This document shows, piece by piece, positions 1 through 59,468 of a stretch of DNA of 59,468 bases. Each line of letters opens with the position of its first letter. Position 1 is the first letter of the stretch. Source of the stretch: an uncultured bacterium (lineage in GTDB: Bacteria; Patescibacteriota; Saccharimonadia; Saccharimonadales; OFTM59); the NCBI GenBank assembly GCA_966685145.1, contig CBKXXB010000002.1, forward strand, positions 1 to 59,468. The letters are read 5' to 3'. The notes under the pieces are model-generated. The model saw only the letters and a program-made list of their open reading frames with translations, made no database searches and had not been told where the DNA came from. The position numbers and the translations under genes are program-made.

Positions 1-6
1 GTGAGT

Positions 7-35
7 AAAAGAAAAGAGCCTCATTACGAGACTCT
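7..35 (-). terminator. Rho-independent terminator candidate downstream of the 62..457 ORF
   Basis: The minus strand reads AGAGUCUC-GUAAU-GAGGCUCU (8 bp stem with one G-U pair), followed by UUUUCUUUU. Confidence 0.6.
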
Positions 36-61
36 GACTTTTAGTAAATAGTACCCTAAAT

Positions 62-457
62 TTAGCGGTTGCTGGCAAGGGCCTGAGCTGCAAAAGCAGT
101 AGGGTCGCAAGCGGCTTCAAAAGCTATAGTCGCCTGTCTGCCCACGTAGGCTGCTACTGCTTTGCCGGCAGGACTGCAATCAGGTGCCGCAGCAATAGGA
201 GCGTCGTCAAAAGCTTCAGGAGTAACAATTACCCGCTCAATGGGAGCCGGTGTTGCATCTACAGGCTCAACAGCTGTTTCGCTGCCCGATCCTGCCACTA
301 ACAGAGAAACCGCTACACCGCTTGCAGCTGCACAAGCGGCAACAAAGCCTTTAAACCTATTTGAAGAAGCGGACCACGCTTTGCGTAAGTCTCTTTCGCT
401 TTGTGTACGACGAGTCAGACCTGCAATCGGGTCCATGTCATAAGCATTTGTTGCCAT
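62..457 (-). CDS. Hypothetical membrane-anchored protein (131 aa form)
   Basis: The tracked ORF 62..718 would overlap the RNase J 3-prime end. An internal ATG at 457 (MATNAYDM...) removes the overlap. There is one hydrophobic helix (FVAACAAASGVAVSLLVAG) and no recognisable domain. Confidence 0.5.
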   Translation of the reverse strand: MATNAYDMDPIAGLTRRTQSERDLRKAWSASSNRFKGFVAACAAASGVAVSLLVAGSGSETAVEPVDATPAPIERVIVTPEAFDDAPIAAAPDCSPAGKAVAAYVGRQATIAFEAACDPTAFAAQALASNR

Positions 458-539
458 CGAATATATTCCCACGCCCCGTTCCTTAAAATTTGTGTCAGGA
501 CGATAATAGGGAAGATTATACCAACAAGGCCTTGCTTTG

Positions 540-2600
540 TCAATCAGTCCGTGCGTCTTGGCCGAGTAGGCGAGCCCGCATCTCTTCAAATCTGCGTTGC
601 TGCTCAAGCGCCAAGTCTTCGGCTGACGGCGGTGAGGCCTTGCCAGGAGTGCCCGTTCCGGCGTCACCGTTCTGCTGCCTAGGCTTGTCCACGCTGCCCG
701 GCTTGCCGCTAATAACATTAACTACAGGGATGACTATGGGACTGCGCTGTGTTTGCTCAAACAAGAAGTGAGTAACGTGTTCTCTTATTTCGACTTTGAA
801 CCGGTCAAGATCTACACGCTTAAATCGCTGCTGCACAGCTCGGCGCAGCTCAGCCCTGAAGGTGTTCATGAGTTCTTCATTATCGCGCATATAAATGAAG
901 CCGCGGCTTATGATGTCGGGGCTGGTTAGAAGAGCACCGGATTTCTTATCGATTGTAAGCACCACGGCCACTAAACCTTCTTCGGCCAGTAGCAGGCGGT
1001 CCTTGATAACCACGCTGCTGACAATAGCTCCCGTCTGGTCCACCAGTACTGTGCCGTTTTGTACGCGCCCTGTTATTTCCATCTTATCCGGGCCCAGCTC
1101 AATCACGTCACCATTCTCGGCATTCACCGTGTTTTTTCGCGGTATGCCCTGCTCTACCGCAATTTCCAGGTGACGCTGTTTTTTAGAGTAAGATCCGTAA
1201 ATCGGGATGAAGAACTTGGGACGCGTTAACTGGATCATGTCTGTGTATTCATCAATGCTGGCGTGGCCTGAAACGTGAAGCGGTCCTACGCCGTCAAGCT
1301 CGTGGGTCATGTGCTGAAAGACATGCACGTTTTTTCGCATCAAGTTATCTACCATATCAGAAATGAGCGCATCGTTGCCGCTCTCCGGAATAGGTGTTGA
1401 GCTTAGGATAACAGTGTCTTGCTCTTTCATTTTTACATGTCGGTGGTCACCATTAGCCATACGCTGTAAAGCAGAACTCGGTTCACCCTGTCCGCCGGTA
1501 CAGACAACTACTACCTCGTCATCTCTAAAGTTCGGTACGGCAGCTATAGGCACGAACGTCCCTTTTGGAATCTTGACAAAGCCAAGGCGCACGGCCATTT
1601 CGAGCGTACTGATCATGCTGCGTCCATCAAGAGCGATTTTACGTCCATGGTGCACTGCCGCGTTAACGATCATCTGGATGCGGTTAATGTTGGTCGAGAA
1701 AATAGCTACAAAAATACGGCCCGGCGCAGTTTCCATAATCTCTACGAAACTCTGCTCCAGCGTACTCTCCGAAGGAGTGCGGCCCAGTCGGTCGGTAGTC
1801 GTAGATTCGCTAAGGAGTGCTAGAACACCTTCCTGTCCGAGCTCTTTGAGGCGTTCCAGATCACTTTTCTCATGATCAAGCGGAGTCGGGTCAAATTTAA
1901 AATCTCCGGTGTTAATGATACGTCCGACCGGCGTATCAAGAACGATGCAGGTACTGCCCGGAATAGCGTGCGTTACACGGACCAGCTCGACAAAGAACGG
2001 TCCTACTTTAAGGCGTTCATGCGTGTTTTCGTTCATTACAACCGTCTTAAGTTCAAAGCCATCCGGCATGGGCAAGCCAAAGTTGCCAAAAATTTCTTCC
2101 ACCCGACCGATGCTGAAGCGCGAGCCGTAAATAGGCGCCGGGAACTTCGGTACAATGTGCGGCAAGCCGCCAATGTGATCAAGGTGACCATGCGTAATGA
2201 TGTAGGCACGTAACTTGGGGCGGATTGACTCTAGGTACGCCGTATCGGCAATGCCGTAGTTAATACCGGGTAAATCTACCCCCAGATCGTTGCCGCAGTC
2301 CATAATGACCGCGTCGTTCATATACTCGACAAGAATCATGTTCTTGGAGCCGCCGCCGTCCATGCCGCCCAGGCCTATAATTTTAAGCTTAGGGCTATCG
2401 TCTATGTAATTGGCGCGCCTTTTGTTCTGATTATCCGGCTCACCGTTGTTAGATGCATATTGGCTGAGGATGCGGTGGGCATCCTCTTGGTTGCGCTTCT
2501 GTGCCCTTAGGGCAGCGCCCCTACTAACTGACCGCCCGCCACTAACAGGTTGCTGCTGGCGTGCATGTGGAGGCCGTTTTGGTTGGTTGTTTTTATTCAT
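540..2600 (-). CDS. rnj: Ribonuclease J (metallo-beta-lactamase / beta-CASP)
   Basis: It has the HGHLDHIGG motif and an IIGLGGMDGGGSKNM N-terminal core, and the length and domain order are typical of RNase J. It also carries a basic N-terminal extension of about 70 aa and a C-terminal tail of about 55 aa. Confidence 0.9.
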   Translation of the reverse strand: MNKNNQPKRPPHARQQQPVSGGRSVSRGAALRAQKRNQEDAHRILSQYASNNGEPDNQNKRRANYIDDSPKLKIIGLGGMDGGGSKNMILVEYMNDAVIMDCGNDLGVDLPGINYGIADTAYLESIRPKLRAYIITHGHLDHIGGLPHIVPKFPAPIYGSRFSIGRVEEIFGNFGLPMPDGFELKTVVMNENTHERLKVGPFFVELVRVTHAIPGSTCIVLDTPVGRIINTGDFKFDPTPLDHEKSDLERLKELGQEGVLALLSESTTTDRLGRTPSESTLEQSFVEIMETAPGRIFVAIFSTNINRIQMIVNAAVHHGRKIALDGRSMISTLEMAVRLGFVKIPKGTFVPIAAVPNFRDDEVVVVCTGGQGEPSSALQRMANGDHRHVKMKEQDTVILSSTPIPESGNDALISDMVDNLMRKNVHVFQHMTHELDGVGPLHVSGHASIDEYTDMIQLTRPKFFIPIYGSYSKKQRHLEIAVEQGIPRKNTVNAENGDVIELGPDKMEITGRVQNGTVLVDQTGAIVSSVVIKDRLLLAEEGLVAVVLTIDKKSGALLTSPDIISRGFIYMRDNEELMNTFRAELRRAVQQRFKRVDLDRFKVEIREHVTHFLFEQTQRSPIVIPVVNVISGKPGSVDKPRQQNGDAGTGTPGKASPPSAEDLALEQQRRFEEMRARLLGQDARTD

Positions 2601-2640
2601 ATATTGTTCATTATCCTTTCTTATCTGTCATAAGTAACAA

Positions 2641-3213
2641 TTAAATAATTTTCTTAATATCTGGAATCCGTGCAAAATCGTCAATCAGGGTCTGTTTCAT
2701 TGCGCCGTTGTACAAGGCGGCCGCAGGGTGAAATAACGGTAAGTATACTCGCCCTTTGTAGCGCTTAGGCTGACCGTGGCATTGACTGATTTGCAGATCC
2801 GGCAGGAAACAATTCAGGCTGTGACGGCCAAGCGTCACAACCAGTTTCGGTTGAATAATTTCCAGCTGGTCCTGCAAGTATGGTAGAAAGGCTGCTTTTT
2901 CCTCCGGTAACGGATCACGATTATTCGGGGGGCGATATTTGACTATGTTGGTAATGTACACGTCTTCGCGCTTCAGCCCGATCATTTCCAGCATTTCATT
3001 CAGGAAACGACCGGCTGCCCCTACAAAAGGTTTGCCCTGTATGTCTTCGTTCTTGCCGGGCGCTTCGCCTATAAACACCAGCTCGGCGTCCGGGCTGCCG
3101 TCTCCAAACACGAGCTGGGTAGCAGTCTTGGCAAGCTCTTCGCAGACCTTATCCTCCAAGACTTTTTGCCGCAAATCGTCGAGAAGCTTTTGTTTACTTT
3201 GCTTTGTTACCAT
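2641..3213 (-). CDS. Uracil-DNA glycosylase, family 4
   Basis: Motifs GEAPGKNED, FVGAAGRFL and HPAAAL; 190 aa. Confidence 0.85.
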   Translation of the reverse strand: MVTKQSKQKLLDDLRQKVLEDKVCEELAKTATQLVFGDGSPDAELVFIGEAPGKNEDIQGKPFVGAAGRFLNEMLEMIGLKREDVYITNIVKYRPPNNRDPLPEEKAAFLPYLQDQLEIIQPKLVVTLGRHSLNCFLPDLQISQCHGQPKRYKGRVYLPLFHPAAALYNGAMKQTLIDDFARIPDIKKII

Positions 3214-3415
3214 GGTTATTTTTTAATGCCTGAATAAATAATCGAATGCCGACCACCAGAAAAACCAAACACCCTAGGTATAGCCAAAAGCTTCCGGTAT
3301 CTATCGCCCAAGAACCTAAGCCGTATGAAATTACTATGCTGACAGCGCCATAGAGGATGAGCGATAGCCGATCGCCCAACCACTTAGATTTTGTGATGTT
3401 ATTGGTTTTTGCCAT
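3194..3415 (-). CDS. Small two-TM membrane protein, hypothetical
   Basis: A 73 aa ORF with an ATG start and two clear hydrophobic helices. It overlaps the pnp stop by 17 nt and the UDG start by 20 nt. Confidence 0.45.
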   Translation of the reverse strand: MAKTNNITKSKWLGDRLSLILYGAVSIVISYGLGSWAIDTGSFWLYLGCLVFLVVGIRLFIQALKNNHGNKAK

Positions 3416-5549
3416 TTTCTTTCTCCCGGGCAGCAGCCTTCATACTGAGGTTTAATCTACCCTTTTCATCGATTGCTACAAGCTTGACTGTAACAAGGTC
3501 GCCCTCTTTGACTACATCACTAGGCTTATTGACTCGCTCTTCTTTCATCTCAGAAACATGCACCAAGCCGTCTTTGCCAGGCATAATTTGCACGAATGCA
3601 CCAAAGTCCATGACACTAACTACAGGGACGTTTTCATAGATCTTGCCCACTTCAGGTTCGGCAGTCAGGTGCTGAATGTATTGAATAGCGCCGTCGATTG
3701 ATTTCTTGTCAGGGCTGGCGATAAAAATTGTTCCATCATCTTTGATATCAATTTCGGCTCCTGTTTCGGCAATAATCTTGTTGATGGTCTCACCGCCCTT
3801 GCCGATAACCTCCCGGATTTTGTCCGGGTTGATTTTAATAGTTTGAACACGAGGGGCGTAAGGGCTTAATTCTTGACGCGGGCCTGAAATTGTCTCCAGC
3901 ATATGCTTCAAAATTTCGGCGCGGCCTTGCTTACCCTGTTCAAGAGCTTGGCGCAGTATATCTATGCCGAGGCCGTGAACCTTCATATCCATCTGGAGCG
4001 CCGTAATGCCCTTCTCTGTACCAGCTACCTTAAAGTCCATGTCTCCTGCAAAATCCTCAGCGTCAGCAATATCACTTAGGATGTACGGTTTGCCGTCTTT
4101 ACCAAGCATTAAGCCCATGGCTATGCCACTGACTGGAGCTTTAAGAGGAACGCCAGCATCCATAAGTGCAAGACAGCTTGAACAAACTGCCGCCATTGAA
4201 GTACTGCCGTTCTGGCTCATGATTTCCGTAACTGAACGGATAGCGTATGGGAATTCTGCTTCGTCAGGCATCACTGCAAGCAGTGCTCGCTCAGCAAGTG
4301 CGGAGTGGCCGATTTCACGGCGGCCCGGGCTGCCTAGTCGCCGTACTTCACCTACCGTATAACCTGGGGCGTTATAGTGGTGCATATACCGTTTCTCGGC
4401 GTCGTTGCGCTCCATAGTATCAAGCATCTGCGCGTAACTCATAGATGCCAGCGTCACAATATTCATAGCTTGCGTAACGCCTCTTGTAAACAAGCTTGAA
4501 CCATGTGCGCGCGGCAAGAAGTTGGTTTCGCTTGAAAGCGGTCGAATCTCGGATAACTTACGGCCGTCGGGACGGGTTTGTTCTTTGACAATACCTTCCC
4601 GGACATCATCATGAATAGCCATGTTGAAGGCCTCATCATAAGCAGCTTTGGCATCTGTAAAATCATCGCCGTATTTTTCCTGAAACTCCAGGTGCATAGT
4701 TTCACGCAGTTTTTGCACAAGAGTGTTGCGTTCCGGATAAGGAGCTCTAAGCGGTTGGCCGAGCTTGCCCTTTACCCAAGCATCAACTTCTTTTCGAACG
4801 TTTTCATCTGGTAAAACAAGTTCATATTCTTGAGACTCTACACCTATTTTTGCTACTAACTGCTTTTGAAGCTTAATAGCCGGCTGCATGGCAGTATGGG
4901 CAAACTGCAAAGCTTCGGCTATCTGTTCCTCAGTCACTTCGCTGGCCCCAGCCTCAACCATCATGATGGCGTCTTCGGTACCGGCTACCACTAGGTCAAG
5001 CGGACCTGCGTTTAATTGTTCAGGTGATGGGAAAGCTGTTAGTTTGCCATCTACGATACCAACACGTAATCCTGCAACAGGCCCTTCAAAAGGAGCGCCT
5101 GTCAGCATGAAAGCTGCGCTCATGGCAATCATAGCCACCATGTCAGGACGGAAGTTTGGGTCCATACTTAGAACCGTTGCTACGCCCTGGACCTCATGCC
5201 GGTAGCCTTTGGGCCACAATGGGCGAATTGGTCGATCAATCAGTCTGCCAATAAGCACCGCGTCGTCGCTCGGCCGACCTTCTCGCTTAATAAATCTGGA
5301 GCCGCTTATCTTACCGGCAGCGTAAAATTTTTCTTCATAATCAATAGAGAGCGGGAAGTAGTCCAGGTTTGTCACCGAACCCCTACCTACCATAGCTGTG
5401 GCAAGTACGACCGTATCACCGTATCGGGCCAGTACAGCGGCAGAGCTACGAAAACCGACACGGTTCACTTCAAGCGTCAGCGTGCGGCCGCACAAGTCTG
5501 TTTCTAATGTAATAATGTCTTTACCGAGCGGGTTAATTGTTTGTCCCAT
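3399..5549 (-). CDS. pnp: Polyribonucleotide nucleotidyltransferase (PNPase)
   Basis: 716 aa with two RNase PH-like halves, a KH region (IREVIGKGGETINKI) and a C-terminal S1 domain (VSVMDFGAFVQI). It sits directly downstream of rpsO, as in many bacteria. Confidence 0.95.
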   Translation of the reverse strand: MGQTINPLGKDIITLETDLCGRTLTLEVNRVGFRSSAAVLARYGDTVVLATAMVGRGSVTNLDYFPLSIDYEEKFYAAGKISGSRFIKREGRPSDDAVLIGRLIDRPIRPLWPKGYRHEVQGVATVLSMDPNFRPDMVAMIAMSAAFMLTGAPFEGPVAGLRVGIVDGKLTAFPSPEQLNAGPLDLVVAGTEDAIMMVEAGASEVTEEQIAEALQFAHTAMQPAIKLQKQLVAKIGVESQEYELVLPDENVRKEVDAWVKGKLGQPLRAPYPERNTLVQKLRETMHLEFQEKYGDDFTDAKAAYDEAFNMAIHDDVREGIVKEQTRPDGRKLSEIRPLSSETNFLPRAHGSSLFTRGVTQAMNIVTLASMSYAQMLDTMERNDAEKRYMHHYNAPGYTVGEVRRLGSPGRREIGHSALAERALLAVMPDEAEFPYAIRSVTEIMSQNGSTSMAAVCSSCLALMDAGVPLKAPVSGIAMGLMLGKDGKPYILSDIADAEDFAGDMDFKVAGTEKGITALQMDMKVHGLGIDILRQALEQGKQGRAEILKHMLETISGPRQELSPYAPRVQTIKINPDKIREVIGKGGETINKIIAETGAEIDIKDDGTIFIASPDKKSIDGAIQYIQHLTAEPEVGKIYENVPVVSVMDFGAFVQIMPGKDGLVHVSEMKEERVNKPSDVVKEGDLVTVKLVAIDEKGRLNLSMKAAAREKENGKNQ

Positions 5550-5682
5550 CTGTGGCCTTTCTGCGGCAGTCGTCTTCAGAGTGCAAATATACGGGCATAG
5601 CCCCTTGTGCTATCGTCGGGCAAGCGTATATCTGTTGCTCTGATGACGAACACCTAATCGTTTCGTTAATGTGCACAAGCTG

Positions 5683-5703
5683 AGTGTCTCCTTAAGAGAC
5701 ACT
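5683..5703 (-). promoter_or_regulatory. Stem-loop in the rpsO-pnp intergenic region (processing/attenuation candidate)
   Basis: A perfect 8 bp stem (AGTGTCTC/GAGACACT) with a 5 nt loop. No U-tract follows on the minus strand. Confidence 0.4.
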
Positions 5704-5717
5704 TGAGTCCATACAAA

Positions 5718-5984
5718 TTAGCGGCGGATACCGAGTTTCTTTATAAGATCAAGATATTGTTTACTATCTTTTTCGGCAATATATTTGAGGAGACGCTTGC
5801 GCTTGCCAACTGCTTGCAAGAGACCTCGACGCGCCATGTAATCATGCTTATTGTTCTTAAGATGAGCCGTAAGCTCTTTAATCTGCTCTGTTAATGCGCC
5901 CACTTGAACGGCACTGCTACCTGTGTCATTCTTCCCTGACTGTAGATCTTTGATAATACTCTGTTTCTTATCAGCTGAAATCAT
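5718..5984 (-). CDS. rpsO: 30S ribosomal protein S15
   Basis: 88 aa with GSSAVQVGALTEQIKELTAHLK and RRGLLQAVGKRKRLLKY. An AAGGAAG ribosome-binding site (RBS) lies upstream of the ATG. Confidence 0.95.
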   Translation of the reverse strand: MISADKKQSIIKDLQSGKNDTGSSAVQVGALTEQIKELTAHLKNNKHDYMARRGLLQAVGKRKRLLKYIAEKDSKQYLDLIKKLGIRR

Positions 5985-6034
5985 GTACTTCCTTAAAACT
6001 CTTAGATTACGAAGAGACTTGTAACGTTGGCTAT

Positions 6035-6063
6035 ATACTAGCAGACTCTTCCCTGTTAATCAA
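6035..6063 (-). promoter_or_regulatory. Sigma-70 type promoter candidate for rpsO-pnp
   Basis: The minus strand reads TTGATT, a 17 nt spacer, then TAGTAT. It lies about 50 nt upstream of the rpsO ATG. Confidence 0.5.
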
Positions 6064-6139
6064 GTACTTAAGTAAGCTAGTTGTATCAGCGGCTAGATTC
6101 CAGGCTCATACAGATGTTTACTAGCTAATAAAATAACTC

Positions 6140-7984
6140 CTAGATCGGCGCTAAAGGATCTTGGGCTTGGTTGTCGTCTTCTTGATTAGGCAATGGCTGT
6201 TCCCCGAAGGTCATAGTAGGCGGCGGTGGAGGCATCATAGGAGGCGGAACCGGAGGCGGCGGGTTAAGGTTGTTTACTTGAGCCGGCGCTTGACCATCTG
6301 TGGCCACATCACTTGGCGGAGCCGAATCAGCTGGCAAACCGGTGCTTTCATCAAGTTTTGTAATGTCAAAGTAATCGTTGGCTTGGGTTGTTGCAGCTGG
6401 CGGCTCTGCCTGAGCTTGAGGAGCGCTGTCTTCAACAGCTTTAGAATCATTATGTCCTAGGTCTAAATTAACCGGTTGGGCACCTAATGCCGCTATAGGC
6501 TCGAGGGGAGCATTTTCATCACCTGCTACTGCCTGGGTAACCGCATCTCGGGCGGCATCAAGATCGACTGATGCGTCAAGCGGTTCCGCTTTTTCCTCCG
6601 GCTGATCAACATGAGGACTTTCTACAGCTTGTTCTATGTCGGCAAGCGTCTGATCATCTTGGCTATCAGTGGCTGCAGTAGCTTGGCCGTCTTGGTTATC
6701 AGCAGCTGTAGTAGGAGGTTCCGGTTGAGCAGTATCTTGAGATTGAGACTGGTTATCGTCAACTACAGGCTCAGCAGCCGGAGGTTCCGAAGCGCTGACC
6801 GGAGCATCATGGCTTAAAAGCGGCATGCTGACAGGCGGCAAATTCAGCGGGTCCACAGATGAACCGGCATCTTCCGGCAAGGCGCTTGCGGTAAGCGTAC
6901 CGCCCATGGACGGTGGTTCCATCATGATTCTGGGAGTATCTGGCAAAGCGTTAGTGTGCTGGTCTTCTTCGGGCGGCGTAGAATCATGAGCCTCTTGATC
7001 TTCACCCGCAGACTCCTCCGAAGAAGGAGCCGCCTCTTCTTTCTCATCAGCTTGATCTTCTTCAGAATCTTGTGCTTGCCCGCCATTCTCATCACCACCA
7101 CCATCATCAGGCTGATTATGGTCAATGCGAAGGGCACCGTCTTCATCAGAGTTGTCATTTTCATCGTTATCACTGGCAGTTGTGCCCTCATTCTCAGCCT
7201 CAGAGGAAGTCTGTGCTGCTTCTTCGCTGACTGCTGCTTCCGGCGCTTCCTGCAGCTTAGTCGCAACAAGCTGCTGGTTCGCACCGGCCGCCATAAGTTT
7301 GGCACTGATGCTCATAGTAATTGAGGTAGTTCGCTGATTACTGAAGCGATCGGTTTCGGCAACTATGCCCGTCAAAAGAGCCGTAGCCATCTGAGCATCA
7401 AAAACATCGCTTTTCAGAGTAACGCCAAGCTCGGCTAGCATTTCACATAAGCTGCTGGCCTGAGGGTCAACCCAGGTGATGCTGCCCAAACTTCCGTTTG
7501 GCTGAGTGTTAATGGTCATAATAGTCGCATCGTGCAATATGCGGCCGTGAGCAGTTATTGCCTGGTCAAGGTCTTGCTGTTCATGCACCCCAAGAGCAAC
7601 CACCACGTCAACGTTAAAATCACCATGGCTGAATTCTAGGTCTTCCTGGCCGATAGAAGTACGGTACGGTGTAATAAATATCTTTACCTGCTTCTCTTCA
7701 ACCTTGTAACGGAGTTTGTCGGCTTTTGATTTATCAAGCGCGATAATAAAGTCGCGCAAGGAGTCAGTGTTGCTCTCCAGTGTCTGTTCTGGTTGGAGAA
7801 ATTCAATAGTAGAAGGAGTTTGCCCGCTGAAAACCGCCGTAGCGTGCTTGCCCAGCTTATTCAAAAGCAAAGTTAATCCTATAGCCCCGGCCAATTGGTC
7901 AACTGACGGATTATTGCTTACCGTCACTAGGACATTATTGGCTTCCTTGAGGCGTGCGACCGCTGACGCTTTCGGATTTTCCAT
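6140..7984 (-). CDS. Degenerate DHH/NrnA-like N-terminal domain fused to a ~370 aa acidic, Pro/Gln/Ala-rich low-complexity tail
   Basis: The N-terminal ~245 aa follow the DHH-family layout (LLTGIVAETDRF resembles motif IV), but the DxD and DHH motifs are replaced (NPSVDQLAG, ALGVHEQ). The remainder is low-complexity and ends in NPPPPVPPPMMPPPPPT. Confidence 0.7.
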   Translation of the reverse strand: MENPKASAVARLKEANNVLVTVSNNPSVDQLAGAIGLTLLLNKLGKHATAVFSGQTPSTIEFLQPEQTLESNTDSLRDFIIALDKSKADKLRYKVEEKQVKIFITPYRTSIGQEDLEFSHGDFNVDVVVALGVHEQQDLDQAITAHGRILHDATIMTINTQPNGSLGSITWVDPQASSLCEMLAELGVTLKSDVFDAQMATALLTGIVAETDRFSNQRTTSITMSISAKLMAAGANQQLVATKLQEAPEAAVSEEAAQTSSEAENEGTTASDNDENDNSDEDGALRIDHNQPDDGGGDENGGQAQDSEEDQADEKEEAAPSSEESAGEDQEAHDSTPPEEDQHTNALPDTPRIMMEPPSMGGTLTASALPEDAGSSVDPLNLPPVSMPLLSHDAPVSASEPPAAEPVVDDNQSQSQDTAQPEPPTTAADNQDGQATAATDSQDDQTLADIEQAVESPHVDQPEEKAEPLDASVDLDAARDAVTQAVAGDENAPLEPIAALGAQPVNLDLGHNDSKAVEDSAPQAQAEPPAATTQANDYFDITKLDESTGLPADSAPPSDVATDGQAPAQVNNLNPPPPVPPPMMPPPPPTMTFGEQPLPNQEDDNQAQDPLAPI

Positions 7985-8074
7985 ACTTTTTGTTTTTAAG
8001 CTTAACCTCTAGAGAAAAGACTACCATAGAACATAAGCACTGTCTATATGCAAAAATGCAAATGTCAGCTCTTC

Positions 8075-8103
8075 TTTACAAACAGTTTAGCTCTCGCTAT
8101 AGT
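8075..8103 (+). promoter_or_regulatory. Sigma-70 type promoter candidate for rpsT
   Basis: TTTACA, a 17 nt spacer, then TATAGT. An AAGGAAG RBS lies 6 nt before the ATG at 8145. Confidence 0.5.
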
Positions 8104-8144
8104 TGACCTTCGATTAAGCAATAACTTTAATAAGGAAGCTATAC

Positions 8145-8528
8145 ATGCCCATTATCAAATCTGCCCGTAAGCGCGTACGTGTAACTCGAAAAGCTACTGC
8201 ACGCAACGTTAAAACCAAGCGCAGTCTAAAGACCGCCCTTAAGTCGTTTCACTCCGCGCTCAGCGGCAACAAGAAGGCATCTGATGCCCACAAAAAGGCG
8301 CAAAGCGCTCTAGATAAGGCTGCCAAAAAAGGCATAGTTCACAAGAATAAGGTTGCACGTAAAAAACGCCAGCTAGCCGCCAAGGCCAAAGCTGCCGCCG
8401 GTGTCAGCAAGAAAGCTACGGTTAATAAGAAGCCCGTTGCAAAGAAATCCCCTGCTAAGAAAACTGCAACCAAAAAAGCCACGACCAAGAAGCCGGCTGC
8501 TAAGAAAACCGCGACCAAGAAGAAGTAA
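8145..8528 (+). CDS. rpsT: 30S ribosomal protein S20 with Lys/Ala/Thr-rich C-terminal extension
   Basis: The N-terminus (MPIIKSARKRVRVTRKATARN...KGIVHKNKVARKKRQL) is typical S20. The last ~40 aa are repeats of the KKxxAKK type. Confidence 0.9.
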   Translation: MPIIKSARKRVRVTRKATARNVKTKRSLKTALKSFHSALSGNKKASDAHKKAQSALDKAAKKGIVHKNKVARKKRQLAAKAKAAAGVSKKATVNKKPVAKKSPAKKTATKKATTKKPAAKKTATKKK

Positions 8529-8641
8529 CTGCCGGGCCTTGTCCGCCCATCCAATAACTAGAGCACCTGTGACGCTTGCGATTTATTTAACAGCTTTAGT
8601 TTGTTATCCGTATTACCTTGGTGATACAACCGGAGGCTGGA

Positions 8642-8878
8642 ATGGACAATAACCGTACATCTAAATTGGTTCCCCTTCTCCTGTTAATAACGATGTCCGT
8701 ATCAGTTATAGCCCTAGTACTGGCCGTAAACGCCAACAGGCAATCAAAGGATGCACAAGACAAAGTACGCACTCATCACCACAGCTCAACCACTTCCGGA
8801 ACTGAGGTTAAAGAGAACGACACCAGAGGCCCAGATTATCTGATGGACGGCTCCAACTCACCTGCCCCTACCCAATAA
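8642..8878 (+). CDS. Small membrane-anchored hypothetical protein
   Basis: An ATG at 8642 is preceded by GGAGG (8632-8636). There is one TM helix (LVPLLLLITMSVSVIALVLAV). The tracked TTG start at 8618 is less likely. Confidence 0.55.
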   Translation: MDNNRTSKLVPLLLLITMSVSVIALVLAVNANRQSKDAQDKVRTHHHSSTTSGTEVKENDTRGPDYLMDGSNSPAPTQ

Positions 8879-8897
8879 ATGCCGCCCTGGCTAAGAA

Positions 8898-9821
8898 TTA
8901 CGCCGAAATACTGATTAAAAATTGCTGCAGAGCTTCGTCCGGGTCAACTGAGGTAGTTTTCATTTTTATGTCCAGTTCGTACAAATCTTTTATCATTTTT
9001 TTCAGTTCTGCCTGGCTTAGTTTCCTGGCAATGTTCTGGCTTTTCTGTACTACGAAGGGATTAATACCAGCTTCTTTTGCTATGTCCTGAGGCTTTTTGT
9101 GTTCACTGCCAAACTTCACGATCGCCAGTACGTGCAACTGCCACGCCAGCATGGCTACTATTTGAGCTGGCTCAACTTTTAACGCCCTCTGTTCCTTATA
9201 CAAACTAAACACTCTTTTGAGGTTATTGGCGAACACTGCATCCAGCAGCTGGAAAATGGTGCTTTGCGGCGTTGGTTCAGTGAGCAGCTCTATAGTTTTG
9301 CGCGTAACAGAAGGGGCGTAGGTCAGCAGCTTTTTCAGCTCGCTTTCTAGTAACTGCTGGTTGGCACCGATGCGATCTACCAGGTATGATGCATCACCTA
9401 TAGATAGTGACCCGCCCCGTTTCTTGGCTTGTTCATGCAACCATTTCGGAAGTTCTTGAGGTGCCAGTTCATCAAACTGCTGAAACTCTGTCTTCTTCTG
9501 AAGCAGCTTGTAGTAGCTGCTTCGCTTGTCAGGTTTAGGCTCAACCACAATTACATCAGTTGAATCAGAAATTGATTCAACTAGTGACTCAAAGTTCTCC
9601 ACGAACTCTTTCTGAGTACCAGGGCGGTTCAACACGACTAGTTTCTTGCTAGTTAGAAATGGCAGGCTCTGCAGTGCCTCTGTTATTTTGGGGTACTCGA
9701 CCTCTTCGCAGTCAATCTTCTCGACTGCCATGTCGCCATACTGGCCAACAAAATCAGCCAGAAGACGATTATATTCGGCTCTCAACTGCAGTACATTATT
9801 GCCGCTCAGGCTAATTATCAT
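8898..9821 (-). CDS. holA: DNA polymerase III delta subunit
   Basis: About 307 aa with an overall HolA-like layout (N-terminal Rossmann-like part, C-terminal helical part). Its ATG at 9821 overlaps the mutM TGA stop (ATGA). Confidence 0.75.
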   Translation of the reverse strand: MIISLSGNNVLQLRAEYNRLLADFVGQYGDMAVEKIDCEEVEYPKITEALQSLPFLTSKKLVVLNRPGTQKEFVENFESLVESISDSTDVIVVEPKPDKRSSYYKLLQKKTEFQQFDELAPQELPKWLHEQAKKRGGSLSIGDASYLVDRIGANQQLLESELKKLLTYAPSVTRKTIELLTEPTPQSTIFQLLDAVFANNLKRVFSLYKEQRALKVEPAQIVAMLAWQLHVLAIVKFGSEHKKPQDIAKEAGINPFVVQKSQNIARKLSQAELKKMIKDLYELDIKMKTTSVDPDEALQQFLISISA

Positions 9822-10696
9822 GCGTTTTCCTCTTTTTGACAGCGAGGACAAATGTGGGTGCCGCGGCCGGCTACGCGGGTCTTGATAACGGTCTCACCGC
9901 ACCGCGGGCACGCTTCACCCTCGCGCCGAAAGACATTTGCGAAGCTTAGGTAACTCCCTTTTTTGCCCTCAGCGTTAACATAATTCTTATCCGTACTGCC
10001 GCCTTTCTCAATGCTCAGTTCAAGTATCGAGCGTAGTTCATCATATAATTTGTTCAATTTTGCAGAGGATAAGGTTCCAACACGCGTAGAAGGGTGGACC
10101 TTAGCTGCCCAGAGCGACTCGTCGGCATATATATTGCCAACGCCTGCAATCACAGTCTGATCCAGAAGCACCGCCTTGATAGTAGAATTAGGCCGGCGTT
10201 TGACCCGCTCACGGAAGTCTTTTGGCATAAAGGTAGCGGCCAACGGCTCAGGCCCTACTTTGCGGAAAAAGTCGATGTTTGGCACCTCAATTGTCGGCAA
10301 TAACCTAACCCAGCCAAACTTACGCTGATCATTGAAGAACAATCGGCTGCCGTCAGCAAAATCAAATACCACTCGAGTAGACCTGTCCGGTAGCTCACCT
10401 ATGAGAGAGTCATTAGGGTGTCCCGCACCGAACACCTCTCCACTACCCCTATATACCATTTGGCCAGTCATTTTCAGATGAATCACAAGTGAGTACTGAC
10501 TATCAAGCTCTATGAGCAGCACCTTTGCCCGACGCTTAACAGCGGTAACGGTAGCACCAATCAGAAATTCTTTAACATCGTCATCTGCATTCGGAAAACC
10601 TTTGGGCCAGTCATGCCAAACACTTATTATCTGCCTGCCAACAATAAATTGGGACAAACCAATGCGAATAGTTTCAACCTCAGGTAACTCCGGCAC
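9818..10696 (-). CDS. mutM: Formamidopyrimidine-DNA glycosylase
   Basis: N-terminal MPELPEVE catalytic motif, an H2TH region, and a C-terminal zinc finger CPRCG...CPRCQ. Confidence 0.92.
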   Translation of the reverse strand: MPELPEVETIRIGLSQFIVGRQIISVWHDWPKGFPNADDDVKEFLIGATVTAVKRRAKVLLIELDSQYSLVIHLKMTGQMVYRGSGEVFGAGHPNDSLIGELPDRSTRVVFDFADGSRLFFNDQRKFGWVRLLPTIEVPNIDFFRKVGPEPLAATFMPKDFRERVKRRPNSTIKAVLLDQTVIAGVGNIYADESLWAAKVHPSTRVGTLSSAKLNKLYDELRSILELSIEKGGSTDKNYVNAEGKKGSYLSFANVFRREGEACPRCGETVIKTRVAGRGTHICPRCQKEENA

Positions 10697-10750
10697 TTTA
10701 CTCTCTTCTCCCTACTTCTTTATTGTAACAGCGGACAGTACAATGAAAGC

Positions 10751-10990
10751 ATGACTAAAAGCCTGTCAGATATTTTGCGTGAGCAGCATTTCGAGGAGCC
10801 GCCAGAGGTAGTAATAATTAAGCAGTTCCTAGCAGACAAGTACCAGACGACTTGTAAAGTCAGTTTGGCATCTAATCAGATAGTAATTATCGTTACGTCG
10901 GCGGCGTTAGCTGGCACGCTCAGGATGCACCTAACAGAGCTGAAAAGGCTCTGCAATACTGATAAGCGGCTCTTGATAAGGATTAGCTAA
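10751..10990 (+). CDS. DUF721 (DciA-like) minimal protein
   Basis: 79 aa. The pattern M.SL.DIL...CKVSLASNQIVIIVTSAALAGTLRMHLTELKRL...LLIRI matches the DUF721 signature as I remember it. Confidence 0.5.
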   Translation: MTKSLSDILREQHFEEPPEVVIIKQFLADKYQTTCKVSLASNQIVIIVTSAALAGTLRMHLTELKRLCNTDKRLLIRIS

Positions 10991-11571
10991 CTTTTCGCGT
11001 AATTCGGGAGAATAGCCACAAGCTCTCTCTTAAACTGAGCAAAGTCCTTGTAAACTATAGCCTGCATTCCTTCTGCCTGCGCTGCCGTGCAGTAACGGTC
11101 TATATCATCAACCATTACCGCTTCATTAGTACCAACACCTAGACGCTTGCATATTAACTTATAGATTCGAGGATCCGGCTTGGTCATTCCTACCTGATAT
11201 GAAAATACTATTTCATCAAATAAAGCCTGTTCTTTTTGTGTCAAAAAATAGTCTGTAATCCAAGGGGATGCTACGTTGCTAAGCAGGCCGATTTTATAGC
11301 CTTCTTCTCTCAAATCACGTATATGGTCCAATAGAGCGTTATTCTTAACCACTTCCTGTCCAGCAGCATCTTCAAGCTCAGTAAAAGTACGGCCTGTAAT
11401 TTCTTTAATTTGTTCAGTGCTGTCGCTCTTACTTATCAGGCCGGCATCATAAGAGCGATGTACCTCGCGTACCGATTCAATATCTGTATTCTCAGGCAGG
11501 CTATCAATAAACGCCCGCCATGTATCTGTGGTCAAGACTCCAAAACAATCAAAAATAATCGCCCTTATCAC
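10987..11571 (-). CDS. HAD-superfamily hydrolase (subfamily IA-like)
   Basis: Motif I is IIFDCFGVLT (nucleophile Asp present, residue D+2 is Phe). LLSNV and VMVDDI motifs are present. The start codon is GTG. Confidence 0.75.
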   Translation of the reverse strand: MIRAIIFDCFGVLTTDTWRAFIDSLPENTDIESVREVHRSYDAGLISKSDSTEQIKEITGRTFTELEDAAGQEVVKNNALLDHIRDLREEGYKIGLLSNVASPWITDYFLTQKEQALFDEIVFSYQVGMTKPDPRIYKLICKRLGVGTNEAVMVDDIDRYCTAAQAEGMQAIVYKDFAQFKRELVAILPNYAKS

Positions 11572-11600
11572 CCTACCATGGTAACAGGTCTAAAAAAGCT

Positions 11601-12164
11601 CTATAGGTCTACGCCCCGGCTAAAGTCTCGGTACTGTGGTATTTGATTTTCAAATAATCGTTTTACAAGGTTGGGGTTGCCTGCAAAAGAACCGTCATTA
11701 CGCCCACAGCTTGTTGACCAAAGACGCAGCAGCTCCTCGCCTTCGTGTTCAAACTCATAAATGTAGCGTATCCCTAGCGGGCAGACACCTTTTTCATTTG
11801 GGTACTGGGCTTCTTTGCTTCGCGAAAATCCGGCATTTTTAAGCGCATGCAGGAACTCGTTATAGGCGGCCTGAGTGTTAGAGAAAGTCTCTGACTTTAT
11901 AACTGTTTGGTTGTAACCGCTGAGTGCCTCTGCGGTTCTCTGATTGCGATTAACGGTGATTCGTATAGCCCGATGCTCTTCCTCGGCATTAATTTCGCCA
12001 TCAATAGTATAAGTTACACTTGCGGGTGTAAAACTATACTCTACAAGGTTCAACTGCTGCTCGCCTGTCTGTTGAGAATCAGGAGAGGGGTCACGTGTGA
12101 CTAGCAGCACAATGACTATGATTAAAACTACGCCTATTCCCAGTAAACCTAGCACGAATTTCAT
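11601..12164 (-). CDS. Hypothetical membrane-anchored (exported) protein
   Basis: ATG at 12164 (MKFVLGLLGIGVVLIIVIVLLV), a single N-terminal TM helix, and no recognised domain. Confidence 0.55.
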   Translation of the reverse strand: MKFVLGLLGIGVVLIIVIVLLVTRDPSPDSQQTGEQQLNLVEYSFTPASVTYTIDGEINAEEEHRAIRITVNRNQRTAEALSGYNQTVIKSETFSNTQAAYNEFLHALKNAGFSRSKEAQYPNEKGVCPLGIRYIYEFEHEGEELLRLWSTSCGRNDGSFAGNPNLVKRLFENQIPQYRDFSRGVDL

Positions 12165-12246
12165 ATACTTATTATAGCACAAAACGGTATTATTTCAACG
12201 CTAGTGATTATTAGTACGCATTGTTTAGTAAGGTACAATTAAGTTA

Positions 12247-13560
12247 ATGGGAGCTCTAGGCGAAGTTATTCAGAATCCGTTAGCTAGATCAGCTGCCGTA
12301 GCTGGTGCGGAAGCTTTAGGGATCGTAGCTCTTACCACAATCTATAATCATCGCGAGCTGACGCACAACTCATTGAAGCTGGGCCGCGTTCTGCGTACAG
12401 TAGCCAGAACGGCAATGCGCGCAATAGGGATGAACCCTTACGTGTGGGCCTCAGTACACACCGTCCATCACTCCACACCTGATGCCAATCTGGTGCCGCT
12501 TCTTGAGGCAGCCGATTATTTAGAGTGGCGCGGCATACATTCTGAGGTGTCATCCCCGCCTATTCCGGACACTTTTGCCGGTCTGGACCCGGTAGCCGTC
12601 CTATCGCCTGAACAGGTAAAAGATATCGGCAGCTCCGCACGCAAACTAGTAGAGAATCGTTACGACGCACCCGATTCATATTCCGACGAGGAAGCAACTC
12701 GCTTACTTGATCCTGTAACCCCTAGGTACCTTTATGATGAGAGACCAAGATTCTTGAAGCGTATTCTTTCACGTCACAGAACCTTTAAAGAACCGATTTC
12801 TAATAAGCGTAGCCTGGAGTACCTGACTCCGGAACTACGCGACGCCCACTCTCCCGCACTGCATCCTAAAGGAGTAGTCGGAGTGTTCTTTGACAACGTG
12901 CATCTTTATAGTAAAGACGGTGAACATTTCAAAGACAACACCAACCGGCTGCCGCACCTTCAACAAGAGTCATCAGATAAAATCGGCGAAAAGCCAAAAT
13001 GGGGTCAGCGCTGCCTCATTATCGGTAATATTGCTGTGGCGGCAACTATGTTCGGAAGCCTTACCCTTCCAGCGTTAGCAGGATCGGTCCTAACAGGTTA
13101 CGCAATGACAGGTTTAATGGCTGCAGGCTTAAGAGGTGGCGGCAACCTTACCAACAGCTTCGGACACGGCGGCAAGGAGCCTATTAAGACCTTCTTGAGA
13201 GGTGTGCTCTACAAGGATTACAAACCTAGGCCCAAAGCAGACGGAACATTTGCAGCTAATGCGAAATCGTTAAGCCTTCCGACATTCGATGAAGTGGGCG
13301 GACAAGATGAACATCATGAAAATCCCGGCAGTATTGCCTACTCGAACAAAGAGGGCTTTAGAAGGTTTATTGAAGCACCTTTTGGTGTAGTGCTGGAATC
13401 CTTGGCAAACCGTAATATTGGCATACGGCACAGCGAGGGTTTCGGTCTTAAGCCTGGTGAGAGACGGCCGGATGAGGCATCGGAAGCCGTACTTAAACTG
13501 CAGGATGCCCGTATCATGACCATGCAGGGTCAGCTGCCGGAAAAGCAACAAGCAGCATAA
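12247..13560 (+). CDS. Divergent membrane fatty-acid desaturase-like protein (delta-9 type His boxes)
   Basis: His boxes HRELTH (aa 35-40) and HTVHH (aa 71-75) have the delta-9-like ~30 aa spacing. A partial third box is GGQDEHHENPGS (aa 351-362). Hydrophobic segments lie at the N-terminus and at aa ~256-295. Confidence 0.6.
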   Translation: MGALGEVIQNPLARSAAVAGAEALGIVALTTIYNHRELTHNSLKLGRVLRTVARTAMRAIGMNPYVWASVHTVHHSTPDANLVPLLEAADYLEWRGIHSEVSSPPIPDTFAGLDPVAVLSPEQVKDIGSSARKLVENRYDAPDSYSDEEATRLLDPVTPRYLYDERPRFLKRILSRHRTFKEPISNKRSLEYLTPELRDAHSPALHPKGVVGVFFDNVHLYSKDGEHFKDNTNRLPHLQQESSDKIGEKPKWGQRCLIIGNIAVAATMFGSLTLPALAGSVLTGYAMTGLMAAGLRGGGNLTNSFGHGGKEPIKTFLRGVLYKDYKPRPKADGTFAANAKSLSLPTFDEVGGQDEHHENPGSIAYSNKEGFRRFIEAPFGVVLESLANRNIGIRHSEGFGLKPGERRPDEASEAVLKLQDARIMTMQGQLPEKQQAA

Positions 13561-13562
13561 GG

Positions 13563-14498
13563 CTATTTTGCAGCAATAACTGCTTGCTGAATACTCTTTC
13601 GCATAACAATATGAGGAATAACTAAGCGTCTCGGCAAGCCCGTGCTTTTAATGGGCAGTCGCGTACGCGTTAAAACTATATTTGCGGAATCAGAATCGCT
13701 TATGATCAAGGTTTGTCCGCGCCCTGCGTCCTGAATGACAAGCACTTTGTGTTTATTGTCCGGAAATAGAGTGCCCATTGCCTCAAGCATGTCCTGCTCA
13801 CGACTTAAAAGCTCCTCCGCTTTGGCTGTTTCGATCTGAAAAACAACCACCGGCTCATCAAGCCCAAAATCGCAATCATCTTTAGCATCATCTCGCAAAA
13901 CTTCCTCTAAATTTTCAAGCACATAGGCGGATTTGTAGTCGTACATGCTACGGGGCAAATCCTTGTGCTCGGGCAGCAGTTTTTCTTGAAGCCAGTTACG
14001 CATCCTTTGGTCACGAAATGTCGTAGTGTCGGCCTGGAAATTGACCGTATTGGAGTGTATGCCGCATAACAAAAGTGCCGCGTGTTCGGGCTGAAGCCGG
14101 GTTGGCATATCAAAATAAAACAGCTCAGCAACTTGGGTTGCAGCTGCGCCAACCGGCTCTATGCGGAACCTGGCATTTGGAAACGCCTTATAGTCGGCAA
14201 ATAACCGATGATCGATGACTTCTATGACACCGTCGGGACGAACAATTTGCGGCAGGCCTTTCGGCTCGCTGGCGTCAACCAAAATGAATTCATCAAACTT
14301 ATCATTATCTCCAAGAATCCTTACTTCCAGACCGAGCTGCTCGCAAACGAATCGCGGTTCTACGTGCAATCCGCCGCCGGCAGCTGCCACATAGGTTTTA
14401 GAGCTGTCTCTTGTCTGCTGATAACTCGCGTATGCCAGCATGCATGATACCGCATCAGTATCGGGATAAACGGAGCCTGTAACTAAAACTTGTTTCAT
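13563..14498 (-). CDS. DHH-family protein resembling family II (Mn-dependent) inorganic pyrophosphatase, with substituted metal-ligand positions
   Basis: 311 aa. VLVTGSVYPDTDAVSCMLAYA, ILVDASE, IEVIDHRLF...RIEPVGAATQV and GIHSNTVNF line up by eye with PpaC segments GHQNPDTD, LVDHNE, VIDHH and SDS. Confidence 0.7.
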   Translation of the reverse strand: MKQVLVTGSVYPDTDAVSCMLAYASYQQTRDSSKTYVAAAGGGLHVEPRFVCEQLGLEVRILGDNDKFDEFILVDASEPKGLPQIVRPDGVIEVIDHRLFADYKAFPNARFRIEPVGAAATQVAELFYFDMPTRLQPEHAALLLCGIHSNTVNFQADTTTFRDQRMRNWLQEKLLPEHKDLPRSMYDYKSAYVLENLEEVLRDDAKDDCDFGLDEPVVVFQIETAKAEELLSREQDMLEAMGTLFPDNKHKVLVIQDAGRGQTLIISDSDSANIVLTRTRLPIKSTGLPRRLVIPHIVMRKSIQQAVIAAK

Positions 14499-14499
14499 T

Positions 14500-15066
14500 T
14501 TAAAGCCCGAGCTCGCGTATGTAATCGTTAGTGTTCAAATGGTCCTGCGCATAGTGCCGAATTGCTTCATCAATTAGTGAAATGTCTTTTACGGGTATGT
14601 CACCTAGCTTCTTTATATTCTCTGCCACTCCTTCTATATCACCACAAACCACGTCACAGGTACTAAAAACGAAAGGATCCTTATAGTTATGAACCGTGCC
14701 GTGAGCATACTCTTTAGTAGAGCCGTTGAACTTTCCGCCCATAGGCGCCAGGCCTATTACGGGCCTCTTCAGGTACTTGGCTATCATTATTTCCTGCGAA
14801 CCGCCTATGCTGATATCATCCGATAAATACACCAACACTACGTCAGCTTTCGATATTAGGTAGCAGTCACAGCCAAAAACTTCTGAATAATCCTCTAAGT
14901 TGGCGTTAGTTTTAACCGGGTCCAGGTTCTTTAGGCTCAGACCGCTCAACTTCTCAATCTTCGCACAAAACTCGTCACGCCAATGATGCTTACCGAATAC
15001 CGAATCCTTCGAAACCTTGCCCGCAATATAGACTTTTACTTGGCGAGCATCTACTTCCTGCGCCAT
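14500..15066 (-). CDS. Nucleoside 2-deoxyribosyltransferase-like protein
   Basis: VYIAGKV near the N-terminus, and DISIGGSQEIMIAKYLKRPVIGL matching the D..G...E.G.A...KPV pattern. Its ATG at 15066 shares one nt with the polA TGA stop. Confidence 0.55.
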   Translation of the reverse strand: MAQEVDARQVKVYIAGKVSKDSVFGKHHWRDEFCAKIEKLSGLSLKNLDPVKTNANLEDYSEVFGCDCYLISKADVVLVYLSDDISIGGSQEIMIAKYLKRPVIGLAPMGGKFNGSTKEYAHGTVHNYKDPFVFSTCDVVCGDIEGVAENIKKLGDIPVKDISLIDEAIRHYAQDHLNTNDYIRELGL

Positions 15067-17720
15067 CAAAGTTCGCCCCAGTTCTGGCCAATACTTGTAT
15101 CTACTGTCAGTTTAACTGGCAGCTTGTGAACATTTTCCATGGTTGTTTTGAGTAGCTTAGCAGTAGTCTCGGCCTCTTCTTCGGGGCATTCAACAAGTAT
15201 GGAGTCGTGAATCTGGAGCAGTATCTTGCATGGTGTTGACTCCAACTCGCGAGCCACCGCCACCATAGCCAGCTTCATAATATCCGCCGCGCTTCCCTGG
15301 AAGGGCATGTTAACGGCCGCACGCATGGCAGCCTCACGCACCATAAAGTTAGAGGACTGCGCGTCTGGCGTAGGCCTGCGCCGACCAAATATTGTCTCAA
15401 CGTAGCCTTGCTCCAGTGCCTGCTTTTTAACCGACTCAATATAAGAAAGCAGTTTCGGACGGACTTTGAAATATTTTTCTATAAAATGTTTAGCCTGTTC
15501 GTATGTCATGCCCGTTGCCTGGGTTAAGCCGTGGGCGCTCAGCCCATACATGACGCCAAAATTTACGACTTTGGCATCTCGACGCATGTTTTTGGTCACC
15601 TCTTCCGGATTGCGACCGTAAATTTCTGCAGCCGTAGCCACATGCACGTCTACGTCCCGATTGAACATATCAATCAGATCGTCGTCATCAGATAAATAAG
15701 CAGCTAGCCTGAGTTCGAACTGGGAATAATCAGCGCTGACTAAGGCTTTGCCGGGTGCAGCCACGAAGGCCGTGCGGATCTCTTTACCTAGATCGCTACG
15801 TACAGGGATATTCTGAAGATTCGGGTCGGCTGAGCTCAAACGTCCTGTTTGGGCAATCGTAAGGTTGAAAGTCGTGTGTAAACGCGAGTTCTTATCCACC
15901 AGTTTTGGCAGCGCGTCTATATAAGTGCTTTTAAGTTTTGTAAGTTCGCGGTATTCAGTGATAAGGTCTATGATCGTATGCGATCCTCGTAACTTGTCCA
16001 GCTCGCTGGCAGCTGTCGAGTAGGCGGTTTTGCCTCTTTTGATTCCTTGCGTAGAAAGTTTGAGCTTGGTGAATAATACTTCAGCCAACTGGCCTGGAGA
16101 GCTTATATTGAACTCCTGGTCGGCATGACCGTAAATTTGTTGCTCAATGTCACCGATACTGTCTTCAAGCCGTCTGGACATTTCTGCCAGATGCTTGGTA
16201 TCAAGCTGTATACCCTCATACTCCATTGCGGCCAGCACAGGAATTACCGGCCATTCAATCTCCTGGGCCAACTGTTCAACCTTAGGCATTTTGTGCAGTT
16301 CTTCTGTCTGTTGATCCGCTAAGGCCTTAACGATCTGAATGACTTCGCCCGCCCGTTCAATAAGCTCTTCGGTCGGAAGGTCCTCTAGTGGTGAACCATC
16401 GTAACCTAAGTCAGCGCGCGCAAGCTCAGTCAGCGACTGCTCTCTACGCAGACTGTTTAATAAAAAGGCGCCGACCAGAACATCATGGCCAACCTGCTCG
16501 AGTTTAAGCCCTAGGCTGTACCCCGCCTTTATGGTCGACTTCACATCATAACCAATTAGCTCCGCTCCCTGCAATTGCGGACCTAAGGCTTGCTGCAACG
16601 CTTTGGAGCTGATTGCTGCCAGATCAAGCGCGTAGACAGTCTTGCCATCTACGCTTAGAATCAACAGCTTGGGTTCACGACCGTGCTTGCCAGCCGCTCG
16701 ACTGTGAACGTAAACCCGGGCGGCTTCCTGCAACCGGAGCTGGCCAAGTTCTTTGTCCGAATTTATGATAACCGTGCTTGTGCGGTTTGTTTGATCAAAA
16801 TTGTGGCTCGGACCGTCGTGTTCCATAACTCGCATCGCCTCCGGCAGCTGCCGTACAAGTGTCCGAAACTCGAGTTTCTGCAATAAATCGCGTACCTTTA
16901 CGGGATCGCATTTGCTGCCATCAACCTCTTTAAGGTCCAGCTTGATGGGTGCATCGGTCCAAATAGCAGCTAATTTTTTACTCAGATATGCCAGTTCTTT
17001 GCCTGCTTCTAATTTAGCCCGGGTACTTTCTTTGATCAGCACCAAATTATCGTAGACTCCGTCCAGTGTTTTGTACTGCTTTAGTAGCTCAATCGCAGTC
17101 TTCTCACCTATTCCGGGGACACCCGGTATGTTGTCAGACGAATCGCCCTTCAAGGCTTTAAGATCTAAGAACTGTGTTGCATCAAGTCCGTACTTCGCCG
17201 TAAAGCTGTCAGGATGGAAGAGTTCAATATTGCTAAGTCCTTTTTTAAGCGCATACACTTGGACATGCTTGTCTACCAGCTGCAGTACATCCAAGTCACT
17301 TGTAATTAACATGGTTTCAATACCCCTGGCAGTAGCTTGGACCGCCAATGCGCCCATGATGTCGTCAGCTTCATAGTCATCAAGCTCGTAAAGTGGCCAA
17401 CCGAAGGCCTGCAATAGCTCATGGAGAACCGGAATCTGTTCCTGGAAATCGGGCGGTGCCGGCTTGCGTCCAGCCTTGTACTCCGGATACATCTCCAGAC
17501 GCTTTCTGATATTAGTCTTGGGTTTATCCCAAGCCACTGCTACATAGTCAGGCTTAAGACGCTTAATTACTTCGAGCGCCATGACCGCGAACCCGTATAC
17601 TCCACCCGTGGGCTTACCATCGCGCGTCGAAAGATGAGACATGGCATAGTAGCCACGATAAAACACGCTCTTGCCGTCTATAATCGCCAGACGCTTTCTT
17701 TCTCCGCGCTCAACTACCAT
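15066..17720 (-). CDS. polA: DNA polymerase I
   Basis: A 5-prime nuclease domain (IIDGKSVFYRGYYAM, GDSSDNIPGVPGIGEKTA), a central exo-like region, and Pol A motifs (DYSQFELR, RRDAKVVNFGVMYG, QIHDS). The internal ATG at 17720 is preferred over the tracked GTG at 17798. Confidence 0.95.
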   Translation of the reverse strand: MVVERGERKRLAIIDGKSVFYRGYYAMSHLSTRDGKPTGGVYGFAVMALEVIKRLKPDYVAVAWDKPKTNIRKRLEMYPEYKAGRKPAPPDFQEQIPVLHELLQAFGWPLYELDDYEADDIMGALAVQATARGIETMLITSDLDVLQLVDKHVQVYALKKGLSNIELFHPDSFTAKYGLDATQFLDLKALKGDSSDNIPGVPGIGEKTAIELLKQYKTLDGVYDNLVLIKESTRAKLEAGKELAYLSKKLAAIWTDAPIKLDLKEVDGSKCDPVKVRDLLQKLEFRTLVRQLPEAMRVMEHDGPSHNFDQTNRTSTVIINSDKELGQLRLQEAARVYVHSRAAGKHGREPKLLILSVDGKTVYALDLAAISSKALQQALGPQLQGAELIGYDVKSTIKAGYSLGLKLEQVGHDVLVGAFLLNSLRREQSLTELARADLGYDGSPLEDLPTEELIERAGEVIQIVKALADQQTEELHKMPKVEQLAQEIEWPVIPVLAAMEYEGIQLDTKHLAEMSRRLEDSIGDIEQQIYGHADQEFNISSPGQLAEVLFTKLKLSTQGIKRGKTAYSTAASELDKLRGSHTIIDLITEYRELTKLKSTYIDALPKLVDKNSRLHTTFNLTIAQTGRLSSADPNLQNIPVRSDLGKEIRTAFVAAPGKALVSADYSQFELRLAAYLSDDDDLIDMFNRDVDVHVATAAEIYGRNPEEVTKNMRRDAKVVNFGVMYGLSAHGLTQATGMTYEQAKHFIEKYFKVRPKLLSYIESVKKQALEQGYVETIFGRRRPTPDAQSSNFMVREAAMRAAVNMPFQGSAADIMKLAMVAVARELESTPCKILLQIHDSILVECPEEEAETTAKLLKTTMENVHKLPVKLTVDTSIGQNWGEL

Positions 17721-17802
17721 AACATTAGTATACCTCTTGTAATTAATAGTAGCGATGCTTCCTTGAGGCCGTACAGTATACTGGGTATCAAGAAGCACTT
17801 AA

Positions 17803-18399
17803 ATGGATAAAAACACTGCTCACACCAAACATTGGCGCTATCTCTACGAACGTCGCAGAAGGCGCATAAACGCACTCGGGATTAGTGCCAAGCAAATGGC
17901 CTGGAGCCAGGTTTTTTCCCTGGTCGGCTCTATCGTTGCAGGTGTATTGCTGGAAAGCAACAAAACTACGCTAGCGCTATTAGCGGGGGCATTTGTAATA
18001 CTGCCGGGGATTTTTGATTTGGATGGTTCGCTCGGTGCCGTATTGAGCGCAAAGATCAATCATCGGATGGAAAATCTAGAGGCTCGGGTTTGGCGCGTTT
18101 TCATAGGGAGCACGGCTTTTGCTTTACTCGTTGCAATCTTGGCCGGCTTTATCGTGGCCGGCGTTGGTGCGACCTTGGCTACTATATTCTTCAATGCGCA
18201 CTTCCGGGACGTGTTCTTAGCCGGCTTTGGAGCTATAGTCCTAAGCGCGGCAATAGGTTTCCCGATCATAGGCGCTTTAAGCGTATTTTTCCGTAAGCGG
18301 AATATGAACCCGGACGACGTCGTGGGGCCGATTGAATCATCGGTGTTTGATATTCTAACCGTCATTACTCTAACCGTGATGGTGAAGTGGATACTATGA
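17803..18399 (+). CDS. MgtE/SLC41-type divalent cation transporter membrane domain, half 1
   Basis: Five hydrophobic helices and a C-terminal motif NPDDVVGPIESSVFDILTV, resembling the PDN..P...S..D motif of MgtE/SLC41. There is no cytosolic N or CBS domain. Confidence 0.65.
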   Translation: MDKNTAHTKHWRYLYERRRRRINALGISAKQMAWSQVFSLVGSIVAGVLLESNKTTLALLAGAFVILPGIFDLDGSLGAVLSAKINHRMENLEARVWRVFIGSTAFALLVAILAGFIVAGVGATLATIFFNAHFRDVFLAGFGAIVLSAAIGFPIIGALSVFFRKRNMNPDDVVGPIESSVFDILTVITLTVMVKWIL

Positions 18400-18929
18400 A
18401 AAGTATAAGACTGCGCCAACTGTTATTTATTGTGCTTACTACTGCCGGTGCCTCATCCATAAGCCTGATAGGCGGCGTAGGCATTGAAGCCGTACAGGAA
18501 CATATATTGCCCCTCGTGCCACTAATCATTGCCCTGCCCGCTCTTAATACGATGGTTGGTGACTATGCGGCGATTATTGCCGCTCACGCATCAGACCCGG
18601 CAGAACGCATAGCCACTAAGCGCACATTAGCTAAGGCCGTAGCTAAAGCTATATGGGTCAACATAATTGGCGTGCTGCTCCTGAGCACTATAATTGCGAT
18701 GCAACGAGGCTACTTATTTACCGGGATCTTTCTGACGAAATTTGCAGCATTCGTTATCCTGTCCATGCTCGGTACCGTTTTTGCCATGTTGGTAATAACC
18801 GTTATCCTGGACAAGCTACTTGAACGCAAAAGGCTTAATCCCGATGACATCTTAATACCTATTGTTACCTCTGTAACGGACGTACTAATGCTTGGCCTGA
18901 TTGCCGTGGCAGCCTGGACCCTGTTCTAA
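18396..18929 (+). CDS. MgtE/SLC41-type divalent cation transporter membrane domain, half 2
   Basis: A paralog of the upstream gene with motif NPDDILIPIVTSVTDVLML. Its ATG at 18396 overlaps the upstream TGA stop (ATGA). Confidence 0.65.
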   Translation: MKSIRLRQLLFIVLTTAGASSISLIGGVGIEAVQEHILPLVPLIIALPALNTMVGDYAAIIAAHASDPAERIATKRTLAKAVAKAIWVNIIGVLLLSTIIAMQRGYLFTGIFLTKFAAFVILSMLGTVFAMLVITVILDKLLERKRLNPDDILIPIVTSVTDVLMLGLIAVAAWTLF

Positions 18930-19027
18930 GTACTCTGCTTTACTATCAGTGGCGCTTAAGTAAGAAATGACACTCAATTATTGCGCGCGGCTTTGATTGA
19001 CATCATGTACGGCTTTCACCCAACGAA

Positions 19028-19876
19028 TTAAGGGGCTAGCTGCACTATAGGTTTTGAAGTAGCGCCTATATATTTCAGCTCTTCACTGTTTGTAAAAACT
19101 ATGTAAGGGGTTCGGCCAATAGTGTACGCAATTTGATCATAACTGTGTGTAGCTGCTTGTATAGCTTTGCGTGCCTGCTCGGGAATAAAGCGGTACCCTT
19201 TTTCGGCTTCATTTTGCCATGCATGGTATCGATCAAGCTGGAAAAGCATGAAGTCTTCGAAAGCCCGGATATTGTTCTCTGCTTCTGAAGGCTGCAGACT
19301 TCGGAGCCTAAAGCGCTCCAGGTCTTCTGTGGGGAAATAGCACCGCCCGAGCTTATTGTCTTCTGCCATGTCTCTAATGAAATTAATCCACTGCATAGCC
19401 CTGCCTTGCATCTGGGCAAATGGCCATGCCTCCTCAGGCAGCTGCATTATCTTCGCCATCATAAGTCCGATTACTTCAGCCGAACCACCAACATAAGACA
19501 ATGTGTCGTCAAGTGTTGCATAATGTCTACCTTCCGTATCGGCTCGCATCGACTCCATAAATGACTCAATCCATTCATGGCTAAAACCGTATTTTGTAGA
19601 TACGTGAATAATATTCTTAGTCACACGCTCGTTGAGATTATCACCTTTGTTGAATGTTGTATCAAAATCCGGATCGGCCGCAGCCTCAAGCCAAAGGTCG
19701 TAGAGTTCATTGAACTGATTTTTTTGATGGGGCAACACGTCCACATAATCATCGGCAACTCGGACGAAACTGTACAGCCGGACAACGTCGTCGCGAATGT
19801 TCTTAGGGAAAAGATACGAACTCTTGTAGTAGGTTTTACTCCCCTTTTGAAAAATCGATTCTTCAAGCAGCGCCAT
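19028..19876 (-). CDS. Squalene/phytoene synthase family enzyme
   Basis: Two Asp-rich motifs, YSFVRVADDYVD and FIRDMAEDNKLGRCYFP; 282 aa. Confidence 0.8.
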   Translation of the reverse strand: MALLEESIFQKGSKTYYKSSYLFPKNIRDDVVRLYSFVRVADDYVDVLPHQKNQFNELYDLWLEAAADPDFDTTFNKGDNLNERVTKNIIHVSTKYGFSHEWIESFMESMRADTEGRHYATLDDTLSYVGGSAEVIGLMMAKIMQLPEEAWPFAQMQGRAMQWINFIRDMAEDNKLGRCYFPTEDLERFRLRSLQPSEAENNIRAFEDFMLFQLDRYHAWQNEAEKGYRFIPEQARKAIQAATHSYDQIAYTIGRTPYIVFTNSEELKYIGATSKPIVQLAP

Positions 19877-19884
19877 TAGTAGTT

Positions 19885-20964
19885 TTAACTGTGACGGGTA
19901 AGTATGTATTCTGCAAGACCCCGTAGGCTCTGAACGCCTGATTCACTCCAACGGTCCTGCTCGGCATCTAAAGCCTTGAGAGCTATTACCACTTCTTGTT
20001 CAGCCCGCTGTTTCGCATAATCAAGTGAGCCGCTGTTCATGACGATTTCCTTGCAACGTTCAAAGTCGGTCCGTGTCAGTTGTGCGTTCCCAAGCTGCTT
20101 GAGTAAGAACTTCTTATCACGGTACGGTGCATGGTTAAGAGCGTGAATGGTAAGCACGGTACGCTTGCCTTCCTTGATGTCATCCATTTGGCTCTTTCCG
20201 ATTTCTTGCTCGTCACCAAACATGCCAATGATATCGTCAGTTATTTGAAAGGCTTTGCCGGTATGTACTGCGTAATCGGTAATTGCGTCGGTATCCTGGC
20301 ACCCTGCTCCGGCCAGTACCATGCCTACGTGCAATGGGTTCAGAAAGCTGTAGTGCGCTGTCTTCCATTCAAGTACACGCTCAACAACATTCTCGTCAGC
20401 ACCCGGCACAAACTCGCTTAGTATGTCGTTGGTCTGCCCGTGCGCAGTCACCAGCATCGTCCGGTTAACTATACTTGTAACTTTCAGACGATTCTCCTCG
20501 GAAGCCGGTAGATTTGCAAGAATCATTTGGGCAGCATGAGCCCCACCAAGAGCGGCGTTAAGCGCCAGCGCCAAGCCGAAGTGATTAGCATCTCCTGAAA
20601 GCTCATGGCGACGGTGATAGTCAGCCAGTAACACGTGCGCACTAGGGCCACCGCGTCTCACTAGAGAGCGGTCCTGAATGTCGTCAATTATAAGAATATA
20701 GGCCTGGATCATTTCAAGAGCTCGTGCAGCCTGCAGAATCATTCGGGTATCTTTACCACCGGACATTTCATAACCCAAGCAGACCAGCGCACCCCTGATC
20801 CGCTTACCGCCGCGGCCTAGAATATCCAAGAATGTGTCGGTTGTCAGGCGCGCATAAGAACCGTATTGTTCAAGAGTACTTTTCTTAACGGCTCTGTTGT
20901 ACCCAACAATGTCTTTATCAATGGATCCTTGATACTTTTTAAGCGTACGCAAGAAGGCTTGCAT
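19885..20964 (-). CDS. Short-chain trans-polyprenyl diphosphate synthase (GGPP/FPP synthase-like)
   Basis: First Asp-rich motif (FARM) is ILIIDDIQDR with Tyr at position -5. Second Asp-rich motif (SARM) is QITDDIIGMFGD. The ATG at 20964 avoids overlap with the upstream gene. Confidence 0.85.
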   Translation of the reverse strand: MQAFLRTLKKYQGSIDKDIVGYNRAVKKSTLEQYGSYARLTTDTFLDILGRGGKRIRGALVCLGYEMSGGKDTRMILQAARALEMIQAYILIIDDIQDRSLVRRGGPSAHVLLADYHRRHELSGDANHFGLALALNAALGGAHAAQMILANLPASEENRLKVTSIVNRTMLVTAHGQTNDILSEFVPGADENVVERVLEWKTAHYSFLNPLHVGMVLAGAGCQDTDAITDYAVHTGKAFQITDDIIGMFGDEQEIGKSQMDDIKEGKRTVLTIHALNHAPYRDKKFLLKQLGNAQLTRTDFERCKEIVMNSGSLDYAKQRAEQEVVIALKALDAEQDRWSESGVQSLRGLAEYILTRHS

Positions 20965-21001
20965 GTCAGTTTGGCTGGTCTTATCACTCTGCTTCACGGG
21001 C

Positions 21002-21601
21002 TTACTCAAGTATACGCTTGTGGTGTAATTTGAGAGCTTTTTCAGCGTCATCTTTGAAGACCTCAATATCGTTACCTTCGTTTAGTAATACGATGTCTGC
21101 CCGTTCTTTAACCGCACTCATATTGAGAGTTGCAGCGTCGCCACTATGGGTCATTTCACGCTCTTCTTCGGCGAGAAATTCCTCGAATGTCTTATCGTGC
21201 TCTGCGTGGGTGCTGGCGCGTTCATGTAGATTTCGCTGAATGCGTTCATATCGAATCCTAGGATCGGCATCTACCCAAACCAGTGTTCCGCCTAATTCAT
21301 GCACGCGATCGGCTTCACCCGGATGGCGCAAACTACCCACGACGACACCCTTGTACTTGCCGGGGCTGGCATTAAAAAGTTCGATCGCCTTATCAACGAT
21401 TACGCCCATACCATACTCTCTTCGCCACTCAGAACTAAGCTTGGCTTTGTGTCCGCGGTCAATCGGCCACTCGCGAGCATGCAGCTCATCAAGAAACATT
21501 TCAGTAGCCGAAGCATGAAGGTAACCGTGACGTTCAACCAACATCAAGGCAACAGTATCTTTGCCGCTACCATTAGTTCCAGAAAGACCTATAATGTTCA
21601 T
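21002..21601 (-). CDS. P-loop nucleotide kinase (dNMP-kinase / dephospho-CoA-kinase-like)
   Basis: Walker A motif GLSGTNGSGKDT within 10 aa of the N-terminus; 199 aa. The gene sits immediately after rpoD. Confidence 0.6.
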   Translation of the reverse strand: MNIIGLSGTNGSGKDTVALMLVERHGYLHASATEMFLDELHAREWPIDRGHKAKLSSEWRREYGMGVIVDKAIELFNASPGKYKGVVVGSLRHPGEADRVHELGGTLVWVDADPRIRYERIQRNLHERASTHAEHDKTFEEFLAEEEREMTHSGDAATLNMSAVKERADIVLLNEGNDIEVFKDDAEKALKLHHKRILE

Positions 21602-21604
21602 ACT

Positions 21605-22735
21605 CTACTTTATGTAATCGTGAAGCTTTTTACTGTCTTTGTGCTTTCGAAGTTTAGCGAGAGCCTTGGCCTCAATCTGACGGATGCGTTCACGTGTGAC
21701 TGAAAACTCCTGGCCCACTTCTTCAAGCGTATGGCTTTTGCCGTCTTCCAAACCGAAGCGAAGTTTCAGAATTTTCTGTTCGCGTTCTGTTAGGCTGCTT
21801 AGCATATCTTTCACATGCTCTTTAAGCAGCTGGCTGGTAGCTGATTCTTCGGGGCTGGCCGTGTCCTCATCTTCAATAAAGTCACCCAGTACGGAGTCTT
21901 CTTCGTCATCCCTCACACTTGCATCAAGCGAGCTAATATCCTGTTTGATCTTCATGATATGCTCGACTTTATCAACGTCAATCTCCATCGCCTCTGCAAT
22001 TTCTTCATTGCTCGGCTCACGGTTAAGCTCCTGGGTTAAGCGACGCTGTGTCCTGAGAAGCTTATTGATGGTCTCAACCATATGAACGGGAATGCGGATA
22101 GTACGCGCCTGGTCGGCTATCGCACGTGTGATAGCCTGACGAATCCACCAGGTGGCGTATGTTGAAAACTTAAATCCCTTGTCCGGGTCAAATTTCTCGA
22201 CGGCACGCAGGAGACCGGTATTGCCTTCTTGGATAAGGTCGAGTAAATCCAGTCCACGTCCAACGTAGCGTTTGGCAATACTAACTACAAGACGCATGTT
22301 GGCTTCCGCCATTTTATCTTTGGCACCCTTGTCTCCGGCGACAACTCTTTGTGCCAACTCTAACTCTTCTTCGGCGTTCAATAGCGGGATCTTACCGATT
22401 TCACGTAAGTATAACCTTACTGAGTCATCGGCAATGTCATCCAGATAAACAGGTTCTTCGACGTTAATTTCCTCTTCGGGCTCTTCGAGCGCCCAGTCAT
22501 CAGCCAGGCCAACGGGGGCACCTTCGGTTGTGACTTCAACGCCAGCATCTGCCAATTCGGTGTAAAACGCATCAAGCAAATCGGCGTTTTCAGGCACATC
22601 CGGAATAGCATTTAAGACCTCTTTCTGATCTAGCTTGCCTTCTTTTTTGGCTTTTTCCAATAACTCCTGTTTGACCTGCTCAAGCGTAGGCTCGGCGGCA
22701 TCATCCGATATGACCGGTGTTACGTCATCTCCCAT
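21605..22735 (-). CDS. rpoD: RNA polymerase primary sigma factor
   Basis: Region 2 ([37 protein letters not shown]), region 3, and region 4 ([24 protein letters not shown]). Confidence 0.95.
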
Positions 22736-22755
22736 TTAAGTCTCCTTAACTTCAA

Positions 22756-24534
22756 TTATCCCTTAAGTAAGAGATCGAGGGCTCGTGCAGCCTCGAGTAA
22801 TTCTTTGGTTCTTGTATCATTCGCGTCCCGTAGCTCGTTGGCTATGGCAACTTTTTTCGTTTTGACGTAGTGCTCTATCAGCCTTGTTTGCAGACGGGCA
22901 GCTTCGTATTGTAGCTCCAGCTCGTCAAGCTCTTGATAGAGTGTCTCATATTGTAACCTTATAATTTTGACATAGTCTGCAATCTGTTGCAACCTGCGCT
23001 TGGCATTTCCGCCCAGATGATTAAATGCACCATCAAAGTCAGGAAAATCTCTCATAAAGGTCAGCAGCATCTTTGCATCCTTGCTTACGAGCATGCCTTC
23101 ATCAAGTTTCTCCAGGTAGGACCTGAGAGATGGCCTGTATAAACACAGACAAAGTAAGTGGTCTTGCAACTTTATATACTCAGTCTGCCTGGGGTCCGGT
23201 TGGTCTATTGGTGACTTTGGTCGTTTTAAGATACGAGACGCGGCAGGGTTTATCTGCAGTTTGGCGCGCAGTGCATCAGCGCTTACGCTTAAAAGTTCCG
23301 CCAGTTGCTGCAAGTAATGATCCTGCTCAACCGCATCGTTGAGTTGCCTGACGGTTGCAAGTATCGTGTCGCTAAACCGCCTTTTGCCATCGGCACTGTC
23401 CAGATCCATAGTTTCTTTGTAGCGGCTTATAAGCCAGTCAACAGCATATTGCTTGTCTTCAATAACCTGCTGCCAGCGTTCAGGATCTTTGCGAATAAGA
23501 TCATCCGGGTCTTTGCCTTCGGGAATAGTAATAATACTAAGTGAAATATTGAGCTTACTGGCTATAGGGATGGTTCTTTCCACCGCTGCCTGGCCCGCCT
23601 GGTCCTGATCGAACGCCAGCCGAATATCAGGCGTAAAACGAGCAAGCGTCTTAAGGTGCGACTCTGTCATGGCCGTACCGGCTGTAGCAACCACATGCTT
23701 TATGCCCGCCTGGTGGCTGGCTATAACATCCAGGTTGCCTTCGGATACGACTACATAACCTTGGCGCCTTATGGCCTCTTTGGCGAGGTTAAGTCCGAAA
23801 ATATGCCGGCTTTTGTCATAGAGCAAGGTTTGCGGTGTGTTTATGTACTTCGGAGCATTAGGGTCATCGTCCAAAAGACGCGCAGTAAAACCAACCACAC
23901 CTCCCTGCTGGTCCATGAGCGGAACCATGATTCGTCCCCGGAACATGTCACTGGGCCTGCCAAAGCGCTTGGTTATCAGGCCGGCCTTTTGCATTATCTG
24001 CTCTTCAATACCTTGCTTCTTAAGATAATCAAAAAGTGCAGTACCGTTGTTGGGTGAATACCCCAGCCGGAACTCCAGCGCCACCGCTTTTGTAAACCTC
24101 CGCTTCTTTAGTATATATTCCAGTGCAGGTTTTTTCCGCGAGAACTGGACCTGGTAAAACTTAGCTGCCAGTTCATTTACTCTGAATAATTTTTCCTTGA
24201 GCTGACCAGTCTCCGCGCTACGGCCGCTTTGATACTGCGATAAATCAACTCCTGCTTTTCGGGCCAAGAGCTCTAAGGCGCCCTTGAAGTCCAGCCCTTC
24301 CATTTCCATGACAAAGCTGAACATATTGCCGCCCCGGCCCGATGAGAAGTCGTGCCAGATTTGTTTTTCGGGACTTACCATAAAGCTAGGCGTCCTTTCG
24401 TTGCTGAAAGGACTTAACCCCTTAAAGTTCCGACCGGCCCGTTTGAGCTCTACATACTCACCTATAACATCTTCAATGGCTAATCTAGCCTTAATCTCCT
24501 CAACAGCGTCCATGACCACATTGTACGCTACCAT
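22756..24534 (-). CDS. dnaG: DNA primase
   Basis: N-terminal primase-type zinc-ribbon-like region (ERTPSFMV), a TOPRIM domain (VVVSEGNLDVIA, DQDQAG) and a helical C-terminal domain. The start is uncertain (24534 or 24513). Confidence 0.9.
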   Translation of the reverse strand: MVAYNVVMDAVEEIKARLAIEDVIGEYVELKRAGRNFKGLSPFSNERTPSFMVSPEKQIWHDFSSGRGGNMFSFVMEMEGLDFKGALELLARKAGVDLSQYQSGRSAETGQLKEKLFRVNELAAKFYQVQFSRKKPALEYILKKRRFTKAVALEFRLGYSPNNGTALFDYLKKQGIEEQIMQKAGLITKRFGRPSDMFRGRIMVPLMDQQGGVVGFTARLLDDDPNAPKYINTPQTLLYDKSRHIFGLNLAKEAIRRQGYVVVSEGNLDVIASHQAGIKHVVATAGTAMTESHLKTLARFTPDIRLAFDQDQAGQAAVERTIPIASKLNISLSIITIPEGKDPDDLIRKDPERWQQVIEDKQYAVDWLISRYKETMDLDSADGKRRFSDTILATVRQLNDAVEQDHYLQQLAELLSVSADALRAKLQINPAASRILKRPKSPIDQPDPRQTEYIKLQDHLLCLCLYRPSLRSYLEKLDEGMLVSKDAKMLLTFMRDFPDFDGAFNHLGGNAKRRLQQIADYVKIIRLQYETLYQELDELELQYEAARLQTRLIEHYVKTKKVAIANELRDANDTRTKELLEAARALDLLLKG

Positions 24535-24557
24535 GATTTTTATGTTTAAATAAAGCA

Positions 24558-25151
24558 ATGGAACCAGACCAAAACCAAAATACTTATGAATTCATAATGA
24601 ACTCGGGCGCCGCCCCTAAGCGCAGCTGGCTGCCGGGAGGCAGTAAAAAGCAGAGAATAGTAATAGTCGGCATTGCCGCGGCGATATTGCTTTTTATTTT
24701 CGGGCTGATTTTCACACTGGTTTTCAGCGGAAATAACGCTACGGCCGAACAAACATTAAAGCTAGCTCAACAGCATAAAGAGTTGTTACGCATAGCCGAA
24801 ATAGGTATTGATAAAGCAAGGTCCTCTAGTGCTAAGAACTTATCAACTACCGTCAAGTTAACACTTCAGTCGTCTGAAGACCAGATAACAGCCATTGCCA
24901 AGAAAGACCAAAAAGTCTCAAATGCTCAGCTCTCCGGCGGCAAAAACACCAAAGTTGATGACGCACTGATTAGAGCCGAACAAAATAACCGCTTTGATGA
25001 AGCCATCACAGAAACGCTGCATGCACAAATACGCAGTTACTTAACGCAAGTCAAAAAAGTTCATGACGCATCCAGTTCCAAAAAAGACAAGCAAACACTT
25101 ACCGACTTGTACAATCAACTCAGTAAGCTTCTCCCCGCGCAGTCTAGTTAG
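24558..25151 (+). CDS. Hypothetical membrane-anchored protein
   Basis: A single TM helix (IVIVGIAAAILLFIFGLIFTLVF) followed by a helical, Lys/Gln-rich ectodomain. It is divergent from dnaG. Confidence 0.5.
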   Translation: MEPDQNQNTYEFIMNSGAAPKRSWLPGGSKKQRIVIVGIAAAILLFIFGLIFTLVFSGNNATAEQTLKLAQQHKELLRIAEIGIDKARSSSAKNLSTTVKLTLQSSEDQITAIAKKDQKVSNAQLSGGKNTKVDDALIRAEQNNRFDEAITETLHAQIRSYLTQVKKVHDASSSKKDKQTLTDLYNQLSKLLPAQSS

Positions 25152-25494
25152 TAATACTTGTCGGCGGTTGGCCAGTTATGCCGATCACAAGATCATAGCT
25201 GTGCCGAATGAGGGCCTGAATCTCTTCCCAGCTTAATTGGCCGCTAAGCACTATTGTATTCCAATGCTTTTTGTTAAGATGATAACCCTCCTGCACTTCC
25301 TCGTACTTTTCCCTAAGAACAACAGCTAGCTGCGGATCGCACTTAAGACTGATCCTAACCGGATCTTTACCCTCTTGAACAAGGGCGAACATTTTGTCAT
25401 TTACTTTGTATACGGCGACTCCTTCCCCGAAGGGATAATCAAGTCGCGCGTTCGGCATAGAAAGCACATAAGCCTCAACTGTCTTATGGTCCAT
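25144..25494 (-). CDS. MmcQ/YjbR family protein
   Basis: 116 aa. YPFGEGVAVYKVNDKMFAL and HLNKKHWNTIVL are typical of the YjbR fold family. Confidence 0.75.
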   Translation of the reverse strand: MDHKTVEAYVLSMPNARLDYPFGEGVAVYKVNDKMFALVQEGKDPVRISLKCDPQLAVVLREKYEEVQEGYHLNKKHWNTIVLSGQLSWEEIQALIRHSYDLVIGITGQPPTSITN

Positions 25495-25560
25495 AGGATT
25501 TATTGTAACCGCTCAATGCTGTCACACAAGCAACTATCAATTATTGGGTCCGGAGGCAAT

Positions 25561-25884
25561 TTAATGGTGGCGCGCACCACTGCCGAATGGATTATGGTAA
25601 CCGTCTCCGCTAACACCGTGATGCCTGCCCTCACCGACAAGATGCATACCGGCTGCTGCCAGCTCTTCCAAACTTAGGTCTTGGCCATAAATGCTGGGTG
25701 AATCAACAGCAGTGAAGCCTAAATCTTCCAGGTCAGGCAGGTCGTAATCACCGTCATACGAGGAAACATTACCCGAAGCGCCAGCGATAGCCGATTCTCC
25801 TAAAGGCCCACATGTCCAAACTAGTTTTACACGTGCCGCTTCTGCTCCTTGCTGACCATTGATCGCTTCACCCGAAATGCCCAT
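25561..25884 (-). CDS. Small acidic Gly/His-rich hypothetical protein
   Basis: 107 aa with an ATG start, an AAAGGA RBS and a near-consensus promoter upstream. There is no TM helix or signal peptide. The C-terminus is GEGRHHGVSGDGYHNPFGSGARHH. Confidence 0.55.
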   Translation of the reverse strand: MGISGEAINGQQGAEAARVKLVWTCGPLGESAIAGASGNVSSYDGDYDLPDLEDLGFTAVDSPSIYGQDLSLEELAAAGMHLVGEGRHHGVSGDGYHNPFGSGARHH

Positions 25885-25918
25885 AACCTATCCTTTTAGT
25901 TTAGATTTAATACTTACC

Positions 25919-25947
25919 GTTATAATTGCGCTGGTACATGTTGTCAA
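25919..25947 (-). promoter_or_regulatory. Sigma-70 type promoter candidate for the 25561..25884 ORF
   Basis: The minus strand reads TTGACA, a 17 nt spacer, then TATAAC. Confidence 0.5.
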
Positions 25948-25964
25948 TTAAGTAATTATATAAT

Positions 25965-26624
25965 TTATCTTTCACCGGACCATTCCGCATAAAACTGTTC
26001 CAGATATTTTTCCATGAATTTGTGGCGATTTAGTGCCATAGCCTTACCTGTTTTTGTATTCATCCTGTCTTTCAGTAACAGCAACTTCTCATAAAAGTGA
26101 TTGATCGTAGTGCCGTTTTGAACCTTTTTATACGAATCAAAGGATGTTAGCATCGTAGGCTGCGATCCAGGATCATACAATAAGCGGCCGACCGAGCCGC
26201 CGTAGGCAAATGCGCGTGCGATACCGATTGCGCCAAGTGCATCAAGCCGATCGGCATCCTGAACTATCTTGCCTTCCAGAGTACGCATTATATGTCGGTT
26301 AGTGCCTCCCTTAAAGGAAATATGCTCGACAATGTAGGCGGCGTGTTCGGCTATATCTTTCGACACTTCCAGGTCCAGCAGCCATTCCTGACTAATCTTG
26401 GCGCCTATAGTGCTGTCGCCGTCATGAAATTTCCAATCGGCAATATCATGCAGTAAGGCTGCCAGCTCTATGACAAACAGATCACCGCCTTCTTGTGCGG
26501 CAATTGTTTTGGCATTCTCTACCACCCTCACAACGTGCCACCAATCGTGGCCCGACCCTTCTCCCTCAAGCTTAGACTTTACGAAAGACCGTGTTCGATC
26601 AACAACTTGCTTATGATTTACCAT
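25965..26624 (-). CDS. HD-domain phosphohydrolase, YpgQ-like
   Basis: GSGHDWWHVVRV, LLHDIADWK and VQDADRLDALGAIGIARAF align closely by eye with Bacillus YpgQ. The ATG at 26624 overlaps the orn 3-prime end by 14 nt. Confidence 0.8.
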   Translation of the reverse strand: MVNHKQVVDRTRSFVKSKLEGEGSGHDWWHVVRVVENAKTIAAQEGGDLFVIELAALLHDIADWKFHDGDSTIGAKISQEWLLDLEVSKDIAEHAAYIVEHISFKGGTNRHIMRTLEGKIVQDADRLDALGAIGIARAFAYGGSVGRLLYDPGSQPTMLTSFDSYKKVQNGTTINHFYEKLLLLKDRMNTKTGKAMALNRHKFMEKYLEQFYAEWSGER

Positions 26625-27174
26625 GATCTTCGAACCAATCAAGATAGAACTGCAGTTCAGCAATCGAAGCCTGAATATCATCAAACGCCCGGTGCAGATC
26701 CTGCTTCTCGTATACCACTCCATACCGTCCCTGCATTAGAACTTTTATGCTACTCACATCCAACATCCGGTAGTGAAGCTTCAGGTCGAGCGCAGGCCAC
26801 CATTTACGAATAAAACCGCGATCATTATGGATTGAGTTACCGGCCAGAATTGCCGGCTCGCTGCCAAACTGCTGGTTAACTAGCTCGATCAACTCTTCCT
26901 CTACGACACCGAGCGGCTTGGCTTCATCAAGCTTTGCAAGAAAGTCGTCGCGGTTGGCCGGATACTCCTTCCACCATACGTTGGCCTGCATGCGATTAAC
27001 GACCGTCTGTTGGTTACCGCCGCGCACGCGGGCTTCGTAGGAAGCTACGGTCTTGAATTGGAAGTCGGTTATCTCCACCGCCACTTCCAGTATGACGTCT
27101 TTATCCGGGTCCAGACCTGTCATCTCGAGGTCCATCCATATGAGCTTTGTCGGTATTGTATCTTTACTAGGCAC
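26611..27174 (-). CDS. orn: Oligoribonuclease (DEDDh exonuclease)
   Basis: LIWMDLEMTGLDPDKDVILEVA, GNSIHNDRGF and HRAFDDI motifs. The start codon is GTG. Confidence 0.85.
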   Translation of the reverse strand: MPSKDTIPTKLIWMDLEMTGLDPDKDVILEVAVEITDFQFKTVASYEARVRGGNQQTVVNRMQANVWWKEYPANRDDFLAKLDEAKPLGVVEEELIELVNQQFGSEPAILAGNSIHNDRGFIRKWWPALDLKLHYRMLDVSSIKVLMQGRYGVVYEKQDLHRAFDDIQASIAELQFYLDWFEDHGKS

Positions 27175-27847
27175 GACGGTGATCCTTTTTAAATATGGGG
27201 TTCATGCGCACGAAGGTCTCCGCCCACCTAATGATAAATCCCCTGCGTTCATCAAAAATCTGCTGGACTCCTACCCAGGCCATGATCAAGGCCCCTACCC
27301 CGTCAACGATCAAGTCCTGAATAGTGTCACGAAATCCATCGACTGTTAGGTTGCCACCGAATACTAAAGCCAATCCGTACTCAAATACCTCCCATAGCGC
27401 ACCAAAAGCCAGTCCTACGCTAAAGATCAGAAGGCCAATTAGCATCCTGCTGGCATGCAGTTTCTTCTGCTTTACCTTGATGTACAGGATCAAAAAGGCT
27501 ATGAAGCCGATTATGAATCCCGAACTGGTGTGCAACACCACGTCCCACCACCAGAAATGATCATAGGCTCCTCCGGCTTTGCCCAAAAACACGGCCATGT
27601 ACATAAAAATTACCAGTACGAAGTCAAATTCAATCGGTAAGTTTATTTTGACTTTAGATCTGACGAGCCAAGGCAGGTACATAAGCCCAAGCGCCAAGAT
27701 ACTGTACAAAAATGCCCAAAGGTCGCGGTAGTACAGAGCCAGACCCATGGCAACCACTACCGATAAACGCAGTATTACTAAAAGCCAATACTGAATCCGG
27801 TCATCAAGGGACTTAACGCGAGACAAGGTATGCTCAGTACTGCTCAT
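27167..27847 (-). CDS. Integral membrane protein (possibly YjdF/DUF2238-like)
   Basis: Six or more hydrophobic helices, plus WEVFEY....D..D..VDG, which resembles DUF2238. The family call is weak. Confidence 0.55.
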   Translation of the reverse strand: MSSTEHTLSRVKSLDDRIQYWLLVILRLSVVVAMGLALYYRDLWAFLYSILALGLMYLPWLVRSKVKINLPIEFDFVLVIFMYMAVFLGKAGGAYDHFWWWDVVLHTSSGFIIGFIAFLILYIKVKQKKLHASRMLIGLLIFSVGLAFGALWEVFEYGLALVFGGNLTVDGFRDTIQDLIVDGVGALIMAWVGVQQIFDERRGFIIRWAETFVRMNPIFKKDHRRA

Positions 27848-27863
27848 TTCTTGGCATTATACC

Positions 27864-29090
27864 TTAGTGCCACAGCTGGTTCATGCTTTGCTGCCAGTTG
27901 GCGCGCTCTTCAATCGCCCTTTGCAGATCTGAGTTAGCACGCTGCGTTAATTGCCTGTATCCTCCGCTGCTGCCAATAGCTTCATATTCAAGCTTCGGCT
28001 TTATCTTCTCCAGACCTTGCTCTTCGGCCATTTCGAGACAACTGTCATCACGCGGACGACATTGGTCCCCGAATTCCAGCCACTTGGCCACATTCTCATC
28101 ATATGGAAGCGTCATAGTGACGGCAATGCTTAAGCCGCGGTTCGTTTCATAGTCAAGCTGGTCAAAGATAAAGTTGCCTGTCGAGTAAACAATTAATTTA
28201 CCTTTATACACCTCCGTATTTTGTACCCAGTGGGGGCTATTTCCGATTAGAAATTCGGGCCCGCGGTCGATTATTCTGTGTGCGATACGCACTTGTTTGT
28301 CGTCAGCTCTAGGCTGGTACTCGGTCCCTACCTGCATAAAGGCAAACACTGGCATAACCCGAACATAACGGTCCATAACTTCAATTTCTCCTGGCTCAGG
28401 ATCGTATTCAAAGTAGTGCCAGGCGCAGAATGCTATCGGCAGCTTGCCTTTTACTTCTGTTTTGTCCTTCTTTTGTAGCCGGACCGGCCATGCCACTACT
28501 TTACAAATATCATCCTTTACCCGGGGGCTGTAGTTGCCCAACGTCTGTATACCGCCTTCTTCCAGCAATCTGACCGTTTCTTCATATCCCTCTTCGCCCA
28601 TGTCGCGGGTGTGGTTATTGGCTATATTGGCAACTATAGTGCCGAATTGGCGGCGCATAGCCGGTACGAACTCCGGACGACAGTTAAAGACAGTGTTTGC
28701 GACCTGTTGCCGGTAGGGTATGTTGTTCGTAGTCATGGGGCACTCGTGGTCGAACTCCCAAGCATCATACTGTTCCGGGTTAAAGGAACTGAACTTGCTG
28801 AATGGCTGGTTGTAATCAATGCTGCCGTCAGCCTGGCGGGCTTCGTTTTCCACGGCACGGGCAATGACAACAGTACCGCTGAATAAATACTTGCCATTCA
28901 CAGACTCGTACTGCAGTTCTTTTTTAGTCTCGCTGTTTTGAGATATAAGCGGTACGTTTACCGGAGCTTTGCCTGAACGCAGCAGCCAAAAGCCGGCTGC
29001 AGCAGCAATAAGCAGCAATGGCACAATCAGCCAGCGTTTTGATTTCTTCTGTGGCCGTCTGTACGACGGCCTATATGTGTCATACCTCAT
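27864..29090 (-). CDS. CapA/PGA_cap family metallophosphatase-like protein, membrane anchored (paralog 1)
   Basis: NIANNHTRDMGEEG motif and an N-terminal basic segment plus TM helix (KRWLIVPLLLIAAAAGFWLL). The ATG at 29090 was chosen to avoid overlap with the divergent gene. Confidence 0.75.
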   Translation of the reverse strand: MRYDTYRPSYRRPQKKSKRWLIVPLLLIAAAAGFWLLRSGKAPVNVPLISQNSETKKELQYESVNGKYLFSGTVVIARAVENEARQADGSIDYNQPFSKFSSFNPEQYDAWEFDHECPMTTNNIPYRQQVANTVFNCRPEFVPAMRRQFGTIVANIANNHTRDMGEEGYEETVRLLEEGGIQTLGNYSPRVKDDICKVVAWPVRLQKKDKTEVKGKLPIAFCAWHYFEYDPEPGEIEVMDRYVRVMPVFAFMQVGTEYQPRADDKQVRIAHRIIDRGPEFLIGNSPHWVQNTEVYKGKLIVYSTGNFIFDQLDYETNRGLSIAVTMTLPYDENVAKWLEFGDQCRPRDDSCLEMAEEQGLEKIKPKLEYEAIGSSGGYRQLTQRANSDLQRAIEERANWQQSMNQLWH

Positions 29091-29106
29091 ATATACTGAT
29101 ACAAGT

Positions 29107-29877
29107 ATGTCATATAGAAGACTCCTTATTCCAGTCATTTTAGTGGTCGCGCTTCTCGGTGTAGCTTTATTTTTCTTCCGTTCTCCGGCTGACATGCCGG
29201 CACCTTCAAACCACCAGCAGCAAGAACCTGCGCCGAACCAAACCGAACTCGAAAACCCTGAATCTGAGCAGCCCGTTACCAGCTTTAATAAGAATCAGCA
29301 TTCCATAGATGAGCTCGGCAGTATTTGGCAAATCGTGAACAAAAAACGCGCCCTGCCCGCTAACTATGTGCCCAGCGACTTGGTCGTACCTGATGTCAGG
29401 CTGCGCTTAGCTGCCTCTCACGAACAAATGAAAATCAGGAAAGTCGTTGAATCCGATCTTGCAGAAATGTTTAAGGCAGCGCAGCAAGATAGCGTGACGC
29501 TGGTATTCGGCAGCGGCTACCGTTCATATGCCCTGCAAAAACAGTTTTATGACAGCTACGTGGCTCGTGACGGCCAAGCTGAAGCCGATCGCTACAGCGC
29601 TCGTCCCGGTACGAGCGAACATCAGACAGGATTGAGTTTTGACGCGACCTCAACCAGCGGCAAATGTCATCTGGAAGTCTGCTTCGAGAACATGGACGAA
29701 GGAAAGTGGATAAAAGCAAATGCCCATAAATACGGTTTTATAATCAGGTATCCTGAAGGCAAAGAAGGAATAACTGGCTATCAATATGAACCTTGGCACC
29801 TACGTTATGTAGGCCGTGAACTAGCCGCCGAGATTAACCGAACCAATCAAACTCTAGAAGAATTTTTTGATCTTTAG
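29107..29877 (+). CDS. D-alanyl-D-alanine carboxypeptidase, VanY / peptidase M15B family
   Basis: SGYRSYALQ, ARPGTSEHQTGLSFD and EPWHLRYVG motifs, with an N-terminal TM anchor. The ATG at 29107 is preferred. Confidence 0.85.
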   Translation: MSYRRLLIPVILVVALLGVALFFFRSPADMPAPSNHQQQEPAPNQTELENPESEQPVTSFNKNQHSIDELGSIWQIVNKKRALPANYVPSDLVVPDVRLRLAASHEQMKIRKVVESDLAEMFKAAQQDSVTLVFGSGYRSYALQKQFYDSYVARDGQAEADRYSARPGTSEHQTGLSFDATSTSGKCHLEVCFENMDEGKWIKANAHKYGFIIRYPEGKEGITGYQYEPWHLRYVGRELAAEINRTNQTLEEFFDL

Positions 29878-29881
29878 CTAC

Positions 29882-30244
29882 TTACCACTGCGGCGATGCG
29901 CCTTCGGCTTGGCCGATAACTGAACCAGGCCCTACCATTCTAACCGTTGTATCTAGTGAACAACCGCCTAAATGTTCAGCTACTCTCGCAGCGTAAGATG
30001 GAAAATCTAAATCTTCTGCCACTATAAACGTATCCGAGTCAAAACCAATGTCCATTGTGCCATCCGGGTGATGCTCGATAGAGGTAGGATTGTGATAATA
30101 TGTTTTGCTGCCAACAAAGGATACCGGCAAGGGCAGGTCGTCTAATTCGTCGGCCGTAAGCGGCGGGCGAAAACCCAGGTAAAAGTAATCACTCGTTTCT
30201 CCCAACATTACTTCTCTAAGCTGCTCTGTGGTGTTCCCCATCAT
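29882..30244 (-). CDS. Hypothetical protein
   Basis: 120 aa, acidic, with no recognised motif. It lies between VanY and the second CapA paralog. Confidence 0.5.
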   Translation of the reverse strand: MMGNTTEQLREVMLGETSDYFYLGFRPPLTADELDDLPLPVSFVGSKTYYHNPTSIEHHPDGTMDIGFDSDTFIVAEDLDFPSYAARVAEHLGGCSLDTTVRMVGPGSVIGQAEGASPQW

Positions 30245-30308
30245 CTACTCCTCGCGTTATACTTGTTATTTTTTATCAACTGCTTACTGTTTGCAAGCAG
30301 GAGCATAA

Positions 30309-31700
30309 TCAATATTCCGTTGATGTAATAATCGGAACTTCTGTGAATTTGTTCAATAAAGCTTTGATGCGCTCAGCTTGAACTTCTACTGTAGTATTGT
30401 GGTGCGATTTGGCAATTAGGTTAGCTGCTTTATCTAGTGGGACCATAGTGAAACTGTGACGTGCAAGCAAATCAGCCTGGTTATGGCGAGCTGATTGTTC
30501 AGCCGTCCATTCGTAATGCTGGTAAACCGGCATGAAGCTGATTTTAGTAATTTTCTTACTCGACGTGTCTATGTCCATAACTGCGAAACCGCCTATCAGA
30601 TTCTCTATCTCAAGCTGAGAGTTTAGAAAATTTCCCAGAGAAAACCAAACCGGCACTTCTCTGCCATCGGTTGCTTTGACAAGTTTTACCGGTTGCAAGG
30701 CGTGTGGGCCATGGCCTACTATGGCGTCTGCCCCGGCGTCCGCTAACACTTGAGCTATCTGGTCCTGTTGCGCATTTATGTCCGCTGAATATTCCGTACC
30801 CCAACGCATACTGATCAACACGAAGTCCGCGTTCTCTTGTGCGGCGGCAATATCTGTTTTGGCCGCGGCTTCGTTATACATATCAACCCCGTAGGAATTG
30901 CCTAAAGGTTTATTTGTATAAGTCGTATAAGACAGGAATGCGAATTTCATCCCCTTCACGGTAAAAATACGCTGCTTTTTCTGCTCTTCGGGCGAGCGGT
31001 TAGCGCCGGCCACCGCCAATACGTTCTGACGATCGTCCCAAGCAGCTACGGTAGCATCAATCAAAGCCTGTCCTTTGTCATTAGTATGGTTAGTCCCCAG
31101 ATTAATGACGTTGCATCCAACCCCTTCAATGCCCCGGGCAAACTCTATGGGCGCGTTAAATACCGGGTAGCCGCTTATGCCGAACTGCTCTCCACCGGCG
31201 GGTGTCGCTTGGTTACAGAAGCGTATATCTGCCTTATCAAAGTAAGGCTTCATGTCTGACATCAAGCGCACATAGTCGTAACCTCCGCCTGCCTGCCTGG
31301 CATTCTTGTTAATAGATTCATGTCCGATCATGTCGCCTGTCGCAACAAGACGAATAGATGCATCGTTTTGCTGCGTCCGGCCCTGGAGCGGCTCAGCCGG
31401 AGCCTTAGGCCCAGTTGTCTCCAAGCGAGAACGTATATTGCGGTTTTTAATATATACGGCGGCACTCGCACTCCCGGCACCGATTAACAAAATCAGCACT
31501 GTCAGCACTACAGGCCAGCGTCTGCGTTTTGGCTTAGGCTGGTACTGCCGTTCAGTTGCGTCTTGCTGCCTCAAAGGAGCCTCAACTCTAGAAGATGCAC
31601 TTGCCGGTGTACGCGGAGGAGGTGCCGGTTGGTACGGTTCTGGCTGCGGCGAAGGACCAGCAGCGTCACGCTTACGCAATCGCTCGTAAATGTCGTCCAT
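30309..31700 (-). CDS. CapA/PGA_cap family metallophosphatase-like protein, membrane anchored (paralog 2)
   Basis: INLGTNHTNDKGQ motif, a Pro-rich N-terminal cytoplasmic segment, and a TM helix (WPVVLTVLILLIGAGSASAAVYI). Confidence 0.75.
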   Translation of the reverse strand: MDDIYERLRKRDAAGPSPQPEPYQPAPPPRTPASASSRVEAPLRQQDATERQYQPKPKRRRWPVVLTVLILLIGAGSASAAVYIKNRNIRSRLETTGPKAPAEPLQGRTQQNDASIRLVATGDMIGHESINKNARQAGGGYDYVRLMSDMKPYFDKADIRFCNQATPAGGEQFGISGYPVFNAPIEFARGIEGVGCNVINLGTNHTNDKGQALIDATVAAWDDRQNVLAVAGANRSPEEQKKQRIFTVKGMKFAFLSYTTYTNKPLGNSYGVDMYNEAAAKTDIAAAQENADFVLISMRWGTEYSADINAQQDQIAQVLADAGADAIVGHGPHALQPVKLVKATDGREVPVWFSLGNFLNSQLEIENLIGGFAVMDIDTSSKKITKISFMPVYQHYEWTAEQSARHNQADLLARHSFTMVPLDKAANLIAKSHHNTTVEVQAERIKALLNKFTEVPIITSTEY

Positions 31701-31751
31701 AAAAAACGTCTCTTAAACCCAAAGTTATATCTTGATTATCGTGTTTATGCA

Positions 31752-32159
31752 TTATACCTTTTTGTCACCGGGTTTAAAATCCAGGGCGCAAGAGTTAACA
31801 CAGTAATGTTTGCCTGTCGGTGAAGAATCGTCCTCAAACAAGTGCCCCAAATGGCTGCCGCAACGGGCACATTGAATTTCGGTTCTATGCATGCCGTAGC
31901 TGTCATCGTCCACTAGCCGCACAGCACCAGAGTCTAGCACTTCTGCAAAACTTGGCCAGCCGGCTAGAGTTGGTATTGATGTGTCGTATTTATGCTGGCT
32001 GCTAAAAAGCTCGGTGCCGCAAGCCGCACATTTGTATACACCGTTGCCCAATTGTTTTAGATATTTGCCAGTAAACGGCCATTCCGTACCTTTTTCGCGC
32101 AGTATGCGGTACTGCTCGGGCGTGAGTTTCTTTTTCCACTCTTCATCGTTTAGCTGCAT
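31752..32159 (-). CDS. msrB: Peptide-methionine (R)-S-oxide reductase
   Basis: Zinc motifs CAACG...CARCGSHLGHLFED and GWPSF. The ATG at 32159 is preferred. Confidence 0.92.
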   Translation of the reverse strand: MQLNDEEWKKKLTPEQYRILREKGTEWPFTGKYLKQLGNGVYKCAACGTELFSSQHKYDTSIPTLAGWPSFAEVLDSGAVRLVDDDSYGMHRTEIQCARCGSHLGHLFEDDSSPTGKHYCVNSCALDFKPGDKKV

Positions 32160-32169
32160 GGAGGTTAGG

Positions 32170-32580
32170 CTACTCTTTCTTCTTATCCAAACGGTCCAGC
32201 TTAAGGCCTTTAACGACAAAGTATACAACCGCGGCCACAGTCATAAAGCTTATAAGCACAGCTACAAAAGCTCCGTAACCAAAGTCAGCCGTCTTGCCAA
32301 AAAGCGAAAGGCTAAAGGTCTTCTCGGCTAATGTACCGCTCCCCGGCAGAATAAGGCCAAGCAAAGGATTGATAAAGCTGGCTACTGTTTGATCAACCAG
32401 TGTTTTCACTTGTGTACCGAGGACAAGACCTACGGCCAGCCCCACCACTCCCTGCTGGCGAACAAACGTCATGAAACCTTGCAAATGGCCCCTAACCCTG
32501 GGGGCGGGAATCTTCTCAAGCTCTTCCCTCGCTGCTTCTACGCGTTTTAGTACCTCAGCCTTAGTTGGTTGCGAGCTCAT
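32170..32580 (-). CDS. mscL: Large-conductance mechanosensitive channel
   Basis: FMTFVRQQGVVGLAVGLVLG and INPLLGLI motifs; 136 aa. Its start shares one nt with the gdh stop (TAATG). Confidence 0.9.
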   Translation of the reverse strand: MSSQPTKAEVLKRVEAAREELEKIPAPRVRGHLQGFMTFVRQQGVVGLAVGLVLGTQVKTLVDQTVASFINPLLGLILPGSGTLAEKTFSLSLFGKTADFGYGAFVAVLISFMTVAAVVYFVVKGLKLDRLDKKKE

Positions 32581-33800
32581 TATTTACTCCTTTTCGCCTC
32601 TAGTATACGCCGGATTGCCAAACTGAAAGCCGCCTCTTTGAGCGGTACCTTATCCTTCTCGGCCACGATCATAGCTTCATTAATAGCAACGGTCATATAG
32701 CGCTCAAGTTCCGCATTCACCCGATCCCGTGACCATTGTTCCAAATTCTTATTTTGTCGCCATTCCAGATAACTGACTATTACACCCCCGGCATTAGCTA
32801 AAACATCCGGAATAATAAGTATGCCCTTATGTGTCAGATAGTTATGCGCCGCCTCGTTAACCGGACCGTTGGCAAGCTCTAGAATGTACTTTGCGCGAAT
32901 GCTCTTCATATTTTCTTCTGCCACGACATCGCCCAAAGCCGCCAGTACCAGCACGTCTACATCCTCGGTTAATAGCTCTTCATTGCTAATTTTTCGCGAA
33001 TTTGGCAGCTTGTAGTCTATAAGCCGGTTGCCGGATTTTTTAAAAGCATCCAACTCGCTTGCCACAAGGCCGCCCGAGCGGTACAAACCACCGCTCGAAT
33101 CAGTTGCTGCGACCAGGCGCCAGTTGGGATGCTCTCGCTCAGCTATTTCGGCAAAGAATGAACCAACATTGCCAAAACCCTGCACACCTATGGTTATTGG
33201 TATGCCGCCTTTCTTCAGATGCTTCAGGACTTCACGCAGGGCAATAACACCACCACGGCCCGTGGCCTCTTCTCTACCCTCACTGCCCCCGTTTTTAAGA
33301 GATTTGCCGGTAAAACTTGCTCGGCTTGTATCGCCCGTAAGACGCTCGTACTCGTCAACCATCCAGTCAATAACCGTAGCGTTGGTATTAACATCCGGAG
33401 CCGGAACATCTTTGTCGGGACCTATATGTGGCGCCAGGCTAGCGGCATACTTGCGGGCTAACTCTTCTAACTCTTCCTTGGTTAGTTCTTTAGGATTTAC
33501 GGCTACACCGCCCTTCCCACCGCCAAGCGGTAAGCCCACAGCCGCGGTTTTCAGGGACATAAGCGTAGCTAGAGCTTTCACTTCTCTAAGGTCTACCTCG
33601 GGGTGAAATCTGATGCCTCCTTTATAAGGGCCTAACGCGTTATTGTGCTGTACCCGGTATGCCTTATGAGTACGACCATTGCTCAAGGCTATCTCAAATT
33701 CGTGTTCGGCATCAGTATTGAGCAAATAATCAATCTCTTCTTGGTCTAGGTCTAGGCGTTTGCCTACACGCCGAATAAGTTCGTGAGCGGTTTCAAGCAC
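32580..33800 (-). CDS. Glu/Leu/Phe/Val-family amino acid dehydrogenase (glutamate dehydrogenase-like)
   Basis: GPYKGGIRFHP and LPLGGGKGGV motifs and a GFGNVG Rossmann motif. The start is GTG, preceded by a GGGAG RBS. Confidence 0.9.
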   Translation of the reverse strand: MLETAHELIRRVGKRLDLDQEEIDYLLNTDAEHEFEIALSNGRTHKAYRVQHNNALGPYKGGIRFHPEVDLREVKALATLMSLKTAAVGLPLGGGKGGVAVNPKELTKEELEELARKYAASLAPHIGPDKDVPAPDVNTNATVIDWMVDEYERLTGDTSRASFTGKSLKNGGSEGREEATGRGGVIALREVLKHLKKGGIPITIGVQGFGNVGSFFAEIAEREHPNWRLVAATDSSGGLYRSGGLVASELDAFKKSGNRLIDYKLPNSRKISNEELLTEDVDVLVLAALGDVVAEENMKSIRAKYILELANGPVNEAAHNYLTHKGILIIPDVLANAGGVIVSYLEWRQNKNLEQWSRDRVNAELERYMTVAINEAMIVAEKDKVPLKEAAFSLAIRRILEAKRSK

Positions 33801-33835
33801 GGTAACTCCCTACGTTTCGTACTAATGATTGTACT

Positions 33836-35323
33836 TCATAATAGCGTGTAGCGGGCTAGAAAATCTTCCGCGCGGTAGCCAATGATGCGCCTGTGATCGG
33901 AATCAAGCCTTTCCAACCTTTGCACCATAACCCTGGTCTGAGGATAACGTGCAAGCAGAGTACGGTGGCGTTCTACAAAACGCCAGAAAAGACCATCCCA
34001 CACATCCGACCATACACCTCGTTCATAATGGCCCATCTGTAGTATGTAGTGACTGGAACTTATGCTCGGCCTGACAAGCAAGCTCTCGTCCGCAAATTCA
34101 ATTGCGCCGTAAACTGTCGGCACCGTTACCCAATCATAAGCATCAATAAACAGCTCGCTAAACCAACGGTGGACTTCATCCGGATGGATCTCCGCCAGCA
34201 GCATTAGGTTGCCCACTATCATCATTCGCTCATTCTGATGTGCATAGGCGTGCGCATTAATCTTCTTCACCACATCATCAAACGGCGGGATGGCTAGATT
34301 GCCGCCGTACCAAGCTCCGGTTAGTTTGCGATGGTGTTTGAAAGTATTGCTCCGCCTTAGCGCAGTTTGACGCGTCAAATACATGCCGCGCAAGAATTCG
34401 CGCCTTCCCAGAATATGACGTATAAAGCTTTCCAGACTTTGCAAAGGCACCGGGTGCTTCGCATGACGCTTGAGAGCTGCTTCAATGACCTGCTGTGGGC
34501 TAAGTAAGCCTATATTAAGACTGCCGGCAATCGCACTATGGTAAAGCCACGCCGCCTGTCCGTCCAAAGCATTCTCGTAAGGCCCGAAGTGCTCCAGGCG
34601 ATTGGCAATAAACTCTTCCAGCCATTTTGCGGCTTCTTCGTGACTGGTCGGCCAGATGAAATCAGTACTTCCGGGATTATCGGAAAAGTGCTGATTAACG
34701 AACTCTGTTGCCTCATGAACGAAGACGTTATCGCCATATACTTGAAAGCTGGGTAAGGCCTGGCCCTTCGGTAGGCGTTCATTCTTCTCAGGCTCCAGGC
34801 ACCATTCACCACCTACGGGTTTGTAGTCATCGCCTATAAGTATATTGAAGCGTTCTCTTTGCCATTGATAAAAGTCAGCGAACAGTTTCGGGTGGCTCTT
34901 CACCAGATACTGACGCACATCCGCGTCTTTGAGATAAAAGTTAGGACTTGGCAAAAATTGCAGCTCAGGCGAATCAGGGTGCTCTCGCCGAGCCTCAAGC
35001 AGGCGCCGAACAAGCGTATCGTTCATCGGGTCGATTATGTATAGCTGCTCGAACTTCTTGGCCCTAGATAAGATGTCGCTACTGTCATAGAGCACGTCCA
35101 GATCTATGTACTCTACTTCGTATTTGCCCGGCCATAGGACCTCTTCTACATAGCGGCGCATGCTGGCCCGGTGCAGAATCAGCTTTTGCTTATGTAATTT
35201 AAGCGGAAACTCCCGATCCGTACCGAAAAACAAAGGCTCCTCTACTAGGATAATGGTGTCGACTTGCGGCAACACCGACACTGGGAAAAGTTGGTTAGGA
35301 TATAGAACTAGCGCGGATTTCAT
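33836..35323 (-). CDS. Cryptochrome/photolyase-related protein of the COG3046 / FeS-BCP (PhrB/CryB) type
   Basis: MKSALVLYPNQLF N-terminus, GGEW...EPEKNER, HSAIAGSLNIGLLSP and DAYDWVTVPTVYG motifs; 495 aa. Confidence 0.85.
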   Translation of the reverse strand: MKSALVLYPNQLFPVSVLPQVDTIILVEEPLFFGTDREFPLKLHKQKLILHRASMRRYVEEVLWPGKYEVEYIDLDVLYDSSDILSRAKKFEQLYIIDPMNDTLVRRLLEARREHPDSPELQFLPSPNFYLKDADVRQYLVKSHPKLFADFYQWQRERFNILIGDDYKPVGGEWCLEPEKNERLPKGQALPSFQVYGDNVFVHEATEFVNQHFSDNPGSTDFIWPTSHEEAAKWLEEFIANRLEHFGPYENALDGQAAWLYHSAIAGSLNIGLLSPQQVIEAALKRHAKHPVPLQSLESFIRHILGRREFLRGMYLTRQTALRRSNTFKHHRKLTGAWYGGNLAIPPFDDVVKKINAHAYAHQNERMMIVGNLMLLAEIHPDEVHRWFSELFIDAYDWVTVPTVYGAIEFADESLLVRPSISSSHYILQMGHYERGVWSDVWDGLFWRFVERHRTLLARYPQTRVMVQRLERLDSDHRRIIGYRAEDFLARYTLL

Positions 35324-35368
35324 AGGTTATTTAGCGCCATTATACCGCTTTTGCTTATCTATGCGATA

Positions 35369-37039
35369 TCACATGTGGCTGGGGGCTGGAATATTTAGAA
35401 GAGTCAGACCCTTTTTCAAAGTATCTGCATATGCTTCAACCAGCCTTATGCGCACGTTTTCGCGCTCATCACCGATGACGCGGTTGTGCTCATAAAAGCT
35501 ATTGAACGTCTGGGCAAGCTCATATAAATAAGTGCAAATGTGGTGCGGCATGAGCTCTTGAACGGCATTGTCGATCACCTCGGCATATTCGCCGATCTTT
35601 CGAAGCAAACTTCTCTCTGCAAATTCCAGATTTCCATCTAAGGCATCGGCGCTCGCATCTTTTTGGGCTTTACCTAAAATACTCTTGGCCCTGGCATGGG
35701 CATACTGCAAATACGGACCGCTGTTGCCAAGCAAGCTGACTGATTCTTTAGGATCGTAAATGATATCTCCGCCGATGCGATTCTTTAAGAACGCATATTT
35801 GACTGCGGCCAGTACGGCGCTTTCATCATCTTTGCCATGGATCTCTTGATTGGCGGCGGCTGTGACGTTTAAAACTTCGGCGGCCGGAATGATATTGCCT
35901 TTTCGGCTGCTCATTTTGACACCGCCAGCTAACCTTACCATCCCATGGGGTATGTACTTTGAAGCCTTGGCCAGCTCCGGCAGAAACTGTTCGATAGCTT
36001 TCAGCATTACTGCCATATACTCTTGCTGTTCGTTGCCGGTAATAACCACCGACATGTCAAAGTCATAGTCTTCTTTCTTTTTGATGATCAGGCCTACTTC
36101 CTTGGCTTCATACGTCGGCAGACCTTCGCTGTTGATAAATACACGAGTGTGCAAACCGTATTGTTCGCCCCGAAAGACAATTGCCCCTTCTGATTTTTCG
36201 AACACGCTGCCAATATGCTTCTGAACGGTTTTCAGGCCAAGCTCGGAAACTTCGCTTTCGGGATAGTACTTTTCCATCTTGGTGCCCAGGCGTTCATAAA
36301 ACACGTCAAACGCATCATAGCTCCATTGCCGGCATGCCCAATAAATTTGTGCAAGCGTTGATTCCCGATCATTATCGGCATGGATTTGATAAATTTTTTT
36401 GTTGAGAGTCACGATCTCGGCTTTCGCTGCCTCGTTTTCGTCATAGGCACTATTGCCTGCTACATACATGGCGCTCAACCAGCTTGAACGCTCCTCTTCT
36501 TTGATCTGCTCTAATGCGGCTGGGTTTTCTCCGCCCAGTGCTTGCAAAATAGCCCATATGGTTTTACCTACATGCAAGCCGACATCTCCACCATAGTTGA
36601 CCCGGTGCACCTCTGCTCCAGCTATCTCCAACAAACGAGCTATGGCATCTCCGACTACCGTAGTGTAAACATGGCCAGCATGCAGTACCTTAAACGGGTT
36701 AGGATCGGAGTATTCGGCAACGATTTTTTGTCCATCCATACTCCTCAGTGGCTCGGCACCGGCCAAGCTCCATAGTGCATCATCGCTGAGTTTTATGTTA
36801 ATAAAACCCGGACCCGCAATGGTGATTGTCGACACTGAATCCGATAACTGTTCACTTAACACTGCAACAAGCTCTTCAGCCACCTCACGCGGATTCTTGT
36901 TCAGCTTTCCTGCAAGTTGCATGGCCACATTAGTCGCATAATCGCCGAATTGTTCATCGGGACGGGACAGCTCAGTAGTAACTTCCTCATCGAATAATTT
37001 TTTACAAGCAGTTTCAATGGCAGTCTTGATAGTTTCCAT
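35369..37039 (-). CDS. argS: Arginine--tRNA ligase
   Basis: PNPFKVLHAGHVYTTVVGDAI (HIGH-type motif), MSSRKG (KMSKS-type motif) and a C-terminal anticodon-binding domain (DALR) ending in M. Confidence 0.95.
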   Translation of the reverse strand: METIKTAIETACKKLFDEEVTTELSRPDEQFGDYATNVAMQLAGKLNKNPREVAEELVAVLSEQLSDSVSTITIAGPGFINIKLSDDALWSLAGAEPLRSMDGQKIVAEYSDPNPFKVLHAGHVYTTVVGDAIARLLEIAGAEVHRVNYGGDVGLHVGKTIWAILQALGGENPAALEQIKEEERSSWLSAMYVAGNSAYDENEAAKAEIVTLNKKIYQIHADNDRESTLAQIYWACRQWSYDAFDVFYERLGTKMEKYYPESEVSELGLKTVQKHIGSVFEKSEGAIVFRGEQYGLHTRVFINSEGLPTYEAKEVGLIIKKKEDYDFDMSVVITGNEQQEYMAVMLKAIEQFLPELAKASKYIPHGMVRLAGGVKMSSRKGNIIPAAEVLNVTAAANQEIHGKDDESAVLAAVKYAFLKNRIGGDIIYDPKESVSLLGNSGPYLQYAHARAKSILGKAQKDASADALDGNLEFAERSLLRKIGEYAEVIDNAVQELMPHHICTYLYELAQTFNSFYEHNRVIGDERENVRIRLVEAYADTLKKGLTLLNIPAPSHM

Positions 37040-37060
37040 ATACGCGCCTCAGTATAACAC

Positions 37061-37744
37061 CTAAGAGACCTTGTTCGGTGGCGTCTTCGCGGACACCAGC
37101 TGCCAAATAACCATATATAAAGAACCGAGTACTATGAAAAAGGTGGTGGTCGTAACAAAAAACTGCGGGTCGGCTGACGGGTTTATGATACGGTCGGACA
37201 CATCAAACAGTATGCCAGCAGGGTTCACCAAAACATCCCAGGTGTTCCAGCGCAAGTACCGCCCAAGATAAATCGCAAAGCTGCAGGCCAGCAGCACTAG
37301 TCCGATGATGATATGGGCATCCTTTCTTCGAATACGGCCAAGAAGCGCTTTATGGACTAAAAATAAGCTTATGTAGCCCACGATATAGGCATTACAAATA
37401 AAGGAGAAGAACATAACCACGTCATATAGCAAGCCGACTTCACCGGTAGCGTGCAAATGTATAAGATCGCTTACTAAATAAAAACTGTTGGGCAGGAAAC
37501 CAAGCCATAGCGCCGTAATTATCAAATTAGGAGCATCAAGCCATGAGCTCTGCTTTAGTCGCTGGGCTAGCCACCAAGCTAGCAAGAGCGGTACCCAGGC
37601 CAGAAACAAATTCCAAAGCAGGAATGCATAGCGGTTATTACCGGCATCAATAGCTCGCGCAACAAACAGCCCGACACTGACAAAACTCGAGAGTAGTAAG
37701 GTTAGAATAAGCCTCTTTTGGGCGCCGCGCCTAAGCTGAGACAT
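37061..37744 (-). CDS. DUF1361-like integral membrane protein
   Basis: LLWNLFLAWVPLLLAWWL and several further TM helices; 227 aa. Confidence 0.6.
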   Translation of the reverse strand: MSQLRRGAQKRLILTLLLSSFVSVGLFVARAIDAGNNRYAFLLWNLFLAWVPLLLAWWLAQRLKQSSWLDAPNLIITALWLGFLPNSFYLVSDLIHLHATGEVGLLYDVVMFFSFICNAYIVGYISLFLVHKALLGRIRRKDAHIIIGLVLLACSFAIYLGRYLRWNTWDVLVNPAGILFDVSDRIINPSADPQFFVTTTTFFIVLGSLYMVIWQLVSAKTPPNKVS

Positions 37745-37908
37745 AGGAGGTATTATATCAATAAGGTGCCTTGTCTGTTAGCAGCCGTAAGATCGCGGGC
37801 ATTCCTACTCTTATTCATTCGAACATGTTTACGTGTTCATATTGGATAGTACTTACGGCAAGTCTGCGGAAGAACTATCAGTATGCCCATAGTTTATAAT
37901 GAGGAGTA

Positions 37909-38538
37909 ATGAATACCACTACTCGGGTGCTCGACGGCCTGCGCGGCAGCGTTAAGCTAGTCATGAATTATGTTGCGCGCTTGCTGAACTCTGTAAGCGG
38001 CGGACGACTTAAGCCTACCCATATAACTCTGGCCGCCGTGCTAGGGCATATGCTTGTCGCCTATCTCCTAGCCACTCGCCACCCTATATGGGCGGGAGGC
38101 CTTCTTATATTTTTTGGCTTGTTTGATGCTCTGGATGGAGAACTGGCCAGGTTACAGCAGCGGGTCACACCAGGCGGTATGTTGCTGGATTCTGTAAGCG
38201 ATAGAGTAAAAGAAATAATGCTTTATATTGGAGCAGCTTACTTTTTTGTAGTACTAGAGTATCCTTATGTGGCTGTTTGGGCCGTTGCCGCATGCGGAGC
38301 TTCAGTTCTAGTCAGCTATACCAATGCCTGGGGAGATGTAGTGCTGTCAACGCATAGCAGCAAAAAACACGAGATCAATAAATCCTTAAGGACCGGCTTG
38401 ATGACTTATGACGTACGTATATTCTTGTTTATTGCCGGACTCTTAACCAGCCTCTTGCCGGAGGTGCTTATTATCATTACGGTACTTTCTGCGTTCACGG
38501 CTCTTAGCCGAGTTATCCAAACCCTTCGAAAGCTCTAG
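37909..38538 (+). CDS. CDP-alcohol phosphatidyltransferase family protein
   Basis: Signature DALDGELARLQQRVTPGGMLLDSVSDRV, which is D-G-x2-A-R-x8-G-x3-D-x3-D with a slightly longer spacer. The protein is multi-TM. Confidence 0.85.
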   Translation: MNTTTRVLDGLRGSVKLVMNYVARLLNSVSGGRLKPTHITLAAVLGHMLVAYLLATRHPIWAGGLLIFFGLFDALDGELARLQQRVTPGGMLLDSVSDRVKEIMLYIGAAYFFVVLEYPYVAVWAVAACGASVLVSYTNAWGDVVLSTHSSKKHEINKSLRTGLMTYDVRIFLFIAGLLTSLLPEVLIIITVLSAFTALSRVIQTLRKL

Positions 38539-38541
38539 CGT

Positions 38542-39195
38542 ATGTACAAAATCGATCTGCACACTCACTCTGTTGCTTCCCCAGATGGAGGTATTTCAGC
38601 TGACCAATACCGGGCTGCCCTGTCTAGCGGTCTTGTCGACTATGTAGCCATCACCGACCATAATCGAATAGATTTTGCGCTCAGGCTTCATCAGGAAATA
38701 GGCAGCCAAATTATCGTAGGTGAAGAAATTATGTCATCAGGCGGCGAGATTATCGGTCTGTTCCTGACTAAACCTGTAGTTTCCGGGCTAACACCGCAAG
38801 AAACCATGCGACAAATCAAGGCTCAAGGGGGGCTTGTTTACATACCTCATCCCTTCGAAACAGTGCGTAAGGGCCTGCCATCTGCGGTACTGGAGGAACT
38901 TTATGATCACATAGATATGGTGGAGGTCTGCAACGGCCGCGCCTTTCTACAGAACCGTAGTCAGCAAGCGGTAGTATGGTCAAGACTCAATAATATTCTG
39001 CCTATAGCCAGCAGCGATGCGCACGGCTTAAGAGGCCTCGGTAAAACATTCACGTCTATTGATCATCTTCCTACCCGAGAAAATATTCTGGAACAGATGG
39101 TGAACGGCAAACTTTTAACCGAACGGCCAAACTTGCGGGCACTCCTATACCCTAGATATCACCGCATTCACAAAAAAGTACGGAGATACGCATGA
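38542..39195 (+). CDS. PHP-domain metal-dependent phosphoesterase
   Basis: IDLHTHSVASPDG, ITDHN, IPHPF and SDAHG motifs. Confidence 0.8.
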   Translation: MYKIDLHTHSVASPDGGISADQYRAALSSGLVDYVAITDHNRIDFALRLHQEIGSQIIVGEEIMSSGGEIIGLFLTKPVVSGLTPQETMRQIKAQGGLVYIPHPFETVRKGLPSAVLEELYDHIDMVEVCNGRAFLQNRSQQAVVWSRLNNILPIASSDAHGLRGLGKTFTSIDHLPTRENILEQMVNGKLLTERPNLRALLYPRYHRIHKKVRRYA

Positions 39196-39716
39196 ACGAG
39201 TGGTGGGAAGCATTTTGGTTCTTTTTGCCGGCCGGTATTGCCAATTTAGTGCCCGCGCTGGCAGCAAAAGTCCCGGGCCTCACTACCTGGAATACGCCTA
39301 TGGACTTTGGGCGGTCGTGGCGCGGTATTCGCATATTTGGTAATCATAAAACATGGCGGGGCATCGTTTCCGGAACATTTCTGGCAGCCCTGGTTGGCTT
39401 GTTCCAGTACCGTTTTATTGCACACAGTGCCGAATCTACTGGCTTCATAATCACCGCTACCGCCGCTATGGGCTGCGGTGCTTTGCTAGGTGATGCGCTC
39501 AAGAGTTTCTTTAAGCGGCGGCACAGGATAAGTGAGGGCAAAAGCTGGTTCCCTTTTGATCAGATTGATTACATTGCCGGCGGGCTGGCCCTGGTTTTAC
39601 TGCTAGTAGATTTAACGGCTGCGCAGATAGCCCGGATATTTGTTATCTACTTCGTGCTGCACCTGGTCGTAGGATACGTGAGTTATCTGGCAGGATTCAA
39701 AAAGACACCGGTTTAA
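39192..39716 (+). CDS. CDP-archaeol synthase (CarS, PF01864/DUF46) homolog
   Basis: WFFLPAGIANLVP...TPMDFGRSWRGIRIFGNHKTWRGIVSG and GALLGDALKSFFKRR...FDQIDY align by eye with archaeal CarS. Its ATG overlaps the PHP gene TGA stop (ATGA). Confidence 0.8.
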   Translation: MNEWWEAFWFFLPAGIANLVPALAAKVPGLTTWNTPMDFGRSWRGIRIFGNHKTWRGIVSGTFLAALVGLFQYRFIAHSAESTGFIITATAAMGCGALLGDALKSFFKRRHRISEGKSWFPFDQIDYIAGGLALVLLLVDLTAAQIARIFVIYFVLHLVVGYVSYLAGFKKTPV

Positions 39717-40435
39717 CCTGCTTTCACAAATGCCTCGACAGACCATCCACCAGTAATAAAGCCTTCATCAAACGAACTAAACAGGCCACCTGTTTGTGAG
39801 GGCATCTCCCTAAGCGCCTCCATCTTTTTTTGCATCAGACTCGGCGGAAGCTCAAAACATATATCACAGTCCTCACCCTTTACGACCGGAGGCTTATCAA
39901 TGTTATAAAAGATGTTTAGCTTCTTATCGGCAGACTGCAAATACTGCCGGTACTTCTGCTCTTCTACGACAGCATGGAATATCTGTATCGGCTTTCTTGA
40001 ATTGTTCATAGCTTGCGCTACCCATATCGAAACGGCGGAGTGATCTGGATGCCCCGTAAGACCGTCCGGGCCAAAAGTTATAAAAGTGTCAGGCTGGTAC
40101 TTCTGGACTAATTCCACAATGCACTCTACTGCCTTATTGGTGTCCGCTTTGGCACAGCCGCCGTCCGGAAAATCAAGCCAGTGATGATGTTTAACGCCTA
40201 TTACCTTGAGAGCCTTTGCCAATTCGTTTGCCCTGATTGTAGACATTTTAGCTAATGGCCAACGGTCAGGGTCTTGTGATCCGGCCTCACCTTTAGTGGC
40301 GGTTACACAAATTACCTTTTGCCCGTTTGCGATAGCCGCAGCAAACAAGCCTGCAGCCAAAAATGATTCGTCGTCCGGATGTGCCCAAACACCCATAATA
40401 GTACCGAGACTTTTAATATCTTCAGCTGTGGTCAT
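39713..40435 (-). CDS. PIG-L/LmbE family deacetylase
   Basis: GVWAHPDDESFLAAG and GHPDH motifs. Its stop overlaps the convergent CarS stop (TTTAA). Confidence 0.85.
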   Translation of the reverse strand: MTTAEDIKSLGTIMGVWAHPDDESFLAAGLFAAAIANGQKVICVTATKGEAGSQDPDRWPLAKMSTIRANELAKALKVIGVKHHHWLDFPDGGCAKADTNKAVECIVELVQKYQPDTFITFGPDGLTGHPDHSAVSIWVAQAMNNSRKPIQIFHAVVEEQKYRQYLQSADKKLNIFYNIDKPPVVKGEDCDICFELPPSLMQKKMEALREMPSQTGGLFSSFDEGFITGGWSVEAFVKAG

Positions 40436-40443
40436 ATTCTTAT

Positions 40444-41007
40444 TCAGGCAGCCTCCCTGCCCGTCAAGTTTAGCAATTTTATTTGTACCGGTGCGTCTTC
40501 TGCAGCAGCTATAGCCGGAGCAAACAGCCCGCTCTTTTCCAATTCGGCCTGACGCGGGAACAAATCGTCATAAACAGCTTGAGCAAGCCTTTCATCAAAT
40601 AACACTGTAGCCTGCATAGCCTGCCCTACGTCCCATGCGTGAATTAGTTGGTCGGCGCCTACTTCGCGTATATAGGTCATAACAGGCACATCGCCGTACG
40701 ATAAATGAGCAACACCGCTTTCCTTAGCAGCATGCACAGCCACTGTAGCGGCATCGGCGGCATGCTGCCAGGCAGAGGCGGCATCAGTTCTTAGCACATC
40801 GCCCTCATAACGATCTCCAACCTCTTGAATGGTTTTGCCTTTTATTATCTCGGGCACCCATAGAAGTTCGTAGACCATGTGATTAAGTAAAGTGCGCAAG
40901 TTCCACTCTGTACAGGGCGTGGGATTACCGAGATGTTCCGGCCTGATGTTACGTATACACGAGGTAGCATGCTGAATCGCTTTGGCAAATAAATCCTGAG
41001 TTTGCAT
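40444..41007 (-). CDS. TIGR03086-type DinB/mycothiol-dependent-isomerase-N-terminal-like metal-binding protein
   Basis: PTPCTEWNLRTLLNHMVYELLWVPEIIKGKTIQEVGDRYEGD, LIHAWDVGQA and SGLFAPAI match my recollection of the family consensus. Confidence 0.75.
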   Translation of the reverse strand: MQTQDLFAKAIQHATSCIRNIRPEHLGNPTPCTEWNLRTLLNHMVYELLWVPEIIKGKTIQEVGDRYEGDVLRTDAASAWQHAADAATVAVHAAKESGVAHLSYGDVPVMTYIREVGADQLIHAWDVGQAMQATVLFDERLAQAVYDDLFPRQAELEKSGLFAPAIAAAEDAPVQIKLLNLTGREAA

Positions 41008-41030
41008 AACCGTACCTCGCTGTTACATAA

Positions 41031-42095
41031 CTAATTATTGAGCTCCGCCTTAAGTTTTTCAACTAAGTCAACCGGTGTCGGGTTGAGCCCGTTAAGAAGC
41101 GCCAGATAAATACTCACATGATCCCCTAGCGCACTTGTCCAGAGTAGCTGCTTTAGAACAGTATCACCGCGGGGCTCGACCACTATTGGTGCCGGCCGCT
41201 TTCCTGATATAAGTCTCTCACTTACGGTAAACCGCTTTTGTACACGAGGATGTTCAAGCTGAGAACGAATCTCTACTACCGCGAAAGGCTTGTTCACGGG
41301 GTGACTTGACCAGCCGATAAACTCATTGTGATTGAATTCAGGGTATTGATTCCACCAGGCCAGGTTCTTGGCGTTTTCGTTCATGCATATTTTCCACTTG
41401 TTGGCAGACGGAGCGAGCACCGGACCGCTGTAAACAATAATTGTCTTACCTACGAGCTCCAGCGCTATCTGTTTGGCAAGGTTCGCACTTGTAGCCACAT
41501 CGGCTTTCCACTGAGTCATTTCTTCGGCCAGCCAGTCAGCTGCACCCGCGAGCTCGTCAATACGGCTTTTATCGATAAGTCCGACTTCACCGAACAATTC
41601 CGTAAAGGCTTTCAGGAAAAAGAATGATGACATGCGGGGCTGTATGCCGCCCGGAATCGTATACAACGGATAGTCATTGGACCGCGCTTTCTCTGCCAAG
41701 TCCCCTCCCGCTGCGATCACTACAATCTGGGCATTCTTATTTTGCGCCTCGGCTAGGGCTGACAGGGTCTCTTCCGTCGTGCCGGAGTAGCTTGAAGAGA
41801 TAACCAGTGTCGACTCATTAACGTAATCTGGCAGATTATAGCCGCGAACGATTTCGAACGGTAACGGCAAGCGCGGCCATGACTGCAGGAAAACTCCCGG
41901 GAGCGCTGATCCGCCCATGCCGGCTAGAATTACGTTTCTGAGCGGCGCTTGTGGTTTGACTGTCACGCTAAAAGCATGTTTGAGCTGTTCTGATTGTTTC
42001 CCGGCCACCCCGAGCGCATCATCAGAATCACGGTTATGAATGTATTTAAGATCGTCGAGCACGGTTCCTCCATCTTGCTTTTGTTTACTCAGCAC
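41031..42095 (-). CDS. Bifunctional phosphoglucose/phosphomannose isomerase (SIS domain, archaeal-type PGI/PMI)
   Basis: GMGGSALPG, SSSYSGTTEETLSA and NHNEFIGW motifs. The start codon is GTG. Confidence 0.8.
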   Translation of the reverse strand: MLSKQKQDGGTVLDDLKYIHNRDSDDALGVAGKQSEQLKHAFSVTVKPQAPLRNVILAGMGGSALPGVFLQSWPRLPLPFEIVRGYNLPDYVNESTLVISSSYSGTTEETLSALAEAQNKNAQIVVIAAGGDLAEKARSNDYPLYTIPGGIQPRMSSFFFLKAFTELFGEVGLIDKSRIDELAGAADWLAEEMTQWKADVATSANLAKQIALELVGKTIIVYSGPVLAPSANKWKICMNENAKNLAWWNQYPEFNHNEFIGWSSHPVNKPFAVVEIRSQLEHPRVQKRFTVSERLISGKRPAPIVVEPRGDTVLKQLLWTSALGDHVSIYLALLNGLNPTPVDLVEKLKAELNN

Positions 42096-42158
42096 GTTTG
42101 CTATAGTACCTATTGTAATTCAAAACCATTAACGATGGTTACTTTAGGGGGTGGTTTG

Positions 42159-42629
42159 ATGTTCGGTAACAACGATCAACAGGACCAGCAGCAAGACGGC
42201 GGTAATGACGGCTTTGGTACTCCAATGCCGGCAAGCCCTGTAGCTGACGGTTCGCTTAGTAGCGATAATCCTACTAATGGCAACGCTCATGATAACAACG
42301 GGTTTCTTCAGGACGTATCGGCGCCGGCCGTATCCCAAAATGGAGACAACTCGCTTACGGGCACGGCGACTTCCGGCAATGCCGACGATCTTTTAAGCAT
42401 CAAGCAAGGAGCGCTGCAGCAGCTTTCTCCGTTGGTAGGCCACTTAGACCAAACACCAGAGGAAAAGTTTCGCACTACCATGATGATGATCCAGGCATCG
42501 GATGACCAGAGCTTAATAAAAACAGCCTACGAAGCCGCACAGAAGATCGGTGATGACAAAGCTCGCGCGCAGGCACTGTTAGACGTTATCAACGAAATCA
42601 ATTACTTTACACAGCAACACAACAAGTAG
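42159..42629 (+). CDS. Hypothetical protein, low-complexity N-terminus and helical C-terminus
   Basis: The ATG at 42159 is preceded by a GGGGGTGG RBS. The tracked longer ORF overlaps the divergent PGI gene. Confidence 0.5.
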   Translation: MFGNNDQQDQQQDGGNDGFGTPMPASPVADGSLSSDNPTNGNAHDNNGFLQDVSAPAVSQNGDNSLTGTATSGNADDLLSIKQGALQQLSPLVGHLDQTPEEKFRTTMMMIQASDDQSLIKTAYEAAQKIGDDKARAQALLDVINEINYFTQQHNK

Positions 42630-42668
42630 ATTAGTTCCGTTGACCCGCTGATCAAACGGACTATGTAT

Positions 42669-43256
42669 CTAGCTTTTTGATTTGGCCGTGCTTATTGCAT
42701 AGTGAAGCGCGCTCGCAGCCATAGTAGTCAAGACGAAAACTGCTACGACATCCCCTGGGCCAGTACTTGGCAGTGGTCCCGTTCGGGGAGTATTAGTAGC
42801 TGTTGGTGTGCTGGTGGTTGGCTGATTAGACGGAGTTGAAGGCGTAGAGGAACGTGGTTGTTCGCTTGTCGGCCTCTGCGCCGTTTCGTTGTTTTGAGTT
42901 TGGCTGGAATTTTCGGGGGCAGAAGTTTCATTTTCAGCTGAAGGTGAAGTTTCGGGTGCTGACTGCTCGCTCTCGGATTGCTCACTTGAGTTTGAGGCTT
43001 GCTCTGACTCTTCTTCATTTTCTCTCGTCTGCTCAGTTTGCGTAGTACCACTCTCGCCATTATTGTTGAAGATTTGTCTGTATACCCATCGGCCGCCGAA
43101 GAACAGGCCTACAGCCAACAAGACAGTTACTACTAATGTGGCAAAAGCAAGTAGCCAAGCAACGCCGACGCGCTCACGCCGTTCGGCCTGGTAATACTCC
43201 TGTATCTCGGCTGGTACTTCTTCCTGGTTCTGTTGTTTCCGCTTGAATAACGCCAT
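42669..43256 (-). CDS. LPXTG-type sortase-substrate-like surface protein with N-terminal signal anchor
   Basis: The C-terminus is LPSTGPG, then a hydrophobic stretch (VVAVFVLTTMAASAL), then a basic tail (KSKS). The middle is low-complexity and rich in S/T/E/Q/P. Confidence 0.65.
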   Translation of the reverse strand: MALFKRKQQNQEEVPAEIQEYYQAERRERVGVAWLLAFATLVVTVLLAVGLFFGGRWVYRQIFNNNGESGTTQTEQTRENEEESEQASNSSEQSESEQSAPETSPSAENETSAPENSSQTQNNETAQRPTSEQPRSSTPSTPSNQPTTSTPTATNTPRTGPLPSTGPGDVVAVFVLTTMAASALHYAISTAKSKS

Positions 43257-43367
43257 GATTTTCTCCCGAATAGCTCTTACTACCATAGTACAAAGTAGCT
43301 CTTTTAGCAAGATTTAGGTAAAAACACATTATGCTTTTGCTTGTTACTGGTACACTAGGGCTAGCAA

Positions 43368-44069
43368 ATGAAAACCTGCCCCTTGTGCAAGCACACCCTT
43401 ACGATTGAGCGCGACAGCTACTGGCGCTGTTTGTCCTGCGGCGCCTATCAACGCAAGGCTCGCTTATGGGGGAAAATCCTTTTGTGGCGGCAGGACAAAG
43501 GTTGGATATGGCGTCTGGTGCCTTTAAGCCTGCTTGTGCTGATTTTTACCAATTTACTGCGTGACCCAATGTTTTCGGGAGCTGGCCATTGGAACCCCTT
43601 TGGTTATTTTGACCTCGGTTTCCATGAGCTCGGGCATGAGCTCTTTCGGCCTTTCGGTGAATTTATGAGAGTTGCCGGTGGTAGCCTGCTGCAGGTACTA
43701 ATGCCGATACTCTGGATCATAGGCTTTTTGCAAGTGCGCTGGTATTTTGCTAGTGCTTTATGCTTCGGCTGGCTTGGAAGCAGCCTATTTGGCGTGGCCG
43801 TGTATGCTGGGGATGCTTTTGTTACAAAGTTGCCACTTGTAAGCTTGGGTAATATTGGCGAAGAAGAGGCCCAAGGCCACGACTGGGAATACCTCTTCCA
43901 GCACACGAATAACTACCGAATAAGCACCATAGATAATACCGCTCAGTTCCTTCGTATATCCGGTACGGTTTTCCTGATCCTAAGCATACTACTATGCTTA
44001 GCCCTTATCATCTTGATAGCCCGCAAGAAAAAGTCACCTGAGCTAACACCTAATCCGTCAAAGAGTTAG
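43368..44069 (+). CDS. Membrane protein with N-terminal zinc ribbon and HExxH motif (M50B-like metalloprotease candidate)
   Basis: CPLCK...CLSCG zinc ribbon, a FHELGHELF motif in the membrane region, and four or more TM helices. Confidence 0.55.
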   Translation: MKTCPLCKHTLTIERDSYWRCLSCGAYQRKARLWGKILLWRQDKGWIWRLVPLSLLVLIFTNLLRDPMFSGAGHWNPFGYFDLGFHELGHELFRPFGEFMRVAGGSLLQVLMPILWIIGFLQVRWYFASALCFGWLGSSLFGVAVYAGDAFVTKLPLVSLGNIGEEEAQGHDWEYLFQHTNNYRISTIDNTAQFLRISGTVFLILSILLCLALIILIARKKKSPELTPNPSKS

Positions 44070-44109
44070 AGTTAAGGAAGTTCGCTCTGTCAGAAGGTAG
44101 CTAGAAATC

Positions 44110-44143
44110 AAAAGAAGTTCGAATTTACTCCAAACTTCTTTTT
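44110..44143 (+). terminator. Weak intrinsic terminator candidate after the 43368..44069 gene
   Basis: A 10 bp stem (AAAAGAAGTT/AACTTCTTTT) with a 13 nt loop, whose 3-prime arm runs into a T-tract. The stem is AT-rich. Confidence 0.35.
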
Positions 44144-44168
44144 CCCCTGCAAGAGGAGAGCAGCCCGA

Positions 44169-44199
44169 CAAAATGTTCGCTGTACAGCGAATCATTTTG
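44169..44199. repeat. 31 nt near-perfect inverted repeat (14 bp stem, one bulge)
   Basis: CAAAATGTTCGCTG-TA-CAGCGAA(T)CATTTTG, in the convergent intergenic region. Confidence 0.6.
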
Positions 44200-44360
44200 C
44201 CGGAGCAATGAGGATACAAAGCTCCCTTACGTGTTTTTGGGTAGAGCAACAAGTCTGATTTAGAGGGGAGCAGGAGCGGTTTCGACAAAGGCGAAATCCG
44301 AATTTATTTCGGAAGCTCCGATGAGGGGAGATACTCTCTCCTCATAAGGCGCTAGCCGCC

Positions 44361-46007
44361 CTACATCATCCCCATTCCGCCGGGCATACCGCCGCCGGCT
44401 GCCGCTGGAGTTTCTTTCTCAGGTACGTCTACAACTAAGGCGCCCATGGTCATGCTGGTTCCGGCAATCGAAACGGCATTCTGAATAGCTTCCTTAGTGA
44501 CGCGTGTCGGATCGACGACGCCCACGGTTTTAAGATCGACAAGCTTGGTCGGCTCATTAACGTCGACACCCTGCCCCGGCTTAGCAGCCTTGACAAGAGG
44601 CAACCATTCATCAGCATTCAGCCCGGCGTTGTCCAAAAGAATACGGAAAGGCTGCTCAAGTGCGCTTCTCAGCAGCTGGGCACCCGCAGCTGTAGAATCG
44701 TTACCAACAATTTTGACTTCTTTTGCCAGGTTAATAAGCGTTACGCCACCGCCAGGCACAATACCCTCATCGAGCGCCGCCTTAACAGCAGCTACAGCGT
44801 CATCAACGCGGAACTTCTTTTCCTCGATTTCGGTCTCGGTCGCACCACCCACCTTAATTACGGCCACCTTACCGCTCAGTGCAGCCCGGCGCTTCTCGAG
44901 ATTTTCCTTGTCATATTCGCTGGTAGCGGCAACGACCTGAGCATTTATCTGGTCAATGCGCGCCTTAACTTCACTGACAGAGCCGTCACCCTCGATAATG
45001 GTGGTCTCGTCTTTGGTGACAATGACTTTACGGGCCGTACCGACCATGCTCATATCAGCGTTTTCAAAGGTGTAACCCTGGTCCTCGCTGATGACGGTCG
45101 CACCAGTCAAAATGGCAATGTCGTTCAAGATATCTTTGCGCCGGTCACCGAAGGCCGGAGCCTTGATGGCGACAGTGTTAAAGACGCCTTTTAGGCGGTT
45201 TAGCACCAATGTGCCGAGCGCTTCGCCCTCTACATCATCAGCGATCAGAACCAGCTCTTTCTTACCGGACTGCGCCAACTGCTCAAGCAGCGGCAGAAAT
45301 TCTTGGATAGAGCTTATTTTCTTATCTGTTATAACTATGGCAGGCTTGTCATAGACAGCTTCCATACGCGCAGCATCGGTCACCATGTAGGGGCTGACGA
45401 AACCGCGGTCAAACGTGAAGCCTTCTACTACTTCACTCTCAAGCGCCAAGCCCTGACCCTCTTCGACAGTCACCACACCTTCTTTGCCCACCTTGTCGAT
45501 AACATCGGCAATCAGGTTGCCGATTTCGGCGTCACCGGCAGAAATTGTTGCGACTTCAGCTACGCGCTGCTTGTTGGCTTTGATATCTTCACTCAAGCCT
45601 CCGAGCTTATTGATGACATCATGCGCGGCCGCTTCCAGGCCTTTGCGCAGCTGCATAGGGTTATGCCCGGCAGCTATAAGCTTATTGGCTTCATTCAGAA
45701 TGTGATAAGTGAGTACGGTAACCGTTGTCGTACCGTCACCAGCGACGTCGTTCATCTTGCTGGCAGCTTGCTTGATAAGCTCGGCACCGACTTTGTAGCC
45801 CAGTGTTTCGTCGTCGGCATCAGCCAATTCGACGCCCTTAGCTACAGTTACGCCGTCGTGAGTTACGGTCGGGTTTCCATAGCTCTTGCTAATAACAACG
45901 TTTCGCCCCTTCGGACCCATGGTTGTTTTGACCGCGTCATAGAGCACCTTAGCTCCGCCAAGTACTCTGCGGCGGGCATCATCGTCATAAAAAACTTTCT
46001 TTGCCAT
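44361..46007 (-). CDS. groL: Chaperonin GroEL
   Basis: AKKVFYDDDARR N-terminus, AGDGTTTVTVL motif and C-terminal GGMPGGMGMM. Confidence 0.97.
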   Translation of the reverse strand: MAKKVFYDDDARRRVLGGAKVLYDAVKTTMGPKGRNVVISKSYGNPTVTHDGVTVAKGVELADADDETLGYKVGAELIKQAASKMNDVAGDGTTTVTVLTYHILNEANKLIAAGHNPMQLRKGLEAAAHDVINKLGGLSEDIKANKQRVAEVATISAGDAEIGNLIADVIDKVGKEGVVTVEEGQGLALESEVVEGFTFDRGFVSPYMVTDAARMEAVYDKPAIVITDKKISSIQEFLPLLEQLAQSGKKELVLIADDVEGEALGTLVLNRLKGVFNTVAIKAPAFGDRRKDILNDIAILTGATVISEDQGYTFENADMSMVGTARKVIVTKDETTIIEGDGSVSEVKARIDQINAQVVAATSEYDKENLEKRRAALSGKVAVIKVGGATETEIEEKKFRVDDAVAAVKAALDEGIVPGGGVTLINLAKEVKIVGNDSTAAGAQLLRSALEQPFRILLDNAGLNADEWLPLVKAAKPGQGVDVNEPTKLVDLKTVGVVDPTRVTKEAIQNAVSIAGTSMTMGALVVDVPEKETPAAAGGGMPGGMGMM

Positions 46008-46116
46008 ATGTCTCTCCCTTCAGTCGAGATTTATCATTTTCCACTTGTCATTTACCAAATTATTTATCATTTGCTATTTCAAAAATGCGAATTGCTAAAT
46101 GAAAAAGGCAGCCGTC

Positions 46117-46383
46117 TTATTTGATGGTTGCTAATATATCTTCCTCTTTAACTAAAATGTACTCTTCGGCACCGACTTTTACGTCAGTAGTGCTGTAGCT
46201 TTTGTAGACAATACGATCGCCAGATTTAACTTCTTTGGCCTGTTTGCCTACTGCTACGACCTTGGCAATTTTAGGTTTTTCCTGTGCCTTGTCAGGCAAA
46301 TAAAGGCCGCTGGCAGTCTTTGTCTCTGCCTCTTCCTGCTGGGCTACTACGTAATCTGCCAGTGGTTGAATTGGGACACTCAT
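46117..46383 (-). CDS. groS: Co-chaperonin GroES
   Basis: 88 aa with TASGLYLPD (mobile loop) and GDRIVYKSY motifs, located upstream of groEL. Confidence 0.9.
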   Translation of the reverse strand: MSVPIQPLADYVVAQQEEAETKTASGLYLPDKAQEKPKIAKVVAVGKQAKEVKSGDRIVYKSYSTTDVKVGAEEYILVKEEDILATIK

Positions 46384-46426
46384 ATATCAAACTCCTCCCT
46401 ACACTTAACTGAATACTTTGAGTATT

Positions 46427-46453
46427 TTAGCACTTTAATAGTGAGAGTGCTAA
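46427..46453 (-). promoter_or_regulatory. CIRCE operator (HrcA binding site)
   Basis: TTAGCACTT-N9-GAGTGCTAA against the consensus TTAGCACTC-N9-GAGTGCTAA. An extra TAGCACTC half-site lies at 46458-46465. Confidence 0.85.
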
Positions 46454-46465
46454 CTACTAGCACTC

Positions 46466-46495
46466 ATACTACCTAATTGCCAAAAGTCCTGTCAA
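46466..46495 (-). promoter_or_regulatory. Sigma-70 type promoter candidate for groES-groEL
   Basis: The minus strand reads TTGACA, an 18 nt spacer, then TAGTAT. CIRCE lies immediately downstream. Confidence 0.55.
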
Positions 46496-46512
46496 GCCAT
46501 TCATTTTAGCAG

Positions 46513-47241
46513 TTACTGCTGATCAATAATCCACAGCTTAAACCGGCTGTCTGCAATAGGGTTTTCTAGTCTTTCGACAATAACATTGTGAGGTCCCCAA
46601 TCCTGCAAATACTCGTCATAACGTAAGCCCTCGGCGCGCAAGGCACCTACAAGCTTCATGTGTGTTTCATGCAGCCGATCATCTAGCTCACCCAACGTTC
46701 CTACACTCAACGAGCCTCGCAGACGGGCTAACTTGTCTCGCTTGAAGGCTGTAGCCCTACCGGGTTTATGTATGTCCTCCAGGGTAATGCCGCCACCAAT
46801 CTGCTGCATCAGCAAATACTGGCGAGCTTCGTCTTCTGACACATACAGGCCATAGTTTGCCGGTGTACTAACCCAATGCGGAAGGTGCTCCTGAATGACA
46901 ACACGCAGATTCTCCATGCGCTCAAAGTATTCCAAAAAGGACTTGCCGCTCCACGGTTTGGCTTCTTTGACCGCCAGCTTGTTGCCTATTGCATAGACGG
47001 TGCCGTCACCGCCTTCTGCCACATAAGTACGGTTCGGGTGGTACAGCGCAGATTCGGCAGCCAAACTCCCTGCTTGTGCGGCTACCAACTGCCGCCGGTA
47101 CGAATTCATTTCTCCGTGAAAAGCCCGATGCTCAGAGATTAGCGAAGCCAAACTGCCGGTCGTTATAGCAAAGCCGTCTCGGAGCTCGTAGCGATGCCAC
47201 TGTTCGCCCCCTGGCCGGTCTATGCTTTCTCTTGTAATCAT
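46513..47241 (-). CDS. Minimal protein-kinase-like fold protein ending at the DFG-equivalent
   Basis: GGDGTVYAIGNKLAVKE (Gly-loop plus VAxK-like), LLMQQIGG (hinge-like), DWGPHN (DxxxxN catalytic-loop-like) and LWIIDQQ-stop (DFG-like). Confidence 0.55.
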   Translation of the reverse strand: MITRESIDRPGGEQWHRYELRDGFAITTGSLASLISEHRAFHGEMNSYRRQLVAAQAGSLAAESALYHPNRTYVAEGGDGTVYAIGNKLAVKEAKPWSGKSFLEYFERMENLRVVIQEHLPHWVSTPANYGLYVSEDEARQYLLMQQIGGGITLEDIHKPGRATAFKRDKLARLRGSLSVGTLGELDDRLHETHMKLVGALRAEGLRYDEYLQDWGPHNVIVERLENPIADSRFKLWIIDQQ

Positions 47242-47275
47242 AATGCGCCTTAACCTAACTCGCGTTTGACTTAAA

Positions 47276-47809
47276 TTAAGCGCCCCGTTCCCGAATATCT
47301 GATAAAGACGGCAGGGCTAGATTGGTAGGGAGTTCGGAAGGTAGAGGTGTTTGCTGCAGCAAAAAACGCGTTTCCATAAGAAGCCGTCCTAGGTTGTTCT
47401 GGCCCCGGCCGCTGCCTGGTGGACAGACACCCCAGTACCTGTCTCCCCAGGTGTTGCCTTCAATAAGCTCTTCTTCACCTGTCGCAACTAAAAGTCCGGC
47501 AAGTTCAGGATCGCGGGCAAACTTTTGCGTCACATAGAATCGCATTACATCAAGCTTTATATTGTCCCATTCAGGCCGTACTTCATACTGGCCACTCATG
47601 ATAAGCTGACGGGCCGTTCGCTTGGCTGATCGGCCATCAGGAGCAAGTAAAACCGCGTTTCTTCCTAATTGGTCCGCAAACTTACCAGCCTGGTATGCAT
47701 GTTCTACTGTAGGCACCACAATGCCTTCAGGCACGACCACCACGCCATGCTCCAGCTCGAACATGCTGCTTAAGAAATGATGCTCGCCTCTAAAGCGTTC
47801 AACTGCCAT
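47276..47809 (-). CDS. NADAR (YbiA-like, DUF1768) family N-glycosidase / ADP-ribosyl hydrolase
   Basis: FLSSMF, TVEHAYQAGKF, GNTWGDRYWGV and NNLGRLLMETR align along the full length with E. coli YbiA. Confidence 0.85.
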   Translation of the reverse strand: MAVERFRGEHHFLSSMFELEHGVVVVPEGIVVPTVEHAYQAGKFADQLGRNAVLLAPDGRSAKRTARQLIMSGQYEVRPEWDNIKLDVMRFYVTQKFARDPELAGLLVATGEEELIEGNTWGDRYWGVCPPGSGRGQNNLGRLLMETRFLLQQTPLPSELPTNLALPSLSDIRERGA

Positions 47810-48488
47810 GCGTAGACCTACTAGTCGTCTTTTCAGACGGCAGAAGACCTGTGACTGCCATGCTAAGCTCGTTCAGCGCCGTTTCAAGCCCTGTGGCTAT
47901 GCTTTCGGACATGGCACGTAGGCCATCTAGATCGGTAGCGATATCCTCGGCCGCTAAATCATCAAGCTCTAACATAATATTCCCCAGATTTTCTTCCACT
48001 GCCACTTTAGTGATGCCTGAACGGTCCATCAACCATTCTGTAGACCTGTAGGTTTCTTGGCAGAGTGCTTCGAAAACCACAGGTGCCCTTTCTTGGCTGG
48101 CAAGAGCAGAAATAACAGCATCAAGTCTGCCGATCCGGCCCTCTTCTACCGCATCGACCCAAGACTCAAACTCAGATTCAAATTTACTAAGAACTCGTTC
48201 GACTTGCGACTGATAATTAACCAGCTCCTTTATAGCCAGTTCAGTTTTCTCGTATTCATCAAGCTTTTGAGGACAATTAGCAAAAAGCGTCTGAACAGCT
48301 GTACGGCATTCGCTAAACACGTCCGCTAGCCTCAGCTGCTGCTCTAAAGCATCAAGCCGATCGCTGAACGGATCTCCCTTACTGCGTACTGCTGCTTGAA
48401 TCAGGAGCGTAAGTTCTCTACGGTCCTTAGTTTTGCAGACTTCGGCAACTTGCGACGGCAAAGGTGAGGTGTGGCTGCTAGTTACCAT
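47799..48488 (-). CDS. Hypothetical all-helical / coiled-coil acidic protein
   Basis: 229 aa and heptad-like, rich in E/L/A. It overlaps the upstream gene by 11 nt and the downstream NADAR gene by 11 nt. Confidence 0.55.
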   Translation of the reverse strand: MVTSSHTSPLPSQVAEVCKTKDRRELTLLIQAAVRSKGDPFSDRLDALEQQLRLADVFSECRTAVQTLFANCPQKLDEYEKTELAIKELVNYQSQVERVLSKFESEFESWVDAVEEGRIGRLDAVISALASQERAPVVFEALCQETYRSTEWLMDRSGITKVAVEENLGNIMLELDDLAAEDIATDLDGLRAMSESIATGLETALNELSMAVTGLLPSEKTTSRSTHGS

Positions 48489-49884
48489 CTCTGCCCCTCA
48501 TAATCGTTAACATACCCTTAAGTCGTCTTTGATTAGCGTTCGGGTTTTGTCTGAAGTCAATGCGCCCGTATGGCCTAGCAATACTGGCCAATGAGGGATC
48601 AGCAATGATGCCTACGCTCCTTAAGACCTTTCTCATTGAGCTACAGTCGTTATAAAAGCCATAGTTTACTGCACAGTGAAGCCCGGTAATATGCGCTTGG
48701 GCACTCCAACGTGCTGCCGGTGCATGATGCGCCCGATAGTACGACCTGACAGGTATTGAACCTTTTGTTTCGTCATAGGGATCTATTTCTAGACCATCCT
48801 CAATTCTGCCCTTGGAAGCGGCAATTACGTTTATCTCCAAACACCCTGCCTCAATATACTCGCGCGCTTTTGGATCATTCATTAACTTGCCGTAAACACT
48901 TCGCATTTGAGAGCCGCTGATTGTCCAGTCGTCAAGAAGAACAAGCCTGGCATTCTCGGGCCGTGCATCAAGCTCATCCATGGAAAATACCACTCTGTCC
49001 CCATATCTGCGCATTTCTTCTTCGGTGAAGCTTTGCGCGATTTTATCTCTAAGATATGCGTCACTTTTCGGTCGTCTGTTGTGTCTGTATCTGTTCAATT
49101 CTCCCACCTCAGTCAAAACACAGATTCTACGCGCCGGATCGTCCTCAAGATACTGCTTCCAATGCTCACCCAAGCCTTGAACCGCTTCGTTAAACTCCGG
49201 GTTGCCGATAAATGTTAAGTTATCAAGCATGCTGCGGGCTTGCTCAGCAAGATCAGCCGTACGACGCTTAAGGCCCAGGCCTTTTCTGTCCGTTACTTTT
49301 ACGAACTGCGTAAGAAAGTCTCTTAGTTCCACTAGACCTTTGTGCTCTGTTTTAGGTCCGCTCGGCTTTGTGCCTTTGTTACCATTGCCTGTATTGCGAA
49401 AATAAAGAAACTGCGTAGTACGAGACTTGTCTTTTACCTGATCGGCAAAGAGCGGAGCATCCTTGACATAGCCCCGCGTTTCAAGGCTTTTAGTGGTTTC
49501 TGCCAGTTCCGGCCGAGCGGCATGTTCATGAGCCCATCCACGGAACTGCGGCGTAATAACAGTGGTTCCGGGTTCTGCGCCATCTCTGAGCTCTTCAAGC
49601 AGCCGGCGAAAAGACGGGTCTACATAGAGAGCCTCCGCTTCAAAGTCATTAACTATCTCCTGCTCGGCTTCACGATCATCTACTTCTTTTCGTAATAATG
49701 CTTCTGGCGTTTCAACAATCCCGCCGAGCGGTGCAGCCAAAGTAAAGTCTGGTGGAGGCAATTCCTCTGCCCCTGGCAATAGCGATAAGCCTTCTTGAGC
49801 ATCTGTTCCGCTTCCGGTAAGGCCAGTTGCTAGCTCCTGGTCTATTTCCGGTATGGATCCAAGTTGTTGTTTCTGGTGTGGCAT
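48478..49884 (-). CDS. Hypothetical protein with C-terminal type I phosphoribosyltransferase-like domain
   Basis: The PRPP-loop-like motif ARLVLLDDWTISGSQM (aa 312-327, nt 48904-48951) is preceded by RRICVLTEVGE. The N-terminal ~230 aa are unassigned, and the first ~60 aa are acidic and low-complexity. Confidence 0.55.
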   Translation of the reverse strand: MPHQKQQLGSIPEIDQELATGLTGSGTDAQEGLSLLPGAEELPPPDFTLAAPLGGIVETPEALLRKEVDDREAEQEIVNDFEAEALYVDPSFRRLLEELRDGAEPGTTVITPQFRGWAHEHAARPELAETTKSLETRGYVKDAPLFADQVKDKSRTTQFLYFRNTGNGNKGTKPSGPKTEHKGLVELRDFLTQFVKVTDRKGLGLKRRTADLAEQARSMLDNLTFIGNPEFNEAVQGLGEHWKQYLEDDPARRICVLTEVGELNRYRHNRRPKSDAYLRDKIAQSFTEEEMRRYGDRVVFSMDELDARPENARLVLLDDWTISGSQMRSVYGKLMNDPKAREYIEAGCLEINVIAASKGRIEDGLEIDPYDETKGSIPVRSYYRAHHAPAARWSAQAHITGLHCAVNYGFYNDCSSMRKVLRSVGIIADPSLASIARPYGRIDFRQNPNANQRRLKGMLTIMRGRDGN

Positions 49885-49933
49885 GACGGTTTTAAAAATT
49901 AACGCTTATGTTTAATTTAGCATAAATTTGCTA

Positions 49934-50311
49934 TTATTGCAAATCTTCATGCTCGCCAATAAGGCGTCTGGCGGCCTGGTTAAGCAGCTGCCGCTTCCCT
50001 GCCTGCACGGCTATCTCGCCCACATAGCGAAGCCTTTTAAGAGGGTGCGTAAAAAGATGGGGCCTATCCGCCCTTAATTGCTCTACTGTGGCAGCGATTT
50101 CCGCATCCACTTCGACCAACCAGCTGATTATTGCTTTCCTAGGAATTGATGGGCCTGTGTCTAATTCCGAAGGATTATTCGCGGGCGCTTCATTTCCTAG
50201 TCCTAAACCCGAGAGTGCCGGTTCATGGGCTGAACCTAACTCAGAAGCTTCAACTTCTACTATACCACTTTCAGCAAGTGTTAGCTCAGGGCGCTCACCG
50301 ATGTCATTCAT
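49934..50311 (-). CDS. Hypothetical small acidic protein
   Basis: 125 aa with an ATG start, a disordered N-terminal half and a helical C-terminal half. It is the first gene after murE in the same orientation. Confidence 0.5.
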   Translation of the reverse strand: MNDIGERPELTLAESGIVEVEASELGSAHEPALSGLGLGNEAPANNPSELDTGPSIPRKAIISWLVEVDAEIAATVEQLRADRPHLFTHPLKRLRYVGEIAVQAGKRQLLNQAARRLIGEHEDLQ

Positions 50312-50347
50312 ATGTATATATTACAATTTTCCACGAAATTTGTCAAC

Positions 50348-51631
50348 TCACTTGGCTCTTTGGAGCATTGTACGAGCAACTTCTCTATCGTCCCAGGGGA
50401 TGACGCGGCCGCGCATGTTTCTGCCGGTCTCGTGCCCAAGCCCGGTTATATAGACCGCATCGCCGGGCATAGCATCCTGTAAAGCCTGCTTTATGGCCGT
50501 CAAACGGTCGGGGATAACCTGGGTCTTATTGGTAGCTTTTGCCTTAAGGATTCCCGCATAAACCTGATCAATGATCTCCTGCGAATTTTCGGTGTAGGTT
50601 TCATCGTCTGTTAAGTAAATATGGTCAGCGTAGGTACCGGCTACCTCGCCCATCAATGGTCGCTTCTGCTTGTCACGATCGCCCGTAGCTCCAAAGACAA
50701 TGCGGACCTTGCCCTTAGTAAACTCCTGTAAGGTTTCAAGGGCGTTTTGTATCGAATCGGGCGTCACGGCATAGTCTATGAGCACACTGAATTTCTGCCC
50801 CGCCTGTACCGGCTCCATACGGCCCGCCACCGCTTTAAGATTGGCGATACCGGTCACGATATCCCTAGGCTTAATCCCGATAGTCATGCCTACGGCTGCA
50901 GCCTGTGCGGCGTTGTAGAGATTGAACGTACCGATAAGAGACGTGGCTATGGGTAGCGGAGCGGCCTTGGTCAGTAGCGTTGCCTGTGAGCCCTCCGGCG
51001 CTAGCTTAATATCAGAGATCTGAATGTCGCACCCCTTTGTCTTGCCTACTGACACAACTTCTCCCTTTGCGCGTTCAGCAAAAAAATCAAACCACTTATC
51101 GTCACGGTTCAGCACGGCCGTCTTTGCCCCGTAGTTCGTCAGCAGCAATGCTTTGGCCGCGGCGTAGTTTTCCATCGTTTTGTGATAATCCAGGTGTTCA
51201 GGAGTAAGATTGGTTACGACTGCCACATCGATACGGACGCCCATAATCCTATCTTGGTCTAGAGCATGGCTAGGCACCTCCAGCACGACCCAGTCAGCCC
51301 GCGCCCTCTTGGCCCGCGCAAACAGGCTCTGAACCTCGGACTGTTTCTCTAGTGTTCTGGTGGTCGTGCGCGGGAACGCTTTCCCGCCGATTTCTATCAT
51401 CGGCGTGGTCATCATGGCAGTTTTGTGGCCACCTGCTTTCAAAACTTCATTGATAAATGCAGACGTAGTGCTCTTGCCGTTCGTACCGGTCACCGCCACT
51501 ACTTTCATACCCTTGGCCGGGAAGCCGTAACGCATCTGCCAGGCCATGCCCCGGCTCTTGCGATAGGTTTTTTCAAGCGTTCGAACAGCCGATTTCGGCA
51601 CAACTTTCCGCACCAGCTTCTTAGGATTCAT
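50348..51631 (-). CDS. murE: Mur ligase, MurE-like (UDP-MurNAc-L-Ala-D-Glu:diamino-acid ligase)
   Basis: VVAVTGTNGKSTT P-loop, DYAVTPDS and ITGLGHETGRNM...PWDDREVA at the C-terminus. The ATG at 51631 is preferred. The N-terminal domain is short. Confidence 0.75.
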   Translation of the reverse strand: MNPKKLVRKVVPKSAVRTLEKTYRKSRGMAWQMRYGFPAKGMKVVAVTGTNGKSTTSAFINEVLKAGGHKTAMMTTPMIEIGGKAFPRTTTRTLEKQSEVQSLFARAKRARADWVVLEVPSHALDQDRIMGVRIDVAVVTNLTPEHLDYHKTMENYAAAKALLLTNYGAKTAVLNRDDKWFDFFAERAKGEVVSVGKTKGCDIQISDIKLAPEGSQATLLTKAAPLPIATSLIGTFNLYNAAQAAAVGMTIGIKPRDIVTGIANLKAVAGRMEPVQAGQKFSVLIDYAVTPDSIQNALETLQEFTKGKVRIVFGATGDRDKQKRPLMGEVAGTYADHIYLTDDETYTENSQEIIDQVYAGILKAKATNKTQVIPDRLTAIKQALQDAMPGDAVYITGLGHETGRNMRGRVIPWDDREVARTMLQRAK

Positions 51632-51655
51632 ACCAGTAATGATACAGTATGAGGC

Positions 51656-52726
51656 ATGCGAATTCTTGGAATCGAAACGAGCTGTGACGAGACGGCGGCA
51701 GGTATTGTTGAGGATGGGCACAGACTGCTATCCAACATCGTTCTGAGCAGCATGGACCTGCATGCCGCCTACGGGGGTGTCGTGCCCGAAATTGCCGCGC
51801 GCAGCCATATCGAGGCAATGATGCCTGTAATCAGCCAAAGTTTGAACCAGGCTAAGTGCAGTTGGGATGATATTGACGGCATCGCCGTTACTTACGGAGC
51901 CGGCTTGGGCGGATCACTGCTTGTAGGAGTGCTTAGCGCTCGAACGCTCGCCATCGTCAAAAACAAGCCCTTATACGGAATTAACCACGTTGAGGGACAT
52001 ATTTATGCTAACTTCCTGAATGATGTTGCCCCTGCTCTTTCTTCTGACTACCGGTTACCGGATTCCAAACCCGAGTTCCCTATGTTGGGGCTCATAGTCT
52101 CAGGCGGCCACAGCCAGTTGGCAATTTGGAAGGATCACTTCGATTACACGCTGCTAGGCCAAACGACAGATGATGCCATTGGTGAAGCCTTTGATAAGGT
52201 AGCTAAGATACTGGGTCTGCCCTACCCCGGCGGTCCCAGCGTAGGCAAAAAAGCTTTGGAGGGTGACCCGAAGGCATTTGAACTACCAAAAGCAAAGTTA
52301 ACCAACAAATATGACTTCAGTTTCTCGGGACTTAAAACGGCCGTTTTAAGGCTAACGCAAGCACAAATCGGTGAAGACCACACCTTCCCGTCCGCAAGGC
52401 TGTCAGAGCGCCTTTCTGAAGCTCAGAAAGCCAACATTGCAGCCAGTTTTCAACGCGTAGCCATTGAAACGGTCGTTGATAAGACGGTTCTGGCTTACGA
52501 GGAGTTTCGGCCCAAATCAGTAGTTATCGGCGGCGGCGTGGCAGCCAGCCCGGAATTGCGGCGCCAATTAGCCGAGCGGCTGCCTCTACCTATAAGCTAT
52601 ACCGATCCGAAGCTCTGTACCGACAACGGAGCCATGATTGCCGCGCTTGGCTGTTACAAGGCCATGCACAGTCAACAGCCGGACGATCCCTATAGCCTCG
52701 ATATAGCTCCAAATTTAAGTATGTAA
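51656..52726 (+). CDS. tsaD: tRNA N6-adenosine threonylcarbamoyltransferase
   Basis: MRILGIETSCDETAAG, HIEAM, GINHVEGH and SGGHS motifs. Confidence 0.95.
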   Translation: MRILGIETSCDETAAGIVEDGHRLLSNIVLSSMDLHAAYGGVVPEIAARSHIEAMMPVISQSLNQAKCSWDDIDGIAVTYGAGLGGSLLVGVLSARTLAIVKNKPLYGINHVEGHIYANFLNDVAPALSSDYRLPDSKPEFPMLGLIVSGGHSQLAIWKDHFDYTLLGQTTDDAIGEAFDKVAKILGLPYPGGPSVGKKALEGDPKAFELPKAKLTNKYDFSFSGLKTAVLRLTQAQIGEDHTFPSARLSERLSEAQKANIAASFQRVAIETVVDKTVLAYEEFRPKSVVIGGGVAASPELRRQLAERLPLPISYTDPKLCTDNGAMIAALGCYKAMHSQQPDDPYSLDIAPNLSM

Positions 52727-52738
52727 GGTAAAAAATCT

Positions 52739-52984
52739 CTAACCGATGTATGGGCGGCCGCCGATAACTTTCGGTTTGACATCATCCGGGATAGGACGGT
52801 TTTGCAGAATAGGTGCAGCAGGAGCTAAGTAAGGACGAGCATCGGGCGGTGTTACATCTGGTATCGTAGGCCGCAAACCACTATCAAGCGTCCAGTCAAC
52901 CGTTGGTTGCGTGACGTCACGTGGAATTATGCCTGAACCATTAGGAGAGGGCTCCTGAGGTTGCGAATATCGTAATGGATCCAT
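52739..52984 (-). CDS. Pro-rich small hypothetical protein
   Basis: 81 aa with an ATG start and about 25 percent Pro. No domain is recognisable, so coding status is uncertain. Confidence 0.4.
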   Translation of the reverse strand: MDPLRYSQPQEPSPNGSGIIPRDVTQPTVDWTLDSGLRPTIPDVTPPDARPYLAPAAPILQNRPIPDDVKPKVIGGRPYIG

Positions 52985-53316
52985 GTTTTTGTTTTAAATT
53001 TACTCGTCCATTATAGCATAATCCCTTTATTTGTCAATATTGCCGCTATATTTCATAGCTGTTACGCTTACGGGGAAACAAAAACCATTCGTCAAATAAG
53101 GCCTGGTGGGCTTAGCACCTTTGAGACAAAAGTAACGGTTATAGCAATTGTACTGAGGGGTTTCATGTGAAAACCTTTGAGTTTTTTTGCTAAAATTCAC
53201 GTGAAAAATGTATTGAAAACTGGCTGTCGGTGACTGATAGCTGGGTCTAACATTCAAGAGGTGGTATACTAAACGTATGTACATACATCTGTTAATCACT
53301 GGTTCTGCGCGGGCAG

Positions 53317-53340
53317 GTGTGGCAGTACGCCACACTTTCT
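53317..53340 (+). terminator. Terminator/attenuator-like hairpin in the valS leader
   Basis: GTGTGGC-AGTAC-GCCACAC followed by TTTCT, ending 43 nt before the valS ATG. Confidence 0.35.
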
Positions 53341-53382
53341 AACCTCTCTATTGCTAACGAACCAAGGAACAGAAAGAGCTCT

Positions 53383-55959
53383 ATGAAATTACCCAAAGTT
53401 TACGAACCAAAAGAATACGAAAGTGACATTTACGCACTGTGGGAGCAGAGCGGCTCCTTTATGCCCAAGAACAGGGGGGCAAAAGGGAAGTTCAGCATGG
53501 TATTCCCGCTGCCTAATGCCAACGGCAATCTGCATTTAGGACATGCTCTTACCAATGCAATTCACGACATCCTGACCCGTTATCACCGCATGAAAGGCGA
53601 AGCTGCCTTGTATCTGCCAGGGGCAGATCATGCCGGCTTTGAGACATGGGTGGTTTACGAAAAAGAACTTAATAAACAGGGCAAGACACGTTTTGACTAC
53701 AGCAGGGAAGAGCTGTACCAGCAAGTTTGGGACTTCGTGCAGCTCAATAAGACCAACTTCGAGAGTCAGTTTCGAGCACTTGGTGCCAGCTGTGACTGGA
53801 CGCGGTTTACTTTTACTTTGGACGACAAGGTGGTCAAGACCGCTTACGCTACGTTTAAGCGAATGTGGGATGACAAGCTTATTTATAGAGGCGAGCGCCT
53901 GGTTAATTTCTGCACATTCCACGGCACTTCTTTCTCTGATATTGAGGTTATTTACAAGGATGTTCCAGGCCATTTATGGCATATACGCTATCCGCTAACT
54001 GACGGATCCGGCAGCCTGACAGTTGCCACTACCCGACCGGAAACAATGCTAGGAGACGTAGCCGTGGCCGTTCACCCCAAAGATGAGCGATACCAAGCTA
54101 TGATCGGTAAAACTGTTAAGCTGCCCCTGACGCAGCGGGAAATACCGGTAATTGCTGATGAAATGGTAGATATAAAGTTTGGTACAGGTGCCGTTAAGAT
54201 CACCCCTGCTCACGACCCTAATGACTTCGATGTGGCGGGTCGCCATGATTTGCCCATGATCACTGTTATTGATCACGAAGGCAATATGACGCACGACGTT
54301 CCGCCATCTTATCGCGGCATGGCGGTTGATAACACCCGCCAGCTGGTTGTCGAGGATTTAAAAGAACTGGGCTTCTTGGAAAAAGAGGAAGCTTACAATC
54401 ACAGCGTAGGGCACTGCTACAAGTGCGGAACTGTTATTCAGCCTCTACTGCGTGAACAGTGGTTCGTTGACATGAAGCCGCTCGCAACACGAGCTATTAA
54501 GGCGCTTAGGGCAGGGGAAATCGCATTTTTCCCAGAAAGTAAGCGCGACCAGTCGATTACGTATCTAAAGAACATCAAGGACTGGAATATTAGTCGCCAG
54601 ATAGCTTGGGGTATACCCATCCCTGCCTTCCAAAACATAGATGATCCCGACGACTGGCTTTATGACGAACGGGTGACCGAAGAAACCATCCGGGCTGGGA
54701 AGCACACTTACCGCCGCGATCCTGATGTATTTGACACGTGGTTCTCTAGCGGACAATGGCCTTTTGTAACTTTGGACTATCCGGACGGCAGCGATTACAA
54801 GCAGTTTTACCCACTTGATCTCATGGAAACCGGTTTTGACATCCTATACCAATGGGTGTGCAGGATGATTATGCTCGGGCTTTACGTAACAGATGACGTA
54901 CCGTTTAGAAGTGTTTACCTGCATGGGCTCGTTCTAGACCCTAAAGGCCAGAAGATGAGCAAGAGCAAGGGGAATGTCGTTGACCCCATGCCGGTTATTT
55001 CCCAATTCGGTTCGGATGCGCTGCGCATGGGTCTGATTACCGGTCAGACGCCCGGGAATAATCAGCCGTTCGTGGAGTCAAAGGTTATTGCGGCCCGTAA
55101 CTTCTGCAACAAACTCTGGAACATCGCTCGCTATGTTGAGGATAGGGCTGGCGAGAACTTCCGCTCCAAGGAAAGCCCGACGCCCAGAACCAGTGCAGAT
55201 CACTGGATACTTCATAAGCTTAACTATACTACCGAAGAAGTGGCTCGTCTTCTTGAGCTGTATCGGTTCAGTGAAGCATACGAGCTGATTTATCACTTCG
55301 TATGGGATGACTTCGCCGACTGGTATATTGAAGTGTCCAAAGTTAGCCCCAACAAGGATGTCATGATGAGCGTTCTGGACGCCACACTGCGCATCGCCCA
55401 TCCTTTTGCTCCATTTGTAACTGAAACAATTTGGCAAACCCTAAAAGCTCATGAAGAGGGCGATTTGCTTATAATCAGCGCCTGGCCTAAGCCCGTAAAG
55501 GTCTCCGAGGAAGCAGCAAACACCTTTGAAAACATCAAAACAATAGTTAGTGAAATACGCTACATAAAAGGAGAGCTCAGACTCAAAGATTTGAAGCTAT
55601 ACCACAGCGGTGAAGCCTTCCTAAACCAACACGCCGAGCTCATCAAATCACTTGCCCGCCTAGAAGGGGTTGAGGAAGTGCGCGATGGATACGGGCTGCA
55701 CCTGACGCAAACCAAGTATCGCTGCTGGCTAGATGTGGATCAGGAAACCGCACACCACTTCTTGGATCAGCTTAAGGCCAAGGAAGACGACTACACAAAG
55801 GCCATTGAACAGCTGGAAACCAGGTTAGCCAATAAAGATTATGTTAAAAACGCACCGAAAAACATCGTAGATGAGACAAAAGCTCAGTTAGAAGAAACCA
55901 AGAGTCTGCTAGAGAAGGTTTCTGAAGAACGCGGCCGCTTCAGCGCCTCCAGGCACTAA
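53383..55959 (+). CDS. valS: Valine--tRNA ligase
   Basis: PLPNANGNLHLGHAL (HIGH motif), KMSKSKGNVV (KMSKS motif), a CP1 editing domain and a C-terminal coiled coil. The ATG at 53383 has an AAGGAA RBS region upstream. Confidence 0.95.
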   Translation: MKLPKVYEPKEYESDIYALWEQSGSFMPKNRGAKGKFSMVFPLPNANGNLHLGHALTNAIHDILTRYHRMKGEAALYLPGADHAGFETWVVYEKELNKQGKTRFDYSREELYQQVWDFVQLNKTNFESQFRALGASCDWTRFTFTLDDKVVKTAYATFKRMWDDKLIYRGERLVNFCTFHGTSFSDIEVIYKDVPGHLWHIRYPLTDGSGSLTVATTRPETMLGDVAVAVHPKDERYQAMIGKTVKLPLTQREIPVIADEMVDIKFGTGAVKITPAHDPNDFDVAGRHDLPMITVIDHEGNMTHDVPPSYRGMAVDNTRQLVVEDLKELGFLEKEEAYNHSVGHCYKCGTVIQPLLREQWFVDMKPLATRAIKALRAGEIAFFPESKRDQSITYLKNIKDWNISRQIAWGIPIPAFQNIDDPDDWLYDERVTEETIRAGKHTYRRDPDVFDTWFSSGQWPFVTLDYPDGSDYKQFYPLDLMETGFDILYQWVCRMIMLGLYVTDDVPFRSVYLHGLVLDPKGQKMSKSKGNVVDPMPVISQFGSDALRMGLITGQTPGNNQPFVESKVIAARNFCNKLWNIARYVEDRAGENFRSKESPTPRTSADHWILHKLNYTTEEVARLLELYRFSEAYELIYHFVWDDFADWYIEVSKVSPNKDVMMSVLDATLRIAHPFAPFVTETIWQTLKAHEEGDLLIISAWPKPVKVSEEAANTFENIKTIVSEIRYIKGELRLKDLKLYHSGEAFLNQHAELIKSLARLEGVEEVRDGYGLHLTQTKYRCWLDVDQETAHHFLDQLKAKEDDYTKAIEQLETRLANKDYVKNAPKNIVDETKAQLEETKSLLEKVSEERGRFSASRH

Positions 55960-56804
55960 TCGCCAAGCTCTAAAGCTGCACGAACACGATCTGCGCTCTC
56001 ATCCGGACGGAAGTCGTCAAACCATAACACTCGCCAGCCCATGCGTTCGGCCGCCATTATGTTGGTACGCGAATCGTCTACCAGTAGTATTTCACTTGGC
56101 TGTACTCCCGATTTCTCCAGAGCAATTTCATATATGCGCTGTTCGGGCTTTATTGCCCCCACCTCTGATGAGTCAATAATCGCCGCATACTCGATAGGCG
56201 GTAATGTTTCTTGGTTGAGCATGGTCTCGATCAGTCCCGGCATAATGTTACTAAGCAAGCCAACGTAATAATGTTCGTTGGCCCAAGCCACAAGATCGTG
56301 CATTTCCTTTATAGGCTCAATTGCATCCAAGTAGTATACTCTCCAATCAAACGCCGCCATTTCGAATTGTTCGCCGAGAATTCGATTGAACTCGTCCAGC
56401 GATATCTCGCCCCGGCAAACCGCGTCGTTATAGTGCCAGAAGTTTGTCTCTATAACATCGGATTGCTGGCCGCTATCTTCGGCTATACGCGTGAACGCCC
56501 GGTGATAGAACCTAACCAAACAGCCGTTAATGTCGAAGTATACGAACCTTATGCCGCTTTTAGAGCGTTTTTTAGTAGTTTTACCCGTAGCGGAGCTTGT
56601 GTCTCCAAGAAGATCGTTAAGAGAAGTTTTTAGAGCTGCGGCGATGCTCTGAATAGTAAAGATTGACGGTGATTTAATAGCCCCGCGTTCGATTTTAGCC
56701 AACGTCGAATAACTCAACCCCGCCTTGTGGCAAAGTTCTTGTTGCGTTAACCCTGCCTTACGTCGGGCGTCTTGCAATAGCTTACCAAGGCCCACCTCGT
56801 CCAT
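55956..56804 (-). CDS. XRE-family HTH domain fused to a HAD-like hydrolase domain
   Basis: The N-terminus (LLQDARRKAGLTQQELCHKAGLSYSTLAKIERG) is an HTH_3-type domain. The C-terminus has YFDINGCLV, LLSNIMPG and LVDDSRTNI motifs. Confidence 0.75.
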   Translation of the reverse strand: MDEVGLGKLLQDARRKAGLTQQELCHKAGLSYSTLAKIERGAIKSPSIFTIQSIAAALKTSLNDLLGDTSSATGKTTKKRSKSGIRFVYFDINGCLVRFYHRAFTRIAEDSGQQSDVIETNFWHYNDAVCRGEISLDEFNRILGEQFEMAAFDWRVYYLDAIEPIKEMHDLVAWANEHYYVGLLSNIMPGLIETMLNQETLPPIEYAAIIDSSEVGAIKPEQRIYEIALEKSGVQPSEILLVDDSRTNIMAAERMGWRVLWFDDFRPDESADRVRAALELGD

Positions 56805-56813
56805 ATAGGGATT

Positions 56814-56842
56814 ATAATACTAGTTAATGCAGCTAAGTCCAA
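56814..56842 (-). promoter_or_regulatory. Promoter candidate giving a leaderless or near-leaderless XRE-HAD mRNA
   Basis: The minus strand reads TTGGAC, a 17 nt spacer, then TATTAT. Only 9 nt separate the -10 element from the ATG, and there is no RBS. Confidence 0.45.
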
Positions 56843-56865
56843 AAGAAATAGCATTAAATGGCTAG

Positions 56866-57039
56866 TTATAGAAAAATGCCAAGGACCAGCACGACAAATA
56901 CAAACGCGAGTACACCGACAAGACCACCGACTATTAGCGCGTTTTTTGTGTTGCCGCCGCTGCGTCTTTGAACCTTGCTGTACACCCAGGCTGCAACCCC
57001 AAGACCAAATAAAATCCCAATCGTTACGTTCGAAAACAT
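56866..57039 (-). CDS. Unlisted 57 aa two-TM small membrane protein
   Basis: My own translation is MFSNVTIGILFGLGVAAWVYSKVQRRSGGNTKNALIVGGLVGVLAFVFVVLVLGIFL. It falls below the ORF-track length cutoff. Confidence 0.45.
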   Translation of the reverse strand: MFSNVTIGILFGLGVAAWVYSKVQRRSGGNTKNALIVGGLVGVLAFVFVVLVLGIFL

Positions 57040-57056
57040 ACGTTTAGTTTAACATG

Positions 57057-57446
57057 TTAGAAGGCAAGTTTTCGGGCCATTGCGGCCAGTTGTTCGTTGT
57101 CCGGTTTTGGCACTTGATGTTCGATGGTGGCTTCAAAGCCTTCGTTCATAGGGAAAACATGGACATGTGCATGCGGTACCGCGAATCCTTCCAAGGCCAA
57201 GCCGATACGCGCCGGCTTCAGGACCTCTCGCATACGGTTAGCCACCAGCTTAACTACTTTCATTATGTGCAGGTAAAGTTCATCCTGGCTATCCCATAGA
57301 TGATCGACTTGTTCCTTAGGAACGACCAGCGTATGGCCATAGGTAAAAGGGGCGATATCCAAGAAGGCGATGACTTTATCGTCTTCATATACCTTGTGGC
57401 AGGGGATTTCTCCCTTAATAATTTTAGTGAAAATGCTGTCTTCCAT
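57057..57446 (-). CDS. HIT-family (Hint-like) nucleotide hydrolase
   Basis: Histidine triad VPHAHVHVFP and the IFTKIIKGEIP N-terminus. Confidence 0.9.
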   Translation of the reverse strand: MEDSIFTKIIKGEIPCHKVYEDDKVIAFLDIAPFTYGHTLVVPKEQVDHLWDSQDELYLHIMKVVKLVANRMREVLKPARIGLALEGFAVPHAHVHVFPMNEGFEATIEHQVPKPDNEQLAAMARKLAF

Positions 57447-57500
57447 AGCTATATTGTAGCTGAGTCCGGCAATTCCGGTACGGTGGGGTACAATTAGGGC

Positions 57501-58532
57501 ATGCAGATTTTACGCAAGCTCGGACAAATTGCCAGTTCGGTGCTTCTCAAGTTCAGCTTGTTCGGCTTCGCAACTGCTTTTGCGTTAGTCAGCGTATTGG
57601 GCACCCCCGACAACCTCAAGCAAAGCCTGGAACAAAACGGTATTTATGATCAGGCCGTAGAAACCGTGATAAACAGTGTCCAGCCAGAAAATGCAGACCA
57701 AAGCATTCCGCTTGACCGCCCGGAAATTCGAGCGGCAGCCCAATCGGCATTCCCGCCCCAGAGTGTACAGGGTTGGGCCGAAGACTTTATTGACGGTATG
57801 TACGGATGGCTTGAAGGCGAAACGGACCGTCCGGAGTTCACTATTGATCTCAGTGAATCAAGGCAGCGGTTCATACAAGGCATAGCCGACTACGCAGGTA
57901 CGCGACTACAGAGCTTGCCCGCGTGTTCGCGGCAAGAAAGCCTGGCGCTCGCTAGACAAGGGGCCATAGATCCGTTTAGCGTTACCTGCAGACCACCGAT
58001 TGATATTGAAGCCGAGAAGGCCCGGCTGGTAGCCGAGATGGAAAACCGGGAGGAATTCCTCGGTGATACTCAGATTACAGCCGACGACTTTCCGGCAGAA
58101 ACGTTTGAAACCCTGGATGGCCAGAGCAACCCCACACCAACATACTTCCAATGGTTCAAGCGCTTACCGGTTTTGTTAGCTGTAGTAAGTTTGCTGGCTG
58201 CCACGGGCGTGGTGTTTTTATCGGGAGACAGCCGGCGAGGCATCAAGAGGGTAGGGGTCACGCTGATTGGCACCGGACTGTTTTTGGCTATAGGCACGCT
58301 TATATTTACTTGGCTGTTCAGAGATGCGAACGCCTCGGGCGGTGCATTGAGCAAAATTATTAATTCGCAAAATGGTAATTGGCAAGCTTCCTGGATTGAT
58401 GTAATTAACGCCTTGTTTAAGATTTTTAACTCCAAGCTCTTAGTTGTCGCCGCTATTTACGCAGTGTCAGGAAGCCTCGTTCTTCTTATGCTCCGCAGAC
58501 AAGGGCAGCACAAAGAAAGCAACAGATTATAA
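57501..58532 (+). CDS. Hypothetical membrane protein with large extracytoplasmic loop
   Basis: An N-terminal TM helix, a soluble segment of about 190 aa, then three C-terminal TM helices. Confidence 0.55.
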   Translation: MQILRKLGQIASSVLLKFSLFGFATAFALVSVLGTPDNLKQSLEQNGIYDQAVETVINSVQPENADQSIPLDRPEIRAAAQSAFPPQSVQGWAEDFIDGMYGWLEGETDRPEFTIDLSESRQRFIQGIADYAGTRLQSLPACSRQESLALARQGAIDPFSVTCRPPIDIEAEKARLVAEMENREEFLGDTQITADDFPAETFETLDGQSNPTPTYFQWFKRLPVLLAVVSLLAATGVVFLSGDSRRGIKRVGVTLIGTGLFLAIGTLIFTWLFRDANASGGALSKIINSQNGNWQASWIDVINALFKIFNSKLLVVAAIYAVSGSLVLLMLRRQGQHKESNRL

Positions 58533-59369
58533 GCCGAACTTGTTGGCTAAACTGCCGACTTTTTGAGCGGCATACCGCTTGGCCCTATCCATGGGCGTGA
58601 CGGTTCTATTGGCTGCCTGCAGATCTATCATAAGATCCCAGCTAGCCCTTACAAGATTGGTCTCGTCATTGCTAATAGCTAGAGCCGGGCATTGACGGCC
58701 CGGCTTAGGGGGATAAAGCATGTCTCTTGCTTGCTGCCTGGCTTCTTCTACGATGCCGGCTAGTTCTTCGGGCATAGCCAACGCCAGTCGTGGCCCCTCG
58801 GGGCCCTCATCAATAGCGAATTTCGTGGGATCATACAAAGAGAACATGTTAGGGCGTTTTTTAAGATAATCAATTATTGCTCCTGCCACGTGGCCATTTT
58901 TATTTGCGACACGTCGTGCAATACCAAATGAATTCCGGGCAATGCCATCATGCTCTTCTCCTGTAATTTGTTGCCCGGCATACTGGCGCTCAAAAACTTC
59001 CGGTATCACCTCTCGAAGATTTCTCAGTTCGGTCATACTGTCTGTACCATTAACAATAACTCTAAGGCCTGACTGTCTTATCTGGCGCTCGCTGATACCG
59101 TGCGGTAAGGGAGCTGCCAAGGTAGCCTCGGTAGTCTCATGCACCGCATAACGCAATGAGACTTTCGCAACATGAGTAACGCGATCAAACTCACGTCTTC
59201 CGGCGTTTGCTAAGTCTACTGTTGATTCGAGTGCCAGCATTCCGGCATCTTGCACCACAGTGCGAAGAGCTAGTACTTCGTCTAAAGCTCTTTGCATAAC
59301 AAGAGTATCCGCCATGTTACTGGCTTCGACAGCTGATAGTTGCCGGGCGTTCGGATCAATAGTACTCAC
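58527..59369 (-). CDS. Hypothetical protein
   Basis: 280 aa with a GTG start preceded by an AAGGAAAG RBS and a promoter-like element. No motif is recognised. Confidence 0.55.
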   Translation of the reverse strand: MSTIDPNARQLSAVEASNMADTLVMQRALDEVLALRTVVQDAGMLALESTVDLANAGRREFDRVTHVAKVSLRYAVHETTEATLAAPLPHGISERQIRQSGLRVIVNGTDSMTELRNLREVIPEVFERQYAGQQITGEEHDGIARNSFGIARRVANKNGHVAGAIIDYLKKRPNMFSLYDPTKFAIDEGPEGPRLALAMPEELAGIVEEARQQARDMLYPPKPGRQCPALAISNDETNLVRASWDLMIDLQAANRTVTPMDRAKRYAAQKVGSLANKFGL

Positions 59370-59415
59370 GTAACTTTCCTTAAATTCTTACCTATAAGCA
59401 GAATGTGTTTATAAT

Positions 59416-59444
59416 ATAATACAATAAGCTAAGTGTTTGGTCAA
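59416..59444 (-). promoter_or_regulatory. Sigma-70 type promoter candidate for the 58527..59369 ORF
   Basis: The minus strand reads TTGACC, a 17 nt spacer, then TATTAT. Confidence 0.45.
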
Positions 59445-59468
59445 TGCCGTTGGCGGAGGGGAAGGGAT

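Follow-up and report, generated by a model that had tools for sequence, protein, structure and literature searches.

How does a bacterium furnish its membrane with head groups when its lineage, the Patescibacteria, is thought to lack lipid synthesis? The mechanisms by which Patescibacteria take up and process lipids have not been identified, according to a 2024 perspective (PMC11665869). In the window analyzed here, that is, the whole 59,468-nucleotide stretch of DNA from an uncultured soil Saccharibacterium, the three-gene lipid cassette noted in a preliminary description of the sequence is real. We propose that this operon most likely re-activates a scavenged membrane lipid with CTP and adds an inositol-type head group to it.

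The cassette lies on the plus strand and consists of a CDP-alcohol phosphatidyltransferase of the AIPS/PIPS clade (gene 1, 37909-38538, 209 aa, PF01066), a small PHP-fold metal-dependent phosphoesterase (gene 2, 38542-39195, 217 aa, recognized by PHP_C and a structure model), and a CTP:lipid-phosphate cytidylyltransferase of the CarS family (gene 3, 39192-39716, 174 aa with five transmembrane helices, PF01864). The coordinates and junctions are exactly as described earlier: a 3-nt spacer separates genes 1 and 2 (...CTC TAG cgt ATG...), and an ATGA overlap joins genes 2 and 3 (...gcATGAacg...). The family calls proposed for all three genes also hold, with agreement among the HMM searches, the residue checks, and the folds. 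Candidate promoter and translation signals can be read on the plus strand at 37895-37908, where a perfect TATAAT (37895-37900) directly precedes GAGGAG (37901-37906), with 2 nt left between the latter and the ATG of gene 1. This layout might perhaps fit a leaderless or very-short-leader transcript. A consensus promoter scan found nothing above chance, and it called no plus-strand promoter upstream of gene 1 because the -35 element there is poor. The runs that contain the stretch are soil-metagenome DNA runs only, with no RNA runs among them. Judging from the sequence, genes 1 to 3 most likely form one operon.

The arrangement of the trio is more than chance, as the identical order and the tight junctions (mostly from -9 to +12 nt) recur in 59 of the 80 related genome loci. 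The trio is retained despite wholly different flanks (e.g., L038, L066, L068, and L073-L076), and is also found in other Patescibacteria. By contrast, the transferase gene is divergently oriented in the Levyibacteria, Roizmanbacteria, and Paceibacterota-type loci, and four loci (L008, L014, L072, and L077) contain the transferase and CarS-like pair without the PHP gene. The cassette is not universal: the entries read in the published annotation tables of the cultivated Southlakia epibionticum, the sole Saccharibacterium open to genetic manipulation, include no PF01864, PF01148, PF00781, or MIPS, and the single CDP-alcohol transferase of this organism is non-essential and lies elsewhere in the genome (Wang et al. 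2023 supplements, Tn-seq). The Tn-seq data are therefore uninformative for the cassette.

Two minus-strand genes border the trio. A DUF1361 integral membrane protein (37061-37744; PF07099, 128 bits) is encoded divergently, 164 nt upstream, and a PIG-L/LmbE-family deacetylase (39713-40435; PF02585, 107.6 bits) is encoded convergently, such that its stop codon and the one of the CarS-like gene overlap. The DUF1361 gene is adjacent in 45 of the 80 loci, and ArgRS is also present in 43 of these; in the other two (L006 and L030), the upstream sequence is too short to judge ArgRS. The PIG-L gene occurs in 29 of the 80 loci, every time inside the same syntenic block. Since the co-occurrence is confined to this conserved ArgRS...PGI block, the linkage of DUF1361 and PIG-L to the trio is inseparable from synteny, and they are only putative members of the system. 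The PIG-L protein scored below the cutoffs of the BshB2, Mca, and MshB models, and its action on GlcNAc-inositol-type compounds is speculation.

Which alcohol does gene 1 attach? Gene 1 scored 55.9 bits against PF01066 (GA 22), and the D-x2-D-G-x2-A-R...G-x3-D-x3-D signature previously ascribed to it is intact (D73, D76, G77, A80, R81, G90, D94, and D98). Its top NCBIfam models are AIP synthase NF040950 (87.8 bits, cutoff 180) and PIP synthase NF045883 (64.7 bits, cutoff 170), and its best solved relative is the Renibacterium PIP synthase 5D91. By this ranking, the nearest clade of gene 1 is AIPS/PIPS, without certified equivalog status. The substrates of genes 1 and 3 are unreadable from family membership, because both proteins fall below every equivalog cutoff. 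The Ser136, Arg170, and Arg201 residues of gene 1, with at least 95% conservation across 64 homologues, align to Ser132, Arg155, and Arg195 of MtPIPS, and in PIP synthases, the equivalents of these residues hold the phosphate group of the inositol phosphate (PMC4634129). Within the gene 1 family, Tyr/Phe takes the place of the first Arg in the PIPS RxxR motif, and Asn that of MtPIPS Lys135. The residue matches and model scores suggest that the acceptor is most likely inositol-1-phosphate.

The same architecture, acting on the same lipid, could instead use another phosphorylated acceptor, such as glycerol-3-phosphate, and yield a PG-type or other phospholipid. The missed AIPS/PIPS equivalog cutoffs would suit this reading, as would the conserved Arg pair, which indicates only the acceptor phosphate, while conservation extends neither to the inositol-contacting Lys nor to one half of the RxxR motif. 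In addition, no inositol-1-phosphate synthase (MIPS) gene was seen near any cassette examined: none was found in the scanned window ORFs, nor among ten candidate neighbors of 340-430 aa in relatives, which proved to be GH18, GH15, an AI-2E transporter, a Mur ligase, alanine racemase, GSDH, a CDP-OH-HAD fusion, or family-less. Moreover, in locus L079, a pgsA-like transferase fused to a YqeG/GEP4-type HAD phosphatase adjoins the CarS-like gene, and thus PG-type chemistry occurs beside a CarS-like enzyme in relatives. However, gene 1 reached only 21 bits on the pgsA model and 24.9 bits on the pssA model, as compared to 51-88 bits on the AIPS, PIPS, BT_1523, and DIPPS models, and the characterized groups behind the latter all use inositol-1-phosphate. 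Eight orthologues from other loci repeat the ranking of AIPS/PIPS over pgsA/pssA. Furthermore, the relatives with a different head group carry a distinct transferase, namely the pgsA-like protein of L079 and the PssA of L065, a bona fide PssA with 132.7 bits against an equivalog cutoff of 107. We therefore consider another acceptor unlikely, and retain inositol-1-phosphate as the preferred one.

What is the role of gene 2? Prokaryotic PI synthesis proceeds via PIP, and the phosphatase that acts on it has not been identified in most lineages (PMC4634129, PMC9385802). The PHP fold of gene 2 is confirmed by the structure model; among the profiles, PHP_C (PF13263) scored 24.6 bits (GA 21.3), while the match to PHP PF02811 itself (20.1 bits) is under the GA of 26.4. 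The score against the CehA/McbA metallohydrolase model (54.7 bits) is also under the cutoff of 80. The AF2 model (pLDDT 95.1) found 3E38, 7UG9, 2ANU, and 2YB1 as its best Foldseek matches, with E values of 3e-11 to 7e-6. The PHP barrel is present, and the His/Asp/Glu metal-ligand set is complete (His7, His9, Asp15, His40, His103, Asp159, His161, and Glu69). All of these residues are invariant, as are Asp5, Asp39, Glu62, Glu128, Asn131, and Arg133, except for Glu69, which is at least 90% conserved. The C-terminal helix is polybasic, with a median net charge of +7 in the last 22 residues of 67 homologues. The closest solved PHP relatives are nucleotide- or RNA-acting or uncharacterized proteins, and none is a lipid phosphatase. 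From its context, that is, the operon position, the polybasic tail, and the L079 fusion, gene 2 is a candidate PIP phosphatase. The transferase-HAD fusion of L079 implies that a different phosphatase family fills the same functional slot.

The PHP protein might alternatively act upstream, as a phospholipase C/D-like diesterase that strips host phospholipids and feeds diacylglycerol or phosphatidic acid onward. The PHP fold includes the diesterases RNase AM and EndoQ, the polybasic tail suits any role at the membrane surface, and the gene order in the Levyibacteria/Paceibacterota-type loci (PHP, lipid kinase, CarS-like gene) matches this order of reactions. Against this, a phosphorylated product, and hence a need for a phosphatase, is expected from the transferase clade, and the operon encodes no other; in L079, it is a transferase-fused HAD phosphomonoesterase that takes the corresponding slot; and separate PLD-type genes near the CarS-like gene in L058 and L065 cover the stripping of head groups. 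An upstream function is thus quite unlikely, and a terminal phosphatase step remains our preferred assignment for gene 2.

Gene 3 is a CarS homologue over its whole length, as it had been described. It scored 97.1 bits against the CarS-like family PF01864 (GA 22), with residues 7-172 of 174 aligned to profile positions 8-173 of 175, and it aligns end to end with ApCarS (5GUF, E 2e-12), its sole significant solved relative. The AF2 model (pLDDT 94.5) contains the five transmembrane helices of the CarS fold, and Foldseek superposed it on the A. pernix CarS with TM scores of 0.74/0.81 and an rmsd of 2.4 Å over 157 columns. The score against the NCBIfam equivalog NF003114 (137.2 bits) is just under the cutoff of 148; by these profiles, gene 3 is a member of the Pfam CarS-like family, outside the archaeal equivalog set. 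The invariant core comprises Asp38, Lys53, Arg56, Asp101, Ser105, Lys108, Arg109, the Trp119-Tyr127 segment (including Asp123, Gln124, and Asp126), and His157. This core contains the CTP/metal-binding G-D...S-x-x-K-R...D-Q-x-D pattern, aligned to the ApCarS motifs, and among 45-78 homologues, its residues Asp101, Ser105, Lys108, Arg109, Asp123, Gln124, and Asp126 are either invariant or conserved to at least 95%, with the residue roles assigned by alignment only.

The preliminary description also considered gene 3 unrelated to bacterial CdsA. Gene 3 is clearly not a CdsA-type protein: neither a full-length CdsA match nor the CdsA architecture was detected with PF01148, NF008635, or the superposition on 4Q2E, and the score against the E. 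coli-type CdsA model NF008635 is 22.8 bits, with a cutoff of 385. The lack of any relationship does not hold, however, as gene 3 is a distant homologue from the same CTP-transferase superfamily. It shows a local PF01148 match of 27.3 bits (residues 52-113 against profile positions 169-230 of 264), whose 62 residues lie on the catalytic loop, and TmCdsA (4Q2E) is its second-best fold match (TM 0.40, probability 0.87). The gene is already named “CDP-archaeol synthase” in public databases, and we found no paper that discusses such a CarS-like protein in Saccharibacteria or Patescibacteria. Characterized CarS enzymes prefer a geranylgeranyl lipid, while they tolerate ester bonds and the G3P backbone; AfCarS disfavors phosphatidic acid as a substrate and fails to rescue an E. 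coli cdsA mutant (PMC9385802).

Does the cassette act on an archaeal lipid, then? Among the curated models, CarS ranks first for gene 3 and AIPS for gene 1, and the transferases of deeper-branching Patescibacteria reach 145-159 bits on the AIPS model (cutoff 180). These scores, the chain preference of the characterized CarS enzymes, and a GGPP-synthase-like gene at 19885-21066 in the same window would suit a genuine archaeal-type pathway on an isoprenoid lipid, with activation of a geranylgeranyl-type glycerol phosphate (ether or ester linked), an archaetidylinositol-phosphate-like product, and dephosphorylation by the PHP protein. We regard this pathway as very improbable. The scanned ORFs of the window include no GGGP synthase, UbiA/DGGGP synthase, or G1P dehydrogenase, and likewise no cdsA, plsX/Y/C, or MIPS. 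Among 150 flanking proteins, none of the GGGPS, UbiA, and G1PDH families is present in the 25 most frequent families, and no archaeal ether-lipid gene is recurrent. The recurrent lipid families are instead DAGK_cat (7), DgkA (2), and extra CDP-alcohol transferases (4). A DAGK_cat/YegS_C lipid kinase lies between the PHP and CarS-like genes in L059, L062, and L046, and the gene order in L065 is PLD, Psd, PssA, CarS-like gene, and lipid kinase; diacylglycerol kinases and bacterial-type phospholipid enzymes are thus the recurrent partners. As for the short-chain prenyl diphosphate synthase in the window, it matches GGPP-synthase-type models best and a Tyr occupies position -5 of the FARM motif (DDIQD), but its second Asp-rich motif is degenerate (DDIIG), and its pairing with a squalene/phytoene synthase argues for C30/C40 hydrocarbons over glycerol ethers. 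That the CarS/AIPS-like pair has kept an isoprenoid preference and makes archaetidylinositol-like or mixed lipids, possibly from a window-encoded GGPP supply, would likewise greatly surprise us. The term “archaeal-type” in the preliminary description fits the protein families and not the lipids; the cassette gives no sign of archaeal lipids. We rejected a soluble, DIP-like osmolyte product, because the cytidylyltransferase is a membrane CarS-type enzyme and not a soluble NTP transferase.

How would the three proteins work together? We think it fairly probable that the operon provides a salvage route from phosphatidic acid (PA) through CDP-diacylglycerol and PI-phosphate to a PI-type lipid, and would thereby re-equip a scavenged lipid, which the cell itself cannot make, with a new head group. 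First, the CarS-like gene 3 product would join CTP and a lipid phosphate, producing a CDP-lipid (CDP-diacylglycerol) and PPi. Its substrate would be a diacyl rather than an isoprenoid lipid, most likely PA, which may be host-derived or made by a kinase from scavenged diacylglycerol. In this proposal, gene 3 makes the CDP-lipid and therefore performs the job of CdsA in ordinary bacteria, which it would replace. Second, the gene 1 product would transfer the phosphatidyl group to a phosphorylated alcohol, most likely L-myo-inositol-1-phosphate, releasing CMP and forming phosphatidylinositol phosphate. Finally, the PHP protein would strip the terminal phosphate to leave the phosphatidylinositol-type lipid, and its polybasic C-terminal helix may hold it at the anionic membrane.

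The logic of activation, transfer, and dephosphorylation, as first suggested for this locus, is supported by the tight and conserved operon, the Arg pair of gene 1, and the transferase-phosphatase fusion of L079. The accompanying idea of lipid salvage and remodelling is backed by the genes that adjoin the CarS-like gene in other Patescibacteria, namely those for diacylglycerol kinases, PssA, Psd, and PLD-type enzymes. A route from scavenged PA through CDP-DAG to PI was previously predicted in a soil Saccharibacterium (PMC6031116). The preference of characterized CarS enzymes for geranylgeranyl lipid, the loss of half of the RxxR motif, and the four loci without the PHP gene count against the proposal.

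The operon is a testable handle on membrane building in lipid-dependent bacteria, and a concrete, widespread, and tractable candidate for the head-group half of the lipid-supply problem of Patescibacteria. A CarS-family enzyme, usually a marker of the archaeal side, is clustered here with bacterial-type lipid enzymes; if it uses PA, the boundary between the domains does not run cleanly between CarS and CdsA. Were the isoprenoid reading true, a living lineage would have naturally crossed the lipid divide between bacteria and archaea. For the PIP/AIP phosphatase step, the enzyme for which is still missing in actinobacteria and archaea (PMC4634129, PMC9385802), the PHP protein offers a candidate. 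We see about an even chance that the CarS fold, rather than CdsA, is the routine CDP-diacylglycerol synthase in much of Patescibacteria and that the PHP protein represents a novel PIP phosphatase class. Actinobacteria support the growth of the few Saccharibacteria that have been cultivated (PMC10633639), and some actinobacterial clades make PI-based lipids, with Mycobacterium as the best studied (PMC6031116); therefore, the making or remodelling of PI could bear on the epibiotic lifestyle.

The archaeal archaetidylinositol route (A. pernix 5GUF, A. fulgidus AF1740, and AIP synthase) uses the same enzyme families in steps 1 and 2, and follows the same three-step logic through a phosphorylated intermediate (PMC9385802). 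In contrast, the present cassette resides in a bacterium, with genes 1 and 3 under the archaeal equivalog cutoffs, and neither the window nor the recurrent neighbors yielded archaeal core-lipid genes. Moreover, it forms one operon with a PHP phosphatase, and it is accompanied in relatives by diacylglycerol kinases, PssA, Psd, and PLD. Bacterial CdsA (Thermotoga 4Q2E, PF01148) belongs to the same CTP-transferase superfamily as gene 3 and probably catalyzes the same reaction, although gene 3 has 174 residues and five helices, as compared to the 262-267 residues of the solved TmCdsA chains.

The actinobacterial PI pathway (CdsA, PgsA1 of M. tuberculosis, and Renibacterium 5D91) probably performs the same chemistry on a lipid of the same kind. 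Gene 1 retains the CDP-alcohol signature together with the equivalents of the MtPIPS Ser132, Arg155, and Arg195 residues (PMC4634129), but lacks half of the RxxR motif of the actinobacterial PIP synthases. Activation here would be achieved by a 174-residue, five-helix CarS-type enzyme, rather than the larger CdsA, and a phosphatase candidate lies in the operon, while the actinobacterial phosphatase has not been identified. The BT_1522-BT_1526 cluster of Bacteroides thetaiotaomicron lacks a CDP-lipid synthase gene, unlike the cassette, and contains the MIPS BT_1526, which was not found at the cassette. Its phosphatase, BT_1525, belongs to the PgpA family, whereas the cassette candidate is a PHP protein. 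Nevertheless, this cluster likewise combines a PIP synthase with a PIP phosphatase, and knockouts have demonstrated the requirement for the phosphatase (PMC9246714).

The cassette consists of three plus-strand genes encoding a CDP-alcohol transferase (gene 1, 209 aa, 37909-38538), a PHP phosphoesterase (gene 2, 217 aa, 38542-39195), and a CarS-like protein (gene 3, 174 aa, 39192-39716), and the ORF calls agree exactly with the positions in the preliminary description. The sequence at the gene 1/gene 2 junction, TAG-cgt-ATG, contains the 3-nt spacer, while genes 2 and 3 share an ATGA overlap. Gene 3 terminates in TTAA, and its stop codon region is common with that of a convergent PIG-L-family gene. 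In G+C content, the cassette does not stand out from the remainder of the window. A perfect TATAAT is located 8 nt 5′ of the gene 1 ATG and is immediately followed by GAGGAG, an arrangement that would be compatible with a transcript having no leader or a very short one; a promoter consensus scan upstream of the cassette gave no match above chance. Directly after the cassette, a PIG-L/LmbE deacetylase and a TIGR03086-family (mycothiol-type DinB-like) protein (108 bits, above the cutoff of 83) are encoded at 39713-41007 (-), an actinobacteria-flavoured pair.

Gene 3 matches PF01864 end-to-end with 97.1 bits, and the sole solved structure related to it by sequence, over the full length, is 5GUF of A. 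pernix CarS (E 2e-12), which bears out the whole-length alignment with archaeal CarS proposed by eye. Its score against the archaeal CarS equivalog model (137.2 bits) is narrowly below the cutoff of 148. The S-F-F-K-R-R...F-D-Q-I-D-Y residues of gene 3 align with S-F-V-K-R-R...L-D-Q-L-D-F of 5GUF, and the positions of this core stretch are invariant or at least 95% conserved (n=45-78 homologues). The AlphaFold model, composed of five helices (pLDDT 94.5), matches 5GUF with TM 0.74/0.81 and an rmsd of 2.4 Å, while Thermotoga CdsA is a distant second match (TM 0.40), and the PF01148 match is short and local, at the catalytic loop. The gene is thus clearly of the CarS type, with CdsA as a distant relative; the earlier statement that it is unrelated to CdsA was therefore too strong. 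The public database label is [quoted passage not shown].

What does the transferase use as the acceptor? Gene 1 matches PF01066 with 55.9 bits, and the signature D73-x2-D76-G77-x2-A80-R81...G90-x3-D94-x3-D98 is complete, confirming its assignment as a CDP-alcohol phosphatidyltransferase. Among the curated models, archaetidylinositol-phosphate synthase (AIPS; 87.8 bits) and phosphatidylinositol-phosphate (PIP) synthase (64.7) rank first, followed by the Bacteroides BT_1523 type (61.3), DIPP synthase (51.2), pssA (24.9), and pgsA (21), all scores being below the equivalog cutoffs. R170, R201, and S136 correspond to the acceptor-phosphate ligands of PIP synthases (RsPIPS R153/R191; MtPIPS R155/R195/S132; PMC4634129) when gene 1 is aligned to the Renibacterium PIP synthase, AF2299, and DIPP synthase fragments, and these three residues are at least 95% conserved (n=64 homologues). 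In this family, however, the first Arg of RxxR is replaced by Tyr/Phe, and the equivalent of MtPIPS K135 is Asn. These residues argue for a phosphorylated acceptor, and would not specifically indicate inositol phosphate. No inositol-phosphate synthase (MIPS) was found in the window or beside the cassettes of the relatives examined.

Gene 2 was described as a PHP phosphoesterase, and this holds for PHP_C (24.6 bits, above threshold), while the PF02811 score (20.1) is below its GA of 26.4. H7, H9, D15, H40, H103, D159, and H161 are invariant among the homologues, E69 is at least 90% conserved, and the structure model is confident (pLDDT 95.1). The top structural matches are 3E38 and 2ANU (uncharacterised PHP phosphoesterases), RNase AM, and the pAp phosphatase Cv1693, with no lipid phosphatase among the best matches. 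The PHP protein is the most conserved of the three (top matches 60-70% identity). Its final helix is strongly basic, with a median net charge of +7 over the last 22 residues (n=67 homologues), which would suit action at an anionic membrane surface.

A scan for CarS-like proteins, using one genome per species, identified 189 relatives, and we examined the best 80 of the 189 loci (L-numbers below). Nearly all are from Saccharibacteria, with some from the Microgenomates group, Levyibacteria, Roizmanbacteria, and Paceibacterota. The trio is colinear in 59 of these 80, with junctions mostly of -9 to +12 nt, and is kept even where all flanking genes differ (e.g., L038, L066, L068, L073-L076). The transferase and the CarS-like gene are paired without PHP in four loci (L008, L014, L072, L077), and the transferase is divergent in L046, L056, L059, L062, and L063, where the interval between PHP and the CarS-like gene may hold an extra gene. 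PIG-L comes after the CarS-like gene in 29 of the 80 loci, only inside a conserved gene-order block. One contig, L052 (DATLEQ010000069.1), is labelled Candidatus Limnocylindrales (Chloroflexota) and has the full Saccharibacteria order of ArgRS, DUF1361, cassette, and PGI, suggesting that the public record contains a binning error. For the cultivated, genetically tractable Southlakia epibionticum ML1, the annotation tables (supplements of PMC10633639) list no PF01864, PF01148, DAGK_cat, or MIPS; its single CDP-alcohol transferase, SEML1_0297, is non-essential (PMC10633639). The cassette, found here in a soil Saccharibacterium, is thus an accessory trait of mainly environmental lineages and is not universal.

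The neighbours in the relatives bear on the lipid. The gene inserted in L046, L059, and L062 is a DAGK_cat/YegS_C lipid kinase, and a DAGK_cat kinase adjoins the CarS-like gene in L008, L034, L065, and L079. In L065 (3746-7558), a PLD-like gene, phosphatidylserine decarboxylase, PssA (132.7 bits, exceeding its equivalog cutoff, 107), the CarS-like gene, and the kinase follow in order, a complete head-group cluster. A second CDP-alcohol transferase occurs in L008 and L058, the latter also with PLD, and the lipid families that recur among the 150 immediately flanking proteins are DAGK_cat (seven), DgkA (two), and extra CDP-alcohol transferases (four). Moreover, L079 encodes a fusion (4758-5837, +) of an N-terminal pgsA-like CDP-alcohol transferase (80.4 bits) and a C-terminal YqeG/GEP4-type HAD phosphatase (73.5 bits), flanked by the kinase and the CarS-like gene. 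This fusion directly supports the transferase-then-phosphatase logic, and the slot held here by PHP is taken there by another phosphatase family. Together, these neighbours suggest that the CarS-like enzyme serves these bacteria as their general CDP-lipid synthase, with diacylglycerol or phosphatidic acid as its supply. In L063 (5040-7829) and L035 (4192-5211), a protein of 320-340 aa that belongs to no Pfam family lies between PHP and the CarS-like gene, at the position held elsewhere by the lipid kinase, and in L063 the CarS-like gene is followed by a Mur-ligase-like gene.

A less probable alternative is that the enzyme acts on an isoprenoid substrate. The characterised CarS enzymes favour geranylgeranyl lipid, and AfCarS, which disfavours phosphatidic acid, fails to complement E. 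coli cdsA (PMC9385802). This alternative is kept in play by a gene pair at 19028-21066 (-), encoding a polyprenyl synthase (PF00348, 175.6 bits) and then a squalene/phytoene synthase (PF00494, 160.5 bits). In the former, Tyr stands at -5 of the FARM DDIQD, the second motif is degenerate (DDIIG), and GGPP-synthase-type models rank best. Against it, no glycerol-ether enzyme was seen among the window ORFs scanned or the 25 most frequent families of the 150 flanking proteins, from which UbiA/GGGP-synthase is absent. No desaturase or cyclase is near the pair, and such a pair is unusual where lipid synthesis is presumed to be lacking.

Elsewhere in the window, a 437-aa membrane protein (12247-13560, +) weakly matches fatty-acid desaturases (24.6 bits, below the GA of 29.7) and is a possible modifier of scavenged acyl chains. 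At 17803-18929 (+), two half-size MgtE-domain genes (198 and 180 aa), adjacent and overlapping, lack the usual cytosolic sensor domains, and two PGA_cap (CapA-like) paralogues (27864-31700, -) have no CapB/CapC partner among the window ORFs scanned.

The cassette of the preliminary description is confirmed, and its head-group interpretation is supported. We consider the full three-step reading, from CTP activation through transfer to dephosphorylation, somewhat probable; we are more confident of the operon and of gene 3 as a CDP-lipid synthase, and less so of the acceptor identity and the PHP step. PA → CDP-DAG → PI was predicted by automated annotation in a soil Saccharibacterium (Starr et al. 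2018; PMC6031116), and our literature search found no paper tying CDP-archaeol synthase to Patescibacteria or assigning the PHP gene. In its enzyme families, the cassette mirrors the archaeal route of CarS, AIPS, and an unassigned phosphatase, and in its chemistry it probably mirrors the actinobacterial route of CdsA, PgsA1, and an unassigned phosphatase. Since the Bacteroides PIP phosphatase BT_1525 is a PgpA-type enzyme (PMC9246714), the candidate PHP phosphatase would be a non-orthologous alternative.

Follow-up and report, generated by a model that had tools for sequence, protein, structure and literature searches.

What do five consecutive genes (g1 to g5) do between murE and groESL in an uncultured member of the Saccharimonadia, and do they form a unit at all? 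In the window, i.e. the whole stretch of 59,468 nucleotides that was analysed, the five open reading frames (ORFs) are indeed co-directional on the minus strand and flanked by murE and CIRCE-groESL, as an earlier note made from the letters alone had described, and none of them received a housekeeping assignment from Pfam, NCBIfam, PADLOC or PHROGs, again in line with that note. The features, from murE downwards, are as follows.

50348-51721: Mur ligase gene (murE), upper flank of g1 to g5
50318..50346, minus strand: sigma-70-like promoter candidate TTGACA-17-TAATAT, 10/12 hexamer matches, within the 36-nt gap between murE and g1
49934..50311, minus strand: g1, ORF of 125 aa, acidic, lineage-specific upstream gene
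48478..49884, minus strand: g2, 468 aa, type I phosphoribosyltransferase (PRTase)-family protein resembling PRTase-CE and retron III-A PRTases, conserved core of the module
49513..49884, minus strand: g2 residues 1-124, N-terminal extension, acidic (pI 4.3) and for the most part predicted to be disordered
48550..49512, minus strand: g2 residues 125-445, conserved family domain, small alpha/beta N-subdomain plus PRT core
48907..48939, minus strand: PRPP-binding loop L316-Q326, LLDDWTISGSQ, near-invariant in the family
47799..48488, minus strand: g3, 229 aa, strongly acidic, all-helical partner protein
47276..47809, minus strand: g4, 177 aa, YbiA-type NADAR N-glycosidase
46513..47241, minus strand: g5, 242 aa, narrow orphan family, groES neighbour
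46466-46495: promoter-like site beside the CIRCE operator
46427..46453, minus strand: exact CIRCE operator (TTAGCACTC-N9-AAGTGCTAA), 0 chance matches expected
46117-46383: groES, flank
44361-46007: groEL, flank

The CIRCE operator is where groESL, a unit of its own, starts and where the region has its lower boundary. At the opposite end, the sigma-70-like candidate could give rise to one transcript of g1 to g5, and no terminator-like site was found between these two genes; because promoter-like sites are not above chance region-wide (6 found versus 5.2 expected), however, this promoter is a positional hint only. Neither an integrase nor flanking repeats, a reverse transcriptase (RT) or an ncRNA was found near the module.

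Three of the five genes are co-conserved

The end of g2 overlaps the start of g3 by 11 nt (ATGGTAACTAG, 48478-48488), and so does the end of g3 the start of g4 (ATGGCAGTTGA, 47799-47809). The earlier note had attached significance to exactly this length, which the present analysis confirms but considers coincidental, as the PRTase/partner junctions of homologous loci measure -14, -8, -4, 0, +1 and other values; what is kept instead is overlap or abutment, in 21 of the 23 loci with the PRTase-partner gene order. In related genomes g2, g3 and g4 are probably translationally coupled.

Could such an arrangement simply reflect unrelated ORFs packed by chance into a small, gene-dense genome? Saccharibacterial genomes are compact, short overlaps of unrelated genes are common in them, and g1 and g5 do lack a link to the three genes between them. 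Yet an iterative HMM search for g3 homologs, which picked up nothing else among 435 ORFs, found one beside the PRTase in 25 of 36 loci with many different genomic contexts, and triads completed by a NADAR gene or by a BtpA-like gene recur in 5 and 10 loci, respectively. Chance packing, largely refuted by this conservation of neighbourhood, is scarcely credible.

By the same comparison only g2, g3 and g4 are co-conserved, and the five-gene cassette of the earlier note is best described as a composite, its expectation of co-conservation holding for these three genes and failing for g1 and g5. The g1 protein (pI 4.9) is disordered in its N-terminal half and helical in the C-terminal one, and no family in Pfam, NCBIfam, PADLOC or PHROGs matches it; a single homolog was found, encoded upstream of the PRTase in locus L003 (51% identity, 6e-31), and other loci have unrelated small ORFs at that place. 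Its membership of the module is uncertain. As for g5, only 3 homologs were found in 5.8 billion proteins, the gene is absent from L001 and L003, and in L036 and L038 it directly precedes groES, the space towards murE being taken up by unrelated cargo. It had been called kinase-like, a label resting on motifs picked by eye (GGDGTV, K92, D214-x4-N219, D240), but no match was found in Pfam, NCBIfam, PADLOC, PHROGs or the PDB, and its AlphaFold model (pLDDT 40) is unusable. From its conservation independent of the module, g5 is taken as a gene in its own right that resides next to groES; it may share a transcript with the module but is not a member of it.

The closest relatives, L036 (GroEL 95% and MurE 82% identical to the window) and L038 (89% and 76%), have unrelated ORFans instead of the cassette in the murE-groES slot, and the more distant L001 and L006 carry the cassette there. 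In this comparison the gap from murE to g5-groES is a variable slot, and the module behaves as accessory.

g2 resembles phosphoribosyltransferases

The nearest profiles to g2 and its family are Pfam PRTase-CE (PF24390) and the retron type III-A PRTase effector. The g2 protein itself scores just below the PF24390 gathering cutoff of 27 (1.5e-5, 25.4 bits), with about half of the model covered, and matches PADLOC PRTase_III-A at 4.7e-4; among 108 family members, 62 match PF24390 (best 1e-8), the only Pfam family matched consistently, and 45 match PRTase_III-A (best 3.8e-9), whereas the general Pribosyltran model is matched by just one. The AlphaFold model of g2, with a pLDDT of about 90 across most of residues 130-440 and below 50 at residues 1-67 and 103-125, retrieves HGPRT and UPRT as the top PDB folds in Foldseek (probability 0.98, E ~5e-3, TM 0.4), which lends modest structural support to the PRT fold that the earlier note had asked to see.

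Invariant or near-invariant residues in the family alignments comprise R155, E180, K273-S274-D275, D318-D319, S323-G324, Q326, E350, G364, Y382, G401 and H403, and the motifs GxHSSVDYDF and KSD are the family's own. The PRPP-loop motif already noticed in g2 is genuine: it has two acidic residues and an SGxQ ending, and DDW-x-[IVM]-SG-x-Q is found in 147 of 154 family proteins. These signatures make g2 a relative of type I PRTases whose PRPP loop is intact, and binding of PRPP or of a 5-phosphoribosyl ligand is therefore to be expected.

Does binding imply catalysis? PRT folds are known to be reused as PRPP-binding regulators, such as PurR and PyrR, and g2 might be a catalytically silent sensor of this kind (compare the PRT domain of Bacillus PurR), reporting PRPP or nucleotide status with g3 as output partner; the conserved domain of g2 is basic (pI 8.8) and could bind nucleic acid, and one distant family member sits in a purine operon, between purF and purD. 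However, profile searches of g2 and family members detected no DNA- or RNA-binding domain, the DD pair, KSD, E350 and H403 are conserved as catalysis would require, the purF-purD context is not conserved among that member's relatives, and the link to NADAR or TIM-barrel enzymes is left unexplained. A regulatory role is therefore regarded as highly improbable.

An acidic partner and an exchangeable third enzyme

In contrast to the basic PRT core, g3 and its homologs are uniformly acidic (pI 4.5 for g3, 4.18-4.86 across the family). They evolve fast, with almost no invariant residues in the alignment, and no relatives of g3 other than generic helical bundles were found in Pfam or the PDB. On these features g3, a non-enzymatic protein, is proposed to act as a neutraliser or regulator of g2.

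The assignment of g4 to NADAR/YbiA, made in the earlier note, is borne out by Pfam NADAR (6.4e-21, 75.7 bits, cutoff 35.1), phrog_1017 (1.3e-32) and TIGR02464 (1.1e-15), and by an alignment with Escherichia coli YbiA (2B3W, 3.7e-15) that includes the EHxxQAxKF and DxYWG motifs. The protein has its nearest matches in YbiA and the riboflavin-intermediate N-glycosidase model, and its sequence is clearly that of an active-looking YbiA-type NADAR with intact catalytic motifs. Orthologs lie downstream of the PRTase in L001, L003, L006 and L007. The pairing of NADAR with PRTase, central to the earlier note, is thus co-conserved, but in one clade only, and it is not fixed: most other lineages have a BtpA/SgcQ-like phosphate-binding TIM barrel at this position, in triads spread across the tree, with weak similarity to PRAI and HPS. 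A BtpA-like gene without a PRTase also occurs (L119), and the nearest homologs of the NADAR outside Saccharimonadia are ordinary stand-alone genes. Judging from these families, the third position holds enzymes for ribosyl-N or sugar-phosphate substrates.

Such substrates also suit the main rival reading, lineage-specific nucleotide or PRPP metabolism, in which g2 would work as a PRTase in salvage or biosynthesis (Saccharibacteria rely on nucleotide precursors that they scavenge), g3 would be a subunit with a structural or regulatory role, and the NADAR or BtpA-like barrel a metabolite-repair or next-step enzyme on an N-phosphoribosyl intermediate, comparable to YbiA and riboflavin-pathway intermediates. 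The intact loop, the affinities of g4 and of the alternative barrels, strong purifying selection with synteny retained across oral species, the absence of a link to mobile elements and the purF-purD member all fit it. On the other hand, the purine context is not kept in that member's relatives, the best profiles are those of conflict-system PRTases rather than general Pribosyltran, a metabolic enzyme would not usually show hypervariable extensions, tandem arrays or fusions, be they giant or to an ART domain (see below), and presence at the same locus is patchy among close relatives. Moreover, the product of the pathway would change wherever a glycosidase replaces a TIM barrel, and a PRTase followed by an N-glycosidase amounts to net PRPP hydrolysis, a futile cycle. 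We consider metabolism unlikely, albeit with an appreciable share of the probability.

A putative conflict-type module

The reading that we tentatively prefer, and that we give a little less than an even chance, is that g2 is a PRPP-using effector held by its acidic partner g3, and that the NADAR reverses or turns over an N-phosphoribosyl product. The three genes would then form a conflict-type enzyme module. Consuming PRPP, g2 might transfer 5-phosphoribose to a nitrogen acceptor (a free base, a nucleotide or a base in nucleic acid) or serve as a PRPP drain, as does the activated retron-Eco11 PRTase. Binding of g3 to the basic PRT core would keep g2 switched off, much as antitoxins, immunity proteins or regulators do, and g4 would hydrolyse the N-glycosidic bond in the phosphoribosyl-N product, whereby the modification would be undone (antidote) or the acceptor regenerated, the latter resulting in a catalytic PRPP drain; in sister lineages the BtpA/SgcQ-like barrel would occupy the same place. 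The target may be the cell itself, in an abortive or TA-like way, or another cell such as the host of the epibiont. Counting against this reading are the chromosomal setting of the family with no sign of mobile elements, the strong conservation in oral species (see below), the confinement of the NADAR to one clade, its stand-alone relatives elsewhere, the BtpA-like gene without a PRTase, the modest structural support for the PRT fold and the PRTase-CE score of g2 just under the cutoff. As g2 has a predicted PRT fold and g2, g3 and g4 are co-conserved, two results that the earlier note would have taken as refuting its writer/eraser proposal (no PRT fold, no co-conservation) did not arise; toxicity, a physical complex and the writer/eraser chemistry are what we infer for the module.

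Comparison with known systems

NADARs are proven antidotes to N-ribosylating toxins in DarT1-NADAR and YarT-YbiA, where a NADAR serves as eraser to a writer that N-ribosylates; the NADAR of YarT-YbiA is of the plain YbiA type, like g4 (PMC11125620, PMC11543638). The DarT1/YarT writer, however, is an NAD+-dependent ADP-ribosyltransferase of the ART fold, whereas g2 has a PRPP-type PRT fold, and the expected adduct would therefore be 5-phosphoribosyl, not ADP-ribosyl; g3 is an extra non-enzymatic partner here, and sister lineages have a TIM barrel in place of the NADAR.

PRTases, for their part, act as toxins or effectors in ShosTA, PsyrTA, retron III and Ophion. Type III-A retron effectors such as that of Retron-Eco11, the best defence-library match of the g2 family, share with g2 a PRT core similar to purine PRTases and a PRPP-loop variant (acidic residue(s), then x3-SG-x-Q; VVILTDTIGSGNQ in Eco11), and in Eco11 a complex keeps the effector inactive, whose activation depletes PRPP (PMC12746101). 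Unlike retrons, neither the window nor the annotated loci L001-L006 contain an RT or msr/msd RNA, the partner of g2 is an acidic helical protein instead of RT-msDNA, and the g2 family, restricted to CPR bacteria, lacks the C-terminal winged-helix domain and has the retron-specific Gx14PNNxP motif in 0 of 154 proteins. In ShosTA and PsyrTA, too, a PRTase toxin is neutralised by the product of an adjacent gene; ShosT combines an N-terminal accessory domain with a C-terminal PRT domain bearing a long flexible loop, and mutation of its DD pair abolishes toxicity (PMC11961720). Still, g2 and g3 match no ShosT, ShosA, PsyrT or PsyrA model, no pyrophosphatase domain was detected in g2, the ShosTA/PsyrTA antitoxin is DprA-like and acts without binding the toxin, and these systems contain no NADAR.

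A loose precedent for a NADAR beside a PRTase-like gene is the LexA-controlled E. coli operon (dinG, rhlE, ybiB, ybiA), in which YbiA accompanies the phosphoribosyltransferase-like, nucleic-acid-binding YbiB (PMC11125620). This operon has no acidic partner, and homology of g2 to YbiB was not detected. YbiB has a TrpD2-type fold and not that of a type I PRT. The combination of PRTase, acidic partner and NADAR is new, no described system having this architecture, as the earlier note had supposed.

Effector-like layout and conservation of the family

PF24390 is probably, as the "CE" in its name suggests, the PRTase clade of the polyvalent proteins of phages and conjugative elements (Iyer et al. 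2017, PMC5512222). Like these, some g2-family members are giant multidomain fusions (1894 and 2240 aa, with a glycine-rich hydrophobic stretch), and in one relative, P0164, the fusion partner is an ART-like DUF3990/ART-PolyVal domain; DUF3990 belongs to the Pfam ART clan and also occurs in the C-terminal domain of the Rhs protein Rhs5. In contrast to the polyvalent PRTases, the family is chromosomal and was not found in phage records, plasmid records or IMG/VR contigs.

Might g2 then be exported, to reprogramme or poison nucleotide metabolism in the Actinobacterial host or in competitors of these epibionts, with g3 as cognate immunity protein and the NADAR as enzymatic back-up immunity? The near-restriction of the family to Saccharimonadia, the immunity-like downstream gene (fast-evolving, acidic, overlapping), the two kinds of fusion and the affinity to PRTases of injected polyvalent proteins would agree with this. 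Nevertheless, a TM-like segment occurs in just 1 of 154 family proteins, no secretion genes lie nearby, the layout, with the enzyme constant at the C-terminus and the N-terminus variable, runs opposite to that of classical polymorphic toxins, and the support is purely circumstantial; export is accordingly held to be improbable.

How does the family bear on the preferred reading of g2-g3-g4 as a conflict-type module? The three genes are part of a large, undescribed Saccharibacteria gene family, g2 alone having at least 556 cluster representatives at 50% identity, almost all from Saccharimonadia with a few from other CPR bacteria, and no entry of its own in Pfam or NCBIfam. The layout is effector-like, with a constant enzymatic domain, N-terminal extensions hypervariable in length and sequence (median 104 aa, range 1-558 aa), tandem paralog arrays (five copies in L009) and fusions, and the closest resemblance of the family is to enzymes that serve as effectors in bacterial conflict systems. 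Across eight oral species of Saccharibacteria, however, PRTase and partner (95% and 91% identity) match MraZ and RsmH in conservation and synteny, a pattern more suggestive of a core function of the lineage than of a gene in an arms race.

Gene layout and extent of the conserved unit

The five co-directional minus-strand ORFs that the earlier note had placed between murE and CIRCE-groESL were reproduced at exactly the same coordinates in our ORF table, and their setting was likewise as described, with a Mur ligase gene upstream and an exact CIRCE element, groES and groEL downstream:

50348-51721: Mur ligase gene, upstream of the five genes
49934-50311, minus strand: g1, 125 aa
48478-49884, minus strand: g2, phosphoribosyltransferase (PRTase)-like protein, 468 aa
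47799-48488, minus strand: g3, acidic helical partner, 229 aa
47276-47809, minus strand: g4, NADAR protein, 177 aa
46513-47241, minus strand: g5, 242 aa
46427-46453: exact CIRCE element, downstream of the five genes, with groES and groEL

An 11-nt overlap is present at both the g2/g3 (ATGGTAACTAG) and the g3/g4 (ATGGCAGTTGA) junction, as had been reported. A promoter-like site (TTGACA-17-TAATAT) lies in the gap between murE and g1 and a second one ahead of CIRCE-groES, in a scan that as a whole did not rise above chance, and no terminator-like site was detected between g1 and g5, so the five genes may form one transcript in this genome. The GC content of the region is unremarkable and no flanking repeats were found.

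How much of this arrangement is a unit? Among 36 compared loci, the window included, a g3 homolog directly follows the PRTase gene in 25, and an iterative HMM search with g3 recruited, out of 435 ORFs, only genes adjacent to a PRTase. Where the order is PRTase-partner, the partner gene overlaps or abuts the PRTase stop codon in 21 of 23 loci; the tight coupling that had been read from the overlaps is thus borne out, and the exact figure of 11 nt is incidental. By the same neighbourhoods, and because g5 is kept next to unrelated cargo, g1 and g5 fall outside the conserved unit, which reduces the proposed five-gene cassette to a g2-g3-g4 module. g1 had no match in any library and only one homolog, in the closest relative of the cassette (L003). 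The g2-g3-g4 architecture is real and conserved, and that it should represent no functional unit at all is hardly credible.

The partner itself has no relatives in any library, and Pfam and PDB profile searches returned generic helical bundles only. It consists of helices throughout and, at pI 4.5, is very acidic, the PRT core of g2 being basic (pI 8.8), and its family has almost no invariant residues, with a pI of 4.18-4.86 throughout. Read from its sequence, g3 is an acidic helical partner of little conservation, encoded in overlap with g2.

A syntenic cluster of the order F2(660 aa)-F3(139 aa)-PRTase-partner occurs in twelve oral-type Saccharibacteria genomes (L017-L028; e.g. L019, 3444-7702), adjoining mraZ-rsmH or rpsF-ssb. 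Its F2 proteins span 620-730 aa and its F3 proteins 134-141 aa, and neither family has a Pfam match.

g2 and its family

The earlier note had seen a PRPP-loop-like motif in g2, and this holds: residues L316-Q326 (LLDDWTISGSQ) have the make-up of a type I PRTase loop, with a hydrophobic strand, two acidic residues and a phosphate-binding S/T-G-x-T/Q turn. The motif is invariant in a 10-sequence alignment and has the classic form of a PRPP loop, ending in SGxQ; in a set of 108 family sequences D319, S323/G324 and Q326 either do not vary or are conserved in 90% or more. The AlphaFold model of g2 has a pLDDT of ~90 across most of residues 130-440 and is mostly of low confidence before residue 125 (largely pLDDT <50). 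The best Foldseek matches of the core in the PDB are the HGPRT and UPRT folds (probability 0.98, with a modest E of ~5e-3 and a target TM of ~0.4); the search against BFVD gave nothing informative, and no PDB sequence matched the 108-sequence profile at E <=1. An apparent kinship of residues 81-219 with the Legionella effector LnaB (phmmer E 0.049) was lost with the same profile and is attributed to chance.

The sole library matches of g2 are PF24390, PRTase-CE (1.5e-5), and the PADLOC model of the retron III-A PRTase effector (4.7e-4). Across the 108 sequences, PRTase-CE is matched by 62 at E <0.01 (best 1e-8), the retron III-A PRTase model by 45 (best 3.8e-9) and the general Pribosyltran model by one only. 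Since the window protein scores 25.4 bits against PF24390, under the gathering cutoff of 27, while 62 relatives match, g2 is best placed by these profile scores in a related sister group to PRTase-CE rather than as a demonstrated member of it. That g2 is a PRPP-sensing regulator we consider very unlikely.

How large is this family? A word-indexed search found just 10 relatives of g2; when 1.84 billion cluster representatives were searched exhaustively with a profile, 556 came up at E <=1e-3 and 344 at E <=1e-30. The family, for which neither Pfam nor NCBIfam has a dedicated model, numbers no fewer than 556 clusters at 50% identity. In GTDB species genomes a scan yielded 29 loci, which belong to Saccharimonadia nearly throughout, a few carrying other labels. 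The proteins range from 320 to 2240 aa and have in common a conserved domain of ~330 aa (g2 residues 125-445), preceded by acidic, variable N-terminal extensions (median 104 aa, up to 558 aa) and followed by a C-terminal extension with a median of 8.5 aa. In a set of 154 family proteins the motif DDW-x-[IVM]-SG-x-Q was found in 147, KSD in 145 and a GxHSSVDYDF-like motif in 119.

Several members depart from this plan. A relative from a distant branch, P0164 (617 aa; L124, 6001-7854), carries an ART-like domain (aa 61-244) fused N-terminally to the PRTase-family domain, with below-threshold matches to DUF3990 (6.5e-7) and ART-PolyVal (4.9e-4); its gene adjoins nusA and has no partner gene. In an Rhs protein the C-terminal part, predicted to be the toxin, has DUF3990, which Pfam assigns to the ART clan, as its sole identifiable domain. 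Tandem paralogs lacking an acidic partner gene are found as five copies in L009 (about 3171-11000) and as a pair of large PRTases (775 and 720 aa) in L029 (2685-7200). In giant PRTases of 2240 aa (P0127; L033, from 5920) and 1894 aa (L035, from 5965) an N-terminal PRTase domain precedes ~1900 aa of low-complexity sequence rich in Pro and Thr; a scan of P0127 found no Pfam domain in its tail, and around residues 1100-1180 this protein is hydrophobic and rich in Gly and Ala. At both giant loci the gene order is reversed, i.e. partner, BtpA-like barrel, giant PRTase. A further subfamily of ~605-845 aa has a long unannotated N-terminal region (L004, 1-4416; L012, 1-2179), and here a downstream protein of 111-117 aa takes the place of the g3-type partner.

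g4 and the third-gene position

The assignment of g4 to NADAR was confirmed by Pfam (6.4e-21; 75.7 bits vs a cutoff of 35.1), and its motifs are kept. Its nearest match is E. coli YbiA (2B3W, 3.7e-15), and it retains EHxxQAxKF (VEHAYQAGKF vs SEHYFQAQKF) and DxYWG (GDRYWG vs NDAYWG), with a far weaker match to the 8BAU NADAR structure (7e-3). NADAR subfamilies are marked by a residue of the last strand, which is Glu in the YbiA family, Asp in DarT1-linked and His in phage NADARs; the sequence LLME is common to g4 and YbiA. Read from the sequence, g2 thus carries its PRPP loop intact within a PRT-like core, and g4 is a NADAR with its catalytic motifs in place.

NADAR is the third gene in five loci (the window, L001, L003, L006 and L007), and a BtpA/SgcQ-like phosphate-binding TIM barrel occupies this place in ten. 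All nine barrel members compared with TIGR00259 match it (best 3e-10), yet at ~32 bits vs a curated cutoff of 153; the L005 barrel, the sole member scanned against Pfam, passes PF03437 (38.6 bits, cutoff 30), and there is weak similarity to PRAI, HPS and CutC. Either NADAR or a phosphate-binding barrel can occupy the third-gene position. A rough NJ tree groups the NADAR-linked PRTases in a single clade, which lies within the BtpA-linked ones and suggests that NADAR displaced the barrel once. Of 80 NADAR neighbourhoods outside Saccharimonadia, none contained a PRTase-family, g3 or BtpA-like gene. In L119 (2876-5705) a BtpA-like barrel gene follows that for a 695-aa acidic protein, with no PRTase within 5 kb, and the barrel is thus not exclusive to the PRTase module.

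g5 and the murE-groES slot

The kinase-like label previously given to g5 was not supported by profile or PDB searches and has sequence motifs as its basis. Pfam, NCBIfam, PADLOC and PHROGs gave nothing beyond noise at E <=1, and PDB searches with the single sequence and with a profile gave no kinase matches. The candidate motifs (G77-G78-D-G-T-V, K92, D214-W-G-P-H-N219 and D240) are invariant in three homologs, and the AlphaFold model built on a three-sequence alignment is unusable (pLDDT 40). The protein ends, in WIIDQQ, two residues past D240, the putative metal-binding Asp, and if g5 were kinase-like it would lack the entire C-lobe past the DFG-equivalent.

g5 is conserved in a narrow clade only, and in every case its gene directly precedes the CIRCE-groES promoter region. 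Its only homologs, 64% and 59% identical, are found immediately before groES in L036 and L038, where unrelated ORFans, and no PRTase, fill the stretch from murE to g5 (L036, 6163-6942; L038, 2225-6968, including two paralogous proteins of ~230 aa). These two loci are close kin of the window organism (GroEL 95% and MurE 82% for L036; 89% and 76% for L038); L001 is more distant (79% and 52%), yet has the PRTase-partner-NADAR set in the same slot. The gap between murE and groES is hence a slot with cargo turnover, in which the PRTase module behaves as accessory content, and orphan cargo seems to gather there as at a hotspot. In L003 the position held by g5 in the window is taken by a 488-aa AAA+ ATPase (4013-5479; RuvB_N/AAA matches), between NADAR and groES.

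Known systems and a proposed function

Does the module belong to a system already described? Retron III-A needs an adjacent RT and an msr/msd ncRNA, whereas the neighbours in the window are murE, g1, g3-g5 and groES; the annotated loci L001-L006 gave no Pfam match to an RT, and the window gave no Rfam match. The retron III-A effector has, in addition, a C-terminal winged helix and a Gx14PNNxP motif; the g2 family gave no HTH match and had the motif in 0 of 154 proteins. With no RT, ncRNA, wHTH or retron motif in the loci and proteins searched, g2 is ruled out as a retron effector. The ShosT, ShosA and PsyrT models of PADLOC matched neither g2 and g3 nor the 108 relatives, and ShosTA and PsyrTA are ruled out, there being no ShosT or DprA-like proteins. 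No ART or DarT model matched any of g1-g5, which, with an ART-like domain only in the distant P0164 and no adjacent ART toxin, also rules out DarT1-NADAR and YarT-YbiA. The fold of E. coli YbiB differs from that of g2. As for NADAR beside a PRTase-like gene, the E. coli operon with ybiB and ybiA is a loose precedent (PMC11125620). What the module represents is a PRTase family that has not been described before and is restricted to CPR; it comes with a partner family of its own and with a NADAR or TIM-barrel accessory that has no precedent. It would work most like PRTase effector/toxin modules and NADAR antidote pairs.

What might it do? g2 would use PRPP, either making an N-phosphoribosyl product or draining PRPP itself; g3 would bind and restrain g2; and g4 would cut the N-glycosidic bond of the g2 product, as an antidote or for acceptor recycling. 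We tentatively read this as an effector/antidote module, directed at self or at another cell, and give that reading somewhat less than an even chance. For a conflict-type role speak the profile affinities of the family to conflict-system PRTases and the likeness of the g2 loop to that of the Retron-Eco11 PRTase, which likewise ends in SGxQ and belongs to an enzyme that, once activated, depletes PRPP (PMC12746101). The dependence of ShosT toxicity on its DD pair (PMC11961720), the recurrence of PRTases in PsyrTA and Ophion, and the ART-like fusion in P0164 also count for it. So do the antidote precedents, NADARs being proven antidotes to N-ribosylating toxins, with a plain YbiA-type one in YarT-YbiA (PMC11125620, PMC11543638), and a distinct PRTase clade in polyvalent proteins of phages and conjugative elements (Iyer et al. 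2017, PMC5512222), to which, as we infer, the Pfam name PRTase-CE probably refers.

Against such a role count the stand-alone genes that are the nearest relatives of g4 elsewhere, the occurrence of the barrel apart from the PRTase module, and the conservation of the PRTase (95%) and partner (91%) across eight oral species, which is like that of MraZ and RsmH. A mobile-element signature was not found either: a phage or mobile origin was rejected after tblastn of phage and plasmid records, a scan of IMG/VR contigs and the search for flanking repeats all came up empty. The main rival is a lineage-specific metabolic role, which we consider unlikely but worth keeping in mind. A distant member in a Peribacteria MAG (L034, 3211-8196) sits in a folD-purF-X-purD arrangement; three relatives (L123, L124 and L126) lie in unrelated contexts, so this looks one-off, a general purine-operon link was dropped, and the context strongly supports neither side. 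A specifically exported effector accompanied by its immunity is rather improbable.

It is conceivable, at the speculative end and with a correspondingly small chance, that the module serves a kind of warfare analogous to ADP-ribosylation but dependent on PRPP, a reversible 'phosphoribosylation' in which PRPP replaces NAD+ and which only ultrasmall epibiotic bacteria would have. The PRTase would then put 5-phosphoribose on a nucleic-acid base, at a nitrogen either exocyclic or in the ring, or on another macromolecule, the mark being toxic or regulatory, NADAR would erase it, and the acidic partner would gate the writer.

Significance

PRTase effectors, as found in type III retrons, ShosTA, PsyrTA and Ophion, are emerging and poorly understood immune or toxin enzymes, the acceptor being known for a minority only. 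Pairing of the PRTase with ribosyl-N or sugar-phosphate enzymes limits the likely chemistry to an N-phosphoribosyl product, for whose identification NADAR offers a direct handle, and this bears on what effector PRTases act on. Conservation of the family extends across Saccharibacteria and takes in human oral species; lineage-specific genes of this group mostly lack an assigned function. Should the PRTase act on macromolecules, a reversible modification new to science would be at hand; if its role is metabolic, it would fill a gap in PRPP handling by nucleotide-auxotrophic epibionts.
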